Below are positions 1-64,000 of a stretch of DNA of 64,000 nt, piece after piece. How positions within the stretch are numbered: the first letter of the stretch is position 1; the number at the start of each line of letters is the position of its first letter. Made by a program: the position numbers and the translations under genes. The notes below the pieces were generated by a model, which saw nothing but the letters and a program-made list of their open reading frames with translations, made no database searches and was not told where the DNA came from. The stretch spans positions 372 to 64,371 of the forward strand of contig JAMCUH010000050.1 in assembly GCA_023379435.1 (NCBI GenBank), in the 5' to 3' direction. The stretch comes from Thermoplasmatota archaeon. Its GTDB lineage: Archaea > Thermoplasmatota > Thermoplasmata > Thermoplasmatales > Thermoplasmataceae.

Positions 1-250
1 GAAATGGTGCAATGCATACGGAATACTGGGGGTAAGGCAGGAAAGTGAGACCTCTACCCTTTATCACTGCGGATTTCCCGTTATATTCCAGCGATGTCCT
101 GCCGTTTCCCACCGTGGCAATAATACTCATAACGCCATGTTTCCTGAAGTATGATGCAATTCCGTCAACATAGTTGACCACCCCATCGATGGCAGGATGG
201 TAAGTGTCGGTGTATATGGCAACTCTCACTTCACCATTCTCTGTCATCAT
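1..250 (-). CDS. Glycosyltransferase, GT-B family 4-like (N-terminal part only; gene runs off the window start)
   Basis: A minus-strand frame is open from ATG ATG at 250/247 to nt 1. It is absent from the ORF track because there is no stop in the window. The translation is MMTENGEVRVAIYTDTYHPAIDGVVNYVDGIASYFRKHGVMSIIATVGNG... The pattern (k-v-A-i-x-T-D-x-Y-x-P-x-i-x-G-V, then a short helix and a second beta strand) is typical of the N-terminal Rossmann half of GT4 enzymes. The track ORF 231..446 on the same strand is out of frame and antisense to the MFS gene. Confidence 0.55.
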   Translation of the reverse strand, partial: MMTENGEVRVAIYTDTYHPAIDGVVNYVDGIASYFRKHGVMSIIATVGNGRTSLEYNGKSAVIKGRGLTFLPYPQYSVCIAPF

Positions 251-348
251 TCCCGTCACGTGATTTATACATGGCTAAAGTAATTATTATGGCATCTGGG
301 AAAAACAATTCATGAGAAAATATTTTATTGATAAAGCATTTCCAATTT

Positions 349-2106
349 ATGGTAGAGTACAAGTGGATAGCACTCTCCAATACCACCATCGGGGTTATGA
401 TGGCCACAATAAACCAGACCATTCTTCTCATATCACTACCTGTCATTTTCAGGCATATTGATCTCGATCCTTTTCTTTCATCCAGCTTTCCCTACTTCCT
501 CTGGATACTCATGGGTTTCAATATAGTTACGGCAACTCTTCTCCTGACCTTCGGCAGATTATCTGACATGTATGGAAGGGTTAGACTGTTCAACCTGGGG
601 TTCATAGTATTTACTGCCGGTTCCGTGATTCTGTCCATAACGCCCTTCAAAGGAACAGCTGGTGCCTCATTTATCATAGCCTTCCGGCTTGTTCAGGGCC
701 TCGGTGCGGCTTTCCTCTTTTCAAATTCCGCAGCCATCCTTACCGATGCTTTCCCGAACAATGAGAGGGGCACTGCTCTAGGCATCAACTCCATTGCTGC
801 CATAGGTGGGTCTCTCATAGGCATTATACTTGGCGGTGTTCTATCGGTTGTTTACTGGAGGGCTGTCTTCATAGTCAGCGTTCCATTTGGCGTATTGGGT
901 ACAGTATGGTCTTATGTCAAACTGAAGGACACATCCACACGGGATAAGACACAGAAAGTGGATTACGTTGGCAATACGGCATTTGCCGTCGGCCTGACAC
1001 TTGTCCTTGTGGGCCTCGTTTATGGCCTTGAGAGCTACAACGGTCTGCCCACAGGTTTCGGTAACCCGTGGGTTCTTGCCTCGTTTGGCGTGGGAGGTGC
1101 CATGCTCGTCGCATTTCCATTCATAGAATCAAAAGTCAGGTATCCCATGTTCAAACTTTCCCTTTTCAGGATCAGGCCATTTGCATTTGGGAATTTTGCC
1201 AATCTTCTTTCTGCCCTTGCAAGGGGAGGTGTGATGATAATGATGATAGTGCTTCTTCAGGGAATCTATCTTCCCCTGAAGGGATATCCCATCCAGGTGA
1301 CGCCATTCTGGGCAGGCATTTACATGGTTCCCATGACTGCAGGATATCTGGTGATGAGCCCCATAAGCGGTAAGCTTTCCGACAAATATGGTGCAAGGGA
1401 GCTTGCAACACTTGGCATGGTTATCGTTGCCGTATCCCTTTATCTCGTGACATTTCTTCCGTATGATTTCTATTACCCCACAATGGCGGGAATGCTCCTT
1501 CTGATGGGCATAGGGAACGGGCTGTTCACGTCGCCGAACTCGGCAGCCATAATGAATGCCGTTCCAAGGGAAACCAGAGGAGTTGCATCGGGAATGAGGT
1601 CGACCATGATGAACACCGGCATGACGCTGAGCATAGGGATGTTTTTTGTCTTACTTATTTACGGCCTCTCATCAAGGCTTCCCGTATCCATAGATTCTTC
1701 ACTTAACGCCCTTAATGCATCATCACTCATCCCCTACTTTTCATCGTTGAACCCAACCGTTGCGCTTTTTTCGGCATTTCTTGGAGAAAATCCAGTTTCG
1801 CTTATTCTTGCGCATGTGTCCATAAGTCATTCACTCTATGTCACGCTTACTTCAAACAGCTGGTTTTCCAGCGTCCTTGCTCCTGCCTTCATGGATTCAT
1901 TCCACATGGCGTTCTATGTGGGAGCAGGTATGGCAGCTGTTGCCGCTGCTGTATCCATAAGCAGAGGAAAAATGTTCGTCTATGAGAGAGATGTGGAAAA
2001 TAGACAACAAGAGGGAACAAACGTAATAAATAATAATAAAGAGCCCTTAACGGGTATGAACAATAGGGGAACAAACTCAATGACACAGAGAGGCAGATGG
2101 AAATGA
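349..2106 (+). CDS. MFS transporter, 14-TMS DHA2 (EmrB/QacA-like) drug:H+ antiporter family
   Basis: The protein is polytopic. It shows the MFS loop 2-3 motif [13 protein letters not shown], the motif-C-like [20 protein letters not shown] and a second-half repeat [12 protein letters not shown]. The track start at 328 is TTG. The first ATG at 349 ([15 protein letters not shown]) fits the usual family N-terminus. Confidence 0.8.
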
Positions 2107-2555
2107 GAAACCCCGATGAAAAACCGGAATCTCATGACAACATGCTACTTTGGCGATATCTTTTCAGAACATCGAAGATCATATCCAAGAACCTTAACGA
2201 TAAGCTGGCACCACTTGGCATATCGTTTCTAAGCTACAGGACGCTCAGATATCTCGTTAGGCAGGGACCCAAGACCATGTCGGCAATATCTGACTTTCTT
2301 CTTGTTACACAGGGAAGAATAACCGGTATAATTGATGAGCTCGAATCCCGTTCTCTGGTATTGAGGATAAGGAGTAACGAGGACCGGAGGATCATAAATC
2401 TTGAAATTACCGATGAAGGGAAATCGCTTGAACAGAAGGCCAGGGTCATATATGAGAGCTACATAAATTCCATTTTCTCCAGGATTGACCGGGAAAACAG
2501 GGAGTGCATCCTTAATGGAATCAAGCACCTCTCTTCAGTTCTTGGGAAGCAGTGA
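2097..2555 (+). CDS. MarR-family winged-helix transcriptional regulator
   Basis: The 152-aa protein has the typical MarR core: [65 protein letters not shown]. This reads as an HTH plus a wing with the DRR motif. It overlaps the stop of the upstream MFS efflux gene by 10 nt, the classic regulator/efflux pairing. Confidence 0.75.
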
Positions 2556-2609
2556 CATCTTTTCAATGTCACAAAAACTGTTTAATGTGGAATTGCCATT
2601 CCACTGACA

Positions 2610-3554
2610 ATGCAGGGAAAAAACATACTACTTACCGGGGCAGCAGGTTTCATCGGTTCAAACATGGCCGAGCTGCTTGTGAATGATAATATCGTAACAG
2701 GAATAGACAACCTGTCTGGCACAGACGGGAGATTTGTGAAACCTCTCCTGGACAATAAGAATTTCAGGTTTCTCAAAGGAGATATAACACGGGAAGAGGA
2801 TCTTTCGTCCCTTGGAAAGTTTGATCTCGTCATACATCTTGCAGCAAATTCTGACGTCAGATACGGATCCGAGAGGCCCTTGGTGGATCTGAATTCCAAT
2901 GTTATTGGTACGGTGAACCTTCTTGAGATGATGAGAAAAAATGACATTCCGGAGATGGTCTTTGCGTCAAGTTCAACGGTATATGGCGAGGCGACTGTCC
3001 TTCCAACCCCTGAGGAGTATGGTCCCTACCTCCCCATATCTTCCTATGGAGCTTCCAAGATGTCCTGCGAGGGTTTCATATCATCATATTCACATTATTA
3101 CGGCTTCCGTGGGTCCATATTCAGGTTCGCCAACATTGTCGGGAAAAATTCCACACATGGAGTTATATTTGATTTCATAAGAAAGCTGAAGAATAATTCA
3201 AGGGAGCTGGAGATACTTGGTGATGGATCACAAAGAAAGTCATACATGCATGTATCCGACTGCATATCGTCCATATTATTCATACACGAAAAACTGCAAA
3301 AGACAGATATTTATAATCTTGGGAACAAAGAAACTACCAGTGTTGTGAAAATAGCCGATTTGATCGTGACTAAGATGGGGCTCAGGAACGTGAACTACAG
3401 ATTTACAGGCGGCATTGACGGCAGAGGGTGGAAGGGGGATGTTAAGCTTGCCCAGTTATCCATTGAAAGACTCCTTTCAAAGGGATGGAAAAACAGATAC
3501 AACAGCGATGAGTCCGTGGCCCTTGCCATAGATGAGGCACTTGCACAGCTATGA
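2610..3554 (+). CDS. NAD-dependent nucleotide-sugar epimerase/dehydratase (extended SDR, UDP-glucose 4-epimerase-like)
   Basis: The N-terminal Rossmann motif is LLTGAAGFIGSN. The catalytic YxxxK is in SSYGASKMSCE. The 314-aa length is typical of the family. Confidence 0.8.
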   Translation: MQGKNILLTGAAGFIGSNMAELLVNDNIVTGIDNLSGTDGRFVKPLLDNKNFRFLKGDITREEDLSSLGKFDLVIHLAANSDVRYGSERPLVDLNSNVIGTVNLLEMMRKNDIPEMVFASSSTVYGEATVLPTPEEYGPYLPISSYGASKMSCEGFISSYSHYYGFRGSIFRFANIVGKNSTHGVIFDFIRKLKNNSRELEILGDGSQRKSYMHVSDCISSILFIHEKLQKTDIYNLGNKETTSVVKIADLIVTKMGLRNVNYRFTGGIDGRGWKGDVKLAQLSIERLLSKGWKNRYNSDESVALAIDEALAQL

Positions 3555-3674
3555 GATTTGCAGCCGCTTTTTGAATATCTGATAAATTATGTGAAAGACC
3601 AAATCTCACAAAAAAGCTGAAGGCATCATATTTTCTCATTCTGGGTAAGATGTGTCTTTGGAATTGCCGGATGA

Positions 3675-4931
3675 TCATACAAATTCACAGTCCAGAAAGT
3701 AGTTTGGATCAAAATCTTTAACTTTCCAGTCTCTTTTGACGAACTTACCGTTGATCATGACGCTCCTCACCCAGGACCTGCTCCATGAATAGACGATATC
3801 AGATATCAGTGTATCCGGTTTCATTAATGTATCGGGTCTGAGGTTGTCCAGAATTACAAGATCCGCCTTCTTTCCTTCTTCAATGGAACCAATGTCTGTT
3901 CTGTTGAGTGAAAGTGCAGCCTCCCTTGTGCACATCTCAATGGCCCTGTTTGCGCCCAGTAACGATGCATCCCATCTCTGGTTCTTCATGGCTATTGTAC
4001 CGAACTTGAGATCATTCATTACGTCAAGGCTGTTGTTGGTGGATGCACTGTCCGTTCCAATTGAGACATGAATGCCCTGCTGCAGCATCTCCGGTACAGG
4101 AGGCATTCCTCCAACGCCAAGTTTTGCATTGCTCACGGGATTCCATGACACCTTAACACCATCTCCTGCAAGAAGCCTGACCTCCCTCATGGTTGACCAG
4201 ACACAGTGGGCTGCAATGACCCTGCTGCTGAGGAAACCAATCTGGTGAAGATATTCAATCGGCCTCTTTCCGTTCTTCTTAACAGAATCGTACACCTCTT
4301 TTCTGGTTTCTGATAGATGGGTGTGAATGGTTGTTCCATATTTTTCGGCGATTTCCCTGACCCTGTCATAGGTTTCTTTTGATGTAACATAGATCCCCTG
4401 AACACCGATGGATCTCCCCACTGTTTCGTGTTTTTCCCCCGTTATGAAATTCTCCGCATTTTTCACCGGATCGCCGGACTGGGTAGTGTATTCCGGGTCA
4501 AGTGTCACCCAGGAAAGGAAAGATCTTATTCCTGTTTGAAGAGCAGCCCTCTCAATGACATTCTCATCATAGTAAAGGTCATGGAAGGATGTTATTCCTG
4601 CATCTATCATCTGGTACATCCCGAGAAGCGAAGAGTTGAAGATCCCATTTTCAGTTCTCTCCGAATCAAGTGAAAACGTTTTCTCCAGGAAAGCGTCGAG
4701 GTGCAGATCATCAAGCATGCCCCGAAGATGCGTCATTGCCACATGGGCATGCGTATCAATGAGGCCAGGGATTATGACCGTTCCTGATGCATCAATTACC
4801 TCATCACAACCGATCTCATCTGTACCTATATGCTGTATGTGATCGTTTTCCACAAGTATATTTCCTCTCACAATGTCGTTGTTATGGTTCATTGTGAGTA
4901 TAAGGGCATTTTTGAAGAGAAAGGATGTCAT
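3675..4931 (-). CDS. Metal-dependent amidohydrolase, MTA/SAH deaminase (MtaD)/chlorohydrolase-like
   Basis: Motifs seen are HxH in LIDTHAHVAM, IHTHLSETRKEV, AAHCVW, NPVSNAKLGVGGMPP, IGTDSASTNNSLDV and GSIEEGKKADLVILD. Together they follow the MtaD/SsnA/guanine-deaminase subgroup pattern. The start ATG overlaps the stop of the upstream membrane-protein gene by 4 nt. Confidence 0.7.
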   Translation of the reverse strand: MTSFLFKNALILTMNHNNDIVRGNILVENDHIQHIGTDEIGCDEVIDASGTVIIPGLIDTHAHVAMTHLRGMLDDLHLDAFLEKTFSLDSERTENGIFNSSLLGMYQMIDAGITSFHDLYYDENVIERAALQTGIRSFLSWVTLDPEYTTQSGDPVKNAENFITGEKHETVGRSIGVQGIYVTSKETYDRVREIAEKYGTTIHTHLSETRKEVYDSVKKNGKRPIEYLHQIGFLSSRVIAAHCVWSTMREVRLLAGDGVKVSWNPVSNAKLGVGGMPPVPEMLQQGIHVSIGTDSASTNNSLDVMNDLKFGTIAMKNQRWDASLLGANRAIEMCTREAALSLNRTDIGSIEEGKKADLVILDNLRPDTLMKPDTLISDIVYSWSRSWVRSVMINGKFVKRDWKVKDFDPNYFLDCEFV

Positions 4932-5815
4932 TCTTCCCTTAGAAAATCTTCTTTATTTATTCTTTCGTTGTAGGAGTGCCGTGATGTGGCCATGGAGGCA
5001 ATTATTATCCCCATTAATGCAAACAGCAGGAAGGCGCCGCCAAAATAATAGTTCCCCAGGATCCTGTATATCTCCATCAGAACAAGGCCAAGAATTGAGC
5101 CGGATATTACTGACAGGCCAAGGTTGTAGCCCCTCTCAGAAGACCACTTTCCATTCATAAATAGTGAGACAAGGAATGCCACCATTGAAACAAGGTACAG
5201 AGAGAGGATCAGTGCATGATAGGGAAGCGAGAATGTTGCAAGGGGGAGCAGATACTGGTAACCGTTAACAAGGAATGAATAAAGTGCAAGAAATTCAAGA
5301 TAAATCACATATGAGAATGCATCAAAGAAGCTCGGAACACTCAGTATGATCCCTGATACTGCTCCATGGTTAAGGTAGAGCACGACCGCAGAGAACTGTT
5401 CCAGAAAAAACAGTGATGAAACAATGAGCCCCGCCAGCGTTCCTGTATGAGAGGCTGAAAAGTAACCCTCCACCATTGCAATGAACCCGAATCCCAGGAA
5501 TATTGCTATGTATGTGTCACCGTTGAGATATATGAGAAATATGTTAAGGAAACCAATATTTGCTATGCCAAGCAGGTGCATCAGTGAATACAGTATGATC
5601 AGCGCAAAAGCCACAGTGAATGTCGGGTAGACCCATCCTGCGTATTTTCCTATACGTCCTATCCTGATGAATGGAAGAACAGCCAAGGGAACAAAAATGT
5701 AATAGTTTATGGAACCTGACTCGTTGGAGATATCATAAAGAAAAAGGAAAATCGCAGGCAACATTATGAGCGATTTAAGTGCATATCTTTCAATTTTCTT
5801 GTAGCCGGATATCAA
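4928..5815 (-). CDS. Polytopic membrane protein of unknown function (MoxR operon member)
   Basis: The 295-aa protein is almost entirely hydrophobic helices, about 8 by eye. I recognise no catalytic motif. It shares 4-nt overlaps with both neighbours. The track start is TTG, and the next in-frame ATG is at codon 18. Confidence 0.55.
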   Translation of the reverse strand: MISGYKKIERYALKSLIMLPAIFLFLYDISNESGSINYYIFVPLAVLPFIRIGRIGKYAGWVYPTFTVAFALIILYSLMHLLGIANIGFLNIFLIYLNGDTYIAIFLGFGFIAMVEGYFSASHTGTLAGLIVSSLFFLEQFSAVVLYLNHGAVSGIILSVPSFFDAFSYVIYLEFLALYSFLVNGYQYLLPLATFSLPYHALILSLYLVSMVAFLVSLFMNGKWSSERGYNLGLSVISGSILGLVLMEIYRILGNYYFGGAFLLFALMGIIIASMATSRHSYNERINKEDFLREE

Positions 5816-7113
5816 TTTACCATCTTCCCGTATCTGTATTCAGATAGAATCCTGGGCAACAGATTCCTGTTCGTCACTACCCTGCTTTTTATTCCCGCGC
5901 TGTTGAGGAAGGATGATATGGCCTTTAATTTCCTGTTTTCCATTATAAATGCATTTCTCAGAAGCCTCTCCTGAAAACTGTCTAGTCCCTTGGCGTAGTT
6001 TTCCTTGGATATCAGCATGACCACAGGCCTTTTCCCGGATATTCTGAAGTCCTCCCTCCTGAAAGAAAAGTTCTCCGTGAATGAAAGGGGGGTAAGCAGG
6101 ATTATGAATGCACTTTTTGTCACGTTCTCTCTTATTCTTTCCATGGCCATCTGGAATGTGAACGATCCGTCCGGAATGATGTCCGATACCGTTTTTTCAA
6201 ACTTCTGTATCACGTTAACTGATCTCTTTGGTTCGATGAAATAGTCATGTGTGCTGGAAACTATGAGATAGCCCACACCATCCCTGTTCCTGAGGATTGC
6301 ATGTGAAGCACTGATAACGGAAGCGACAATCTGGTCGAATAGTCTTGACTCGTCATTACCATAGTTGACCGCATTGCTGTAGTCAAGAACAAAAATTACA
6401 TTGATATCCCGCTCTTCCTCCATTTCCTTGATGTAAAGATCATCGCCAGTCTGGATGCCAAACCGGCTCCATGCGACATATCTAAAGTCATCGCTGTCAA
6501 CGTACTGCCTTATTCCATGAAAATCATAACCCTGACCTATTGTCTTGGATATGTGAGAACCCTGGGAGAAGACGAAATTGCTCAAAAGTTCGGATCTGCT
6601 ACTCATGATGTCACTGAACGCCGGCGCAATCTTTATTTCGTTGTCCTTTGCCAGGATGTAGGATGAAATGCAGAGTCTGAGAGAATCCTCGGAGTACACA
6701 ATTATTGGTCCCACCTGGTATTTTCCGATGCTAACAGAAGAAACGCCATATCTCCTCTCCACTGTTTCCCCGGGGCCAAGGGATACCTCTCCGGAAGAAT
6801 TTTGGTCCGGCCTGAATACAGTGGAGAGAGTATCGAAATAATGAAAGTAGATGCTCCTTCTTGTGGCATTGGTGAATTTCAGGACAACACTGATGGATTC
6901 CCCCTTCCTGCCGTAAGATTTACCCAGTGTCCTCCTTATGTCCACCCTCCTGAGGGCGTTTGCTGTGACCAGGTTGAAAATCAATATGTCTGAGCAGATT
7001 ATTGCTGTTATTATGGTTACGAAAAGGAGGAATGTACCGTAGCCGAGTATATAAGCTTCAAAATTCCCGTATGCCAGCAGTGCAAGGAGCCCAAAGCCTG
7101 ATTTTTTTATCAT
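5812..7113 (-). CDS. DUF58 (vWA-like) protein with N-terminal transmembrane hairpin
   Basis: The DUF58 signature is GQGYDFHGIRQYVDSDDFRYVAWSRFGIQTGDDLYIKEMEEERDINVIFVLDYSNAV. Two N-terminal hydrophobic helices are present. The gene sits directly downstream of MoxR with an ATGA overlap, the canonical MoxR-DUF58 pairing. Confidence 0.8.
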   Translation of the reverse strand: MIKKSGFGLLALLAYGNFEAYILGYGTFLLFVTIITAIICSDILIFNLVTANALRRVDIRRTLGKSYGRKGESISVVLKFTNATRRSIYFHYFDTLSTVFRPDQNSSGEVSLGPGETVERRYGVSSVSIGKYQVGPIIVYSEDSLRLCISSYILAKDNEIKIAPAFSDIMSSRSELLSNFVFSQGSHISKTIGQGYDFHGIRQYVDSDDFRYVAWSRFGIQTGDDLYIKEMEEERDINVIFVLDYSNAVNYGNDESRLFDQIVASVISASHAILRNRDGVGYLIVSSTHDYFIEPKRSVNVIQKFEKTVSDIIPDGSFTFQMAMERIRENVTKSAFIILLTPLSFTENFSFRREDFRISGKRPVVMLISKENYAKGLDSFQERLLRNAFIMENRKLKAISSFLNSAGIKSRVVTNRNLLPRILSEYRYGKMVN

Positions 7114-8075
7114 TTGGGTGCTTCGATCCTGTTAACTAGCTCATCTATGACAGAATTGACGATTGACACCGTATCACCGTTTCCTTCCACCATTGCCTCT
7201 GAGTTAAGTATGATCCTGTGGTTCAGAAGTTCCTTTGAGAGAAATTTCACGTCTTCAGGTATAACATAATCCCTTCCGTTGACAAGGGCGTTAGCCCTGG
7301 CAGCAAGGAAATACTTGAATGTTGTTCTTGGGCTTGCACCGAGGTAGATCCTCTTGTCTTCCCTTGTGGATCTTATGATATCGACGATATAATTCATGAT
7401 ATCATCGGAGATGGCAACGGAGTTGAGCTGAGATCGCAGTGCCATGATCCTTTCCTTGCCAAGGGGGTCATATGGCTGTTCCGCAATGCTATCCCTCTTC
7501 AGTATTGATATCTCCTCCTCCCTTGTGGGGTATGAAAGGTTATACCTGAAGAGAAACCTGTCAGTAAGTGCCTCAGCCAGCGGAAATGTACCTTCCTGCT
7601 CAATAGGGTTCTGGGTTGCAATGACAAAAAACGGCTCCGGAAGCATTTCAGTGAGTCCACCTATGGAAACACTCTTTTCCTCCATTCCCTGAAGGAGCGC
7701 AGAATGGACCTTTGGAGGCGTTCTGTTGAGCTCGTCTGCGAGGAGAATGTTCGTGTATATGGGCCCCTTCCTCAGCTCCATCCTCCTGGTTTCAAGATTG
7801 AACATCATGTTTCCGGTGACATCGGACGGGAGCATGTCGGGTGTGAATTGTATCCTCTTGAAGTCAAGACCCATATGCCTGGCAAACTCGTTGGCAAGAA
7901 GTGTCTTTGCCAGTCCCGGTACACCCTCAAGAAGCATGTGGTTGTCAGTGATCAGGCAGATGAACATGAACCTGATAATCCTCTCCGATCCTATGACAGT
8001 CTGCCCTATGCGCTTCTGAATCCTCGATACCGTGTTCCTTAGGTTTAGCAGCGCCGTTTCCGTAAGTTCAACCAT
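7110..8075 (-). CDS. MoxR-family AAA+ ATPase
   Basis: Walker A is LLEGVPGLAKT. Walker B plus sensor is ILLADELNRTPPKVHSALLQGMEEKSVSIGG, followed by VIATQNPIEQEGTFPLAEALTDRF. The 321-aa length is typical of MoxR. Confidence 0.9.
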   Translation of the reverse strand: MVELTETALLNLRNTVSRIQKRIGQTVIGSERIIRFMFICLITDNHMLLEGVPGLAKTLLANEFARHMGLDFKRIQFTPDMLPSDVTGNMMFNLETRRMELRKGPIYTNILLADELNRTPPKVHSALLQGMEEKSVSIGGLTEMLPEPFFVIATQNPIEQEGTFPLAEALTDRFLFRYNLSYPTREEEISILKRDSIAEQPYDPLGKERIMALRSQLNSVAISDDIMNYIVDIIRSTREDKRIYLGASPRTTFKYFLAARANALVNGRDYVIPEDVKFLSKELLNHRIILNSEAMVEGNGDTVSIVNSVIDELVNRIEAPK

Positions 8076-8573
8076 TTAAGATTCCTCCGTATCCACAAAC
8101 AATACACTGGACTTGGCTCTGTTAACATCACTGTAAAGATCCATCATTCTATCCAGCACCTCCTTGAGCCTGAGCTCTCCCCTGGCTCGCCTTCTCTTAA
8201 AGCCTGATCTTGACATGGAAAGGCACCTTCTGTACCTCCTCTTCAGCCTCTTGAAATTAAGGCCTGCCATCTTAAGACGATCAAATTCCTCCTGCATCAT
8301 TCTCACATACCTTTCACTGTTTCCTTTCATTATGTTCTCAACCTCCACATGAAATATATCACTGGGAAGCAAAAACGCCTCCTGCTTCCTTTCAAGTTCC
8401 GGTTCTCTATCTACCTTCTGGACCTTTGACATATGCTTTAAAACCACAGAGAAAATCAGTATTGAAACAACAGGGATCAGAAACCTGAAATCGGTGACGG
8501 GGTTATGCGTGATATCCTTCAATATTGAATCCAGAAATGGTAAAATTCCAGAGGGAGCAGGGGAACTAGCCAA
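8076..8573 (-). CDS. Small single-pass membrane protein with charged helical tail, unknown function
   Basis: The 165-aa protein has one hydrophobic helix (FLIPVVSILIFSVVL) followed by a K/R/E-rich helical region. It abuts MoxR with no spacer and overlaps the upstream gene by 8 nt. The start in the track is TTG, so the start is uncertain. Confidence 0.45.
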   Translation of the reverse strand: MASSPAPSGILPFLDSILKDITHNPVTDFRFLIPVVSILIFSVVLKHMSKVQKVDREPELERKQEAFLLPSDIFHVEVENIMKGNSERYVRMMQEEFDRLKMAGLNFKRLKRRYRRCLSMSRSGFKRRRARGELRLKEVLDRMMDLYSDVNRAKSSVLFVDTEES

Positions 8574-9144
8574 CTTCCTCTTCCTCTCCGTTCATCTGTG
8601 TATAATAAAGCTTCATGATGTCAAGGTAGTTGTATACGTCCGTCAGCTTCTCTATCACTGTGTTGGGATCATCCTTGACCGGACCCTGAAATCTTGCCTT
8701 CTCATAGTAATCCAGGTAGAATGCGGTAAGCTTCCTGAGAGCCATGATCCTGTTCTTGTTCCACTGAGGTATCTCCGAGCCCTTGTTCATGGCTTCTGAG
8801 AATAGGGAGTTATCAAGATATGCTTCATCAGGTATATTTATTCCGTTTAAGGCAAATTCCCTGATCAAGAACTGCCTGTTTGTATCCGAAGGTGATGGCG
8901 TGACTGAAAACTGACTGCAATAATCTTGCTTTGCCCTGTTGAAGCCTCTTTTAATCGCCTCCTGCATGTTACCGTCACCCACGAGCTTTCGGGCGTTAAC
9001 TATGGGAGGGATATCACCCACCGATCTCACCTTTATTACCGTCTTGCTTTCCCTCTTCTTGGCAGCGGCTCTCCTGAATCTTTTGAAGAACCCGCCCTTC
9101 TTCCTTTCATTTTTCTTTAAAACTTTCCCTTCATTTTCTTCCAT
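8566..9144 (-). CDS. Basic helical protein, DUF4129-like (tentative)
   Basis: The 192-aa protein has a lysine/arginine-rich N-terminus. It then reads ARKLVGDGNMQEAIKRGFNRAKQDYCSQFSVTPSPSDTNRQFLREF and later ALRKLTAFYLDYYEKARF. This resembles the DUF4129 pattern (helix, T-x-R-E/Q-F, then Y-x-x-a-R-Y/F) seen next to MoxR/DUF58 in other prokaryotes. The assignment is from memory of the family pattern, not a search. Confidence 0.4.
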   Translation of the reverse strand: MEENEGKVLKKNERKKGGFFKRFRRAAAKKRESKTVIKVRSVGDIPPIVNARKLVGDGNMQEAIKRGFNRAKQDYCSQFSVTPSPSDTNRQFLIREFALNGINIPDEAYLDNSLFSEAMNKGSEIPQWNKNRIMALRKLTAFYLDYYEKARFQGPVKDDPNTVIEKLTDVYNYLDIMKLYYTQMNGEEEEVG

Positions 9145-9146
9145 TC

Positions 9147-11975
9147 CTATATCACCTTCAGATTTACTGACAGAACATGGAGATTGATGGATGGGGGTGA
9201 CGGGGGGACAAAAGATGGCCCTCCCACTGTCAGATCTATGTTCACCACTGTACCGGTAAAATAGAAGTAATCATCAAGATAGAGAGATGTGATGTTCCCT
9301 CTGGAAGACCAGTTGAACCCGACCGTTTGGGAATCTATACTCATGCCATGAACGGGACTCAAATTGGCGTCAACGGTTCCCCCTGTAATTATTGTGTCTT
9401 TACTCAGCAGGCCGCTGAAACCTATGGTCCAGAAACCGGTTGTTGAGTTCTTTTCCTCCAGCACTGACTGCTCTGACACATTTGATCTGCTTACGTTAAA
9501 ATAAAAGCTCCCCTGTGGATCTGACAGGTTAAGGATGGTTTTCTCGGAGAAATCGTGATCAAGGTGATCAATGGTAAAATTTACGTAAATTACGCCATGT
9601 TGCGCGAGTTCATACCTGCTGTAGAGACCTGTGATGTTGGATACTCTCATAATATGGGATATGGAGTAATTCCATTCAACGGAAGCATTTCCGTGAATTA
9701 GAATCTCATATGGCACAAGTGCTATGTCTGTTTCATTGTTTCCACGAAGTGCGATTGAGACGTTCTTTTCAAGAAAACTCTCGTTAAAGTATGTAAAGTT
9801 GAACGCGCCGTAATAACCGGTGTAGTTGTACAGCGTTCCATCTGCAGAAATATAATATTCCATCACCATTGGGAGAATACTATCTGTCAGGTTCATGTAC
9901 TTGACCGGTACCTGCAGTGGAAGACCCAATGTACTGTTGAATGAATTATAAGCATCCAGTGAGTCAGTGAAGTCTGCCTTCGCTCTCATGTGTGCTGTAA
10001 CTTCAATGGAAGAACTGGGTTGAATTGAAATGATGCTACCGTTATAGTAGAACATCTCCGGAAGCATCTCATAGTTTCCCACCGGGAGGTTGAACACCTT
10101 CCCGTATCCGGTTGAATTCGTCGAACCCACATAATAATAGACCTGGCCGAGAATATTGAAATACGATACAAAGCTCGTGTTTACAATGGGTTGATTATTT
10201 TCCTTGAAGAAAATTGTCAGGTTGTAATAACTGCCAGGTTCCGTTATGGTTCCATTCTCGCCTGACAGGCATGATTGGATCTGAGCGGGAGAATGATCTG
10301 GGAGACCATAGTCTGGCATGTCCTTCATGGGCGAAATAGAAGTGAGATTTGTTGAGAACCTCTGCTCAGGTGTAAGATTTATGGTGATGGTAATGTTTTT
10401 CGAAATATCCAAGACGCCAGTTCCATTCGGGTAATAATCAGGGTACGATGCATTTATACTGTAGTTTCCGGCAATTATGGAGAAGTTAGCAACACCTGCT
10501 CCATACGGAGCAGTCATGTTAAATGCCACAACTGATCCTGTGCTCTCGTATATGAGGGAAACAGATGCATTGTTTATATATGCATGATCGAGGGAATTTC
10601 TTACATAGACATGAAGTGTGATGGTATGGTTCGAGATAGGCACCAGAGAAAAGTTTAGATAATTGGTATATGAATTGAGCGAGACATTCAGGATCCTTGA
10701 CCGGAAATCTGCGCTTCTCACAAGAATGTGATAGTTTCCCGGATAACTAAAATATGTCTTATAGAAACCGCTGGAATTGGTCCTAACATTTGTACCGTAG
10801 AGAGTACCGTTGCTGTTGACTGCAAATATCATGGATGTGAAAGCGACGGGGATTTTCGTGTTATTCACCGTTACGTTACCTTCAAGGATGTAATGCCCTG
10901 GCTTGCCGTAATTTACATCCGATGTATAGTTTTTGAGCTGATCAAGAACACCTGTGTTATTGCAGGAAAACGAGTTGTTCCCAAGGGGGTTGATACTCAG
11001 GAGTGTAATGTTGTGATCATTCAAGGTAGAATTAACGAAGAGAAACGAGGAGTTTGTGATATATCCCTGGTGCGATGCGTTAATAATCCCGGGACCGCCA
11101 GGTATACTCATATAGTAGAAGCCAGTCCTGTTGGTCAGGACTGTTCCCTGAACGTTCGAATCTGATACAACTGCAGATGCCACAGGGTTCCCAGCTTTAT
11201 TTTTCACGTAACCGGAAACGTTGTAGTAATTCTCCAGTGAATAAATGGTAATATTCTGCTTCTCCGACAACGTTAGGTTGATCCTGGATGGGGCAGGTAT
11301 TGTTATGTAACCTTTCTTATACACCGTCAAAGCGTAGCTGTCCTCATACAGCGACATGGAGAAATATCCGTTGGAGCCGGATTCATGCGATGAACTCCCG
11401 AAAAAAAAGCCTGTGAGGTTCATTACAACTCCCGGAACAACCTTACCGGTGGACGAAACGGTATACCCGGAAAGATTCATGGGCGTTTCTGGATTAAGAA
11501 AGATGTTCTTGTGCACAGTACCGCCGTTAAGCGAGAAATTCTCCTGTAACCTGCTGAATCCTGGCACCTTGAACATGAGATCAACATGACCTTCCACACA
11601 TACATCGATTGTGTAATGACCGCTTGATGATATTGGAACCTCTGTGTATACAGGAGAGGCAAATGCATAGAAATTGCCTCCTGACAGGGGCTTGTCAGAC
11701 GAAGCGTTAAAAACGGTTCCGGTAATGGATGTTCTTCCCACAGATGTTAACGTGAAATTATAAACTGATGATCCGTTAAGCCCATAGTTCATTGAATCCA
11801 TGTAACTGGGTTCAACGTACTGCGGATCAAAAAAACTGCTCACATTTTTCGGGCTCACAGTGACAGGTGGATGTGCCTGAATTGGCCCGGTGGGATAGTC
11901 AGGACTTATGTAGTAAAAAACCATGGAGAGAACCAGAACTCCCACCAATATCACTGCAACTGATCTCTTGTTCAC
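9147..11975 (-). CDS. Large N-terminally anchored extracellular protein with carboxypeptidase-regulatory-like beta-sandwich repeats; probable heavily N-glycosylated surface protein
   Basis: The 942-aa protein has a GTG start and an N-terminal signal-anchor (KRSVAVILVGVLVLSMVFYYI). It has at least four modules of the type (I/V)-(T/S)-G-x-V-x(4-8)-P-(V/L)-x-(G/A)-x-V...G-(Y/F)-Y. Examples are VSGYVKNKAGNPVASAVVSDSNVQGTVLTNRTGFYYMSIPGG and LEGNVTVNNTKIPVAF...SSGFYKTYFSYPGNYHILV. I hand-count about 57 N-x-S/T sequons, against 8 in the 1,199-aa RpoB of the same window. Confidence 0.8.
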   Translation of the reverse strand: MNKRSVAVILVGVLVLSMVFYYISPDYPTGPIQAHPPVTVSPKNVSSFFDPQYVEPSYMDSMNYGLNGSSVYNFTLTSVGRTSITGTVFNASSDKPLSGGNFYAFASPVYTEVPISSSGHYTIDVCVEGHVDLMFKVPGFSRLQENFSLNGGTVHKNIFLNPETPMNLSGYTVSSTGKVVPGVVMNLTGFFFGSSSHESGSNGYFSMSLYEDSYALTVYKKGYITIPAPSRINLTLSEKQNITIYSLENYYNVSGYVKNKAGNPVASAVVSDSNVQGTVLTNRTGFYYMSIPGGPGIINASHQGYITNSSFLFVNSTLNDHNITLLSINPLGNNSFSCNNTGVLDQLKNYTSDVNYGKPGHYILEGNVTVNNTKIPVAFTSMIFAVNSNGTLYGTNVRTNSSGFYKTYFSYPGNYHILVRSADFRSRILNVSLNSYTNYLNFSLVPISNHTITLHVYVRNSLDHAYINNASVSLIYESTGSVVAFNMTAPYGAGVANFSIIAGNYSINASYPDYYPNGTGVLDISKNITITINLTPEQRFSTNLTSISPMKDMPDYGLPDHSPAQIQSCLSGENGTITEPGSYYNLTIFFKENNQPIVNTSFVSYFNILGQVYYYVGSTNSTGYGKVFNLPVGNYEMLPEMFYYNGSIISIQPSSSIEVTAHMRAKADFTDSLDAYNSFNSTLGLPLQVPVKYMNLTDSILPMVMEYYISADGTLYNYTGYYGAFNFTYFNESFLEKNVSIALRGNNETDIALVPYEILIHGNASVEWNYSISHIMRVSNITGLYSRYELAQHGVIYVNFTIDHLDHDFSEKTILNLSDPQGSFYFNVSRSNVSEQSVLEEKNSTTGFWTIGFSGLLSKDTIITGGTVDANLSPVHGMSIDSQTVGFNWSSRGNITSLYLDDYFYFTGTVVNIDLTVGGPSFVPPSPPSINLHVLSVNLKVI

Positions 11976-11995
11976 GCACTCGAAATAAGTCAGAC

Positions 11996-12010
11996 AATAT
12001 ATTTAAAATT
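11996..12010 (-). promoter_or_regulatory. Putative TATA box for the surface-protein/MoxR operon
   Basis: The minus strand reads AATTTTAAATATATT, centred about 28 nt upstream of the GTG start at 11975. This implies a leaderless or near-leaderless transcript. It lies in the 52-nt gap after the arcS stop. Confidence 0.35.
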
Positions 12011-12027
12011 ACCTAATATGGTTCCGT

Positions 12028-13581
12028 TTAGTTTCTTACCTTTACTGCAACTCCTTTCTTGAGATTGAGCATAAATGGAGCAGGCATCTTGGCCACGCCC
12101 ACGCCTCTGACTTCATGATCATATGCGATTGCAACCTCATCCTCCTGCCTGATATCTTCTGTAACTGCCTTAACCCCGACAGCATATATGTTTGCCGTAG
12201 GTTTAAAGTCATCAATTGTGACTGTGAATCGTCCCATTTCAACGAAATTCACAGCCATGGCCCTTGTCACGGAGAGTTTTCCAGTTCTTTCATTATGGAC
12301 CAGCATAGCCTTTCCTCCAAGTGTTAGCATGTCCTGGTTGTAGCTTCTGGTGTATCTCATGGAAGCAATGAGGGGTTCGATCCAGTCCCCAAACTGGAAT
12401 CTTGCCATGGACTTTAGCCGGGAAATATGTTCGTTCTGAACCGTTTCCTTCAATAACACCTCTTTGGAAAGCTCGTTCTCAAGCATATCCAACATTTCAC
12501 CATTCCTTATTCTGCCCTTAATAATTGTGCTTCCATTTGGAAGCGAGTCCTCGATGAAGGAAAGATCATCCTGTATGTATGCTATCACCTTCGCATAACT
12601 GTTTCTTCTGAAATATGATCTGAGCATATCTCTTATGATCATTTTCTCATCCTCAAACCATTCTCCGATCACAGGGATGTCATAAAACCTTGCAGGGTAC
12701 ATCCCCTCCAGTTCCTCCGGTACAAGACCTACAGGTGAAGTAACAACAACACGATGCACGGAAGTCAAATATTTTCCTATTCTGCCAATGATCCTCCTGT
12801 GAAGGCTCGAAGCGGAGTAAGGCTTCCTGGCTGAGCAGGGCAATAGTAGACAGATCTCCTTTCCCTCAGGCCTCCTGTATTCATTAGAAATTTTTTCCCT
12901 GTATTTCCTGAGGTCTGGTCTATTGAGTGATATTATTCCATTTGCCTTTATGTACGGAGTCCTGGAAGGAAAATATCTTTCACTTTCAGCGGGAAAGTAA
13001 ATGTCAAGTGACCTGATTATTTCGACAGCCTTTGAACTGAACTGGTACTTCTCCACAACTTCCCTCAGTGTTTGGGATGCAATGGCCTTTCTGAGCGAAG
13101 AAAGCATTTCATCGAGGAAAGCCATGTTGGCTGAAAGCGTTTCCTTATCCTTGAGAGAACCAAGAACCGTGTATCGAGTGCCCCTCATGCTTTGGTTTCT
13201 CACAAGTGCATCGTCAAACAGAGATATCCCGGCATAAACAAGGGCGGGAATAAGGTACGGTTCACCTATGGAAGGTGCATATATCAGTGGGAGGTTCCCC
13301 AATTCCTTTCTTATCAGGAATATTCTTTGAAGAAGTTTTTTAGGCCTCATAACAAGTGAAATGGCATCAGGAATGACGCAGATCTCTCCGCTATCATCCA
13401 CGTAATAATTTTTCATGTTTATGTTTGATATGATGCCATCAGTGTTTACACTTCTCCCAAGTACATGAAGAATACCGTTACGTGTTTCAATGTCTTTCGT
13501 AGTATCCAGGACAGCAGGGTATTCCAGACCGTCCAGGTCTCCAGTCCGGGCAAAACAGAAGATTGAGTTGTCCTTGATCAT
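12028..13581 (-). CDS. arcS: Archaeosine synthase ArcS (TGT-like/DUF5591 protein with C-terminal PUA domain)
   Basis: It contains the ArcS signature P-C-x3-K-P-Y-x2-S-x2-H as LLLPCSARKPYSASSLHRR. The C-terminal PUA-like segment is FTVTIDDFKPTANIYAVGVKAVTEDIRQEDEVAIAYDHEVRGVGVAKM. Confidence 0.75.
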   Translation of the reverse strand: MIKDNSIFCFARTGDLDGLEYPAVLDTTKDIETRNGILHVLGRSVNTDGIISNINMKNYYVDDSGEICVIPDAISLVMRPKKLLQRIFLIRKELGNLPLIYAPSIGEPYLIPALVYAGISLFDDALVRNQSMRGTRYTVLGSLKDKETLSANMAFLDEMLSSLRKAIASQTLREVVEKYQFSSKAVEIIRSLDIYFPAESERYFPSRTPYIKANGIISLNRPDLRKYREKISNEYRRPEGKEICLLLPCSARKPYSASSLHRRIIGRIGKYLTSVHRVVVTSPVGLVPEELEGMYPARFYDIPVIGEWFEDEKMIIRDMLRSYFRRNSYAKVIAYIQDDLSFIEDSLPNGSTIIKGRIRNGEMLDMLENELSKEVLLKETVQNEHISRLKSMARFQFGDWIEPLIASMRYTRSYNQDMLTLGGKAMLVHNERTGKLSVTRAMAVNFVEMGRFTVTIDDFKPTANIYAVGVKAVTEDIRQEDEVAIAYDHEVRGVGVAKMPAPFMLNLKKGVAVKVRN

Positions 13582-13928
13582 TGGAGGTTAATCACACTGT
13601 CAATATATCTAGTTGCACATGAATGCATGGGATATATCGTTAATAAAACAGCCCTGTTTCCGTGTATTTATGCTGAAGAGATTGAAATAGAAAAAATTTC
13701 ACGGATAATGTGGTGAACGAGTGCCTACGGGAAAATGCCCCGCTTCAAATGTGATCTGTCATCAGCATATCCTTCCTTGCACTGAATTGGAAATCCTAGT
13801 CAGTATTTAGGATAACACATATGGTGTATGCACGTCCGATGGCGAACATTAATTAACGGCGATTCATTTGACCTACAGAGCTGGTTTAGTTAACATAAGA
13901 CAAGCATGTTTATGAGAGTAGATACCAA

Positions 13929-14525
13929 ATGAAAAATAACAATAACGGTCAGGAAAAGGAGAAATGGGTTTTACCGGGTGATTTTATTGCCAACGCTGAG
14001 GAGTACCTTCCAGGTCAGAATGCCATGGAGCTAGATGGATCGATCGTATCTCTTGCATCCGGTTCGGTGGTGAAAGATGACCGGAGACTTGTTGTTTCCG
14101 TTATCACGGATAGAAAAATGCCAAAGATTAGAATCGATGATATCGTCTACGGACAGGTAACAAAGGCGGACAGGGGAAAATATAAGATGAAGGCTGGAGT
14201 TCTTGTTGATAGGGAGACCGGTGACCTAGTGGAGATCAACAGGGACGCAAACATTCACATTGAGGGCTCTAGGGACAGCGCCCTTGCACCAGTAAGGGTG
14301 GGTGATTACGTGAGAGCCAGAGTGATAAATGTAAGAAGGGATATAGATGTGTCCATAGGTGGAAAACACCTTGGCGTGGTGATGGGCATGTGCAGTAAGT
14401 GCAGGAATCCTCTTGTGCTTAAGGGAAAGACCCTCTACTGTCCAAACTGCGAAACCACCGAAACGAGAAAAATTGCAGACGATTTTGGAAAGGTGTATAT
14501 GAATGGTGAGAAACATGAAAGTTGA
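13929..14525 (+). CDS. csl4: Exosome complex RNA-binding subunit Csl4
   Basis: The N-terminal domain begins VLPGDFIANAEEYLPG. The S1-like core is VYGQVTKADRGKYKMKAGVL...VGDYVRARVINV. The C-terminal zinc ribbon is CSKCRNPLVLKGKTLYCPNCET. This architecture is typical of archaeal Csl4. Confidence 0.8.
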   Translation: MKNNNNGQEKEKWVLPGDFIANAEEYLPGQNAMELDGSIVSLASGSVVKDDRRLVVSVITDRKMPKIRIDDIVYGQVTKADRGKYKMKAGVLVDRETGDLVEINRDANIHIEGSRDSALAPVRVGDYVRARVINVRRDIDVSIGGKHLGVVMGMCSKCRNPLVLKGKTLYCPNCETTETRKIADDFGKVYMNGEKHES

Positions 14526-14673
14526 CAATGGAAGAACTGAAAAGGTAGAGAGACTGTCAAACGAAATAAAGGGTATGAGAAGGGAGATCGATGATCTCAA
14601 GGAAGTGTTGAGAGGCCTTATTCAGGTAATAATGAGCAGAGAGGGATCCCTGGATGACGAGGAATACAACTGA
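14515..14673 (+). CDS. Unannotated 52-codon ORF, predicted coiled-coil micro-protein
   Basis: It falls below the ORF-track size cut-off. The ATG at 14515 overlaps the end of csl4 (stop 14523-14525), and its TGA at 14671-14673 lies 9 nt before the Sm ATG. The translation is MKVDNGRTEKVERLSNEIKGMRREIDDLKEVLRGLIQVIMSREGSLDDEEYN. It has heptad-like charged/hydrophobic spacing and exactly fills an otherwise unexplained 157-nt gap. Confidence 0.4.
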   Translation: MKVDNGRTEKVERLSNEIKGMRREIDDLKEVLRGLIQVIMSREGSLDDEEYN

Positions 14674-14682
14674 GGTGCCCTG

Positions 14683-14898
14683 ATGGTTATACCGATGAAA
14701 ATGCTTGAGGAAAACATAAACAGAAAGGTTTCTCTTCTACTGAAGGACAACAGGATCCTTGAAGGTACCCTATCTGGTTACGATGAGCACATGAATATGG
14801 TGCTTGATGAAGCGGAAGAAAGTTCCCAGGATTCAAAGAGGAGGCTTGGCACTGTCGTAATCAGGGGAAGCAATATTGTAAGAATATCACCGGAATAA
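14683..14898 (+). CDS. Sm-like (LSm) archaeal RNA-binding protein
   Basis: Both the Sm1 and Sm2 motifs are present: VSLLLKDNRILEGTLSGYDEHMNMVLDEAEE ... RRLGTVVIRGSNIVRISP. Confidence 0.9.
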   Translation: MVIPMKMLEENINRKVSLLLKDNRILEGTLSGYDEHMNMVLDEAEESSQDSKRRLGTVVIRGSNIVRISPE

Positions 14899-15062
14899 TG
14901 ATCTCCTGTTAGTGCTGACAGGAATCACATCTGCATCTTTGACTGGCAGAGACAGTGGGTTATCGTGATGTTTAATGACCGCTCATGATGAGGATCCCCT
15001 CATTTCAGATTTATCGTAACCATAAACGAAATACAAATGATAATTCTATTCCCTTTTTCCAG

Positions 15063-16082
15063 TTATGAGTTCATGAAGATATCCTTCTCCATCATGGACC
15101 TGAGTGACTTCAGTCCTGATGGCTGGAATATTCCGTACTCTGTTATGAAACCGGAAACATATTTGCTCGGTGTAACATCAAACGCCGGATTCCTCGACCT
15201 GCTGAGTTCCGGAGTAAACCTGTTTCCTGCGAATTCCAAAACCTCCTCCTCACCCCTTTCCTCAATGGGTATGAGATCTCCATTTGGAAGAGAGAAATCG
15301 AAGGTGCTCCCTGGGGCGGCAACGTAGAATGGTATACCGTTTTCCTTGGCCAGAACGGCCTTCTCATATGTTCCAATTTTATTGGCAAAATCCCCGTTTG
15401 AGGCAATCCTGTCTGCGCCCACTATTACGAGATCTACGTCGCCATTGCGCATGAAATAACCGGCCGCATTATCTGCTATGATATAATGTTCAATCCCTTC
15501 CTGTGCAAGCTCCCAGGCAGTGAGTCTTGCCCCCTGCAGCCTGGGTCTTGTTTCGTCAACAAAGACCGTTATCTTCTTTCCGGCGTTGTGAGCAATCCTC
15601 ATTGGTGCAAGAGCGGTCCCCCAGTCAACAACTGCAAGCGCTCCGGCGTTGCAGTGGGTGAGTATTCTTGAGTTGTCCCTTATGAGCTCATTTCCAATCT
15701 CGCCGATCTTTTTGCACCTTCCGGTTATCTCCATTCCATACCTTCTGGCAGCTGACTCAAGAAATTCATTTTTTTTCATGAAGGAGATGGCCTTGAACAG
15801 ATCGTATGCTGTGGGTCTGGTTTCACTTATCCTCTTCATTGCCAGTTCCATATCCTCGCCGTTTGCCTTGGCCATGGAGAGACCATATGCTGCAGCCACT
15901 CCAATGGCAGGTGCACCTCTTATAACCATATTCTTGATGGAGAATGCTATGTCTTCACTGTTTCTAGCGGTAAAAATATCAAGCTTTTCTGGAAGTTTTC
16001 TCTGGTCTATCATCCTGACTTCCTTCCCTTCCACCCAGATGGCAGCAAAATGTCTCTGCTTTCCTTCCACCTCAATGTTCAT
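15063..16082 (-). CDS. mtnA: eIF-2B alpha/beta/delta-family protein, methylthioribose-1-phosphate isomerase-like (aIF-2BI/MtnA)
   Basis: Motifs seen are IRGAPAIGVAAAYG, ILTHCNAGALA, VFVDETRPRLQGARLTAWEL, VGADRIASNGDFANKIGTY and NPAFDVTP. All are characteristic of the MtnA subgroup. Confidence 0.75.
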   Translation of the reverse strand: MNIEVEGKQRHFAAIWVEGKEVRMIDQRKLPEKLDIFTARNSEDIAFSIKNMVIRGAPAIGVAAAYGLSMAKANGEDMELAMKRISETRPTAYDLFKAISFMKKNEFLESAARRYGMEITGRCKKIGEIGNELIRDNSRILTHCNAGALAVVDWGTALAPMRIAHNAGKKITVFVDETRPRLQGARLTAWELAQEGIEHYIIADNAAGYFMRNGDVDLVIVGADRIASNGDFANKIGTYEKAVLAKENGIPFYVAAPGSTFDFSLPNGDLIPIEERGEEEVLEFAGNRFTPELSRSRNPAFDVTPSKYVSGFITEYGIFQPSGLKSLRSMMEKDIFMNS

Positions 16083-16177
16083 GAAAGAAGAAATGCTTAG
16101 CGATTATAAAATAATAATCAGAAACTCTGTAACATCTGAACAGATGATGTTATGAAGATCTGCCCAATGTTTATATG

Positions 16178-16186
16178 TTTATATAA
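16178..16186 (+). promoter_or_regulatory. TATA box upstream of tRNA-Lys (and possibly the RNAP operon)
   Basis: TTTATATAA is centred about 23 nt upstream of tRNA position 1 (16205). A second overlapping TATA-like copy (TTATATG) lies just 5' of it. Confidence 0.5.
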
Positions 16187-16204
16187 GATGAGGGGCTTCG
16201 AAGC

Positions 16205-16278
16205 GGGCCCGTAGCTCAGCCAGGTAGAGCATCTGGCTTTTAACCAGGTGGTCGGGGGTTCGAACCCCCCCGGGCCCG
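16205..16278 (+). tRNA. tRNA-Lys (anticodon UUU)
   Basis: A hand-folded cloverleaf works. The acceptor is GGGCCCG/CGGGCCC and the D stem GCTC/GAGC. The anticodon stem is TCTGG/CCAGG with loop CTTTTAA. The T arm is GGGGG-TTCGAAC-CCCCC and the discriminator is G. There is no intron and no encoded CCA. Confidence 0.95.
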
Positions 16279-16293
16279 TGAGAAGGTGAAAAT

Positions 16294-16560
16294 ATGGGAA
16301 AATTCAACGTGCTTAACCATGAGCTTGTCCCAGAGCATTATGTTCTGGATTCCAAGGAAGAGGAAAAGGTTTTAAGGGAACTGGGAATAACCAAGGACTT
16401 GTTACCAAAAATAAACAAGTCTGATCCGGCCATTATTGCATTGGAACAGAGCCACGGGGATATCAATCCCGGTTCTGTCATTAAAATTGTTAGGAAGAGT
16501 CCTACCGCCGGCATCTCTGTTTATTACAGAGTGGTAGTGAGTGGGGAGACAGTAAGATGA
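16294..16560 (+). CDS. rpoH: DNA-directed RNA polymerase subunit H (Rpo5)
   Basis: The 88-aa protein reads [36 protein letters not shown]...DPAIIAL...[14 protein letters not shown], the typical RpoH/RPB5 C-domain. It is the first gene of the rpoH-B-A'-A'' operon. A GGTGA Shine-Dalgarno-like element lies 5 nt upstream of the ATG. Confidence 0.9.
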
Positions 16561-19500
16561 AAGAGATAGTTGACGCGTTTTTTAGATCGGAAAGTGTTGT
16601 AAGTCACCAGCTTGAGTCCATGAACAATTTTCTCGCCTCCAAGGAGAATCCAAACAGCGTCATGCAGGCCATAGTTGATGAAACCAAAGTCACTGATGAT
16701 GACAAACCTGGAGTTATACAGCTCGATCCCACGAAAACCGGTGGCAGGGAAATCAAGATCTATTTTGGTAGGGTAAGGGACGATGGAAAGAGATTCGAGG
16801 AATCTACCATCTGGGTTGAAAAGCCAGAGATAAAGGAGGCTTCAGGCGCATCCAATCAGATCACACCAAACGAGGCAAGGCTCAGGGACCTCAATTACAT
16901 GGCGCCGATCATGTTAAGACTCAGGGTTTTCGAAGACGGCGTTGAAAAGGAAAACGAGACGATAAAGATCGGTGATATGCCCATCATGGTCAAATCCAAG
17001 GCATGCACACTCCATGAATCTAATCTGGATTCCTACATAGAGAAAAACAACGGAAGGGTTGATGATTCAAGGAAGGAGAAGCTTCAGTTTGTGGGCGAGG
17101 ATCCTGATGATCCGGGAGGATACTTCATCATAAGCGGCTCGGAAAGAGTCATTGTATCGCTGGAGGATCTTGCACCCAACAAGATCCTGGTTGAGTTCGA
17201 GGAAAAGTATGACAGTAAGGTAGAGGTTGCCAAGGTATTCTCGCAGAAAGGCGGCTTCAGGGCCCTCACAGCCATGGAGAAGAGCACTGACGGCATGATC
17301 AATGTATCCATACCTTCTGTTGCGGGAACTATACCCCTTGTTATACTTATGAAGGCGCTGGGCCTCGAGAAGGATAAGGAGATACATGATTCAATCGTTT
17401 CCGCACCTGAAATGGAATCAATCGTATATGCAAACCTGGAGGAGTCCAGGAATCCCAAGATTCTCCCTCCCAACGGTGTAAACTCAGTGGAGGATGCCAT
17501 TTCCTGGCTTGAAAAAAGGTTTGCCGCAGGACAAGCCAAGGAGTTCAGGGAAAAGAAGGTCTCACAGATGCTCGACAAGTCACTTCTTCCCCATCTTGGA
17601 GATACGCCGGAGGACAGGCTCACAAAAGCCGTATATCTTGGAAGGATGGCAAAGTCCCTTCTGGAACTTCACATTGGCATAAGGAAGGAAGATGACAAGG
17701 ACCATCTTGCAAACAAGAGAATGAAACTCACCGGTGATCTGCTGGATGAGCTTTTCAGGAATGCCTTCCAGAGCGTCATGAAGGATCTGAAATACCAGCT
17801 TGAAAGAACCTACAACAAGAAGAAGGGCATAAGAATCAAGCCTGCGGTGAGGCAGGATCTTTTGACGCAAAAGATACTCCACGCCATGGCTACCGGCAAC
17901 TGGAATGGTGGCAGGACTGGTATCTCACAGCTTCTTGACAGGGTGTCAAACGTCAGCACCATAAGCCACCTCAGGAGGATCATCTCTCCTCTTACAAGAT
18001 CTCAGCCGCATTTTGAGGCAAGGGATCTCCATCCAACACAGTGGGGCAGGATATGTCCCAATGAAACACCAGAGGGACAGAATTGCGGCCTCGTCAAAAA
18101 CGCAGCCCTTCTCATAAACGTAACAAAAGGTGTTGACTCATCTGATGTTCTGGAATTCCTCAGAACCAAGGGACTTGTGGAAGAGCCTTCCATAGGCGGA
18201 GAAATGGGAAGGGTGTACATCAACGGAGATTATGTGGGTTATGTTGTGGATCCGGAAGGAATTGCAAGGGCAGTTAGAATTGAGAGGAGATCCGCAAAGA
18301 TCTCAGACGAGGTTAACGTGAAATATGACTCGTCAACAAAGGAAGTTACCATAAATTGCGACAGGGGAAGACTGAGAAGGTGCCTTTTAACCGTTGAGGA
18401 TGGTAATACGCTTGTGAGCCGGGAGGACCTGGACGAACTGAGCCGCGGAGAGATAGGCATAAAGGATCTCGTTGCAAGGGGACTCGTAGAATGGGTGGAT
18501 GCAGAGGAAGAGGAGAATCTTCTCGTAGCAGTATACGCATACGATTTCCCTGAACGGTGCCCCCACTGCAGCAGCTACCTCTACAGATCAAAGATCGACT
18601 GGATGAATCCTGGTGATCTCAGCAACCCCGATAAGATAATTCTAAGATGCAATTTCTGCGGAAATACCTTTGAGGGGAAGAAACTTCTCAGGAAGGAGCA
18701 CACTCATCTGGAGATCGATCCTTCCCTCATACTGGGAGTGGTCGCTTCCGTTACCCCGTATCCAGAACATAACTCATCACCAAGAATCACCATGGCTGCC
18801 GCCATGACCAAGCAGTCCATAGGTCTTTCATCATCAAACTTCAGAATAAGAAGTGACACGAGGGGCCATGTGCTGCACTATCCCCAGGTCCCCCTGGTGA
18901 AAACAAAGGTCATGGATTATATAAAATATGACAGAAAACCTGCCGGTCAGAATTTCGTCGTTGCAGTTCTCTCTTACGAGGGCTACAACATCCAGGATGC
19001 CATAATATTCAATAAGGCATCAGTGGAGAGAGGATTGGGAAGAAGTTCGTTCTTCAGAACCTACACAGCCGAGGAGAGAAGATATCCAGGAGGTCAGGAG
19101 GACAGATTCGAGATACCCACACATGATGTTCTCGGAGCAAGGGCCGAGGAATACTACAAGAACCTTGATGAAACTGGCATAATATCCCCAGAATCATATG
19201 TTGGTGGGTCCGATGTGCTGGTGGGAAGAACTTCTCCGCCAAGGTTCCTGGAGGAGGGCGGAGAAAGGCTTGGCCCACAGAGGAGGAAGGAGTCTTCCAT
19301 AACAATGAGGCCAAACGAGACCGGCTGCGTTGACAACGTTATACTCACTGTTTCGGAAAGCAACAGCCGTGTTGTGAAGATCAAGGTGAGAAGCGAAAGG
19401 ATTCCAGAGCTGGGAGACAAGTTTGCCTCAAGACACGGCCAGAAAGGTGTCATTGGAGCGGTTGTACCCCAGGAAGATATGCCCTTCACAGAGGAGGGTG

Positions 19501-20152
19501 TCATACCTGACATTATAATCAATCCACATGCCATCCCATCAAGAATGACCGTTGGTCATATCCTTGAGATGATTGGAGGAAAGGTTGCTTCTTTGAACGG
19601 TGAAATCATCGACGGGACCATATTCAGCGGAGAACCTGAGAAGAGTCTTAGGCTGGAACTTCAGAAGTACGGATTCAGAGACAACAGCACCGAATACATG
19701 TATGACGGAATTTTGGGCACAAAATACAAGGTCGATATCTTCATAGGGGTGATATACTACCAAAAACTGCATCACATGGTTGCAGGAAAGTTCCATGCAA
19801 GGTCCAGAGGGCCCGTTCAGATCCTCACAAGACAGCCAACAGAGGGGAGGTCAAGACAGGGAGGGCTCAGGTTCGGTGAAATGGAAAGGGATACACTCAT
19901 AGCCCATGGAGCTGCAATGGTCATAAAGGACAGGCTTCTTGACCAAAGTGACGGCACCATTCTCTATGTTTGCGGAAACCCAAGCTGCGGTCATCTTGCC
20001 ATATTTGACAGGAGGAAGGGAACCCTCAGATGCCCCGTATGTGGTAATACCGGGAATATACACCCCATCGAAACAAGTTACGCATTTAAACTGATGAGGG
20101 ATGAGCTTGCCACGATGGGTGTAATGATGAGACTTGTACTGGGTGATTTGAA

Positions 20153-20156
<4 letters not shown>
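16557..20156 (+). CDS. rpoB: DNA-directed RNA polymerase subunit B (Rpo2), unsplit
   Basis: Conserved blocks include [56 protein letters not shown] and the C-terminal zinc site CGNPSCGH...CPVCGN. The 1,199 aa sit in one ORF, with an ATGA overlap with rpoH. Confidence 0.97.
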
Positions 20157-24357
<4,201 letters not shown>

Positions 24358-24371
24358 GTGGTTGACTGGAA

Positions 24372-24800
24372 ATGAAAGACACAATAATTGACAATAAAAT
24401 TTTAGGCTACATGCAGATTTTTCAGAAAGTTACCAGGGTGGATGTGAAGGAGTGTCTCGAGAATGAGGACATGATACTGTTCATTGTGAGGGAGCATGCC
24501 ATGGCGGAGATCTTCAAGAACAACCCTGACTGTGTTTCTTCCATAAGGGAGAAAACAAACAAGCACATACTAATTGCAGAAACGTCAAAGGATCTCCTGA
24601 ACTATGTAAGGAACATCTTCTTCCGTTTTGGCGTCAGGGAGATAAACATATCCTGGAAGGATGGCCAGACAAATATTCAGGTTGGGGTGGAGGCTATGGA
24701 GATTGGAAAGGCCATTGGAAAGGAGGGGCGAAATGTGAAGCTCTTCAAGGAGGCAGTTTCACGGAGCTTCAACATACACTCACTGGTAATCAAGCAGTGA
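24372..24800 (+). CDS. nusA: Archaeal NusA-like transcription termination/antitermination factor (two KH domains)
   Basis: The 142-aa protein sits immediately after rpoA2. The KH GxxG motif is in GKAIGKEGRNVKLFKEAV. Confidence 0.85.
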   Translation: MKDTIIDNKILGYMQIFQKVTRVDVKECLENEDMILFIVREHAMAEIFKNNPDCVSSIREKTNKHILIAETSKDLLNYVRNIFFRFGVREINISWKDGQTNIQVGVEAMEIGKAIGKEGRNVKLFKEAVSRSFNIHSLVIKQ

Positions 24801-25049
24801 GTAGTCTGTGAATTATTCCAGCACATGGCAAATTCATCAGGTAGTAAACACATCATATCGACTGCCCCTTATTTTGAAGCTTTCATTTAGGTTACAGCGT
24901 TCGTGGAAATACGAAGGAAAAAACATTATTCCGCAGATTAAAGTGATGAATTTCCATATTGAATCTGGGATATTGCTCACCAGCTTTTTCCGGCGATATT
25001 TCAATATTTCACAAAATCTTAATATGGTGTGGTGAAATGCTGAATTTCA

Positions 25050-25382
25050 ATGAATAGAGACCAGGGTCACGAAGGTGATCAGGATGCTGCTGTTAGAACC
25101 ATACTTCCAAATAAGAAGAAGGGAGAGATGTTCGGCGTTGTGGAAAAACTCTCAGGAGCCTCAAGACTTCTTGTGATGTGCGAGGATGGTTTCACAAGAA
25201 ATGCAAGAATTCCTGGTAAAATGAAGAAAAGAATGTGGATACGTGAAGGTGACCTTGTCATAGTAAAGCCGTGGGATTTTCAGAAGGAAAAGGCAGATGT
25301 TGAATACCGATACACACAGACACAGGCCAGCTATCTTAGCAGAAACAATCTGCTGCCTGAAATAATAGATATATTCAAATGA
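25050..25382 (+). CDS. eif1a: Translation initiation factor aIF-1A
   Basis: The S1-like OB core is GEMFGVVEKLSGASRLLVMCEDGFTRNARIPGKMKKRMWIREGDLVIVKPWDFQ..KADVEYRY, typical of eIF1A. Confidence 0.9.
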   Translation: MNRDQGHEGDQDAAVRTILPNKKKGEMFGVVEKLSGASRLLVMCEDGFTRNARIPGKMKKRMWIREGDLVIVKPWDFQKEKADVEYRYTQTQASYLSRNNLLPEIIDIFK

Positions 25383-26137
25383 TCAGAGATGGGGAAGTTT
25401 CCGCCCTGAAGAAATTGCTTGAAAGTGGTGAATATTCACCTTCTCAGAAGATGACAAGAAAGACAGAATCATCCGTTTTCGACAGAAGAACTGTTGAGGC
25501 ACTTTATGAGACAATGACAAAATTTTCCATAAACTATATCGATTTTCCCATATCTTCAGGAAAGGAGTCTGTTGTATTCAAGGCTTATTCCAGTAAGAAA
25601 CCACTTGCTGTGAAGGTGTTCAAGACATCCACGCTGAAATTCTCAAATCTTTCCATGTACATCAACGGGGATTACAGGTTTGCAAAGGAAAGGAAGAGCA
25701 GGGCAAACATGGTCCTCCTGTGGACAAGGAAGGAATTCGTCAATCTCAATGCATGCCATGATGCTGGTGCCTGGGTTCCGGAACCGTTTGGATTTCACAA
25801 GAATATCCTGGTGATGCAGTATCTTGGAACGAGAGCAAAACCATCCCCGTCACTGAGAAAGGTTAAAACGCCTGAGATCTATTTTGAAGATATAATACAC
25901 AACATGAGAAAGGTCTATCATGATGCGGGCATAGTGCACGCTGACCTCAGTGAATTCAACATACTTATTTACAGGAGAAAGCCATACTTCATCGATATGG
26001 GGCAGTCTGTATCCCAGGATCATCCTTCGTCAAAGGAATTTCTGGCCAGGGATATCAGGAACATGTGCAGTTTCTTTTCAAGGAACGGTTTTAACATCAG
26101 TGAGGAGGAACTCCTCAGGGAGGTAACCAATGGATGA
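25379..26137 (+). CDS. rio1: RIO-type serine/threonine protein kinase (Rio1)
   Basis: Motifs are ISSGKESVVFKA (P-loop), AVKVFK, the catalytic VHADLSEFNILI and the metal-binding IDMGQSV. The gene is overlap-coupled to aIF-1A and to the downstream KH gene, a cluster conserved in archaea. Confidence 0.85.
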   Translation: MIRDGEVSALKKLLESGEYSPSQKMTRKTESSVFDRRTVEALYETMTKFSINYIDFPISSGKESVVFKAYSSKKPLAVKVFKTSTLKFSNLSMYINGDYRFAKERKSRANMVLLWTRKEFVNLNACHDAGAWVPEPFGFHKNILVMQYLGTRAKPSPSLRKVKTPEIYFEDIIHNMRKVYHDAGIVHADLSEFNILIYRRKPYFIDMGQSVSQDHPSSKEFLARDIRNMCSFFSRNGFNISEEELLREVTNG

Positions 26138-26687
26138 GACCGCAATTGCAACGCTGAAGGTGCCGAGGGAAAGGATTGGCGCAATCATAGGAAAGGGTGG
26201 AGAAACAAAGAGGAGGCTTGAGGACCTTGGCCTGTCTGATCTCAGGATAGACAGTTCCACCGGTGAGGTAACAGTGATACAGAGGAATGATCCCATCAGA
26301 TCAAGACAGGTGGTATCAGTGATTCAGGCAATAAGCAGGGGATTTTCTCCAGAAAGGGCAATATCTCTTCTGAATGATGATTTCTTCCTTCATGTCATAT
26401 CACTGAAGGATTATGCTAAGCCCGGAAGCAGGCGTATGAACGAAATAAGGGCAAGGATCATTGGTAGCTCCGGAAAGACCCGGAGAATAATAGAAGACCT
26501 GACTGACACATACATATCCGTCTACGGAGATACCGTTTCCATAATAGGCGACTACGTGTCTCTGGAATACTCAGTGAGAGCCGTTTCCATGATACTCGGC
26601 GGAAGGAAGCACAGAACTGTCTATCAGTATCTGGAGAAATCCTCAAGGGAACTCAAATTCAGGAAGATAGAGGAGGGGTTCAAATAG
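26130..26687 (+). CDS. KH-domain RNA-binding protein (Dim2/Pno1-like)
   Basis: Two KH GxxG motifs are present: IGAIIGKGGETKRRLE and ARIIGSSGKTRRIIE. It sits downstream of Rio1, as in other archaea. Confidence 0.75.
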   Translation: MDETAIATLKVPRERIGAIIGKGGETKRRLEDLGLSDLRIDSSTGEVTVIQRNDPIRSRQVVSVIQAISRGFSPERAISLLNDDFFLHVISLKDYAKPGSRRMNEIRARIIGSSGKTRRIIEDLTDTYISVYGDTVSIIGDYVSLEYSVRAVSMILGGRKHRTVYQYLEKSSRELKFRKIEEGFK

Positions 26688-26709
26688 TTCATATACAGGG
26701 CATAAAACA

Positions 26710-26937
26710 TCAGATATCCATCTTTCCCATGCTGTAAATAATCAACCCAAAGCCTATGAAATCCAGTGTTACGGATAGCCAGCTGCTTATCTGGTGGTTC
26801 CCGATCTCTGCGCTTATGGTTGGAAACAGTGTGTAATAGAGAAATGTTAGTATTGAGATCATAAGAAGAGCGATGCCTGTGAAGAACATGCCCATCTCCT
26901 TCCTGTTCTCCCTGAGCAGCCTCCTGAATGTTCCCAT
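26710..26937 (-). CDS. Small two-helix membrane protein, last gene of the Rieske/cytochrome b operon
   Basis: I use the internal ATG at 26937 of track ORF 26710..27111. From MGTFRRLLRENRKEMGMFFTGIALLMISILTFLYY...LSVTLDFIGFGLIIYSMG the sequence is membrane-protein-like. The upstream part of the track ORF is a low-complexity out-of-frame read-through of the neighbouring gene. Confidence 0.45.
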   Translation of the reverse strand: MGTFRRLLRENRKEMGMFFTGIALLMISILTFLYYTLFPTISAEIGNHQISSWLSVTLDFIGFGLIIYSMGKMDI

Positions 26938-26950
26938 GAAACTCTTATCC

Positions 26951-27292
26951 TCAGGCAGGGCCAACCACCCCCAGGAGAACGTATGCGAATATATAGAGCA
27001 GTAATGGAAACATCCATGTCCTGGTTGCGATCTTCTTGCCGGCCTTTCTGGCATCCATGAAGGAATACAGCATGAAGAAAAGTGATACAGTAACGATGAT
27101 AATGGAAGCATAGAAAAGATCGTTCAGGTAGTCATAGTAATTGCCGAAGACAGGCGAGACCATTACTGACGGGTTTTCATGGTAAAGATCAGCTATGGGC
27201 TTTATTATGAGTCCGTACAGTATCAGGGGAATGGAGCCTATCATGTATATGATCATGGATGTGTAATATTTTTGAAGTGCACCGAATTTCAT
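26951..27292 (-). CDS. Small membrane protein (about 3 helices), Rieske/cytochrome b operon member
   Basis: The 113-aa hydrophobic protein has an ATG that overlaps the upstream stop as ATGA. Confidence 0.5.
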   Translation of the reverse strand: MKFGALQKYYTSMIIYMIGSIPLILYGLIIKPIADLYHENPSVMVSPVFGNYYDYLNDLFYASIIIVTVSLFFMLYSFMDARKAGKKIATRTWMFPLLLYIFAYVLLGVVGPA

Positions 27293-27480
27293 TTCCTGAA
27301 CGCCTCCGAAGTCCTTATGAACATCAGTATAAGTATGGACAAGAGTATGAGCTCAACGAACAGCATGACCGCCCATATTGTTTCGTAACCGTTGGGGGCA
27401 AGGACAGCATAATACCACATGAGCACGGCCAGTATGAGTTGAACCAGTATGATTGGATATGCTACATTTTCAGTTTTCAT
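27289..27480 (-). CDS. Small two-helix membrane protein, Rieske/cytochrome b operon member
   Basis: I chose the ATG at 27480 (MKTENVAYPIILVQLILAVLMWYY...). It overlaps the cytochrome b stop codon region (ATGAAAACTGA). The track start at 27501 would overlap cytochrome b by 32 nt. Confidence 0.45.
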   Translation of the reverse strand: MKTENVAYPIILVQLILAVLMWYYAVLAPNGYETIWAVMLFVELILLSILILMFIRTSEAFRK

Positions 27481-28684
27481 CTTTGAAATCCCTCTTTGCA
27501 AACCTCATAGCGTAAACAGTTACCACAGAAACAAACGTCATTCCCCACCACATGGCCATGGTCAGTATCCTGGTCTGTGTAAGTCCGGGCTGCGAGTATC
27601 CCCAGAGTGCCATTATGGGAAGGGCAATGAGGAAAAACACGCCGAATACAGTGATCATGGGCCTTTCAAGAGCACCTTTCCCCCTGTATCGGTCGATGAA
27701 TGGAATGAAGAGAAGTGCCAGAAGAAAGTATATCACCAGTGGGACTCCCCCAGTGGTCAGACCATAGCCAGCAAGATCCATAAGCTTGTAGACTGGCATT
27801 ATGTACCAGTCAGGAAACGGTGTAAGGTGGTATTCCAGTGTTCCATATGCTGCAGGGAGCACCTGCATGAAGAACGCTGAAAATATCAAAATTATTGCTA
27901 TGAAAACTATGGATGTGAAAACCATATAGGCAAGGTTGTATGGATACCACCTCACATACTTCTCTTCCGCCTGCGCATTCGCAGCACCCTTTGCATCATT
28001 CTCTCCGAGTTTGTAAGGGCCTGATTTCTCGAAGAGGAAGAAATGAACCATTGCAACAATGACAATGAGACCACCCACAAGGGCAACATGAAGTGCAAGC
28101 AAATGGCCAACAGTTGAAGGTATTGAACCATCGCCAATCAGAACAGCAATGAGCCAGTTGGACAGGGCAGGAAGCAGCCTTCCGATGACGCTCCTTTCTA
28201 TGAGAAGTTCCATAACATGCAGTGCTGAAACACCAATATAACTCAAAGAAAGCAGATAGCCAAGAATGGCCTCGACGTACACCAGAAGAAACAGGAGGAC
28301 TCCAAGGAGCCACTGGAGCCATCTGAATTTTCCCTTATACGCTCCAACGAAATAGTTCCTGAACATGTGAAAGTATAGGAGAACAATCATGGCATATGCC
28401 ATGAAAAGATGAGATGTGAGGATCAGATGGCCAAGATAAACGTTGTTTATTATGCTCAGAGTGGAATTATACGGGTTGCCCTGCTCAAAATAGTAGAAAA
28501 GAAGGATACCGGAAAAACCCAGATACAGGAGAGAGGCAAGAAGGAACGAACCTGTCCAGTAATCGATCCTGAATTCTTTCTTTGTAACCGCACGTATGGA
28601 AACTGTGTATGATCCCGGTGGAGCCGGCTCTTCCTTCATTATGTCGGTGAGTGTATAGTTATTTTTTTCTTCAATGTCTGACAT
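27470..28684 (-). CDS. Cytochrome b (fused b6 + subunit-IV-like) of a Rieske/cyt b complex
   Basis: The helix B heme ligands are H-x13-H in SHLFMAYAMIVLLYFH. The helix D ligands are H-x14-H in HVALVGGLIVIVAMVH. The Qo-site motif is PDWY in FPDWYIMPVY. The 404-aa protein is polytopic. Confidence 0.85.
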   Translation of the reverse strand: MSDIEEKNNYTLTDIMKEEPAPPGSYTVSIRAVTKKEFRIDYWTGSFLLASLLYLGFSGILLFYYFEQGNPYNSTLSIINNVYLGHLILTSHLFMAYAMIVLLYFHMFRNYFVGAYKGKFRWLQWLLGVLLFLLVYVEAILGYLLSLSYIGVSALHVMELLIERSVIGRLLPALSNWLIAVLIGDGSIPSTVGHLLALHVALVGGLIVIVAMVHFFLFEKSGPYKLGENDAKGAANAQAEEKYVRWYPYNLAYMVFTSIVFIAIILIFSAFFMQVLPAAYGTLEYHLTPFPDWYIMPVYKLMDLAGYGLTTGGVPLVIYFLLALLFIPFIDRYRGKGALERPMITVFGVFFLIALPIMALWGYSQPGLTQTRILTMAMWWGMTFVSVVTVYAMRFAKRDFKDEN

Positions 28685-28693
28685 AAAATAACC

Positions 28694-29572
28694 TCAGTAA
28701 TAATTCCCGGGCCAGGGCCCATTGCTGCTGGATACGATGGTAGCCCTGTAGATATTGTTGGTCACATCGTATAACGGTAGAGGTGTTCCCCCGGAAAGGT
28801 CCTCTTCCTCTACTTCTGATCCGTAAGTTTCACCGTTGGGTTGCCAGAGATGACCTCTGATCACGGCGTTGACAGGATTCATTCCCACAGCATAGATGTG
28901 CCCTTCACTGTCAGTTTCCAGCAGAACCTGTGGAAGCGAGTGATTTGCAGGGCTTGGTGCCGGGCCACTGTTGTAAAGATTATGCGGTCCTCTGGTGGGA
29001 TCGTACTGGCTCCCATGGCACTTGCAGTAAAGAAGGCCATAAGTTGGCCAGTTGGAGCTGTTGTAGCCTATAAGCTGAGCCTCAAATGGAATATTCTTCG
29101 CAGGATTGTAGCTCACAAGAGGCACGACACAGCCTAGATGCTGGCAGATTCCGCTGTATGCCGTAATATCACCATTTGGACCGACACCTCCCGGAATCTT
29201 TATACCTCTCAATCTTACAAGGATGTTTGGCTCGTCCTGAAGCGGATAGTTGAATACCATTATTGGATAGGATGAGGTGTCTGTGTTGGCATAGGGGATC
29301 TGGGATACAGTGATGGGGGTTCCTGACGTGTCCGTGAGAATAGCCTTTGGATATGAGGACATCACAGGCTTGTTCCTCGTTGTTGGCACAAAAAACCTTT
29401 CAGCGGATAGGGACCCAAGGGAAAGAGCACCAATGGAAAGACCCAAAAGTTTCAAAAATTTCCTTTTTTCCTGGTTCGGAACTTCATTATCCTTATCGGT
29501 CATTATTAAGTCCCGGAAAAATAATATAATGGAATAAAAAGCTTTCACCTGATTTTTTAGGTTTTCCGACAT
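28694..29572 (-). CDS. Rieske [2Fe-2S] protein
   Basis: The cluster boxes are CQHLGC and CKCHGSQYD. The Tat-like signal is EKRKFLKLLGLSIGALSLGSLSA, a K-R variant of the twin arginine. An alternative start at M24 (29503) would place the Tat motif closer to the N-terminus. Confidence 0.9.
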   Translation of the reverse strand: MSENLKNQVKAFYSIILFFRDLIMTDKDNEVPNQEKRKFLKLLGLSIGALSLGSLSAERFFVPTTRNKPVMSSYPKAILTDTSGTPITVSQIPYANTDTSSYPIMVFNYPLQDEPNILVRLRGIKIPGGVGPNGDITAYSGICQHLGCVVPLVSYNPAKNIPFEAQLIGYNSSNWPTYGLLYCKCHGSQYDPTRGPHNLYNSGPAPSPANHSLPQVLLETDSEGHIYAVGMNPVNAVIRGHLWQPNGETYGSEVEEEDLSGGTPLPLYDVTNNIYRATIVSSSNGPWPGNYY

Positions 29573-29594
29573 ATTAAAAGAAACATGGGCTGGG

Positions 29595-29607
29595 AATTTT
29601 TATATGA
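29595..29607. promoter_or_regulatory. Near-palindromic TATA element between divergent Rieske operon and initiator tRNA
   Basis: AATTTTTATATGA is centred about 28 nt from tRNA position 1 (29629) and about 29 nt from the Rieske ATG (29572). It lies in a spacer of only 56 nt. Confidence 0.35.
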
Positions 29608-29628
29608 TTCACTGCAATGTGGAGTTGA

Positions 29629-29703
29629 AGCGGGGTAGGGTAGTCTGGAAATCCCGACGGGCTCATAACCCGTAGATCAATGGTTCAAATCCATTCCCCG
29701 CTA
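29629..29703 (+). tRNA. Initiator tRNA-Met (anticodon CAU)
   Basis: A hand-folded cloverleaf works. The acceptor is AGCGGGG/CCCCGCT, giving an A1:U72 pair. The anticodon stem is ACGGG/CCCGT, with three consecutive G:C pairs next to loop CTCATAA. The T arm is AATGG-TTCAAAT-CCATT and the discriminator is A. A1:U72 plus the GGG/CCC stem are archaeal initiator identity features. Confidence 0.93.
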
Positions 29704-30452
29704 TCTGTGCAGAATTTTTTTCCTATGTCTGAAACAAGCTGGTTGAAATCAGATCTTCCTGTGGGCTCACCGACCATAATCCCATGATCTGCAAGGGTTT
29801 TCTTTGTGGGGTTTCCGATTGCAAATACCTTCTTACCCTGCACACTTTCAGGTGAATTGAACTTGAAAAATGATGTGACCTCCATTGAAGACGTGAATAT
29901 TATTCCCTTGTTTTCTCTCCTTTCAAGCTGTTTTTTCATCTCAGGATTGTCCAGTGGCTCAACATTGTAACATACGACCTCATTAACTGAAAACCCATTT
30001 CTTTCAAGACCAGATTTGAGGGCAGGGTTGCCTTTTCCACTCCTGAATAGAAGCAGCATTGAACCGATTTTCCTGTGCTCCATTATAATTTCCAGCAGGC
30101 CATCAGTCTCTCTCCTCTCCGGAACAATAACCTCCATGCCCACTTTTCTCAAGGGCTCAGCAGTCTTATCACCTATGCAGTAAGCTGGGCCATGGAAGTC
30201 CAGAGCATGCCGTTCAGCCATCTCAAGGAAGATTGAAGATCCTGCGCTGCTGGTCAGAACGATGCCGTCATATCTCCAGGGGAAAACCTCGCTTTCAATT
30301 TCGCCATAAGGTCTCCTGATTATTTTCGTAACCGGAATGTTCAGAATATCAAAGCATGATCCGTGAACAGAACGTGCAAACTTCTCTTCTGGTCTTGTTG
30401 ATATGATAAAAAGCCTACGGGAATACATATCCAAACTCATCAGGAATGCCAT
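29685..30452 (-). CDS. hemD: Uroporphyrinogen-III synthase (HEM4 family)
   Basis: It is about 250 aa and has two-lobed HemD-like repeats (VLTSSAGSSIF... and IIFTSSMEVTSFF...). It lies directly downstream of hemC in a hemL-hemC-hemD operon. The track start at 30458 is TTG, and the first ATG is 30452. Further candidates are 30440 and 30428. The last 19 nt overlap the initiator tRNA on the opposite strand. Confidence 0.65.
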   Translation of the reverse strand: MAFLMSLDMYSRRLFIISTRPEEKFARSVHGSCFDILNIPVTKIIRRPYGEIESEVFPWRYDGIVLTSSAGSSIFLEMAERHALDFHGPAYCIGDKTAEPLRKVGMEVIVPERRETDGLLEIIMEHRKIGSMLLLFRSGKGNPALKSGLERNGFSVNEVVCYNVEPLDNPEMKKQLERRENKGIIFTSSMEVTSFFKFNSPESVQGKKVFAIGNPTKKTLADHGIMVGEPTGRSDFNQLVSDIGKKFCTDSGEWI

Positions 30453-31290
30453 CGACAATTTTTTTCCTTATATCCTCCATGCCAGTGCAGTCGCTGAAAT
30501 GAAAGTCGAAAAAACCTTTTCTGTTTATTCCATAAAACCTTGCCTTGATCTCACATGAGTGATCATTGCATCTTGCAAATATGCCGACCGGTGCGGAGCA
30601 TCCCAGAGACAGCGATTCTGCCAGTTCCCTTTCAATGGCCATTTCCTTCTTCGTTCTCTCATGGTTGATCCTTGCAAGTTCTTCAGAAATACTTTCGCCC
30701 TTCTTTGAGACGACTGCAATTATGCCCTGGGATGCTGCTGGAACAATTGTATCAATGTCAAGTATCTCCATGTGACCACTGAAACCCATTCTTTTGAGCG
30801 CGGACGCAGCAACAACTATCCCATCATATTCGCCTGATTCCAGTTTCCTGATCCTGGTATCGATGTTCCCCCTTATATTGACCACCTTCAGATCATCCCT
30901 CATGTTTTCAATGGCCTTTGCCCTCCTCATGCTGGATGTCCCAATTACAGCTCCATCGGGAAGAGATTTCAATGTATATTTCGAAACTAGAGCATCCCTT
31001 GGGTCATCCCGTTCAAGAACTGCAGATATCTCCAGTTCTTCCGGAATTCTCGATGGAATATCCTTCGCTGAATGAACTGCCGCATCGATCTCGCCGCTGG
31101 CCACCTTCTCATTTATAAAATCAACAAACGCTCCATTTGAATTCATTCTGTAAAGTGGAGATTCGCGGTCCATGTCACCACTGCTCTCAATGATCTGTAT
31201 ACTTGTCTCAATACCGACGGAAGAGAGCGCATCCCTGACCATGTTTGTCTGAATCAAGGCAAGCTTGCTTCCCCTTGTACCAAGGATCAT
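30415..31290 (-). CDS. hemC: Hydroxymethylbilane synthase (porphobilinogen deaminase)
   Basis: The N-terminus is ILGTRGSKLALIQT. Also present are IGTSSMRRAKAI, NIRGNIDTRIRKL and the dipyrromethane-cofactor Cys region LSLGCSAPVG. Confidence 0.9.
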   Translation of the reverse strand: MILGTRGSKLALIQTNMVRDALSSVGIETSIQIIESSGDMDRESPLYRMNSNGAFVDFINEKVASGEIDAAVHSAKDIPSRIPEELEISAVLERDDPRDALVSKYTLKSLPDGAVIGTSSMRRAKAIENMRDDLKVVNIRGNIDTRIRKLESGEYDGIVVAASALKRMGFSGHMEILDIDTIVPAASQGIIAVVSKKGESISEELARINHERTKKEMAIERELAESLSLGCSAPVGIFARCNDHSCEIKARFYGINRKGFFDFHFSDCTGMEDIRKKIVDGIPDEFGYVFP

Positions 31291-32543
31291 TTCAAACTCC
31301 TCAGAAAAGTTTTTATTGAGTCTCTCAGTGCATTAATATCCTCATCGCTGTGAGAAAAGCTCAGGAAATTTGTCTCAGTCTGGCTTGGTTCAACATATAT
31401 GCCCCTTTCAAGCATGAATCTGAAGAATTTCATATACAGATCCCTGTCAGATCTCAGGATGGAGCTGTAGGATGATGCCTCCGGAGAAAAAAATAACTGA
31501 AACATTGTTCCGAAACTGTTAAAGGAATACCTTTTGCCTGAAGAGGTAATGTATGAAACAATGTCCTCTGAGATTTCCTCCACCATTCTATTCAGAAGAT
31601 TGTAGTCTTTCTTCTTGAGCTCCTTCAGCGTTGCGAAGCCTGCTGCGCATGACACCGGGTTACCGGAGAATGTGCCTGCTACGTAAACTGGCCCTTCTGG
31701 TGAGATAATGTCCATGATCTCCTTTCTGCCTCCAAATGCCGACAGTGGAAAACCGCCACCCACGATCTTGCTGAGAACCGTAAGATCGGGTTTAACTCCC
31801 AGCATCTGGGAATAGGTCCCATATCTCATCCTGAATCCTGTTATCACCTCATCCATGATCAGGGGTATGTCGTTTTCACTACATATTTCCCTGAGAAATA
31901 TCAGAAATTCTGGATCCGGAGGTATTACTCCCACATTGGCCATAACAGGCTCAATTATCACTGCACCAATCTCATAGCCTTTCTCCCTGATAATCCTCTC
32001 AACTCCCGTTCTATCACCGTATTCAGAGAGAATCACCGTAGAAGAAACCTCACCCGGAATTCCGGGAGAAGACGGTATAACAGAGCCATCAGAGTTCCTT
32101 ACAAGGGAATAGTCATTGGCGCCATGGTAACAGCCGTTGAATTTCAAGACCTTTTTCCTTCCGCTGAAAGCCCTTGCAACCCTGAGTGAATGCAGTACTG
32201 CCTCCGAACCGGAGTTGGCAAACCGAATCTTTTCCATATGCGGTATTGCTTCTTTGATCTCTCTTGCCAGGTTTAATTCAGGCAGTGTCGGTGTGCCTGT
32301 GAGAACAGCATCATCAATCTGCCTTATCACCTCATCCCTCACAGCAGGATCTGAATGTCCGAGAATCATGGGACCAAATGCCAGGCAGTAATCTGTGAAC
32401 CACCTTCCTGAAATATCCATTATCCTTGGTCCACGTGCTTTCTTGATAATGAGTGGGTGCGGATCATACCTCCTTACAGGAGAGTTGACTCCTCCAGGAA
32501 AAATTTCCTGAAAATCCATGAACATTTCCTCCTGACTTTTCAT
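31287..32543 (-). CDS. hemL: Glutamate-1-semialdehyde 2,1-aminomutase
   Basis: It is a class-III aminotransferase. Motifs are FANSGSEAV, the PLP-lysine context LSKIVGGGFPLSAFGG, and DEVITGFR. Confidence 0.92.
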   Translation of the reverse strand: MKSQEEMFMDFQEIFPGGVNSPVRRYDPHPLIIKKARGPRIMDISGRWFTDYCLAFGPMILGHSDPAVRDEVIRQIDDAVLTGTPTLPELNLAREIKEAIPHMEKIRFANSGSEAVLHSLRVARAFSGRKKVLKFNGCYHGANDYSLVRNSDGSVIPSSPGIPGEVSSTVILSEYGDRTGVERIIREKGYEIGAVIIEPVMANVGVIPPDPEFLIFLREICSENDIPLIMDEVITGFRMRYGTYSQMLGVKPDLTVLSKIVGGGFPLSAFGGRKEIMDIISPEGPVYVAGTFSGNPVSCAAGFATLKELKKKDYNLLNRMVEEISEDIVSYITSSGKRYSFNSFGTMFQLFFSPEASSYSSILRSDRDLYMKFFRFMLERGIYVEPSQTETNFLSFSHSDEDINALRDSIKTFLRSLK

Positions 32544-32634
32544 GGTATGTCATCTATCTCTGTGATATATGCTTCACCCATATTCTTCATGTTATTGATG
32601 ATGCATGAAGTATTAATATGGCATAAATTTCCCT

Positions 32635-33636
32635 ATGCCAGTGAAATGTTTGGCCGTATCTCATGAAGCAGCTGCCCGCACAATCTCCCTTCTTCTTGCA
32701 AGGCAATGCATAGACAAGAGATACAAGATCGATGATTATGGTGATAGAATACTGATTCCCCTGATCCAGGAAAACTGCCACAGTGATTCAAACCTGGTTG
32801 ACTGCAAGCCCAGGCTGAGGGAGGGGATCAGGAACCCAATTGAAGAAATAAGGGACTATCTTCTGAGTCGTGGTATAGCTGAACATGAGATACCTGACAG
32901 ATGGATCCGTTATGGCGACTGCATAATTGTGAGAACTGCATCAGAACATCAGGAGGAGATTGCCCATGCCTTCGAGATATTTCTGAAGGCTGCATCGGTG
33001 TACAGCATAGAAGGGAGAATTGCTGGGAAGTACCGTATTCCAAAATTAAGGCTCCTGTCTGGCCCGGGAGGTGACATTACTCATCGCGAGAATGGCATAT
33101 ATTATGTATTCAACCCGGAAAAGATCATGTTTTCACCGGGCAATGTGAACGAGAGGATAAGATACTCCAAGTTTGACCTTAAGGGAAAGACTGTTTTGGA
33201 CATGTTCGCAGGCATAGGCTACTTTTCATTTCCTGTTGCAAAGTACACAGGTGCTTCGTTTATTACTGCTGTTGATATCAATCCGGTAGCAGTTTCATAT
33301 CTGAAGAAGGGTATTGAAAGAAACGGCCTTGGTTGTGTTATAAAGGCAATAAATGCTGACAGTTCTTCATTGGATTTCAGGGAAGAATTTGATTTCATCA
33401 TAATGGGGAATTTTGATTCACCACTTTATGCACTGAAGGCTCTGGACTACTGCGCCGCAGGGGGAACAATATCAATGCACCACCTGGTAAATTCCGGGGA
33501 AAGAAAGCATATAGATTCAGTAATAGAAAATATCTTTGGAAGAAGATACGAGGAGATTCAGATCATTGATACTCACAAGGTGAAGTCATACTCACCAAAT
33601 ATATTTCATTATTCAACCCTTCTCAGAAAAAAATGA
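32635..33636 (+). CDS. Trm5/TYW2-family (Met-10+ like) SAM-dependent tRNA methyltransferase
   Basis: The class I methyltransferase motif I is VLDMFAGIGYFSFPVA. The AVDINP motif is present, and IIMGNFDSP sits where Trm5 has the NLP loop. The domain layout and 333-aa length fit archaeal Trm5/Taw2. The exact subfamily is not resolvable by eye. Confidence 0.65.
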   Translation: MPVKCLAVSHEAAARTISLLLARQCIDKRYKIDDYGDRILIPLIQENCHSDSNLVDCKPRLREGIRNPIEEIRDYLLSRGIAEHEIPDRWIRYGDCIIVRTASEHQEEIAHAFEIFLKAASVYSIEGRIAGKYRIPKLRLLSGPGGDITHRENGIYYVFNPEKIMFSPGNVNERIRYSKFDLKGKTVLDMFAGIGYFSFPVAKYTGASFITAVDINPVAVSYLKKGIERNGLGCVIKAINADSSSLDFREEFDFIIMGNFDSPLYALKALDYCAAGGTISMHHLVNSGERKHIDSVIENIFGRRYEEIQIIDTHKVKSYSPNIFHYSTLLRKK

Positions 33637-33642
33637 ATAATA

Positions 33643-35262
33643 TCAGGCCGTGGTTCTTGCACCCTTTCTCGAAGCAATGGATCTCTTGACGGCAATCTTC
33701 CCAAACATCATCATTGTCCTCACAATTCCACCAGGTCCCTCAAGGCTGATGCTGGAATAATCATATGCCTTCCTTCCCTTTGTCTCCATGAATGCTCTGA
33801 ATATTCTTTCAAGGTTTGAGAATGTCCTCTCGCTGATGGTGTTCACAAGTGACCTGATGAGTACATTATTTGTCCTTGAAGAAAGATACGGGAACATCTT
33901 CCTTGTTATGTTTATGTCATGTTTCCATGATATGTACAGGAGGGTCCAGTAAAGGTCAGGAAGCCTCTCAAGCTCCGGGAATGACTTTCCGCGGATCCTG
34001 CTGGTTGTTATTGGTATTACGGGAAGAGGAAATACCCATGCCCTAACGCCGCTGTCTATTATGTTCTCCACAAGTTTAATGCTCTCCTCAACATCTGCAT
34101 TGGTCTCATCGTCAAAACCTATGGTCATGGTATATACGGGAGTTATATAGGCATCATTCATGATGCCGGCTGAATCTATTATTATGTCTCCCCATTCCTT
34201 AGGCTCCCAGGGAAAGGCCTTTCCCCTCATGTATTTGTCCAGTATCCTCACGCTTCCGCTTTCAAGGCCAACGACGGGAGATTCAGCCCTGTAGCGATAA
34301 TATTCTGCAATGTTGCCGATGTCATATATTGTTTCAGGGCTTTCCCTCACTGCAGGCGCTGAAACATGGGGAAAATAAATCTCCTCCATGCCAAGGTCTT
34401 TGACGGTGGAGAACAGCTTCACGACCTCATCATGGTTTGTCCTCAGCTTCTTTGATCCATAGAGAAGTATATCATCTGTTATGAGATCAGTATGTCTCAC
34501 TCCATGATCAAGGTTCAGCTGAATTTCCCTTGATATTGCGTCAAGTGGAATTGATCTGAATGTTTCTGGAGTAATGGAGCAGAACTGGCATCCCCTGGGG
34601 CATCCCCTTGTGACCTGGACTTCACCAAATCTGCTTGGCTTGATGATGGTAGGGATCTGATCCACCTTTGGATCCCTTCCCTTTGTTATCCTGGGGAAAT
34701 CGTCTCCCTCAATCATCTTTCTGACGACATTCGGCATGTCTATCTCAGCCTCTCCATTGAAGATAGCGTCAACATAGTCAGGTTTTTTCAGACTGAACTG
34801 CCATACACCCGGACCTCCTGCTATGACCTTGAAACCGTACTTCTTTTTAAGGTCCCTTATGGTTTCAGATATCTCTGAAAAGAATTCAGCGTTCCAGGCG
34901 TCACCTCCCCCGAAAAGCATTGTAATCTTGGTGCTTACGGGACTGAAACCATACGGATCATGAACAGTCAGACCCACAACCTTGGTGTTTTCGCCTATTG
35001 TCCTGTATAGCTGTTCTGGAGGAGAAACTGCAACATCCTTTATACCGCTGGAATAAAGAATAGCCTCGACCTTTCTCAGTGCATAGGGTGCCAGAACGGC
35101 TTCCCCGTTTGAGTGTGCCTTCATCGGTGGTGTGAAAAGCTTATCCATCATTATCCGAGGAACAAGCCTGTATGGCATACATGCAACATACCCAAGAGCA
35201 TTGTTCCCGGCATAGTCAGAAAAACTTCCACGATCGGCAGTGAGAACAACAGTGTACGACAT
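33643..35262 (-). CDS. Radical SAM protein with N-terminal B12-binding-like (flavodoxin-like) domain
   Basis: The CX3CX2C cluster motif is VTRGCPRGCQFCS. The N-terminal part (VVLTADRG...VVGLTVHDPYG...KVIAGGPG) resembles the cobalamin-binding-like domain of class B radical SAM enzymes. Only four cysteines occur in the whole protein. Confidence 0.8.
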   Translation of the reverse strand: MSYTVVLTADRGSFSDYAGNNALGYVACMPYRLVPRIMMDKLFTPPMKAHSNGEAVLAPYALRKVEAILYSSGIKDVAVSPPEQLYRTIGENTKVVGLTVHDPYGFSPVSTKITMLFGGGDAWNAEFFSEISETIRDLKKKYGFKVIAGGPGVWQFSLKKPDYVDAIFNGEAEIDMPNVVRKMIEGDDFPRITKGRDPKVDQIPTIIKPSRFGEVQVTRGCPRGCQFCSITPETFRSIPLDAISREIQLNLDHGVRHTDLITDDILLYGSKKLRTNHDEVVKLFSTVKDLGMEEIYFPHVSAPAVRESPETIYDIGNIAEYYRYRAESPVVGLESGSVRILDKYMRGKAFPWEPKEWGDIIIDSAGIMNDAYITPVYTMTIGFDDETNADVEESIKLVENIIDSGVRAWVFPLPVIPITTSRIRGKSFPELERLPDLYWTLLYISWKHDINITRKMFPYLSSRTNNVLIRSLVNTISERTFSNLERIFRAFMETKGRKAYDYSSISLEGPGGIVRTMMMFGKIAVKRSIASRKGARTTA

Positions 35263-35336
35263 AAATTACATAACAATGACATGAATATAACAGTTTTGAT
35301 CCGTTATTTTATAGTTTATTCATTGAGGATTGCAAA

Positions 35337-36947
35337 TCATTTTATGAAAATCTTTGGTATGTTGATCTCTGATAGTGCCACAGGTACCTTTATTCCAAAG
35401 GACTCTAACCTGTCAGGTTTTACTTCACCCAGCAATCCAACGTCCCTGCCACTTAGTGTCATCTTTGCGCTCCTTCCTTCCATGAGATCTTCTGAATCAA
35501 AGGGCGTGTAGGTGAGGTTAAAATTGCCTATCCTCCTGAAGAGATATTCTACTTGCCTCTTTATGGAGGAATATGCTGCTCCCGGCTGTGCAATGGAGAT
35601 ACATACATGGCTCTCCTGTTTTCCATGCAGCACCACTTCCCCAATTTCAAACACGTTCTGCGGATAGTTTCTGTTCCTATTTCTGGAGTAAAAGTCAAGT
35701 ATTCCAAGAAGGAGGCGGTCTCTCATGACTGAGAAATCCTGGGATTTGGGATTCAAAATCCTCATATCACCTTGATATGTGGAAACTGAATAGAACGAGG
35801 ACGGGACAAGAAAGAACGACATGATCTCCTGAAATCCTGCCCCTACCAGAATTCCCCTGAGCGTTTCTTCATGTGTACGGGAGATATTTCTCTCTGGCAG
35901 GTTTTTGAAGGCAAGCTCCTTCTCCTTAAGATTGTTAAAGCCGAAGGACTTCGCAATATCCTCCATGATATCAGCCTCACCCATCACATCGATCCTGTAA
36001 CTGGGAACATTGATCTCGATGGAATCGGCATTATTCCGGACAATGTAACCCATTCGTTTCAGGTGAAAGGCAATTTCAGTACCCGACATATCTACATTGA
36101 GGAACTTCCTGACCCTTCCAGGCCTGATTTTTAACTTTAACATTCCCGGAAGGGCAAAATTCTTTGGATCGAGACCTTCAATCCGCGTGAAGAATGTCTT
36201 GTAACCAAGGCAGGAAAAGAAATGTTTCATGAGAAACATTGTATCATCAGTGGCCTTCATGTCAGTTCCGGTGATATCAACAAAGAATTTCTTCGTAGCT
36301 GGCTCAATGACTGATTTTATCCCGTTTATCACGGGAGGCATCGACAGTACATCTCCATCGGAGTCAAACATGAACGGTGCCTCACTTATATCGCCTATCA
36401 GCTTCCCGTACAAGGACCCCTTGCTGTGTCTTCTCAATATCTCTGAGGCTTTATTCTCCATTGAACCATCATAAGTTTCAAAAGAGATATCCTCTGTATT
36501 ACCGGAATCGTAAATGACCGGCAGTTTTATTTTATCAAGATCATGGAGACCAATGGAGGATTTTTTCCTGTCTTTCCCCACTGATAGATGAATTTTTTCT
36601 TGAAAATCTATGAGTTCCTCCATATATTCACCTATCTCCCTGCCCTCAGCTATGAAGGAACGAACATAGGGACGGAGCCTTAAAGCTCCTGACTTAAGTA
36701 TGATTCTTCCCTTCCATGCGGCTCTTTCCTGGGGGAATGCCGTGGAGGAAAAATACATCTCTGCGGAACGGACAAGTGTATTGAAGGAGAACAAATCGGC
36801 TCTGTCAGGATTGAGTTCTACCTTCAACTCCCCCTCAGATTGTTCAAAAGAATAGCCAATCACAGAGGAATAGGATTCAATCAGATCCAGACCCCTCTCA
36901 GAGTACCTCGATGTCAGGGATGACCTTTCAGACTTTATTACCACCAT
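35337..36947 (-). CDS. pheT: Phenylalanine--tRNA ligase beta subunit (archaeal type)
   Basis: The length (536 aa) fits, as does the N-terminal pattern LKVELNPDRADLFSFNTLVRS (archaeal PheT has E-x-N-R/P-D-R-x-D-L-x-S). B5 and B3/4-like regions are present (IRPGRVRKFLNVDMSGTEIAFHLKRMGY). pheS is not adjacent in this window. Confidence 0.8.
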   Translation of the reverse strand: MVVIKSERSSLTSRYSERGLDLIESYSSVIGYSFEQSEGELKVELNPDRADLFSFNTLVRSAEMYFSSTAFPQERAAWKGRIILKSGALRLRPYVRSFIAEGREIGEYMEELIDFQEKIHLSVGKDRKKSSIGLHDLDKIKLPVIYDSGNTEDISFETYDGSMENKASEILRRHSKGSLYGKLIGDISEAPFMFDSDGDVLSMPPVINGIKSVIEPATKKFFVDITGTDMKATDDTMFLMKHFFSCLGYKTFFTRIEGLDPKNFALPGMLKLKIRPGRVRKFLNVDMSGTEIAFHLKRMGYIVRNNADSIEINVPSYRIDVMGEADIMEDIAKSFGFNNLKEKELAFKNLPERNISRTHEETLRGILVGAGFQEIMSFFLVPSSFYSVSTYQGDMRILNPKSQDFSVMRDRLLLGILDFYSRNRNRNYPQNVFEIGEVVLHGKQESHVCISIAQPGAAYSSIKRQVEYLFRRIGNFNLTYTPFDSEDLMEGRSAKMTLSGRDVGLLGEVKPDRLESFGIKVPVALSEINIPKIFIK

Positions 36948-36971
36948 TTTTTTATTTCTATAGGTAAAAGA

Positions 36972-37322
36972 TCAGATTGAGCCCGCCTTCTTTCTTGGTG
37001 GCCTCTCATCTCCCTCTGTAAGTTTTGCTATTTCTTTGTTGTACCTTCTGTATGAGTACTCCTTCAGAATTATTGCTATAAGATCATCAAGTGTGAGCTG
37101 CGGATCTTCATCCAGCCTTTCATTGACAAACTCTGAAATCTCCTTCCGGGTAAGATACTTGCCGCGATTCGAGCGGGGACCGTAATTCTTTTCAATAAGA
37201 TCGTCCACAGCCCGCCTGATCAGATCTGATACACTCTCATATTGGTAAGCATCCACAAGCTCAGTAAGTTTCTCCATGGTCTCCTCTGAAATACGAACGG
37301 TTATTCTATACGGAACGGACAT
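36972..37322 (-). CDS. Ribbon-helix-helix (CopG/Arc/MetJ-like) DNA-binding protein
   Basis: The N-terminus YRITVRISEETMEKLTELVDAYQYESVSDLIRRAVDDLI follows the strand-helix-helix RHH pattern. The gene lies 24 nt upstream of pheT and is divergent from the TPR gene. Confidence 0.7.
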   Translation of the reverse strand: MSVPYRITVRISEETMEKLTELVDAYQYESVSDLIRRAVDDLIEKNYGPRSNRGKYLTRKEISEFVNERLDEDPQLTLDDLIAIILKEYSYRRYNKEIAKLTEGDERPPRKKAGSI

Positions 37323-37578
37323 TAATATCAGCTCTTTAGCGTCTCTTGGTTAACTTCAATGTGGTCAACTGTCGGACACTACCACTTTACTAGAAAGGGG
37401 TATATGAATTTTCCTATTTTATTTTTGCTACTGCAGATTTGCTTCTTAATCATAGCAGAGTTTTGTTTCAAGATTAACTTTTCAATTTTCTATTTTCCCA
37501 TAATGAGGAATGAAGACGGGCGAAGTGGTACAATATACTCAGGTTAAAATATTATAGGGGGAAGAGCATAGCCAATGA

Positions 37579-40500
37579 ATGGAAGAGGATCCAAGGATCA
37601 AGAGATTCCAGAGGAAGATGGAGGTGGAACTCTCAGATCTGAACGCAACCCAGACAGGAAAAATACTGCCTGTCGACATTGAAAGGTTATCCAAAATAAT
37701 CCTTGACGATTCTGACTTGATTAACTACCTTATGTCAGAGGATAACATCATAACAACCCTTGAGGAGATGACACTGAACAGGAAGCTTACGGCCGCGGAT
37801 CTTGAAATGTTCACGAAGGGTATCGCTTCCGTTGCAGGAAAATCACTTTTTTTTGATTATCTCAGAGCACTAAGGAGTTTCTCCGACCGGGACTACGAAG
37901 GTTGCATAGATATTATTACGGGACGCAGTGATTTTCTAAATTATCCTCAGTGCAGGAATTTGCTGAAGCTTTCCTGTCATGAGGCGGGAAGTTACACGAA
38001 AGCTGCGTTTTACCTGGCATCCTCAGGAGTTTATGACGAATTGATTTTTGAAGGTTTTAAGAAGGAACACCCAGACGACAAGACCCTGGATGATTTTTAT
38101 GATACAATATCAAAACAGAAGAATACAAATGACATTTGTTCGTTATATAGAATTCTCTCGGATTTGAGAAGATCGGATAGAATTCTCATGGAGCTTTGCA
38201 GATGCTACCTTGAAGTGGGTGACAATGAAAAATCAAAACAGATTATACCGAAAATCAATTTCGAGGATTTCAGTGAGAGAAACAGCTTCAAGGATTTTAT
38301 AACGATTGCACTGAAGTCAGAGCAGTATAACCAGGCATACAGAGCATCTAAGATTGCAACAGGTTTGTACCCGGACGATCGGAGGATAATGCTCCTCTAC
38401 GCAGATTCACTCAATGGTGTGGGAAGAACTGACGAGGCGGTGGAATACGTGGAGCAGATGCTGAAAAAATACCCTGACTTCACTGACGCAATCAAATACC
38501 TGATCGATCTCTTTTACAGTAAGGGTGACTATGCAAATTTCCTGAGGTATTCCGCCACAATAAAGGATTCCCTGGTTCAGGATGTACAGTGGAGAATAAA
38601 GATCATAAATGCAGAGATCAATCAGTCTGATTTCGACAATGCAAAGAGAGATATCATAAGTGCAGAAAATGCCTATCCCAGCAACCCTGAAATACTAAGC
38701 CTAAAGCTTGACTTTCAGATGCTTATTAACGATGCCAATGGCGCTTTTACCACTGCAAGGGAAATATTCCGAATGGACAGGAATGACAGAAGGGCAAGGG
38801 ATTTTCTATTCTATGAACTGTTCAGCAAGCAGGATTATGAGGAGCTTCTTAGGGACATTGAAGAATTTGGCAGGGATGACGATTACCTTCACTTGAAGAT
38901 CGCGTCACTTATCTACATGGGAAGAATAAATGATGCCATAACGGCAGGCAGAAGGGACAAAAGTATCTTTCAGGACGATGTTGTCCTCGACTCCATTTTC
39001 TTCACGGTCAGGGATGATAGTTCAATCAAATCAATAGTTGAAGTTTCCGGTGACGACTCTGGCCTTCTTTCGGTGGTCATCAAGAGCATCCGGGGCTCCA
39101 GGATAGTCTGGAGGGAGGAACTGTGGAATTCCGTTATATCCAGTAACTCCGTAGCAATAGCATGGATAGCGTCAAAATCCACTGTTAATTTCAGGGACGG
39201 AGTAAGACCGGATGTCCTTACAAGCTTTGTGTCAAAGCAGGCATTCAATGTTGTGAACAACCTTGTGGATGCAATCTTTCTCATCTACAGCGGTAAATTC
39301 AGCGAAGATATGAAGGATTCCAGGAAGTTCATGTATCCAATTACTGAGGCACTTCTCGAAACCGGCAATACTGAACTTGCAGAGAAAAAGCTGCAAGAAG
39401 CTTATGACCCAAGAAATCCGGATCCATTTTTTTATTACATGGATGCATATGTTCTCTTCAGGGAAGGAAATTATTCACAGTCCTTGAAGATGCTGTCCAG
39501 GGCTCTTGAAAATCTCTCAAATTCATCATTCCTTATCCTTAAGATAAGAAATTTTCTCAAGCTTGATGACCTGGATTCCGCATTGGAAACCGTGGATAAC
39601 GTGGATGCACTTGATGCCATAGGTTCTCTGTGTTACTCAGATCTTTACAATTACATTGAGGAAAAGAAAGAACCGGCAATAAGAAATAGAATCATTGAAA
39701 AAATGAAATCGCTCGGAGTGAAGAACATATGGATAGAGCGCATGGAAAGGGATAAGTATTCAGAGGAAAAAAATTACGATGACGCAGTTAGGGTTTCCAG
39801 AATAATTGTTATGAGTAAGTCGAAAACTGCTGGTGATGTCCTGACTCACGCTGAAATCCTGAAGGCGTCTTCCAAGGACAATGAAAGGCTTCAGTTTTTG
39901 GAATCAGTTGAGAAGGAAACATCAGATTTCAAGATAGACATCTGGATAGCCGATTCCAAATACCTCAGAAAGGAATACAAGGAAGCCGTTGAATATTACA
40001 GGAAGGCCATAGAAAAAGGCTGTCAAATTCAAGAGATCATAAATTATCCTGACGCTCTCATAGCAGGAGGCTTTTATTATGAGGCTGAGGCTGTTATCCG
40101 GTCACTCCCAGATCCAGTTCTTTATCTCGTTAAGCTGTACCACAGCACGAGCAGAATCGATGATTTGGTAATCCTACTATCATCACTTGAATACGAGAAG
40201 AGATCGGAGATAGAAGCCTTCCAGTATGCCTCTGAAGCACTCTGGGTAAACAGAAAGGTCAGGGACACACTGGTAAACATATTTTACCACACCGAAAATC
40301 CCACGCTGGGTAAGATCATATCCCAGAGGCTCCTGGAATCGAGGGACCTCATTAGCGCCGAAAAAATTATGAGAGCCTTGATGAAGGCCTATCCAAAGGA
40401 CATTGACAATATGAGATCACTTGCGTCCCTTCTGTACGAGACGAACCATCCAATTGAGGCATTAAACCTGCTTGGTAAGGCTGTTAAAGCCGCATCCGAC

Positions 40501-41262
40501 TCGGATCAGAGATCTTCCGCCCTTGATCTCATGGCGCAGATAATGTATGAAACTGGTGATTTCAACGGTCTCAAAAAACTCTATTCGGGAAACACAAAAA
40601 TGCTGAACCAGAAAAACCTTCAGTGGATCATACGGAGCCTCATCGAAACCTATGAGTTCGACCAGGCGGATCAGCTTATGGGGCAGTTTCATGGAAACAT
40701 CCTCCCGGACGATGTTTTCAAGGAACTTGTGGAGGAGATGAACACAAAGAAGGAGTTTCTCAGGCTACAGAGCTACGCTGCAAAAATATTTGACGTTGAG
40801 TACAAACTCGGGAAGGTTCTTACAGCAGATGAGATAGTTTATCAGGCTGATATCCCGCTGAATGTTGTTGAAGAGGTATACCATTTCATTGACAGCGAGT
40901 CTTATTATATCGAAGAGGATGAGCCTTCCTACGAAATAATCACGCGGGACCTTTTCAAGAGGATTGTCAGGAAAACAAACATAGATAATATCATATATGT
41001 AAAGATTAACATAATATATCACAATTTACCAAGGAAGGACGTGATTCTTGCGAAGAACATATACATATACATAAAAAAATGCCTCAGGAAGAGAAGATCA
41101 CCATTACTCAACGACAAGAGAATAAATTCACTGCTAAAGTCTGCCCTGAAAATGAATCTAAGGAGAGAGCCACTTGAGGTTGCATATAATCTCAACATTG
41201 GGATGGATGAAGCAATGGATGTCATCACACTGATTGAATACGTCAGAAACCTGGACGGATAG
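37579..41262 (+). CDS. Very large (1,227 aa) cytoplasmic all-helical TPR-repeat protein
   Basis: TPR-like 34-residue periodicity recurs throughout. Examples are YNQAYRASKIATGLYPDDRRIMLLYADSLNGVGRTDEAVEYVEQMLKKYPDF and YKEAVEYYRKAIEKG. I see no TM segment, no convincing NTPase motif and no catalytic motif. Confidence 0.75.
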   Translation: MEEDPRIKRFQRKMEVELSDLNATQTGKILPVDIERLSKIILDDSDLINYLMSEDNIITTLEEMTLNRKLTAADLEMFTKGIASVAGKSLFFDYLRALRSFSDRDYEGCIDIITGRSDFLNYPQCRNLLKLSCHEAGSYTKAAFYLASSGVYDELIFEGFKKEHPDDKTLDDFYDTISKQKNTNDICSLYRILSDLRRSDRILMELCRCYLEVGDNEKSKQIIPKINFEDFSERNSFKDFITIALKSEQYNQAYRASKIATGLYPDDRRIMLLYADSLNGVGRTDEAVEYVEQMLKKYPDFTDAIKYLIDLFYSKGDYANFLRYSATIKDSLVQDVQWRIKIINAEINQSDFDNAKRDIISAENAYPSNPEILSLKLDFQMLINDANGAFTTAREIFRMDRNDRRARDFLFYELFSKQDYEELLRDIEEFGRDDDYLHLKIASLIYMGRINDAITAGRRDKSIFQDDVVLDSIFFTVRDDSSIKSIVEVSGDDSGLLSVVIKSIRGSRIVWREELWNSVISSNSVAIAWIASKSTVNFRDGVRPDVLTSFVSKQAFNVVNNLVDAIFLIYSGKFSEDMKDSRKFMYPITEALLETGNTELAEKKLQEAYDPRNPDPFFYYMDAYVLFREGNYSQSLKMLSRALENLSNSSFLILKIRNFLKLDDLDSALETVDNVDALDAIGSLCYSDLYNYIEEKKEPAIRNRIIEKMKSLGVKNIWIERMERDKYSEEKNYDDAVRVSRIIVMSKSKTAGDVLTHAEILKASSKDNERLQFLESVEKETSDFKIDIWIADSKYLRKEYKEAVEYYRKAIEKGCQIQEIINYPDALIAGGFYYEAEAVIRSLPDPVLYLVKLYHSTSRIDDLVILLSSLEYEKRSEIEAFQYASEALWVNRKVRDTLVNIFYHTENPTLGKIISQRLLESRDLISAEKIMRALMKAYPKDIDNMRSLASLLYETNHPIEALNLLGKAVKAASDSDQRSSALDLMAQIMYETGDFNGLKKLYSGNTKMLNQKNLQWIIRSLIETYEFDQADQLMGQFHGNILPDDVFKELVEEMNTKKEFLRLQSYAAKIFDVEYKLGKVLTADEIVYQADIPLNVVEEVYHFIDSESYYIEEDEPSYEIITRDLFKRIVRKTNIDNIIYVKINIIYHNLPRKDVILAKNIYIYIKKCLRKRRSPLLNDKRINSLLKSALKMNLRREPLEVAYNLNIGMDEAMDVITLIEYVRNLDG

Positions 41263-41850
41263 ATGTATTATCAGAGAGGAATTTCACAGCAGGAATTCCG
41301 TGACCTTGGAATCTCCATTCTTGTGTATACCATTGCATTCACCATATGGTCATACAGAGTGGACGAACTTCCTGGAGTACCCACCTACCTTGTTGTTGTT
41401 TCCTCCTTCCTTGTTGCAATATTTGCTTTCCTTCTTCATGAGTTTGCACACAGGTATTTTGCCAGGAGTTATGGTGGGCTTGCTGAATTCAGGATGTGGC
41501 CCATTGGAGCCTTTCTAGCCCTGGTCACTGCAGCTATTGGCTTTCTCTTTGCAGCTGTGGGCGCTGTTTACATACAGGGCATCTACGATAAGGATAAGGT
41601 AGGAAAGCTTTCCCTTGCGGGACCGGCAACAAATATTGTAATTGGCCTTATATTCTACGGACTTAGTCTTGTTTATGACGCAGGATCGGCTTTCCTAATT
41701 CTGAGGTTCGTTGCAACAATTAATTTTTACATAGGATTTTTCAATCTTCTTCCAATACCTCCACTGGATGGCTATAAGGTATTTATCTGGAGCAAGGAAT
41801 ACTATATCATTGCAATTGCATTATCACTGCTTTTCCTGATAATACTTTAA
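41263..41850 (+). CDS. Site-2 protease family (peptidase M50) intramembrane metalloprotease, minimal form
   Basis: The HExxH motif lies in a TM helix (FLLHEFAHRYFA). The second signature is FFNLLPIPPLDGYKVF (NxxPxxxLDG). The 195-aa polytopic protein has no PDZ or CBS domains. Its ATG follows the TPR gene stop with zero spacer (TAGATG). Confidence 0.85.
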   Translation: MYYQRGISQQEFRDLGISILVYTIAFTIWSYRVDELPGVPTYLVVVSSFLVAIFAFLLHEFAHRYFARSYGGLAEFRMWPIGAFLALVTAAIGFLFAAVGAVYIQGIYDKDKVGKLSLAGPATNIVIGLIFYGLSLVYDAGSAFLILRFVATINFYIGFFNLLPIPPLDGYKVFIWSKEYYIIAIALSLLFLIIL

Positions 41851-42105
41851 TGTCCGTGTGATCTATATTCACAGCATGAGTTGGAGAAAATCCATCCAGA
41901 TTTCACGCGCGTATGAACAACGGTGATTTGCCATATTTATCTTATTTTTAAAATTCAGGCGCTGTAGGGGAGATCACCCACCACGTTTGCAATGCGAGAT
42001 TTTTTTCCTCCTTGTACGAAGAATAATGTTCCGTGACAGGATAATAATAATTGCCGGATCAGCTTTTTATACGGCAATTCCATTATGCTGGACTGGGACT
42101 GAAAG

Positions 42106-45100
42106 ATGTATGAGTTAGAAGAAAGCAGATACGACAGGATCATGGATTTCTTCAGGAGAAGTCCAGAGATACCAATCATTGCTATCCTAGTATCGTTATA
42201 CATCTTGCTGGGCAATCTGTATGCTTATCCTGTCACACTGGTTGGAGCCTTCAAGGGCGCATTTTTCCCCACGTCTGGAGGAAGCGACCCTTACTACAAC
42301 TGGAGGGCAATTGAGTACACCATAATAAACCACCACTGGCTTTACTATGATAATGCCATAAATTATCCTCTGGGAACGGGAAATCCTAGAACACCGTACT
42401 TTCACTTCCTGATAATAATGGTTGCATACATTACATCCCCATTTGTGCATGTTCTTACGGGAGCAGAAATAGGGCTCCTGGAAATAGATGCAGTGTTTGG
42501 AGGGCTGCTCATAATTCCCGTCTATCTCATGGGAAAGGAATTATTCGGAAAGAGAGCCGGCCTTATCGGTGCTGTAATATACACCCTCATACCAAGCAAC
42601 CTTACATCCGGCATACTTTCAGACGGAAGGATGCATACCCCTGAGCTGATATTCGCATTCTTCACCATATACTTTTTCCAGATGGCACTTAACAAGGTTA
42701 ATAAGACCAGGATAATAGAAAACCTCACGGATTTAAGATCGTATGTTTCTTCTATAAAACGATTCATTGGATCAAACATGCTGAGCGTCATTTACATACT
42801 TCTTGCGGGCACCTCAATGGCGGCCCTTATGCTTGCATGGCAGGGTTATGCCTACATAGAAGCCATAATTGTAATTTACATTTTCATCCAGTACATTTTC
42901 AATATTCTGACAAGAAAACCATCGGGCTATCTTTTCCTGTTCAGCATACTCTTCATGTTAATAGCATTCGGAATAGGTTCCTACTATTATGTGGGAATAG
43001 GGGATGCAAGATCATGGCTCTATAATGAGATTTACCTCGGAATAGTCACCGTCGCTTTTGGTTTTCTTGTAACTGCTGTATCAAGGAGACCATGGCTTGT
43101 GTCAATATCCATAATAGCCATTATTTCGGTGCTGGGTTTCGCTGCAATTGATATCCTGAAGCATGGTCTCATTACATACCTGATATCCGGTGCCGGATAC
43201 TTTGTTAAGACAAGAGTATACAGTACCATAGCAGAAGCAGCGGCTCCCCCACTTGGGCAGTACATAGGTGGATTTGGGGCAGCTGAATTCATCATAGGTA
43301 TAAGCGGCCTTGCTTACATCCTGTATTATTTCGCCAAGAACAGAAAAGATTCCATATTTTTCATGTTCATCTTCTCCATCATTTCAATTTACATGAGCTT
43401 TGCTGCTGCCAGATTCAACATTACAGCAGCACCTGTATATGCCATCCTAGGGGCGGGTCTTCTTGTATACCTCGCAGACGTTGTAAGGTTATATGAAATC
43501 AAGAATAGGAGAGCAACAGAGCAGATGGGTATTAAAAAGTCCATCAAGGGTAATATCAAACCTATCCACGTGTTCTTCGTTGTTCTGATTGTGCTTGCAC
43601 TTCTAATTCCTTCGGGCTTCACCATGGTTGATGCAGCAGTACCCGCTAATAATGCGGCTTCACTGAATAACCAGATTTATAACTCACTTCCTTCGTTTCT
43701 CCGGCCTTCAAACTATTCTTCATCCAGTGACAATTTTGTCGGATCGTACGGTGTTGGAATAATCAATTCCAGTTATCCCCTGAGCCAGGCCTTTGAATGG
43801 CTTGCAACGCAGAATACAAACGTTCCGCTCTGCCAGAGACCCGCTTTCGTTTCATGGTGGGATTATGGCTTCGAGGAAGTTATACAGGGAAAACACCCTT
43901 CGGTTGCTGATGACTTCCAGCAGGGTTATCAGGTTGCTGGACAGGTTCTTCTTTCCCAGAATGAGAGCCAGATAATAGGCCTATTCCTTGCCAGAGAAGT
44001 CCAGGGTTCCTATGAAAAGAACAATTCCAGGATCACGCCGGCACTCTTCAACACATTGGCCACATATCTTGGCTCAAAAGAAGCAAAGAATATAGAATCA
44101 TATATACAGGATCCATCAAAATATTCTTACATTGTTCTAAGTGACCCAAGTGTGTATGGTAATTATTCATCGGTGATAGGACCGCAAAACACATATTTCG
44201 CTCTTGTTGCCGGGCAACTGGCAGAAGATTATCCCCTATCCACCATTGTAAATGCCTATCAGGCCGTATCCTCTCTGACAGGATCATTCATCCAGTACAT
44301 TGGCGTAACAGCTGCAGGAAGCAGCTCCCTTTTCCCTTATTCAGGAAATGATACTGGCATCTTCTACGCTCCTTCCTATCTATCAGATCACTCTACATAT
44401 ACATATGAGGGCGAAGTTGTTCCATACGAATTCTACAACATCATTGCGGAAACCTCCAACGCCACATATCCTTTGAAGGATCTTCCCACCGGCGCTTCTG
44501 TCACAGGTTACCAGATCCAGTATACTCCGGAATTCTACAACACAACGATTTACAGAGCGGTCATTGGGTATCCACCAAGTGCTGTTGGCCAGACGGGTGG
44601 CATACCAGGCATCGATTACGACCAGAGCAACCTTTCCGCCATGCCTGCATGGAACATGAGCAACTTCATCGTTGAATATTATCCAGTTCTTTATAATCCC
44701 TATAAGGATTACAAGGCTCATATCAGCGATTTTCGTATAATTTCCCTTCAGCAGGGCTATAAATATGCAACTGAGAAGAACGGAACTGTGTTCATGTTCT
44801 CCCCGATGAGCGAGTTGGTAACAGATTCAAATCCCATACTAGCTTACTATCCCGGCGCCACGGTAACCGGAAGAGTTACAACATCAACCGGTGCTCCCGT
44901 TTCAGGCGTGCTCGTTACCATATACGATCAGTATGGCATACCGCATGAATATGTGAGAACCAACCGCCAGGGCTATTACAACCTCACAGCTCTCCCTGGA
45001 AATGATACCGTATTAATATCCGAAGGCAAAATGTCACCATTATATCTTGCAGGAAGTAACGTGCTTGACTCATTCAAGGTAAATGTCACGCAGAATGAGG

Positions 45101-48100
45101 CAAACCGCATACCAACGTCTTACAATGCAACAACTGACCTTCCTGATTATTACTTTGTAAGGAATTATGTCTTGAAGAATACCACACTTTCAGGTTCTGT
45201 TGAAATTAAGAGACAGACGTCTCTGAATGAAACAGCAACCACTGGCTTCAACCTTTCGTACATAACAAAGGGATACGTTCAGTTCACAAATTCCACTTAT
45301 GGTTACGTGAAAAATGTAACAATTTCCGATGGGAACTACACCATTAGCGGCCTCCCTCCCTATAACTACTCAATTTCAGTTATAAGCAACGGCGTCACCT
45401 ATGAAAATGTTTCATCCTATGATGTGGGAACGTCCAACGCAACATATAATGTGGATGTTAATATGGACACCATATTTGCTCTAACATATTCTTCTGTTTA
45501 TCCCCTAACTCACTATAGGGTGGTGGCAACATCATCTTCCAATACGTATACATCGTATTCCAATTCCACTGGTACTGCCACCATATGGGTGGTTCCCGGT
45601 AACTATACTGTTCGTGGAGACTCCAATGGCTCAATAAGTACTTTCACAAATGTTTCGTTCCCCTCCTGGGGCTTAAATTACACGGTGAGCCCAACTCCTG
45701 TGTTATCTGCAAACGTATCAGGCCTCGTCAAAGGTACCGGTTCTACTGTTAATATATCATTCTTCCACGACGGGCAGATAAGGAAGGATTCACTCACTGC
45801 ACGTTCTGTTAACGGGAGCTATGATGCGATAATTCCTGTTGGAACATACACTATTTATGCATACGGTGGAGGAAAAGCATACCTGAAAACAGTTGTCGTG
45901 AACAGCGACATGAATCTAACGATCTACATGAACAATTCATACGACCTGAATTTGACCTCATCCATTAAAGGGATAGCGAACTACACCGCAACCTACGAGG
46001 TTCTATCGCCAGGGGGATATCTCTCATATTACGGCCTTAATTCATCCTTGGCAAATTACCATAATTTTGCTCTTCCTGAGGGACAATATGAGTTTGCAGT
46101 TTGGGCAGTGAGCGACGGGAACGATTATTCTGGGACTTCATCCGCATACGTATCCTCATCAAGGTCATTGAATGTACCAATGACCTTTGAGAGTAATCTT
46201 ACTGCCTGTTTGTTTGACTCCTCGAAGGGTTCCAGCTACGGTGGTTCCACATATATCTCACATGGAATAGCGATCCTTTATTATGCCGGTTACCCCATAT
46301 ACTTCACAAATGTTTCAGGGAGTGGCCTTGCATATCTCCACTACAAAGTAACATATCCATCGATGCTCTCACTTGAACTTGAGCATTCCGGTTTCGCTTC
46401 AGGTCTTGTCAATGTGAATTCATCCACAGTTCAGGTTGGCTTGAATCCATTAACGGTTAACTTCACGGTTCTTCTGGGAAACGGAGTGAAAGGGACATTC
46501 CTTCTGGACGGAGCAACGCCCTATGTTATAACGGTCTCAAATGGAATTGGAACCGCATCTGTACTCCCAGGGGTGTATGGTATTAGTGCCGCCTCCCCAT
46601 ATGAAGAGCTCAATCTCACGGCATCGGTACTAACAGTACCAGTTTCGCAGAATTTCTCTTATGTTTCCACATACACAACACATTACAATGTTACATCCAG
46701 TTCTGTGTTCGAACTATTCAACAGTGAGGGAAAGTTGGTTGATCCCAGATATATTTCAGCGGGAACTTACACATTCTACTCCTTCAGAAATGGTCTGGTA
46801 AATATTTCAAGCATTTCGGTGAACGCCAATGTTAACGTAACGCCGACATTTTACAGTGGATTCTCTGTGACTCTTACAAACAGCCTTGGAAATCCCGGCG
46901 GTTATTATCTTGTCACCAGTGGGGATCTCACTGTGAACACCACCGGAACCCTCATACTTCCAGAAGGAACTTACACCATATCATATTTCGGAAGGTCCGA
47001 AACTGGTGGAGTGGACAGAAGCATCCATGGAACAACGTCCCTCTATGTGAGTACTGGCATTGCAGTGAGCGTTCCAGTTACATCCAGAGATGTTTATTCA
47101 CAAATAGATGGTTACATACATGGGTCTTCAGTTGCAAATATATTTGTATACAATCAGAAAGGTGTTGTGGTCAATTCCACAGTATCTGGCAGGAATGGTT
47201 ATTACAGCCTGGGTCTCTTCGGCGGAAACTATACGCTCTATTACATCAATTCCAACAGTTCAAAGGTATATCTCAGGTCATACATATTCTCTCCATTTTC
47301 GTCATACAGTGATGTCAATGCTACTCTCTCTACCTCAAACAAGGTATATCTTTACACCTCAGTAAATGGAATTCCAATATTCCTGAACGTTACCATTATA
47401 GCAAGCCATATCGATCTTAGCTACAACTCATCCAACGGTTATGTCATGCTGCCTTCAGCAGTATATGCTTTCTCTGCTTCACAGAACGAGACATTTGTAA
47501 ATTACACCGGATCAACGCTGTATGTATCATATGCTGCAGGAGAAACGGCCTATGTTTCCGGTACAACATACATAAACCTGAACCTGGAAAGACACAACAT
47601 TTACGACTTCAACCTCACACAGATTAACAAAACGGCATCTGCATATCCACTGACCAATGTAACATATGAATTTACACTGAGAAACACAGGTAATACAAAT
47701 GTTACAGTAAAGCTTTATACCGGCAATTTAACCTGGAACATGACCTTCCAGCAGAAAAAGCTCACGCTTCTATCAGGCCAGATGATGTATGATAATGTTA
47801 CGGTAACGGTGCCACTTTCAGCTCCAGCCGGGCTCAACACTGTACCCGTAAGGGTAAACTACAGCGGCGGAAATTTCACAGGCGATGTTAAAATAAGCGT
47901 ATTGAAGAAATTCGGCTATGTGATAAAACCTGTTTCCAGCTATCTGGTTGGCTATTCCATCACAAATTCAACTAACCTTTCACTCATGCACCTCACCGAG
48001 GTGGCCATACCCAACGGAACTGCCTTCATGATGCCACTAAATTTCACAAACACAGGAAATGCGCCGGAGAATATTACCCTTGAACTGAACACAACTGTCA

Positions 48101-48474
48101 TTTCCAGTTATGGCTGGAATGTCTCCCTTGTGCATGGAGGAAAGGCAGTTAGTAGTCTTTACCTGGGATTTAATTCCACAGAAACAGTTTATGCTGTCAT
48201 TACCCCCAACGGATCCGACACATCACATCTGAAGGGAGGATACTTTGATGTTAGCACGGTTGGACCATCCGGAACAAAGAACTACGAGGTTATAATGACG
48301 CCTTTCTATACACCTTCACTTCACGTGACACCATATCCAACGGGCAATCAGATAATCAGCAATTATACAGGTAACCCGACAACAACACTCATAACAGGAC
48401 TTATCATAATAGTGGTTGCTGTTTTGGCTGGTTTGATACTTGCGGCAAGCAGATCAAGGAGAAACAACAGATGA
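42106..48474 (+). CDS. aglB: Oligosaccharyltransferase AglB (STT3 family) fused to a ~1,200-aa repeat-rich, C-terminally membrane-anchored ectodomain
   Basis: The N-terminal ~900 aa form a polytopic STT3-like region. It has the loop motif GGSDPYYNWR, the TIXE-type motif STIAEAAAPP, WWDYG at nt 43855-43869 (FVSWWDYGFEE) and ADDFQQG. From about nt 44848 come carboxypeptidase-regulatory-like and CARDB/NEW3-like beta-sandwich modules. These carry about 63 N-x-S/T sequons by hand count. The C-terminus has a TM helix plus a basic tail (LITGLIIIVVAVLAGLILAASRSRRNNR). Confidence 0.85.
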   Translation: MYELEESRYDRIMDFFRRSPEIPIIAILVSLYILLGNLYAYPVTLVGAFKGAFFPTSGGSDPYYNWRAIEYTIINHHWLYYDNAINYPLGTGNPRTPYFHFLIIMVAYITSPFVHVLTGAEIGLLEIDAVFGGLLIIPVYLMGKELFGKRAGLIGAVIYTLIPSNLTSGILSDGRMHTPELIFAFFTIYFFQMALNKVNKTRIIENLTDLRSYVSSIKRFIGSNMLSVIYILLAGTSMAALMLAWQGYAYIEAIIVIYIFIQYIFNILTRKPSGYLFLFSILFMLIAFGIGSYYYVGIGDARSWLYNEIYLGIVTVAFGFLVTAVSRRPWLVSISIIAIISVLGFAAIDILKHGLITYLISGAGYFVKTRVYSTIAEAAAPPLGQYIGGFGAAEFIIGISGLAYILYYFAKNRKDSIFFMFIFSIISIYMSFAAARFNITAAPVYAILGAGLLVYLADVVRLYEIKNRRATEQMGIKKSIKGNIKPIHVFFVVLIVLALLIPSGFTMVDAAVPANNAASLNNQIYNSLPSFLRPSNYSSSSDNFVGSYGVGIINSSYPLSQAFEWLATQNTNVPLCQRPAFVSWWDYGFEEVIQGKHPSVADDFQQGYQVAGQVLLSQNESQIIGLFLAREVQGSYEKNNSRITPALFNTLATYLGSKEAKNIESYIQDPSKYSYIVLSDPSVYGNYSSVIGPQNTYFALVAGQLAEDYPLSTIVNAYQAVSSLTGSFIQYIGVTAAGSSSLFPYSGNDTGIFYAPSYLSDHSTYTYEGEVVPYEFYNIIAETSNATYPLKDLPTGASVTGYQIQYTPEFYNTTIYRAVIGYPPSAVGQTGGIPGIDYDQSNLSAMPAWNMSNFIVEYYPVLYNPYKDYKAHISDFRIISLQQGYKYATEKNGTVFMFSPMSELVTDSNPILAYYPGATVTGRVTTSTGAPVSGVLVTIYDQYGIPHEYVRTNRQGYYNLTALPGNDTVLISEGKMSPLYLAGSNVLDSFKVNVTQNEANRIPTSYNATTDLPDYYFVRNYVLKNTTLSGSVEIKRQTSLNETATTGFNLSYITKGYVQFTNSTYGYVKNVTISDGNYTISGLPPYNYSISVISNGVTYENVSSYDVGTSNATYNVDVNMDTIFALTYSSVYPLTHYRVVATSSSNTYTSYSNSTGTATIWVVPGNYTVRGDSNGSISTFTNVSFPSWGLNYTVSPTPVLSANVSGLVKGTGSTVNISFFHDGQIRKDSLTARSVNGSYDAIIPVGTYTIYAYGGGKAYLKTVVVNSDMNLTIYMNNSYDLNLTSSIKGIANYTATYEVLSPGGYLSYYGLNSSLANYHNFALPEGQYEFAVWAVSDGNDYSGTSSAYVSSSRSLNVPMTFESNLTACLFDSSKGSSYGGSTYISHGIAILYYAGYPIYFTNVSGSGLAYLHYKVTYPSMLSLELEHSGFASGLVNVNSSTVQVGLNPLTVNFTVLLGNGVKGTFLLDGATPYVITVSNGIGTASVLPGVYGISAASPYEELNLTASVLTVPVSQNFSYVSTYTTHYNVTSSSVFELFNSEGKLVDPRYISAGTYTFYSFRNGLVNISSISVNANVNVTPTFYSGFSVTLTNSLGNPGGYYLVTSGDLTVNTTGTLILPEGTYTISYFGRSETGGVDRSIHGTTSLYVSTGIAVSVPVTSRDVYSQIDGYIHGSSVANIFVYNQKGVVVNSTVSGRNGYYSLGLFGGNYTLYYINSNSSKVYLRSYIFSPFSSYSDVNATLSTSNKVYLYTSVNGIPIFLNVTIIASHIDLSYNSSNGYVMLPSAVYAFSASQNETFVNYTGSTLYVSYAAGETAYVSGTTYINLNLERHNIYDFNLTQINKTASAYPLTNVTYEFTLRNTGNTNVTVKLYTGNLTWNMTFQQKKLTLLSGQMMYDNVTVTVPLSAPAGLNTVPVRVNYSGGNFTGDVKISVLKKFGYVIKPVSSYLVGYSITNSTNLSLMHLTEVAIPNGTAFMMPLNFTNTGNAPENITLELNTTVISSYGWNVSLVHGGKAVSSLYLGFNSTETVYAVITPNGSDTSHLKGGYFDVSTVGPSGTKNYEVIMTPFYTPSLHVTPYPTGNQIISNYTGNPTTTLITGLIIIVVAVLAGLILAASRSRRNNR

Positions 48475-49244
48475 AAGCTTTTGTAATCTCTATTCTCATA
48501 GTACTGTTTTCGATGTCACTTGTTCCAGCGATATCAGTGGCAACTGCGCCGTCTCCAGCTGTATTCAGTGCTTCCGCTGTCTATCCTTCAGATGTGTATA
48601 CCGGTGAAAGCTTTCAGATTTATATCAATGCCACCTACGGTTTCACAAACTATTCGGTTGGATTGATATTTTCTGCGGATAACCTCTCAGGCATTTCGCC
48701 CGGTGCATTTGATCACCTTAATAATGCAAGCAATCCATATTTTGTGATCGATGTAACTGCGCCGTCTTCACAGGAATCGCTAACTATATACGTATCGGTG
48801 TTTGCACAGGGCTATTATGGAAACGTCTCTCATTACATGACACTTCACATTAATGTTTACCGGCCCATGATACTGACAGCAATGGTCACAAACCCGACTG
48901 CATCCGCCATGTATAATGTAACTGTAACATTCTACCTGGATTCTTTTGAAATTGATAGCTCTGTGATCAAGTCAATTGCCCCCCATCAAACAAAGATCGT
49001 CAACGAGACCATTGTCAGACCAATCTTCATGAAGAAGGGATACAACACACTCACAGTAAAGGTGAGCAATTCCGCAGCCCTCATCAACAATGCAGCATCC
49101 TACAGCACGAAATTCTATTATGGGAAGCCACCCAACTACACATGGATCTACTATGTTGCTGCAGCCGTACTCATTTTCATGGTGGTAATGGTGATCGCAG
49201 CAGGAAGAAGAAGCTCAAAGCTTGGACCCAAATGGAAGAAATAG
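48471..49244 (+). CDS. Type-I membrane glycoprotein with CARDB-like domain
   Basis: The signal peptide is MKAFVISILIVLFSMSLVPAISVATA. The CARDB-like module is NVTVTFYLDSFEIDSSVIKSIAPHQTKIVNETI...GYNTLTVKVSN. The C-terminal TM plus basic tail is WIYYVAAAVLIFMVVMVIAAGRRSSK. It has 8 sequons in 257 aa and an ATGA overlap with the aglB stop. Confidence 0.65.
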   Translation: MKAFVISILIVLFSMSLVPAISVATAPSPAVFSASAVYPSDVYTGESFQIYINATYGFTNYSVGLIFSADNLSGISPGAFDHLNNASNPYFVIDVTAPSSQESLTIYVSVFAQGYYGNVSHYMTLHINVYRPMILTAMVTNPTASAMYNVTVTFYLDSFEIDSSVIKSIAPHQTKIVNETIVRPIFMKKGYNTLTVKVSNSAALINNAASYSTKFYYGKPPNYTWIYYVAAAVLIFMVVMVIAAGRRSSKLGPKWKK

Positions 49245-49245
49245 A

Positions 49246-49902
49246 TTAAGTGAGGAATTTCCTTATTGTCACGAATTCCCTTTCAAATATTTCCTTCCTC
49301 TTCAGACCAGCGAAGTTTACTGTCCTGTAGCTGCTGTCTTCTGATCTGGCAATTCTTGCTGCAGAAAGGGCATTGTTGTGAAGGTTGTGTGGAAAGCTCG
49401 TATTGCTCTCGTCCACGATCTTGACCGGTATTCTCATGACAAGGAGTTCCCGCTCAATGATCTTCCTGTTGGGAAGATCGCCATCGCCGAGCCGGACAAC
49501 ACACTCCTTATAATCATAATCAGACATGATTGTGGATAGCACCCTTGATATCCTGTGCGGATCGACAATCTCGAAGGCTTCAAGGAGAACACTGTCACCC
49601 ATAACCGCGACGCCCGGTCTGGGCCCCGGATCTATGCCTATGACAATTTTGCTGAACTGGCTCTTGCCCATAACTCTCGGGAAAACCTTCCTCATGACAC
49701 CCAGGGGATCATTACCCCTGATCTGAAGAGCCCCCGCATCCGGGTCCCCAAGTGCACTGATAATTATCTGTGCATGTGTTTCCTGTGATGCGGATGTTAA
49801 CTCCTCAAATGGCACATTCATCCTCTTAAGTAGCTGCACTATATTATGATAAAACAGAAAATTTGACGTGAAAACGCCAAGCTTTGGCATCTTATACTCC
49901 AT
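49246..49902 (-). CDS. Hypothetical protein, possible RNase H-fold (RuvC/YqgF-like) nuclease domain
   Basis: In this 218-aa protein, the segment KIVIGIDPGPRPGVAVMGDSVLLEAF resembles the first beta-hairpin/catalytic Asp of RuvC/YqgF-type RNase H-fold proteins (I-G-I-D-P-G-x-x-x-G-x-A). A later RLGDGD and DESNTS could supply further acidic residues. The functional call is weak. Confidence 0.35.
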   Translation of the reverse strand: MEYKMPKLGVFTSNFLFYHNIVQLLKRMNVPFEELTSASQETHAQIIISALGDPDAGALQIRGNDPLGVMRKVFPRVMGKSQFSKIVIGIDPGPRPGVAVMGDSVLLEAFEIVDPHRISRVLSTIMSDYDYKECVVRLGDGDLPNRKIIERELLVMRIPVKIVDESNTSFPHNLHNNALSAARIARSEDSSYRTVNFAGLKRKEIFEREFVTIRKFLT

Positions 49903-49948
49903 ATATCTGTATTCTAAAAACCTTATCCATGGCAGATCACCGTGGCAA

Positions 49949-51286
49949 TCAGAAGCCCCCCCATGTCTCCTTCAGGATCCTGTTGACAGCCTCAATGAAA
50001 ACCTTCTCCTTTCCTTTGGGAATAACTGCGCCGGCTGCTATATCATGTCCTCCCCCACTCCCTCCGACCTCTTCAGACGCATTCTTCATGACGGTTGAAA
50101 GGTTGAGGCCTTTCTGAATCATCCTCCTTGTCCCCCTTGAGGATACGTGGGTGTTTTCGGTGGAGACGTTAAAACCAACCAGGGGTTTGTTCTGTGGTGC
50201 CAAATAAAGCATCAGTGTTCCTGCAATGGAACCGGCCATCTCTGACTCCGGTGCATAAAAATAATTAACATGTGACAGTGAATAGAGCTGGTTTGCTGAC
50301 CTGTAACAATAATCTATCAGCCTTGTCTTGAAGATTTTCCAGTTGTCCAGCATCTCAGCTCGCACACTTTTATCTCCCAGGAAATATTGCATGACCACAC
50401 CGTTTGAATCAAGCCTTGTATTTCCATCGATGATACTGCTTAACTCCTTGGAGTTAAAATCCATTCCTGGGAAATTAAGAACGTCAGCTTCCATTGTCTT
50501 GAGTGCCTCAATACCAACCTCCTGTGAGATAAGTGCCTTTGCCAGCCTTTTTCCGAGGATTCTCTTCTCGTTCTCAGAGAGATCCGCCGGTTTCTTGGCA
50601 GGATCGATATTGAGCTCCTTCAGAAGTAGCGAGCTGTTCTCCTGATTCCCTGTGATTCCCTTATAAAATGGATCTGTGGAATAGACAAGCGCATTGATGA
50701 TGGAATCACCCTCAAGATTCAGAGTATGGTTTTCTCTGTATCTAGAAACAAAGAGATCCCTGAGTGATCTATTCAACCCGGTGAGGCCGCCAAGGTCCTG
50801 CCTGTCTGCAAGAATTCCGGACATGAGAAAAGGGAAGAGATCTGCGTTGTTGCCATCAAGCTCAAGGGCCATCATGAACGCCATTGTGGCACCGCATGCA
50901 TCTCTGGTTCCATCAATACCGTATTTTCTGACGTTTATATTCAGGGCCTTTGTGCCGCTGTCAGAATAGAAATGATGGTCAAGAACGATTATGTTATCCG
51001 TCCTGTCAAGAAACCTGAGCTGATCTGAACCTGCATCGGAAATGATAATGAGAGAGCTTTCATGATCAATCAGTGCATTGAATGAAGGGCCGTCAAGTGC
51101 CTTAACAAAACTCAGATGAAATTTTATTCCAAGCCGCTTCAGTGCATTTGTAAGTATAATTGCTGCACTCGTGCCGTCACCATCATAATGGCAAAGGAGA
51201 CGCACCTGTTCGTTCTCATGGATAAGATCCGACGCCTTTTTCAAATCTGCCTGAAATTCGTCGGAGATCAGGCCATTGAAATCCAT
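49949..51286 (-). CDS. DHH/DHHA1 phosphoesterase, archaeal RecJ/Cdc45-like (GAN-type) nuclease
   Basis: DHH motifs I-IV are HYDGDGTSAA, IISDAGS, VLDHH and the DHHA1 GGGHDIAAGA. I use the ATG at 51286, which gives a TAATG 1-nt overlap with the S15 stop. The track start at 51310 would overlap S15 by 25 nt. Confidence 0.85.
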   Translation of the reverse strand: MDFNGLISDEFQADLKKASDLIHENEQVRLLCHYDGDGTSAAIILTNALKRLGIKFHLSFVKALDGPSFNALIDHESSLIIISDAGSDQLRFLDRTDNIIVLDHHFYSDSGTKALNINVRKYGIDGTRDACGATMAFMMALELDGNNADLFPFLMSGILADRQDLGGLTGLNRSLRDLFVSRYRENHTLNLEGDSIINALVYSTDPFYKGITGNQENSSLLLKELNIDPAKKPADLSENEKRILGKRLAKALISQEVGIEALKTMEADVLNFPGMDFNSKELSSIIDGNTRLDSNGVVMQYFLGDKSVRAEMLDNWKIFKTRLIDYCYRSANQLYSLSHVNYFYAPESEMAGSIAGTLMLYLAPQNKPLVGFNVSTENTHVSSRGTRRMIQKGLNLSTVMKNASEEVGGSGGGHDIAAGAVIPKGKEKVFIEAVNRILKETWGGF

Positions 51287-51723
51287 TACAGTGCTTTCTC
51301 TACGTTCCATTCTGCAGGAAGCCTTCCCTCTCGTTTATAATATTTAACAAGTCTAAGGATTTTAGCCATTATAAGGGATCTACCCCTGCTGTTGCTCATA
51401 TCGTTCTTGTTAAGAGCCATGTGCTTTGTAACGTTTTTGTACCTCTTTATGAGATTTGCAAGATCTTCTGGAATATCGTCAGTGATACCCTTCTCAGTGA
51501 GAATCTGGCCTATCTTCTTTCCCACAATGCTCTTTGTTGAAGGAATTGCGTGCTGATCCCTGAGTTTGATTCCTATAACGGAGTTGGGGACCTTCTCTGA
51601 TTTCATCTGCACCACAAGATCTATAATCTCGGAGTCGGACAATGTAATCCACTCGTGCCTTCCCGTATCGTATATCTTATGGGATCCAGATTTTCCCCTC
51701 TTCCTTGTGTGCATTCTGGCCAT
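51286..51723 (-). CDS. rps15: 30S ribosomal protein S15 (uS15, S13e type)
   Basis: The N-terminus MARMHTRKRGKSGSH and the C-terminal LIMAKILRLVKYYKREGRLPAEW are typical of archaeal S15P. Confidence 0.95.
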   Translation of the reverse strand: MARMHTRKRGKSGSHKIYDTGRHEWITLSDSEIIDLVVQMKSEKVPNSVIGIKLRDQHAIPSTKSIVGKKIGQILTEKGITDDIPEDLANLIKRYKNVTKHMALNKNDMSNSRGRSLIMAKILRLVKYYKREGRLPAEWNVEKAL

Positions 51724-51970
51724 ATGCTAACCTTCATGGTTCATGTTATTCATATTAATTACATTTTCTTCAATGTGACGCTGCCAAAAATTAATTGATC
51801 TTTTATTCATAATATGGCTCTCAATCTTGCGAATCAGTTACAGACACTTTCACTTCCTTATCTAAACGCATTTTTAATCAATAAATGTCATTAGCAGGAA
51901 AGTATTTTATCAACTGAAAACCAACAGATCTTCAATGTCAGTTCACTGAAATGGTAATCTTCATTGGTAT

Positions 51971-52636
51971 CTAGAGACCCACATACGTTTCATATGCAGC
52001 AATTATCTCTCCTGCAACTGTCCATATTGTCAGTTCCTGGTCAAATATTGACACTCTCCTGCCAATATGTGAAAGATCAGAAATATAATCCCCTGATGTA
52101 AATCCCCCAATGACAAATGTCTGATCCCTTGCTTCAACGAGATTGTTTCTTGAAACATGTTCTCCGGAAGGCCACATCACGGTTACTTTTCCACTTCCAT
52201 AAGACTTGATAGATTCAATGGCAGATTTTTTCTCCGTACTGAAAAGCACATCTTCACCAGATCTGATTTCACCAAGTTCGAAGAGCTGTTCCATGAGACC
52301 TGCAAACCTGTTGTATGATTTGGGTATCCTGGTCTCTGGGTTTACCTTAATGAGAATGTCGTTTCTTGTGTGAATAAATACGGACAGCTCACCAAGAATA
52401 TTGATTATGGAGCTATTTAGCACGTTGAGAAGAATATGGAAAATGTCTGGCCTGCCCCTTCTTTTTGAAGAACTGGGAAAATATGCGTCAATTGAACGGT
52501 GGAGGAGGCTGGAATCAAGAAGCAGGTTACCAGGTTTCTTTTTTCTTTTTTTGGAGAGTTGCGTAACTGCGTCATCCTTCCACATTTCCTCCGGGATGGT
52601 TTCAAGCTCGGAATCCACAAAGAAAAGCGTCAGCAT
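51971..52636 (-). CDS. nep1: Ribosomal RNA small subunit pseudouridine-N1 methyltransferase Nep1 (Emg1)
   Basis: This is a SPOUT-fold Nep1 pattern. Motifs are FVDSELETIPEE, LLDSSLLHRSI and RGRPDIFHILLNVLNSSIN. The 221-aa length fits. Confidence 0.8.
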   Translation of the reverse strand: MLTLFFVDSELETIPEEMWKDDAVTQLSKKRKKKPGNLLLDSSLLHRSIDAYFPSSSKRRGRPDIFHILLNVLNSSIINILGELSVFIHTRNDILIKVNPETRIPKSYNRFAGLMEQLFELGEIRSGEDVLFSTEKKSAIESIKSYGSGKVTVMWPSGEHVSRNNLVEARDQTFVIGGFTSGDYISDLSHIGRRVSIFDQELTIWTVAGEIIAAYETYVGL

Positions 52637-52655
52637 GATACATCATTGCGATGAG

Positions 52656-53579
52656 TCAGATATTTTTGTTCCTGAGAAGCCACAGAAGCAGAGCCTTCTC
52701 GGTGTGCAGCCTGTTCTCTGCCTGCTGAAATACGTAGCTGTTCGGTCCATCTATTATTTCCTCTGAAACCTCGAGTCCCCGGTGGGCAGGAAGGCAGTGA
52801 AGAAACATATAATCCTTTCTTGCCCTTGCAATCAGCTGCCTGTTGACCTGAAAGCCCTCAAAGTACCTCTCCTTCCTTTCCTTTCTGTCTTCCTCACCCA
52901 TGGAAACCCACACATCCGTATATATAACATCGGCACCGTTCATATCATTCGCAGGATCATGGGATATGGTAAGAACCGCATTCTTTTCCCTGGCCATCTC
53001 CTTTGCCATCATGAAGATTGTTGGGTCAGGGCCAAAATCCTGCGGTGTGCTTGCTATCATGTTGATCCCGAGTATTGCGCATGCGTAAAGGAGAGAATTT
53101 GTAACGTTATTTCCGTCGCCAACATATACAAGCTTGAGGCCAGATAGTTTCCCCTTGACCTCCTTTATGGTCATGAAATCGGCAAGCATCTGAACCGGAT
53201 GCTCAATGTCATCAAGTGCGTTGATGACCGGAACCGTACTGTTCCTTGCCAGAGTTACCATATTATGGTGCTTGAAGGCCCTGTAGGCAATAACATCCAC
53301 GAAAGATGATAATACCCTGGCAGTATCCTCAATCGTCTCACCTCTGCCCAGCTGCATGTCGGAAGGGTTAAGGACAATGGAGTGACCGCCAAGCTGGTCC
53401 ATGGCAACCTGGAAAGAAACCCTTGTTCTCGTACTTGGTTTCTCAAAAATCATGGCAAGGGTTTTATTGTCAGCCTCAGGATATCTCCTGTATCTTTCTT
53501 TCTTGAGATCAATGGCCAGATCAATGATCTTCTCAAAGTCCTGCTGCATGTCCCTTACAGAAAGAATATCCTTACCCAT
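52656..53579 (-). CDS. argF: Ornithine carbamoyltransferase
   Basis: Motifs are FEKPSTRTRVSF (carbamoyl-phosphate site), HPVQMLAD, DVWVSMGEE (the OTCase SMG motif) and HCLPAHRGLEV. I use the ATG at 53579. The track start at 53588 is GTG and overlaps the sucD stop as GTGA, and it is equally possible. Confidence 0.9.
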   Translation of the reverse strand: MGKDILSVRDMQQDFEKIIDLAIDLKKERYRRYPEADNKTLAMIFEKPSTRTRVSFQVAMDQLGGHSIVLNPSDMQLGRGETIEDTARVLSSFVDVIAYRAFKHHNMVTLARNSTVPVINALDDIEHPVQMLADFMTIKEVKGKLSGLKLVYVGDGNNVTNSLLYACAILGINMIASTPQDFGPDPTIFMMAKEMAREKNAVLTISHDPANDMNGADVIYTDVWVSMGEEDRKERKERYFEGFQVNRQLIARARKDYMFLHCLPAHRGLEVSEEIIDGPNSYVFQQAENRLHTEKALLLWLLRNKNI

Positions 53580-53584
53580 GCGCT

Positions 53585-54436
53585 TCACCCCAGATACTTT
53601 GGAACATCGTCCGGGTAGTCTGCGACCTTGACACCAACGGAATTGAATGCCTTTATCTTTGACTCTGCTGTTCCAACACCTTTCTCTATTATGGCGCCCG
53701 CATGGCCCATTCTTTTTCCAGGAGGCGCACTCCTCCCTGTTATGTAGGCAACGACCTTCTTCTTCACATGGTCCCGTATGTATTCGGCCGCCTTTTCCTC
53801 ATTGCTCCCTCCTATTTCCCCGACAAGTACAATTCTCTTGGTATCCGGATCGTTCTCGAAGACCTTGAGAACATCTACGAATGTGAGACCAACAACAGGA
53901 TCTCCACCAAGACCAACAACAGTGCTCTCACCGTAGCCGGCCCTTGTTATGGAATCCACTATTTCGTAAGTTAGGGTACCGCTTCTGGATGCAACGGCAA
54001 CGTCTCCCTTCCTGAATATCTGGTTCGGCATTATGCCGATCTTGGAGTAACCGGGTCTTGTCACTCCGGGCCCGTTGGGACCAAGAAGTGTGACACTCCT
54101 GAGACTGGCCTGATGAAAGATTTCCATTGTATCGTGGAATGGAACCTTCTCAGTGAGTATGTATATGAGTTTGACACCCGCATCTATGGCTTCATATGCA
54201 GCATCCTTGACAAATGGCGCAGGAACTGCGATCATTGATGCGTTTGGCTCATAGTCCATGGCCTCTCTCATGCTGTTAACAATGGGCACATCGTGTATTT
54301 TTTCACCTTTCTTCCCAGGTGTAACACCGGCAACAACCTTTGTTCCGAACTTGATCATTTCAGCAGTGTGAAATGAACCCTGATGCCCCGTAATTCCCTG
54401 GACGACCACCCTTGTGTTCTCATCGACATAAGCCAT
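53585..54436 (-). CDS. sucD: Succinyl-CoA synthetase (ADP-forming) alpha subunit
   Basis: Motifs are VVVQGITGHQG, SRSGTLTYE and the phosphohistidine loop GHAGAII. It overlaps sucC by 1 nt (TAATG). Confidence 0.95.
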   Translation of the reverse strand: MAYVDENTRVVVQGITGHQGSFHTAEMIKFGTKVVAGVTPGKKGEKIHDVPIVNSMREAMDYEPNASMIAVPAPFVKDAAYEAIDAGVKLIYILTEKVPFHDTMEIFHQASLRSVTLLGPNGPGVTRPGYSKIGIMPNQIFRKGDVAVASRSGTLTYEIVDSITRAGYGESTVVGLGGDPVVGLTFVDVLKVFENDPDTKRIVLVGEIGGSNEEKAAEYIRDHVKKKVVAYITGRSAPPGKRMGHAGAIIEKGVGTAESKIKAFNSVGVKVADYPDDVPKYLG

Positions 54437-55542
54437 TATGCCGTCACCGCCTTGTTTACAACTGCCTCAATGGCAGGCATCATCTGTGAGTATGCATCTA
54501 TGCCGCTCTTCTTCAGTATTTCTCTGCCTTCCTCTTCATGGACACCACTCAGCCTTACAACTATGGGCTGTTTTATATTGAATTTCTCCTTGGCGGAAGC
54601 AATTCCGGAAGCAACTGTATCACATTTCGTGACGCCGCCGAATATATTCACCAGAATGGCAGAAGGTTTCGCTTTTAGAACGAGATCAAAGGCGGTAATT
54701 ACAATATCCACTGAGTCTGTTCCACCCAGATCCAGAAAGTTTCTAGGTCTGCCCTTGTGCAGTGTGAGAGCATCAAGTGTTGCCATGGTGAGACCTGCTC
54801 CATTTGCTATTACACCTATGTTTCCGTCAAGTTCAACGAACGCGTAACCTTTTGATTGCGCCTCCAGTTCAAGAGGGGTCTTCTCCGGATCTGTTATGTT
54901 AATGTCCCTGTGCCTGTACATTGAGTCGGTATCCATTACTATCTTTGAATCGGCTGCTATCATCTTCCCCTCCTTTGTGATTACAAGGGGATTGATTTCA
55001 ACAAGCTCGCAGTCTTCCCCAACATAAACATTGTAGAGATTCCTCAGTATTGACATGAAATCCTTTGAAATATCCTTGCTGAGGCCAAGAAACTGGGAGA
55101 TTTCTCTGCCAAGATAATCTGAATAACCGAGGATGGGATCAACAAGTCTCTTTATTATTTTATCCTCAGGCACGGATTCAATCTCCACACCTCCCTGGGC
55201 ACTGGCAATTATGATTGGCCTTCTGTCAGGTCTGCTTAGAGCTATGCTCAGATAAAATTCGTGGTCAATGTTTATCATTTCCTCGATAAGAACCTTCTTG
55301 ACCTCAAGACCTCTTATCTTTGACCCGAGAAGCTGGCCAGTGAAATCTTTCAGCTCATCCGCATTTCTGGCAAATTTTATTCCACCGGACTTTCCTCTTC
55401 CACCCAGAAGAATCTGTGATTTAACCGCAACAGGTTTCTCAAAAGGTTTAAGTTCCGAAAGTTTTTCAACGACATAGCCGTCAGGAACAGGTATTCCGCT
55501 GCTCCTGAAAATGTTCTTTCCCATATACTCATAAAGATTCAA
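54436..55542 (-). CDS. sucC: Succinyl-CoA synthetase beta subunit
   Basis: The ATP-grasp N-terminus MNLYEYMGKNIF matches the conserved MNLHEYQAK-type start. This supports the TTG initiation codon at 55542. Also present are VKSQILLGGRGKSGGIKF and GNIGVIANGAGLTMATLD. Confidence 0.95.
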   Translation of the reverse strand: MNLYEYMGKNIFRSSGIPVPDGYVVEKLSELKPFEKPVAVKSQILLGGRGKSGGIKFARNADELKDFTGQLLGSKIRGLEVKKVLIEEMINIDHEFYLSIALSRPDRRPIIIASAQGGVEIESVPEDKIIKRLVDPILGYSDYLGREISQFLGLSKDISKDFMSILRNLYNVYVGEDCELVEINPLVITKEGKMIAADSKIVMDTDSMYRHRDINITDPEKTPLELEAQSKGYAFVELDGNIGVIANGAGLTMATLDALTLHKGRPRNFLDLGGTDSVDIVITAFDLVLKAKPSAILVNIFGGVTKCDTVASGIASAKEKFNIKQPIVVRLSGVHEEEGREILKKSGIDAYSQMMPAIEAVVNKAVTA

Positions 55543-56049
55543 AAATATCTCCCTTCCCTTATAGCTCGAAAAGATAAATAATATTTCTCACTCTTTGTCA
55601 ATGTGTGTCATTTTATCCCATTGATAAACGGTAAATCGAATAGATTGACTTAGATTAGCATGGGGCCGCTATTGATAAAGCCTGAATGATTGCTTGAAAA
55701 CAAGACATGGAAACATGCATAAATTAGAGATTCAGGAATGGAAAAGGGAACACGTGTTCAAAGTGGTATAGAAATGCATAAAGAAATCTGTTATATTGGA
55801 GAAATGTGGGATGAACTGCAAGACAGTATGCAACTTTCCAGTAAAAATGGTGCGGAGTGGAAGCTGACATGACATGAAGCAGCAGGGAAAAGCTTAGAAG
55901 TATAATCAGAGGATCAAACCTTCCCTTATCAGGAGAAAATGCAACAAAGACAACATAATGGGATTGAAACTTACATCACGAAAGGGATAAAATGTTATTT
56001 TTCATATATTCATAAAAATTGGGATTGTAAATTATTTTTAAACAGTTCC

Positions 56050-57693
56050 TCAGTATGGAGGCATTCCGCCCGGCATGCCACCCATTCCTCCGGGTCCGCC
56101 TGCTCCTCCCTCGGGGGCACTTGACTTTTTGCTGGCTATGACATCATCTATCCTCAGGATCATGGTTGCAACTTCAACTGCACCCTCAAAGGCATGCCTC
56201 TTCACTCTGAGCGGGTCAAAAACGCCCTCCTTCTCCATGTCACCCACCTTGTTCTCTGAGATGAGTATACCATAGTTCTTGTGTCCCTTCTCGTGCTCAG
56301 CCTTGAGCTTTATCAGTGTGTTTATTGGATCCATTCCCGCGTTCTCAGCCAGCGTTCTTGGTACAATTTCCATGGCCTTGGCAAATGCCTCAATTGCGAG
56401 CTGCTCCCTTCCACCGACTTTGGCTGCAAGAGATTTCAGCCTCAGGGAAAGCTCAGCCTCAATCGCACCTCCGCCTGCAAAGAACTTGCCGTCCTCCTTG
56501 GTTATGGAGACAACCCTTATGGCATCGTTTAGGCTCCTCTCAATTTCGGAAACAACATGATCGGTTCCTCCCCTGATCAGAATGCTGACGGCCTTGGGGT
56601 TAGCGCATCCTGTAACAAATGTCATCCTGTCATCTCCGATCTTCCTTTCCTCCACCATCTCGGATTTTCCAAGTGATGATGTTGTTAGGTCATCGAGATT
56701 TGTAACAATCTTGGCTCCAGTTGCCTTGGCCAGTTTCTCCATGTCGCTCTTCTTTACCCTCCTCACGGCATATATACCTTCCTTTGCAAGGAAGTGCTGG
56801 GCAAGGTCATCAATTCCCTTCTGGCACAATACCACATTGGCACCGCTCTTCTTTATCTTCTCCACCATCTTTTTGAAGGTGTCTGATTCCTGGTCAAGAA
56901 GGTCATGAATCTTTGATGGGTCAGATATCTGGACCTTTGCCTCTATTTCGGTCTTCTTTATTTCAAGTGCTGAGTCAATGAGAGCGATCTTTGCCCCCTT
57001 GACCAGTGAGGGCATCTTTGGATGCACCTTCTCCTTGTCAATAACGAGACCACTGATGAACTGAGTATCCTCCACAGCACCTCCGTTCTTCTTATCCACC
57101 TTTATGTTAGAAGGATCAACAACAACCTTTCCGTCCCTCTTGTCTGCAACCGCATTGACTGCCTTTACAACAAGATCGGCAAAGAATTCATGTGAAAGAC
57201 CGGCATTCTTTCCGGATAACGCGGTAAGTGCGATTTTCCTTAGTGTGGAGTCATCCGTGGCTGAGATGGCAAGTTCGTCCATATATTTCCTTACCTCGTT
57301 CATGGCCATCCTGAATCCATTTGTTATAACTGTTGAGTGAACGCCCTGATCTATGAGTGTCTCTGCCTGTTTGAGCAGCTCTCCCGCAAGTATTACTGCA
57401 GTTGTAGTACCGTCGCCCACCGCACTGTCCTGTGCCTTGGCAACTTCAACAATCATCTTTGCTGTGGGATGATCGACATCCATTTCTTTTAAAACTGTAG
57501 CTCCATCGTTTGATACCACAATGTCACCGATTGAATCCACAAGCATCTTGTCCATGCCCTTTGGACCAAGTGTGGTTCTAATGGCATCGGCAATAGCCTT
57601 TGCGGCTTCTATATTTGATTTCTGTGCATTCTTTCCCTGCTCTCTTGATGTACCCTCTTTCAGTATTAAAATCGGCATCTGACCTGATAGCAT
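56050..57693 (-). CDS. ths: Thermosome subunit (group II chaperonin)
   Basis: [54 protein letters not shown]...GDGTTTAV closely follows the T. acidophilum thermosome N-terminus as I remember it. The C-terminal tail is the GGM type ([19 protein letters not shown]). I chose the start at 57693 because GAGGTG lies 8 nt upstream of it. The track ORF extends 36 codons further upstream. Confidence 0.97.
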
Positions 57694-57897
57694 TTTGATT
57701 ACACCTCTGTGTTCTGGCACATAAATATGTTCTTCTATATAAGTATTGCTATATGCACAATTTACTGTCGAATCGGCGAAATTAGGATATCCACGTGACA
57801 AAACTTAACTTTGTATAAATGATGCGGATCATTCGCGTTCATGCCGTTACTGATTTAAATCACATTGAAATGCATTAACACGGTTAGTTCAGTTACT

Positions 57898-58416
57898 ATG
57901 ATCCAAAAGACAGCTCCAAGGATAGTGTTCATTGATCTGAGGCAGGATGACCCGCGTAGATCGACCATGAGAAAACTGGCACGTTTCGGTATGGCAACCG
58001 TTGTTTCAAGGATCCAGATTTGCAGATCAATTGTTATGAACCCATTTTCAGCAGAAGTCCTTACCGGCTGTGACTCCGACATCGCAGTGAAGAGTGGAAT
58101 AGGTGTTGTGGAGGGCTCCTGGAAAAGAATTGGGAATGAGGAGCTACCCAAGTGCAGGTTCCAGAGAAGGCTGCCTTTGCTTGTTCCTGTGAATCCGGTT
58201 AACTACGGGCATGTTGGTCTTATGAGTTCCGCTGAAGCAGTGGCTGCGGCACTTTACATCACTGGTTTTCATGAAATGGCAGAATCCGTAATGGGCAAAT
58301 TTAGCTGGGGAAAGGAGTTCATTGGGTTAAACTATCCCTACCTTTCTGGATACATAAAATGTAAAGATCAGAAATGCATTGAGGAATATGAGAGAAGGTA
58401 TTTCAATCTTCCCTGA
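57898..58416 (+). CDS. tsr3: 16S rRNA aminocarboxypropyltransferase Tsr3 (DUF367)
   Basis: The protein reads PRIVFIDLRQDDPRRSTMRKLARFGMA...VEGSWKRI...LLVPVNPVNYG...LSSAEAVAAALYITG. This matches the Tsr3 pattern (D-D-P-K/R-x-x-T, then NPVNYG and S-x-E-A-x-A-A-A-L). The track start at 57865 is TTG, and the first ATG is at 57898. Confidence 0.75.
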   Translation: MIQKTAPRIVFIDLRQDDPRRSTMRKLARFGMATVVSRIQICRSIVMNPFSAEVLTGCDSDIAVKSGIGVVEGSWKRIGNEELPKCRFQRRLPLLVPVNPVNYGHVGLMSSAEAVAAALYITGFHEMAESVMGKFSWGKEFIGLNYPYLSGYIKCKDQKCIEEYERRYFNLP

Positions 58417-59812
58417 CCCACTTCCTGTTCCTTATCCTGAATGTTGATAAAGTATAACGCTTCAGAATGCCCATTATCCTGTCCCTATAACTGTCAGGTA
58501 TGAGAGAGAGCGGCCTTATTTCTCCTGGAAGCATATGAATGCCTGCAACATGCTCAATCTCTTCTCCTCCTTTGAGTCTCGCACCCCACATGGACATCTT
58601 TACCTCGTCCGGGTCAAGCCTTAGCCTTGGGAATTCAGGTGAATCTGTTATACTCAGATAATCATCCTTCAGGTAACCTATTTTTGATGGGTCCCCCCTG
58701 TTGGAAAGTATGAAAAGCATGATTCCAAGGCATTTGGTGCACTTTCCGCAGGGAAGAACCTGACCGTTCTCTATCCTGCAGGAATGGCATGATCTCTGCA
58801 GCTCAAAAAGCTTCGGATACCTCTCCATAAGTATCTTTTCCACGATCATTCCGGATATGGGATAGACGGCGGACCATACCTTTATTCTGAGACCCTTGTA
58901 ATTGAAGTAGGATGTAAGATAGGAATTGAATTCATTGGTCTGATCATATATCCCGTAATAATGAGTCATTCCATGAAACTTTCCCATGTTCATTGGATCA
59001 TCAAACTCATCGCCGAGTATTACATTGCCGATTTTGTATTTCATAAGGAGGGGAAGGAATGAGAAAATGTAAACCGGAAAGATGAAAAGCTGGATGGGAT
59101 AAGAATCCGCCGTTTTCTTTAACACCGCCCTGTTTATGATCCTCATGTTCCTGATCATGAAAGTGTAAAAACGATCAACGTTTGACCATACTTTCCTGGT
59201 TCCTGGGTATGTTACAGATGATTTTCTGTATGCTGGAATTGCTGCATACCAGTGCCTTCCCGACTCATTGAAGAAGAACGGAAAGACCTGTGCGCCGAGC
59301 TCATCCATCATTCCCAATGTGAGGAGACTCTCTTTCCCGCCAGAACTCATAATTGCGCACTTTTTCTGTGACGGAAGAAGAACGCTGGAATCGTTCTTCC
59401 TCAAGGGTGTGAGAAGCTTTGTATCACCCATGGCGTTTTCCGGAGTTATTTCCTCCTCATCCGGAATATAATCCTCAAGGAAGAATTCATACCTCCTCCT
59501 GCAGATGGCATTGACAAAAATCTCCCTGTTGTTGACATTTATGAAATGTTCAATTGTTTCCCTGTCCTGTTCTGAAACAGGGAAGTTCAGCGTGATGGAA
59601 GCGGTAAAATAGGAAAAATTTATGAGCGGCATTGTAAGGATCAATCCAGCCGTATTTAGATCAGCCTCGATATCCTCGCCGTAGGTGAATATAAGCTTGA
59701 AGGACGATCCATCCTCTGAATCTATGTGTACCGTTCCACTGATTCTCCTCTTTTCAATCTCTATGCCGGAAACAATTAGGTTGCCGAAACATCTTACCTT
59801 TTCGAAGTACAA
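58403..59812 (-). CDS. PP-loop (adenine-nucleotide alpha-hydrolase) superfamily protein with C-terminal Cys-rich zinc-ribbon; QueC-like architecture, function unknown
   Basis: The variant PP-loop SSGGKES lies at nt 59327-59347, where the canonical form is SGGxDS. The Cys cluster SCHSCRIENGQVLPCGKCTKC lies at nt 58730-58789. A ~150-aa N-terminal domain has no motif I recognise. The track start is TTG, 12 nt after the DUF1611 stop. Confidence 0.55.
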   Translation of the reverse strand: MYFEKVRCFGNLIVSGIEIEKRRISGTVHIDSEDGSSFKLIFTYGEDIEADLNTAGLILTMPLINFSYFTASITLNFPVSEQDRETIEHFINVNNREIFVNAICRRRYEFFLEDYIPDEEEITPENAMGDTKLLTPLRKNDSSVLLPSQKKCAIMSSGGKESLLTLGMMDELGAQVFPFFFNESGRHWYAAIPAYRKSSVTYPGTRKVWSNVDRFYTFMIRNMRIINRAVLKKTADSYPIQLFIFPVYIFSFLPLLMKYKIGNVILGDEFDDPMNMGKFHGMTHYYGIYDQTNEFNSYLTSYFNYKGLRIKVWSAVYPISGMIVEKILMERYPKLFELQRSCHSCRIENGQVLPCGKCTKCLGIMLFILSNRGDPSKIGYLKDDYLSITDSPEFPRLRLDPDEVKMSMWGARLKGGEEIEHVAGIHMLPGEIRPLSLIPDSYRDRIMGILKRYTLSTFRIRNRKWVRED

Positions 59813-59824
59813 ATTAACAACCCT

Positions 59825-60859
59825 TCAGTTTACAGCTTCCTCTATTACACTGACCATTCCACCGGCATCCTTCAGCGGATTGAAAACTGGAATGCCATAT
59901 CTTTTTTCACCTTTCTCAATGTAATCTTCTACCTCTGCATCGTTCATCCCCTCGGTATTCAGGGAGATCCCAATAACCTTTTTACCTGAAAGCAGCTCAA
60001 GAATTTTTATATAGTTGCGAACCGGAGGGATTTGAAAATCGTGGAAACCGTCGTAATAAAGTCTCTTTGGGGCATGCTGCAGTATAATGGAATCAGGACG
60101 ACATGCTCCTATGATCTCGTAACTTCCTGGATATGCAGGATGAATCACGGAACCCTGGCCCTCAAGAAACATAATGTCCGGTCTTTCGTCCTTCCAGGAT
60201 TCGTAGGTAACCGTTTCCAGGCATCCTGATACAAAGTCGTTCACTATGGCATCCAGGACTATGGTATGTTTTATTCCCTGCATCCATGAGGTCTGGCCTG
60301 TGCCAATAACGGATGATTTATTTCCATGTTCCATAAGCTTATTATTCAGAATTATTGCTGTAGTTCTTTTACCTATGGCACTGTCTGTACCTAGGACAGC
60401 AATTCTGTATGACCCAACCTCCTTTATTCTTCCCGTGAACTGGTCCCTTCTATCCCTGAACAGCTTCCTTACATCTGTTATCCTGGATCCGCTCTTCATG
60501 GCAAGAGAAGAGAATTCCCTGTCATCACTGATAAAATCATGAAGTCCGCTGACGATGTTCATGCCCGTAGCAATAGCATCCCTGATAAACGGTCTGTAAT
60601 TCTCAGGAAGTAACCCGCCATCAGATGCTATACCGACAATCAATGTTTCAGGATTGTATTTCATTGCATCTTCAAGACTGCCAACAATAGGTATTCCGGA
60701 ATTTCTACCCTGAAGTACCTCGCCAGCATCTTTACCTTTTAATCTGCTATCTATAACAGATGTTATTCTGTACTTCTGGCTGAACCTCACCAGCCCATTT
60801 GCAGTCTTTCCGTAAGTTGTTCCGAACACACCCTCAGAAAGTACTGTGGCTGTTTCCAT
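59825..60859 (-). CDS. DUF1611-family P-loop-like protein
   Basis: The Walker-A-like motif is VLGTDSAIGKRTTA. It is followed by IGTGQTSWMQG and DAIVNDFVSGCLE. This order of motifs is characteristic of DUF1611, recalled from family alignments and not searched. Confidence 0.7.
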   Translation of the reverse strand: METATVLSEGVFGTTYGKTANGLVRFSQKYRITSVIDSRLKGKDAGEVLQGRNSGIPIVGSLEDAMKYNPETLIVGIASDGGLLPENYRPFIRDAIATGMNIVSGLHDFISDDREFSSLAMKSGSRITDVRKLFRDRRDQFTGRIKEVGSYRIAVLGTDSAIGKRTTAIILNNKLMEHGNKSSVIGTGQTSWMQGIKHTIVLDAIVNDFVSGCLETVTYESWKDERPDIMFLEGQGSVIHPAYPGSYEIIGACRPDSIILQHAPKRLYYDGFHDFQIPPVRNYIKILELLSGKKVIGISLNTEGMNDAEVEDYIEKGEKRYGIPVFNPLKDAGGMVSVIEEAVN

Positions 60860-61817
60860 TGTTATCTCTTCCGGTCAGAACAACGACGCACTCTTCTTCC
60901 TTATCCATTCTGCTCAATCCCATGGAAACTGCTGCAAGTGCCGACGCTGATGCAGGCAGGACATTAATTCCTATTCTTTCTCTGATTATTTGAGCATACC
61001 TGATCATGTTATGGTCACTCACGGGAACAGCAATACCATTGGTGTCGTAAAGTCCGTTAAGTGCCAGCTGTCCATCATATGATCTGTAGGAAACCAGGGG
61101 TTCATTCACATATGACTCTATTATGGCTTCAGGTGGAAGCTCGATAAGATCCCGTAGGCCGGCAGAAAATGATGAAATTATCGGATTGCCTGAAGAAGTG
61201 CTTGATGCAATCATTCTCGGTAAAATATCGATATCACCATTAAGCTGCATCTTCTTGAATCCGAGATATATACCTGCAAATGTTGTTCCGTTACCCACAG
61301 GAACGGCAACATATGCGGGAGCATGACCGAGTTGCTCAACAATCTCTTTTGCAATGTTGGAGTATGCCCTTAGATCAAGAGAAGAATATTCTGATCCAGG
61401 GCTGGCGTCATACCAGCCCAAGCTTTTTGCATTCCTGTGCAGGAATTCGACGGAATCTTCATATTTTCCTGGCATTAACAGAACGTTTGAACCGTAACTT
61501 TCAATTTCTCTGCTCCTGCTGTTGCTGTAATCCTTTGGTATAAGAACATATGTGGAAAGCCTTGCCTTGTTGGCATAATATGAAAGCGATGCGCCATAAT
61601 TTCCACATGTTGCCACTGCTATTTTACTGAAACCAAGGTCTCTGGCATTCATAACATGTGCATACGATATTCTGTCTTTCTGTGTACCGGTGGGGCCATT
61701 CCCTTCGAATTTGAAAAAAATCTTGCTGAAATCAAGTGTATCAGAAAGCTCAGTATTTTTCAATAACGGAGTATTCAAAGGAGGAGGAGGCGGCTGTTCA
61801 TCAGCTATTTCTTCCAT
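60834..61817 (-). CDS. Fold-type II PLP-dependent enzyme (Trp-synthase-beta/threonine-synthase-like, PALP)
   Basis: The PLP-lysine context is FEGNGPTGTQKDRISYA (compare N-P-T-G-S-F-K-D-R in threonine synthase). Also seen are ATCGNYGASL and the glycine-rich phosphate loop VAVPVGNGTTFAG. The 327-aa protein overlaps the DUF1611 gene by 26 nt. Confidence 0.75.
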   Translation of the reverse strand: MEEIADEQPPPPPLNTPLLKNTELSDTLDFSKIFFKFEGNGPTGTQKDRISYAHVMNARDLGFSKIAVATCGNYGASLSYYANKARLSTYVLIPKDYSNSRSREIESYGSNVLLMPGKYEDSVEFLHRNAKSLGWYDASPGSEYSSLDLRAYSNIAKEIVEQLGHAPAYVAVPVGNGTTFAGIYLGFKKMQLNGDIDILPRMIASSTSSGNPIISSFSAGLRDLIELPPEAIIESYVNEPLVSYRSYDGQLALNGLYDTNGIAVPVSDHNMIRYAQIIRERIGINVLPASASALAAVSMGLSRMDKEEECVVVLTGRDNNGNSHSTF

Positions 61818-61911
61818 TTACTGTATCCTAGGTTTTTTGCCTTGCAAGAAGTATTTTCTTTCACTATTTAAATACTTTGTTACATGATGTAGTTCAAACA
61901 TTGTAACAGAT

Positions 61912-62559
61912 ATGAGCAATGGGAACGAAATGCTTATATCTAACATACAGCTATATTTTAACATGACCTTATCGCCATTACCTCCACTTGCGGTTGGTTT
62001 TTTTGGTCTCGGGACAGGTTATTATGTATGGGGCGGTTGGGAATTTTTCAGAATTCCTAAGGAAACAACTTCAGCTGTTAACAGGACGCTGGGACAGTGG
62101 GGAATCTGGATGCCCGGTTTCATGCAGTTTCTCACAGGCACTTATCTATTCCTCGGATTAACAATATTCAATGCATTCCAGCCTTCTTCCACTGTGGGAT
62201 ACACTGCTCTCTATATGGCTGCACTGGCATTCACTGCATACGGTGTTCACTGGTTCGCCCTTGGGTACAACAAGTACAAGGAAGGTGATCCAACGGTAGA
62301 TGGCTTCATGGCCATAGCGTTCCTGTGGATAAGCATCACAGGTGCTTTTGTTTTCTTTAAAGCGGGTGATATGTACGTTGGAACTCTGTTTGTATTGCTT
62401 GCACTGGTTTACATATCAGATATACCGGCAAGCCTACTAAAGTCAGCGAAATGGACCAGGGTAAAGGGTTTCTGGCACCTCGTTACAGGCACATGGCTGA
62501 TGTATCTTATGTTTGCCGCTGCAACCACATATGCACTGGGAATGCACCTGCCGCTTTAG
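61912..62559 (+). CDS. Six-helix membrane protein, possibly distant GPR1/FUN34/YaaH (SatP)-like channel
   Basis: The 215-aa protein has about six hydrophobic helices. GFMQFLTGTYLF and FTAYGVHWFALGY loosely resemble the YaaH-family G-x-x-Q-x-x-x-G and F-x-S-Y-G-x-F-W blocks. The family call is weak. Confidence 0.5.
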   Translation: MSNGNEMLISNIQLYFNMTLSPLPPLAVGFFGLGTGYYVWGGWEFFRIPKETTSAVNRTLGQWGIWMPGFMQFLTGTYLFLGLTIFNAFQPSSTVGYTALYMAALAFTAYGVHWFALGYNKYKEGDPTVDGFMAIAFLWISITGAFVFFKAGDMYVGTLFVLLALVYISDIPASLLKSAKWTRVKGFWHLVTGTWLMYLMFAAATTYALGMHLPL

Positions 62560-62592
62560 AATTCATTGAAAACTGTTAATACCTTAAAAGTG

Positions 62593-62622
62593 TGGTGGAC
62601 TATTTCATTGAAATGTCCACCA
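62593..62622 (+). terminator. Stem-loop immediately downstream of the membrane-protein gene
   Basis: TGGTGGAC (62593-62600) and GTCCACCA (62615-62622) form a perfect 8-bp inverted repeat with a 14-nt loop. It lies 34 nt after the stop at 62559. Its function as a terminator or RNA element is unproven, since archaeal terminators are usually oligo-T. Confidence 0.2.
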
Positions 62623-62934
62623 GATGCGTTATCATTGCAAATTTTTAGGTTGTCACAGCTTTTGTCAGTTTTTGTTAAGATATCACGCGAAATGCTCCAA
62701 CATAATGGATAGAGGATGAGACTATGCTTCGATCCATCTGCAAGGATCAAATGTGTCGACGTGATAAAGGCTCAAGAGCGTCCATCACGAAGAAATGAGA
62801 AGGTTTTTCGAAGGAGTATTAGGAATGCTTTAATTCGAATATTGTTAATATTGTGCATGAACATGAATATCACCCACATAATATTTAAAAAAGTCAAAAA
62901 AAAAATTAATATACGATATGTTATTTTATACATT

Positions 62935-64000
62935 ATGGAACATACAAGTTCCAGAGCAATCAAGATTATTGCAGTTCTGATAGCAATTGTACTGATTGCA
63001 ACTGTAACATTTGTGATCTATGATTCAAGATCCCCGGCAGGTAAATCAAATAAAGTTCCTAAAAGTGCCTCCTTTGGCCCCAAGATAGATGTTTCAGTTG
63101 GCCCGGTTGATTCTGCAACATCAGGAGACCAGAATTCCGGAATTGTCAACAATACCAGCATAACACTCCAGATATTCTCCGTTGTTCCTTCCTTGTTTTC
63201 AGGATCCACCGGTTCCGCAAGCCTTATCAACGCAAATATTTCCGACAACAGCTATTATGTTGAACTGCTGAACACAACACTTAACAGTTCCAGGGCCACG
63301 GTATTTCTCTCACCTCTTTTCGTAAACATATCACGGGAATGGAATGAACTCTTTTCAAAAATGGAGGGAAGGAATTATCCTTCCCTCTCCGTTGATGCCT
63401 ATAAAACAGTTATTGTAAACAGCACAGTTCAGATCTACAAATATTACAACAACATTGAATATAACCCGGAAATGGTTGATGTATCCACATTCAACAACAT
63501 TCAATCCGGGAATACAGTGCCAGACCTGGAAAGCTATTTCAATGGAACGGGCCTCAATCTCTCCGATTATTCCAGCATTTCCATCACCGATCTTTCATTT
63601 ACATTGAACATAACATTTCCAGATACACCGTATCAGACACTTACCAATGTCACCATGTCATCAGGGAAAAGTGATGGTTCACCCTTCGTAACCATGACAG
63701 GCAGCAGTGGCTGCATAACAACATACAGATGGGATAACTACTCATCCACATACGATTCTGTCACTGGAATCAATACAACAGAGGGTTATCTTCCTCTCCT
63801 GGCTCTTCATATGGGAAGGGCAACTGCAGAGAGCCTTTCACTAATTTCCCTAGGAGGGACTCTAACTTTATTAAACAACACAATAGGAATTAATTCCGCT
63901 GAACCTTATGTGTCATCAAGTGGTGAAGTAACAACTCAGATGAGCACCAATCCTTCGTTTGCAGTTCTTGCAAATGCATCTGTGGCTTCAAGCTCGAAGA
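62935..64000 (+). CDS. N-terminally anchored secreted protein, sequon-rich (5' part; gene runs off the window end)
   Basis: I translated by hand from the ATG at 62935. The frame stays open for 355 codons to nt 64000, so it is absent from the ORF track. The N-terminus is MEHTSSRAIKIIAVLIAIVLIATVTFVIYDSRSP (signal-anchor). Many N-x-S/T sites follow, including NNTS, NIS, NTT, NSS, NST, NGT, NLS, NIT, NVT, NYS and NAS. An A/T-rich promoter-like tract lies upstream at 62880-62930. Track ORFs 62772..62963 and 63018..63248 are antisense or overlapping artefacts. Confidence 0.65.
   Translation, partial: MEHTSSRAIKIIAVLIAIVLIATVTFVIYDSRSPAGKSNKVPKSASFGPKIDVSVGPVDSATSGDQNSGIVNNTSITLQIFSVVPSLFSGSTGSASLINANISDNSYYVELLNTTLNSSRATVFLSPLFVNISREWNELFSKMEGRNYPSLSVDAYKTVIVNSTVQIYKYYNNIEYNPEMVDVSTFNNIQSGNTVPDLESYFNGTGLNLSDYSSISITDLSFTLNITFPDTPYQTLTNVTMSSGKSDGSPFVTMTGSSGCITTYRWDNYSSTYDSVTGINTTEGYLPLLALHMGRATAESLSLISLGGTLTLLNNTIGINSAEPYVSSSGEVTTQMSTNPSFAVLANASVASSSK

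Follow-up and report, generated by a model that had tools for sequence, protein, structure and literature searches.

Characterised archaeal and bacterial oligosaccharyltransferases (OSTs) are treated as single-subunit enzymes of about 600–1,050 residues. Eukaryotic OST consists of STT3 together with type-I accessory subunits that carry beta-rich lumenal domains (ribophorin I/Ost1, OST48/Wbp1 and ribophorin II/Swp1). The structurally characterised AglB-L of Archaeoglobus fulgidus (PDB 3WAJ/3WAK, 5GMY/7E9S) has an N-terminal GT-C domain of multiple TM helices and, outside the membrane, a globular domain bearing the WWDYG motif. Both are shared by the AglB described here, which is encoded in a 64,000-nucleotide stretch of DNA (the window) from an uncultured Thermoplasmatota metagenome-assembled genome. 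However, the protein, which we call AglB-long, has 2,122 residues, whereas the solved A. fulgidus chain has 875, and it carries a beta-sandwich array and a second TM anchor that are absent from A. fulgidus AglB-L, for which no conserved partner gene has been reported.

The aglB gene is one uninterrupted open reading frame of 2,122 codons (42106..48474, + strand, as for all features of the locus given below), as an earlier sequence-only reading had proposed, and its composition is even along its whole length. A possible archaeal TATA box, TTTTTATA (42064..42071), was read off the sequence by eye about 35 nucleotides 5' of the start codon. Residues 1–505 (42106..43620) form the membrane domain, with ~13 hydrophobic segments in a hydropathy scan, and include the acidic-loop motif SDPYYNWR (residues 60–67, nt 42283–42306) and the EL5 motif TIAE (residues 374–377, nt 43225–43236). 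Residues 506–914 (43621..44847) form the extracytoplasmic catalytic globular domain, which holds WWDYG (residues 584–588, nt 43855–43869), ADDFQQG (residues 601–607) and a conserved sequon at N619. The STT3/AglB elements that the earlier reading had placed within residues 1 to ~900 were thus found where it had put them, and Pfam STT3 (PF02516) matches residues 60–473 (E 2.6e-12, 47.4 bits against a cutoff of 24.5). Residues 42–574 of A. fulgidus AglB-L (3WAJ) align with residues 56–608 (E 2e-9), a stretch that includes the acidic-loop Asp, TIAE and WWDYG; GGSDPYY (D61) is aligned with GGNDPWY, and T374-I-A-E377 with the TIAE of 3WAJ. All four motifs are invariant or almost so among orthologues. 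WWDYG is kept in 119 of 120 homologues and at all of the 79 loci (79/79), D61, T374, I375 and E377 are invariant among 14 diverse orthologues, and the globular domain, whose N619 sequon is retained in 58 of 63 orthologues, is one of the best conserved regions of the protein. Judged by its sequence, the segment of residues 1–1005 is a complete AglB, with a 13-TM GT-C domain, acidic and TIXE loops, a WWDYG domain and one closely integrated CarboxypepD_reg module.

Neither DxxK nor MxxI, the forms of the DK/MI motif that helps to recognise the Ser/Thr at +2, is evident in the AglB sequence. The position expected for it, taken from spacing rather than from a structural alignment, is occupied by N619-x-S-Q622, ~35 residues past WWDYG, where N619 is invariant and Q622 near-invariant (LLxQNxSQII). 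Downstream of WWDYG there is no match to Pfam AglB_L1 or a C-terminal domain; the globular domain weakly matches the A. fulgidus AglB C-terminal domain 3VGP. NCBIfam archaeo_STT3 (TIGR04154) scores 174 bits, over residues 55–623 only, and does not reach its cutoff of 450 bits. The protein is a relative of this archaeosortase A system-associated subfamily, not a member, and a search of NCBIfam for an archaeosortase-type or PGF-CTERM sorting signal gave no CTERM model match at E <= 1. NCBI names the protein 'glycosyltransferase family 39 protein', which is misleading. PMT_2 covers residues 104–198 only (28.3 bits, cutoff 26.1), and we reject a family 39 or PMT identity as a GT-C cross-hit, since STT3 spans residues 60–473 and WWDYG is present.

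Past residue 1005 the chain continues outside the cell as ~12 further beta-sandwich domains, and it re-enters the membrane through the second TM helix, leaving the basic tail presumably in the cytoplasm. Module 1 (residues 915–1005, 44848..45120) is a CarboxypepD_reg beta-sandwich carrying a conserved sequon, N966 (PGNDT). It is followed by a sequon-dense middle array (residues 1006–1760, 45121..47385) of ~9 divergent CarboxypepD_reg-like modules and by a membrane-proximal tail (residues 1761–2085, 47386..48360) that includes two Ig/CARDB-like modules (~residues 1841–2043, nt 47626–48234). The hydrophobic helix (~residues 2092–2113, hydropathy 3.05) and basic tail RSRRNNR recognised in the earlier reading are both present and, with the stop codon, occupy 48379..48474.

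Pfam CarboxypepD_reg (PF13620) is found in three stretches, the best of which covers residues 919–976 (E 1e-15, 58.2 bits, cutoff 32.3). Iterated HMM searches seeded with module 1 detect 6–8 modules, including those at residues 1044–1121, 1126–1204, 1205–1281, 1284–1361 (weak), 1450–1529, 1524–1588 (weak) and 1668–1747. An AF2 model of the extension is all-beta (mean pLDDT 86), in agreement with the ~1,200-residue in-frame beta-sandwich extension that the letters alone had suggested, although a pTM of 0.47 leaves its overall shape (rod, arch or ring) undefined. The assignment of the last two modules to CARDB/NEW3 did not hold: Pfam detects neither there, and only a faint HYDIN/VesB Ig-like match was seen. 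Foldseek of the extension against the PDB returned only generic multi-beta-sandwich arrays; the matches of extension and partner together are of Ig-like, alpha2-macroglobulin, transglutaminase-barrel and hydin type. Module 1 is as conserved as the catalytic domain, with 36–55% identity to Methanomassiliicoccales-like orthologues versus 13–25% for the remaining extension, and its N966 sequon is retained in 53 of 63 orthologues.

When 1.84 billion representative proteins were searched exhaustively by phmmer with residues 1006–2085, only 49 matches were obtained. Among the best 18 of these 49, 14 are AglB-long proteins of 2,063–2,114 aa aligned at the same position, and the other four are shorter and look like AglB-long fragments. 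Weak matches in unrelated proteins are limited to one CARDB-like module (~residues 1805–1925). That the extension arose when a free-standing surface protein was joined to AglB was considered and rejected, because the similarity to the window's 942-aa CarboxypepD_reg protein (9147..11975) is feeble (BLASTP E ~1e-3) and no free-standing relative was detectable among the 1.84 billion representatives.

The sequence-only reading had regarded the fusion as a novelty. We found more than 100 full-length orthologues (~115 homologues of 2,045–2,161 aa), all with the C-terminal helix and basic tail, in hosts that include Thermoplasma acidophilum, T. volcanium, Ferroplasma, Cuniculiplasma, Oxyplasma, Aciduliprofundum/DHVE2 and Methanomassiliicoccales-like genomes. 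The long form is present in every relative examined across the class Thermoplasmata, where it is the standard AglB and not a peculiarity of the source organism. Tabulated for 63 complete ORFs from GTDB species genomes (Thermoplasmatales, DHVE2/Aciduliprofundum, I-plasma and Methanomassiliicoccales-like lineages), its length has a median of 2,098 aa and an SD of 42; length is held within 2% while sequence identity in the extension is low. The protein is catalogued in GenBank and UniProt for T. acidophilum (CAC12262.1/Q9HJ37) and T. volcanium (BAB60377.1). We found no study of it: full-text literature yielded no discussion of the ~2,100-aa length, the second anchor or the partner, although mention in subscription papers is possible, and the accessions of the T. 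acidophilum, T. volcanium and Ferroplasma orthologues are absent from the full-text papers searched. New here are the relationship of the partner to the AglB tail and an extension without a detectable free-standing relative. One orthologue, that of Acidiplasma aeolicum VT, has 1,425 aa through in-frame loss of ~residues 1295–1963; if the deletion is genuine, cells in culture can do without the middle array.

The gene immediately downstream (48471..49244) encodes a protein of 257 aa, referred to here as the partner. Its start codon and the stop codon of aglB overlap in ATGA (48471–48474, verified in the DNA), with GGAG located 10–13 nucleotides 5' of the start. The protein consists of a signal/anchor helix (residues 2–22), two beta-sandwiches (~34–130 and 133–217), a TM helix (224–245) and a conserved tail ending in GPKWKK, and carries eight sequons where 2.8 are expected. 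The overlap, N-terminal helix, C-terminal TM helix and sequon count had all been read correctly from the letters; the match to Pfam CARDB (PF07705) reaches 17.8 bits, below the cutoff of 22.7. A precomputed PF07705 match exists for five of 15 partner homologues, and the family profile matches 2L0D, a solved 114-aa domain of an archaeal 'cell surface protein' (E 5e-5). The AF2 model (pLDDT 82.9) leads in Foldseek to tandem Ig-like barrels. PDB sequence and profile searches gave 2L0D and AglB fragments only. Homology to OST accessory subunits was rejected, with none among the best 50 Foldseek matches in the PDB for either the extension or the partner and none by PDB sequence or profile search. 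The juxtamembrane motifs of AglB and the partner are unlike each other, a further point against an archaeosortase-type sorting signal at the C-terminus. The NCBI gene model (216 aa, P0121) begins at an internal GTG and so loses the predicted signal peptide.

A homologous ORF lies downstream of aglB in 63 of 65 loci, at a distance of -19 to +5 nucleotides, and the same 4-nucleotide overlap occurs in 40 of 58. The partner is a small type-I membrane protein from the same transcript as AglB, coupled to it through the stop and start codons. When its family was compared with the AglB tail by hhalign, the match had a probability of 96.8% (E 2.3e-10) with the TM helices included and 82.7% (E 9.4e-6) without them, while control comparisons with other AglB segments remained at or below 3%. 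Profile comparison identifies the partner as paralogous to the last two Ig-like domains of AglB plus the anchor (residues 1841–2121). Within the partner, conservation is highest in the juxtamembrane segment, TM helix and tail, a pattern typical of a specific intramembrane contact.

The reading we favour, and consider reasonably probable, is that AglB-long is a genuine OST with a built-in, re-anchored extracellular scaffold and a likely second subunit, the scaffold being heavily glycosylated in acidophiles. The tie of extension and partner to the enzyme is drawn from operon structure, paralogy and conservation. In line with this reading, only one AglB is given for each of six AMD plasma genomes, in two of them as two adjacent 'split' gene calls (Yelton et al. 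2013 supplement, PMC3750248). Extension and partner would form a fixed-size extracellular frame belonging to the enzyme, an accessory scaffold in which the partner pairs with the paralogous membrane-proximal tail of AglB. Such a frame may hold the catalytic site in place or screen it, or arrange it with respect to further machinery in the membrane. Being surface-exposed, the frame would have been loaded with sequons in the acidophilic Thermoplasmatales, as their other surface proteins were. There it would probably be glycosylated by AglB itself and plausibly add to the glycocalyx, but as a secondary, lineage-specific layer rather than as the reason for the architecture. A more specific version, which we offer tentatively, is a multi-component OST: AglB with its covalent 13-domain frame and the type-I partner would be held together as one defined holoenzyme by a pseudo-heterodimeric foot next to the membrane with paired TM helices, its fixed geometry being needed for substrate access or coupling to secretion. 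If so, Thermoplasmata would have evolved independently a counterpart to the accessory subunits of eukaryotic OST, and the usual view of archaeal OSTs as single-subunit enzymes would have an exception. The architecture matters because a protein of twice the usual OST size, tightly constrained in length, anchored at both ends and followed by the coupled gene of a paralogous partner, occurs across a whole class that includes the model thermoacidophile T. acidophilum. Should the frame and partner prove to be working parts of the enzyme, they would offer a tractable prokaryotic example of accessory extracellular modules added to an STT3 core, and would bear on how Thermoplasmata cells organise heavy surface glycosylation.

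The sequence-only reading had proposed instead that the extension is primarily a dedicated, self-glycosylated coat, a glycocalyx or S-layer substitute that serves as substrate in cis and, tethered at both ends, covers a wall-less cell. Its counts were accurate. The extension (residues 915–2122) contains exactly the 63 N-x-S/T sequons estimated, and the 1,199-aa ORF with which it had been compared as RpoB (16557..20156) contains eight. The enrichment persists under composition control, with 24.9 +/- 4.2 expected from composition-preserving shuffles (z=9.1; 0 of 5000 reach 63), and the motif in reverse, [ST]-x-N, is present 27 times. By prediction the extension lies outside the cell and is all-beta, high sequon density recurs in all acidophilic Thermoplasmatales orthologues (43–85 per extension), and T. 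acidophilum has N-glycosylated membrane proteins (PMC2952790, PMC11407970). However, the free-standing 942-aa protein of the same window is denser still (57 sequons, 6.2 per 100 aa), as against mostly 0–1 per 100 aa in the window's cytoplasmic-looking ORFs, so sequon density marks a surface protein of this organism and not a dedicated substrate. Enrichment also varies with lineage: z is 6–10 in Thermoplasmatales, 4.6–6.5 in DHVE2 and at most 2.2 in several Methanomassiliicoccales-like orthologues (L061, L062, L068, L078 and L053), which keep the full architecture, length and partner at 0.6–1.1 sequons per 100 aa. Only 10 of the 63 sequon sites are common to at least 50% of close homologues, and most turn over between genera. 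Saturation with sequons, which other surface proteins of the window show too, is an overlay of particular lineages, pronounced in the acidophilic Thermoplasmatales and missing from several Methanomassiliicoccales-like orthologues, and not a conserved feature of the architecture. Some Thermoplasmata cells have been described without a cell wall (PMC5155288, PMC3750248), but for the uncultured source organism the wall-less state was an assumption. Moreover, the architecture occurs in lineages with reported or predicted S-layers (AMD plasmas, Aciduliprofundum), which argues against an origin by S-layer replacement, and an enzyme is in general unlikely to be made in coat-like amounts. These comparisons argue indirectly against the extension as an S-layer or cell-coat protein, and we consider the coat proposal unlikely, though partly supported; the sequon enrichment behind it stands.

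AglB-long could also be cleaved after synthesis. A single chain cut near residues 900–1010 or elsewhere would give an AglB of normal size and a C-terminally anchored surface glycoprotein, perhaps paired with the partner. In favour of this, the 'split' gene calls mentioned above belong to the drafts of E-plasma and Fer2, and Ferroplasma Type II has a 1,395-aa annotation as 'carboxypeptidase regulatory-like domain-containing protein'. These annotations come from draft metagenomic bins, however, for which frameshifts are the simpler explanation. The M50 membrane protease gene immediately upstream of aglB in the window is at best a weak hint, as it is syntenic in only 2 of 79 loci; a functional tie to AglB was rejected for it and for the giant TPR gene, since synteny extends to only 1–2 of the 79. 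In addition, nowhere is the extension better conserved than at the supposed cleavage junction, where no low-confidence linker is present, which suggests that module 1 is an integrated domain. Processing of this kind seems improbable to us. For a missed stop, frameshift or chimeric assembly that would have fused a regular AglB with the gene of an adjacent surface protein we see practically no room, given the identical 2,122-aa protein in several independent assemblies and the more than 100 orthologues of the same architecture, some on contigs of 1.56–2.2 Mb (T. acidophilum, T. volcanium and Ferroplasma acidiphilum) and others in the complete genomes of Oxyplasma meridianum (NZ_CP133772.1) and an uncultured archaeon (CP009479.1).

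An enzyme with its own scaffold can be set beside several known systems. Like eukaryotic OST, AglB-long would combine an STT3-family catalytic subunit with extracytoplasmic beta-sandwich domains held by single C-terminal TM helices, and the conservation and coupling of the partner gene imply more than one polypeptide. The likeness is an analogy only, and in AglB-long, unlike the eukaryotic complex, the catalytic subunit itself carries most of the accessory mass by covalent fusion. The SlaA protein of Sulfolobus acidocaldarius, with 31 predicted sequon sites (PMC2948927), and the membrane glycoproteins of T. acidophilum (PMC2952790, PMC11407970) resemble the AglB extension as extracellular, beta-rich proteins of thermoacidophiles with many N-x-S/T sites. 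However, those are separate structural proteins, whereas the extension lacks a detectable free-standing homologue and is kept even where sequons are not enriched. Archaeal CARDB and CarboxypepD_reg surface proteins (PF07705, PF13620, 2L0D) are built from the same domain types as the extension and partner. These families describe single domains; what sets AglB-long apart is that 13 domains stand in a fixed order, are fused with AglB and come with a paralogous partner.

The large ORF at 42106..48474 (plus strand) is a single reading frame of 2,122 codons, as the sequence-only reading had it, and its base composition is even along its whole length. Its N-terminal half carries the Pfam domain STT3 (residues 60–473, E 2.6e-12, above cutoff), while the NCBIfam model archaeo_STT3 matches residues 55–623 below its cutoff (174 bits vs 450). 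The only sequence relatives with a solved structure are entries 3WAJ and 5GMY of Archaeoglobus fulgidus AglB-L, which aligns to residues 56–608, including GGSDPYY (D61), TIAE (374–377) and WWDYG (584–588). The catalytic identity of the protein, here called AglB-long, as AglB is secure. A hydropathy scan places approximately 13 membrane segments within residues 1–505 and one further segment at ~2092–2113, directly followed by RSRRNNR, in agreement with the C-terminal anchor proposed earlier. The public record of this protein (MCL4335364.1, from an uncultured Thermoplasmatota MAG) and those of many orthologues at NCBI bear the name 'glycosyltransferase family 39 protein', which is due to a minor, marginal cross-hit of PMT_2 (residues 104–198, 28.3 bits). 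The STT3 domain and WWDYG instead identify the protein as an AglB (GT66).

A search covering 5.8 billion proteins found 185 relatives. Among the 120 of these that were listed, about 115 are full length (2,045–2,161 aa, 35–72% identity, ~100% coverage), and all full-length members end in a hydrophobic helix and a basic tail. WWDYG is present in 119 of the 120, at position ~566–623, and each extension, the part corresponding to residue ~915 onward, carries 43–85 sequons (N-x-S/T). Orthologues occur in Thermoplasma acidophilum (CAC12262.1/Q9HJ37, 2,081 aa), T. volcanium (BAB60377.1, 2,076 aa) and Ferroplasma acidiphilum (2,061 aa, annotated 'multipass membrane protein, required for N-linked glycosylation'), as well as in Cuniculiplasma, Caldiplasma and Oxyplasma. 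Scanning one genome per species in GTDB gave at least 483 relatives, and the best 79 loci, which we used for comparison, span Thermoplasmatales, DHVE2/Aciduliprofundum, I-plasma and Methanomassiliicoccales-like genomes. Sixty-three of these loci hold complete ORFs with the C-terminal helix, with a median length of 2,098 aa. The long form of AglB is the rule for a whole class.

The extension contains a series of beta-sandwich domains, which we term the frame. Pfam recognizes CarboxypepD_reg in three stretches of the large ORF, the strongest at residues 919–976 (E 1e-15), which confirms the earlier assignment of the first module. An HMM iterated from this module (module 1, residues 915–1005) located CarboxypepD_reg-like modules at residues 921–1002, 1044–1121, 1126–1204, 1205–1281, 1284–1361 (weak), 1450–1529, 1524–1588 (weak) and 1668–1747. 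With two membrane-near Ig/CARDB-like modules the total is approximately 13 domains; the CARDB and NEW3 domains that had been suggested for the last modules were not seen by Pfam. An AF2 model of residues 915–2094, built from an alignment of 64 sequences, is all-beta (mean pLDDT 86, pTM 0.47), and Foldseek matched the extension only to generic multi-domain beta-sandwich proteins (hydin, alpha2-macroglobulin, complement, integrin legs) with TM scores of ~0.1.

Over the 63 complete orthologues, residues 51–1000 are well conserved, and module 1 retains 36–55% identity even to the farthest. Residues 1006–2085 are only 13–25% identical, yet total length is nearly constant. An orthologue of only 1,425 aa was observed in Acidiplasma aeolicum VT (locus L024, NZ_LKBG01000236.1, ORF 4623..8900). 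It has an in-frame gap corresponding to window residues ~1295–1963 but still has its catalytic half and TM anchor, together with the first modules and the last one; the contig contains no N-runs. Either a genuine deletion or a collapsed repeat in the draft assembly could explain this form, which is a caveat to a strict 'ruler' function of the frame. An exhaustive phmmer search with residues 1006–2085 against 1.84 billion representative proteins returned 49 hits in total. The 18 strongest comprise 14 AglB-long proteins, each aligned at the corresponding position, and four shorter sequences that look like fragments of the family; the weak hits are confined to one CARDB-like module. Thus, no free-standing relative of the array was detectable among these representatives.

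The gene directly downstream (48471..49244, plus strand) encodes a 257-aa partner. Its start lies in an ATGA overlap with the aglB stop codon, with GGAG 10–13 nt upstream, and the product has a hydrophobic helix at each end, signal-type at the N terminus, and eight sequons where 2.8 are expected. The overlap, the two helices and the eight sequons agree with the sequence-only reading. In 63 of 65 loci, the ORF that directly follows aglB is matched by a profile of the partner. The two genes are always spaced by −19 to +5 nt, with a 4-nt overlap in 40 of 58, and belong to one unit. The NCBI model of the partner (P0121) is 216 aa long and starts at an internal GTG (V42), and therefore lacks the N-terminal hydrophobic helix. 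The longer, 257-aa product that begins in the ATGA overlap is the more likely form, because this helix is also conserved among the ORFs that follow aglB elsewhere.

The AF2 model of the partner (pLDDT 82.9) has two beta-sandwich domains between an N-terminal helix and a TM helix, and resembles tandem Ig-like barrels in Foldseek. As to its proposed CARDB-like character, the Pfam CARDB hit is below threshold, and the family profile matches 2L0D, a solved archaeal cell-surface domain (E 5e-5). Conservation peaks not in the ectodomain but in the juxtamembrane segment, TM helix and tail (FYYGxPPNYxWIYYVA...AGRR...PKWKK). In profile–profile comparison, partner residues 37–251 align with AglB residues 1841–2121 (Prob 96.8%, E 2.3e-10), and a match persists with TM helices and tails removed (Prob 82.7%, E 9.4e-6); for other segments of the extension and for the catalytic globular domain, the probability is at most 3%. 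These profile alignments show the partner to be a paralogue of the AglB-long tail.

Beside the pair lies a 218-aa ORF (49246..49902, minus strand) convergent with the partner gene, their stop codons 1 nt apart. It has no match in Pfam or NCBIfam and occupies the same place in 42 of 79 loci, DHVE2 and I-plasma-type included. Upstream on the plus strand are a TPR-repeat protein gene (37579..41262, 1,227 aa) and, immediately before aglB, a Peptidase_M50 gene (41263..41850, 195 aa) encoding a 6-TM, site-2-protease-like product with an HEFAH motif; neither is syntenic with aglB elsewhere (1–2 of 79 loci).

The earlier count of 63 sequons in residues 915–2122 was reproduced exactly, and the enrichment survives control for composition (24.9 +/- 4.2 in shuffled sequences, z=9.1; 63 was not reached in any of 5,000 shuffles). 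The motif read in reverse is found 27 times. Acidophilic Thermoplasmatales show strong enrichment (4–6.7 sequons per 100 aa, z 6–10), DHVE2 a moderate one (2.5–3.5, z 4.6–6.5) and several Methanomassiliicoccales-like orthologues with the full architecture none (0.6–1.1, z <= 2.2). A given window sequon is present on average in 27% of close homologues vs a background of 3.5%, and only 10 of the 63 sites are common to at least half of them. Elsewhere in the window, a free-standing CarboxypepD_reg protein of 942 aa (9147..11975, minus strand; N-terminal signal/anchor helix, three Pfam stretches, E 5e-24) has 57 sequons (6.2 per 100 aa, z=10.7 vs shuffles), denser than the AglB extension. This protein is probably one of the organism's major surface glycoproteins. 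A further candidate of this kind is the product of 62716..64000 (plus strand, running off the window end), which has N-terminal hydrophobic segments, no Pfam match and 16 sequons over 428 aa (3.7 per 100 aa, z=3.2). Cytoplasmic-looking ORFs in the window mostly have 0–1 sequons per 100 aa. Dense sequons thus characterize the surface proteome of this organism and do not set the AglB extension apart.

Because of their conservation, gene coupling and paralogy, the extension and partner are best read as putative parts of the enzyme. The frame would be re-anchored, extracellular, size-constrained and would belong to the enzyme, and the same three features suggest that the paralogous type-I partner subunit probably pairs with the membrane-proximal AglB tail. 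The sequence-only reading had instead proposed a self-glycosylated surface scaffold that acts as an S-layer substitute. The frame of acidophiles is indeed predicted to be glycosylated, very likely so and plausibly by AglB-long itself, and must add to the glycocalyx. However, a purpose as S-layer substitute is weakened, as the architecture is kept where sequons are not enriched, also occurs in lineages for which S-layers are reported or predicted, and shares the window with free-standing glycoproteins of denser sequons. Cleavage of the chain after translation, as in a polyprotein, is improbable given a junction module that is highly conserved and confidently folded in the AF2 model. An assembly error, a concern raised earlier, is excluded by the same full-length architecture in many relatives (SD 42 aa over the 63 complete ORFs) and by the identical window protein in several independent assemblies.

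The family has already been catalogued, mostly under misleading names ('glycosyltransferase family 39 protein', 'hypothetical', 'carboxypeptidase regulatory-like'). Yelton et al. 2013 (PMC3750248) reported one AglB per AMD plasma genome and flagged 'split' calls in two of the genomes, leaving size uncommented. In the searchable literature, which excludes some key subscription papers, we found no discussion of the doubled length, second anchor or partner. New here are the class-wide conservation of AglB-long within a narrow length range, the partner, its coupling to aglB and its paralogy to the AglB tail, an array with no free-standing relative detected, and the lineage-specific nature of the sequon saturation.

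Three sequons within or beside the catalytic globular domain are conserved class-wide: N619 (nt 43960–43968, ~35 residues past WWDYG), N850 and N966, kept in 58, 50 and 53 of the 63 orthologues, respectively. These are possible candidates for conserved self-glycosylation sites. In other OSTs, DK/MI-type motifs sit where N619 sits in AglB-long.
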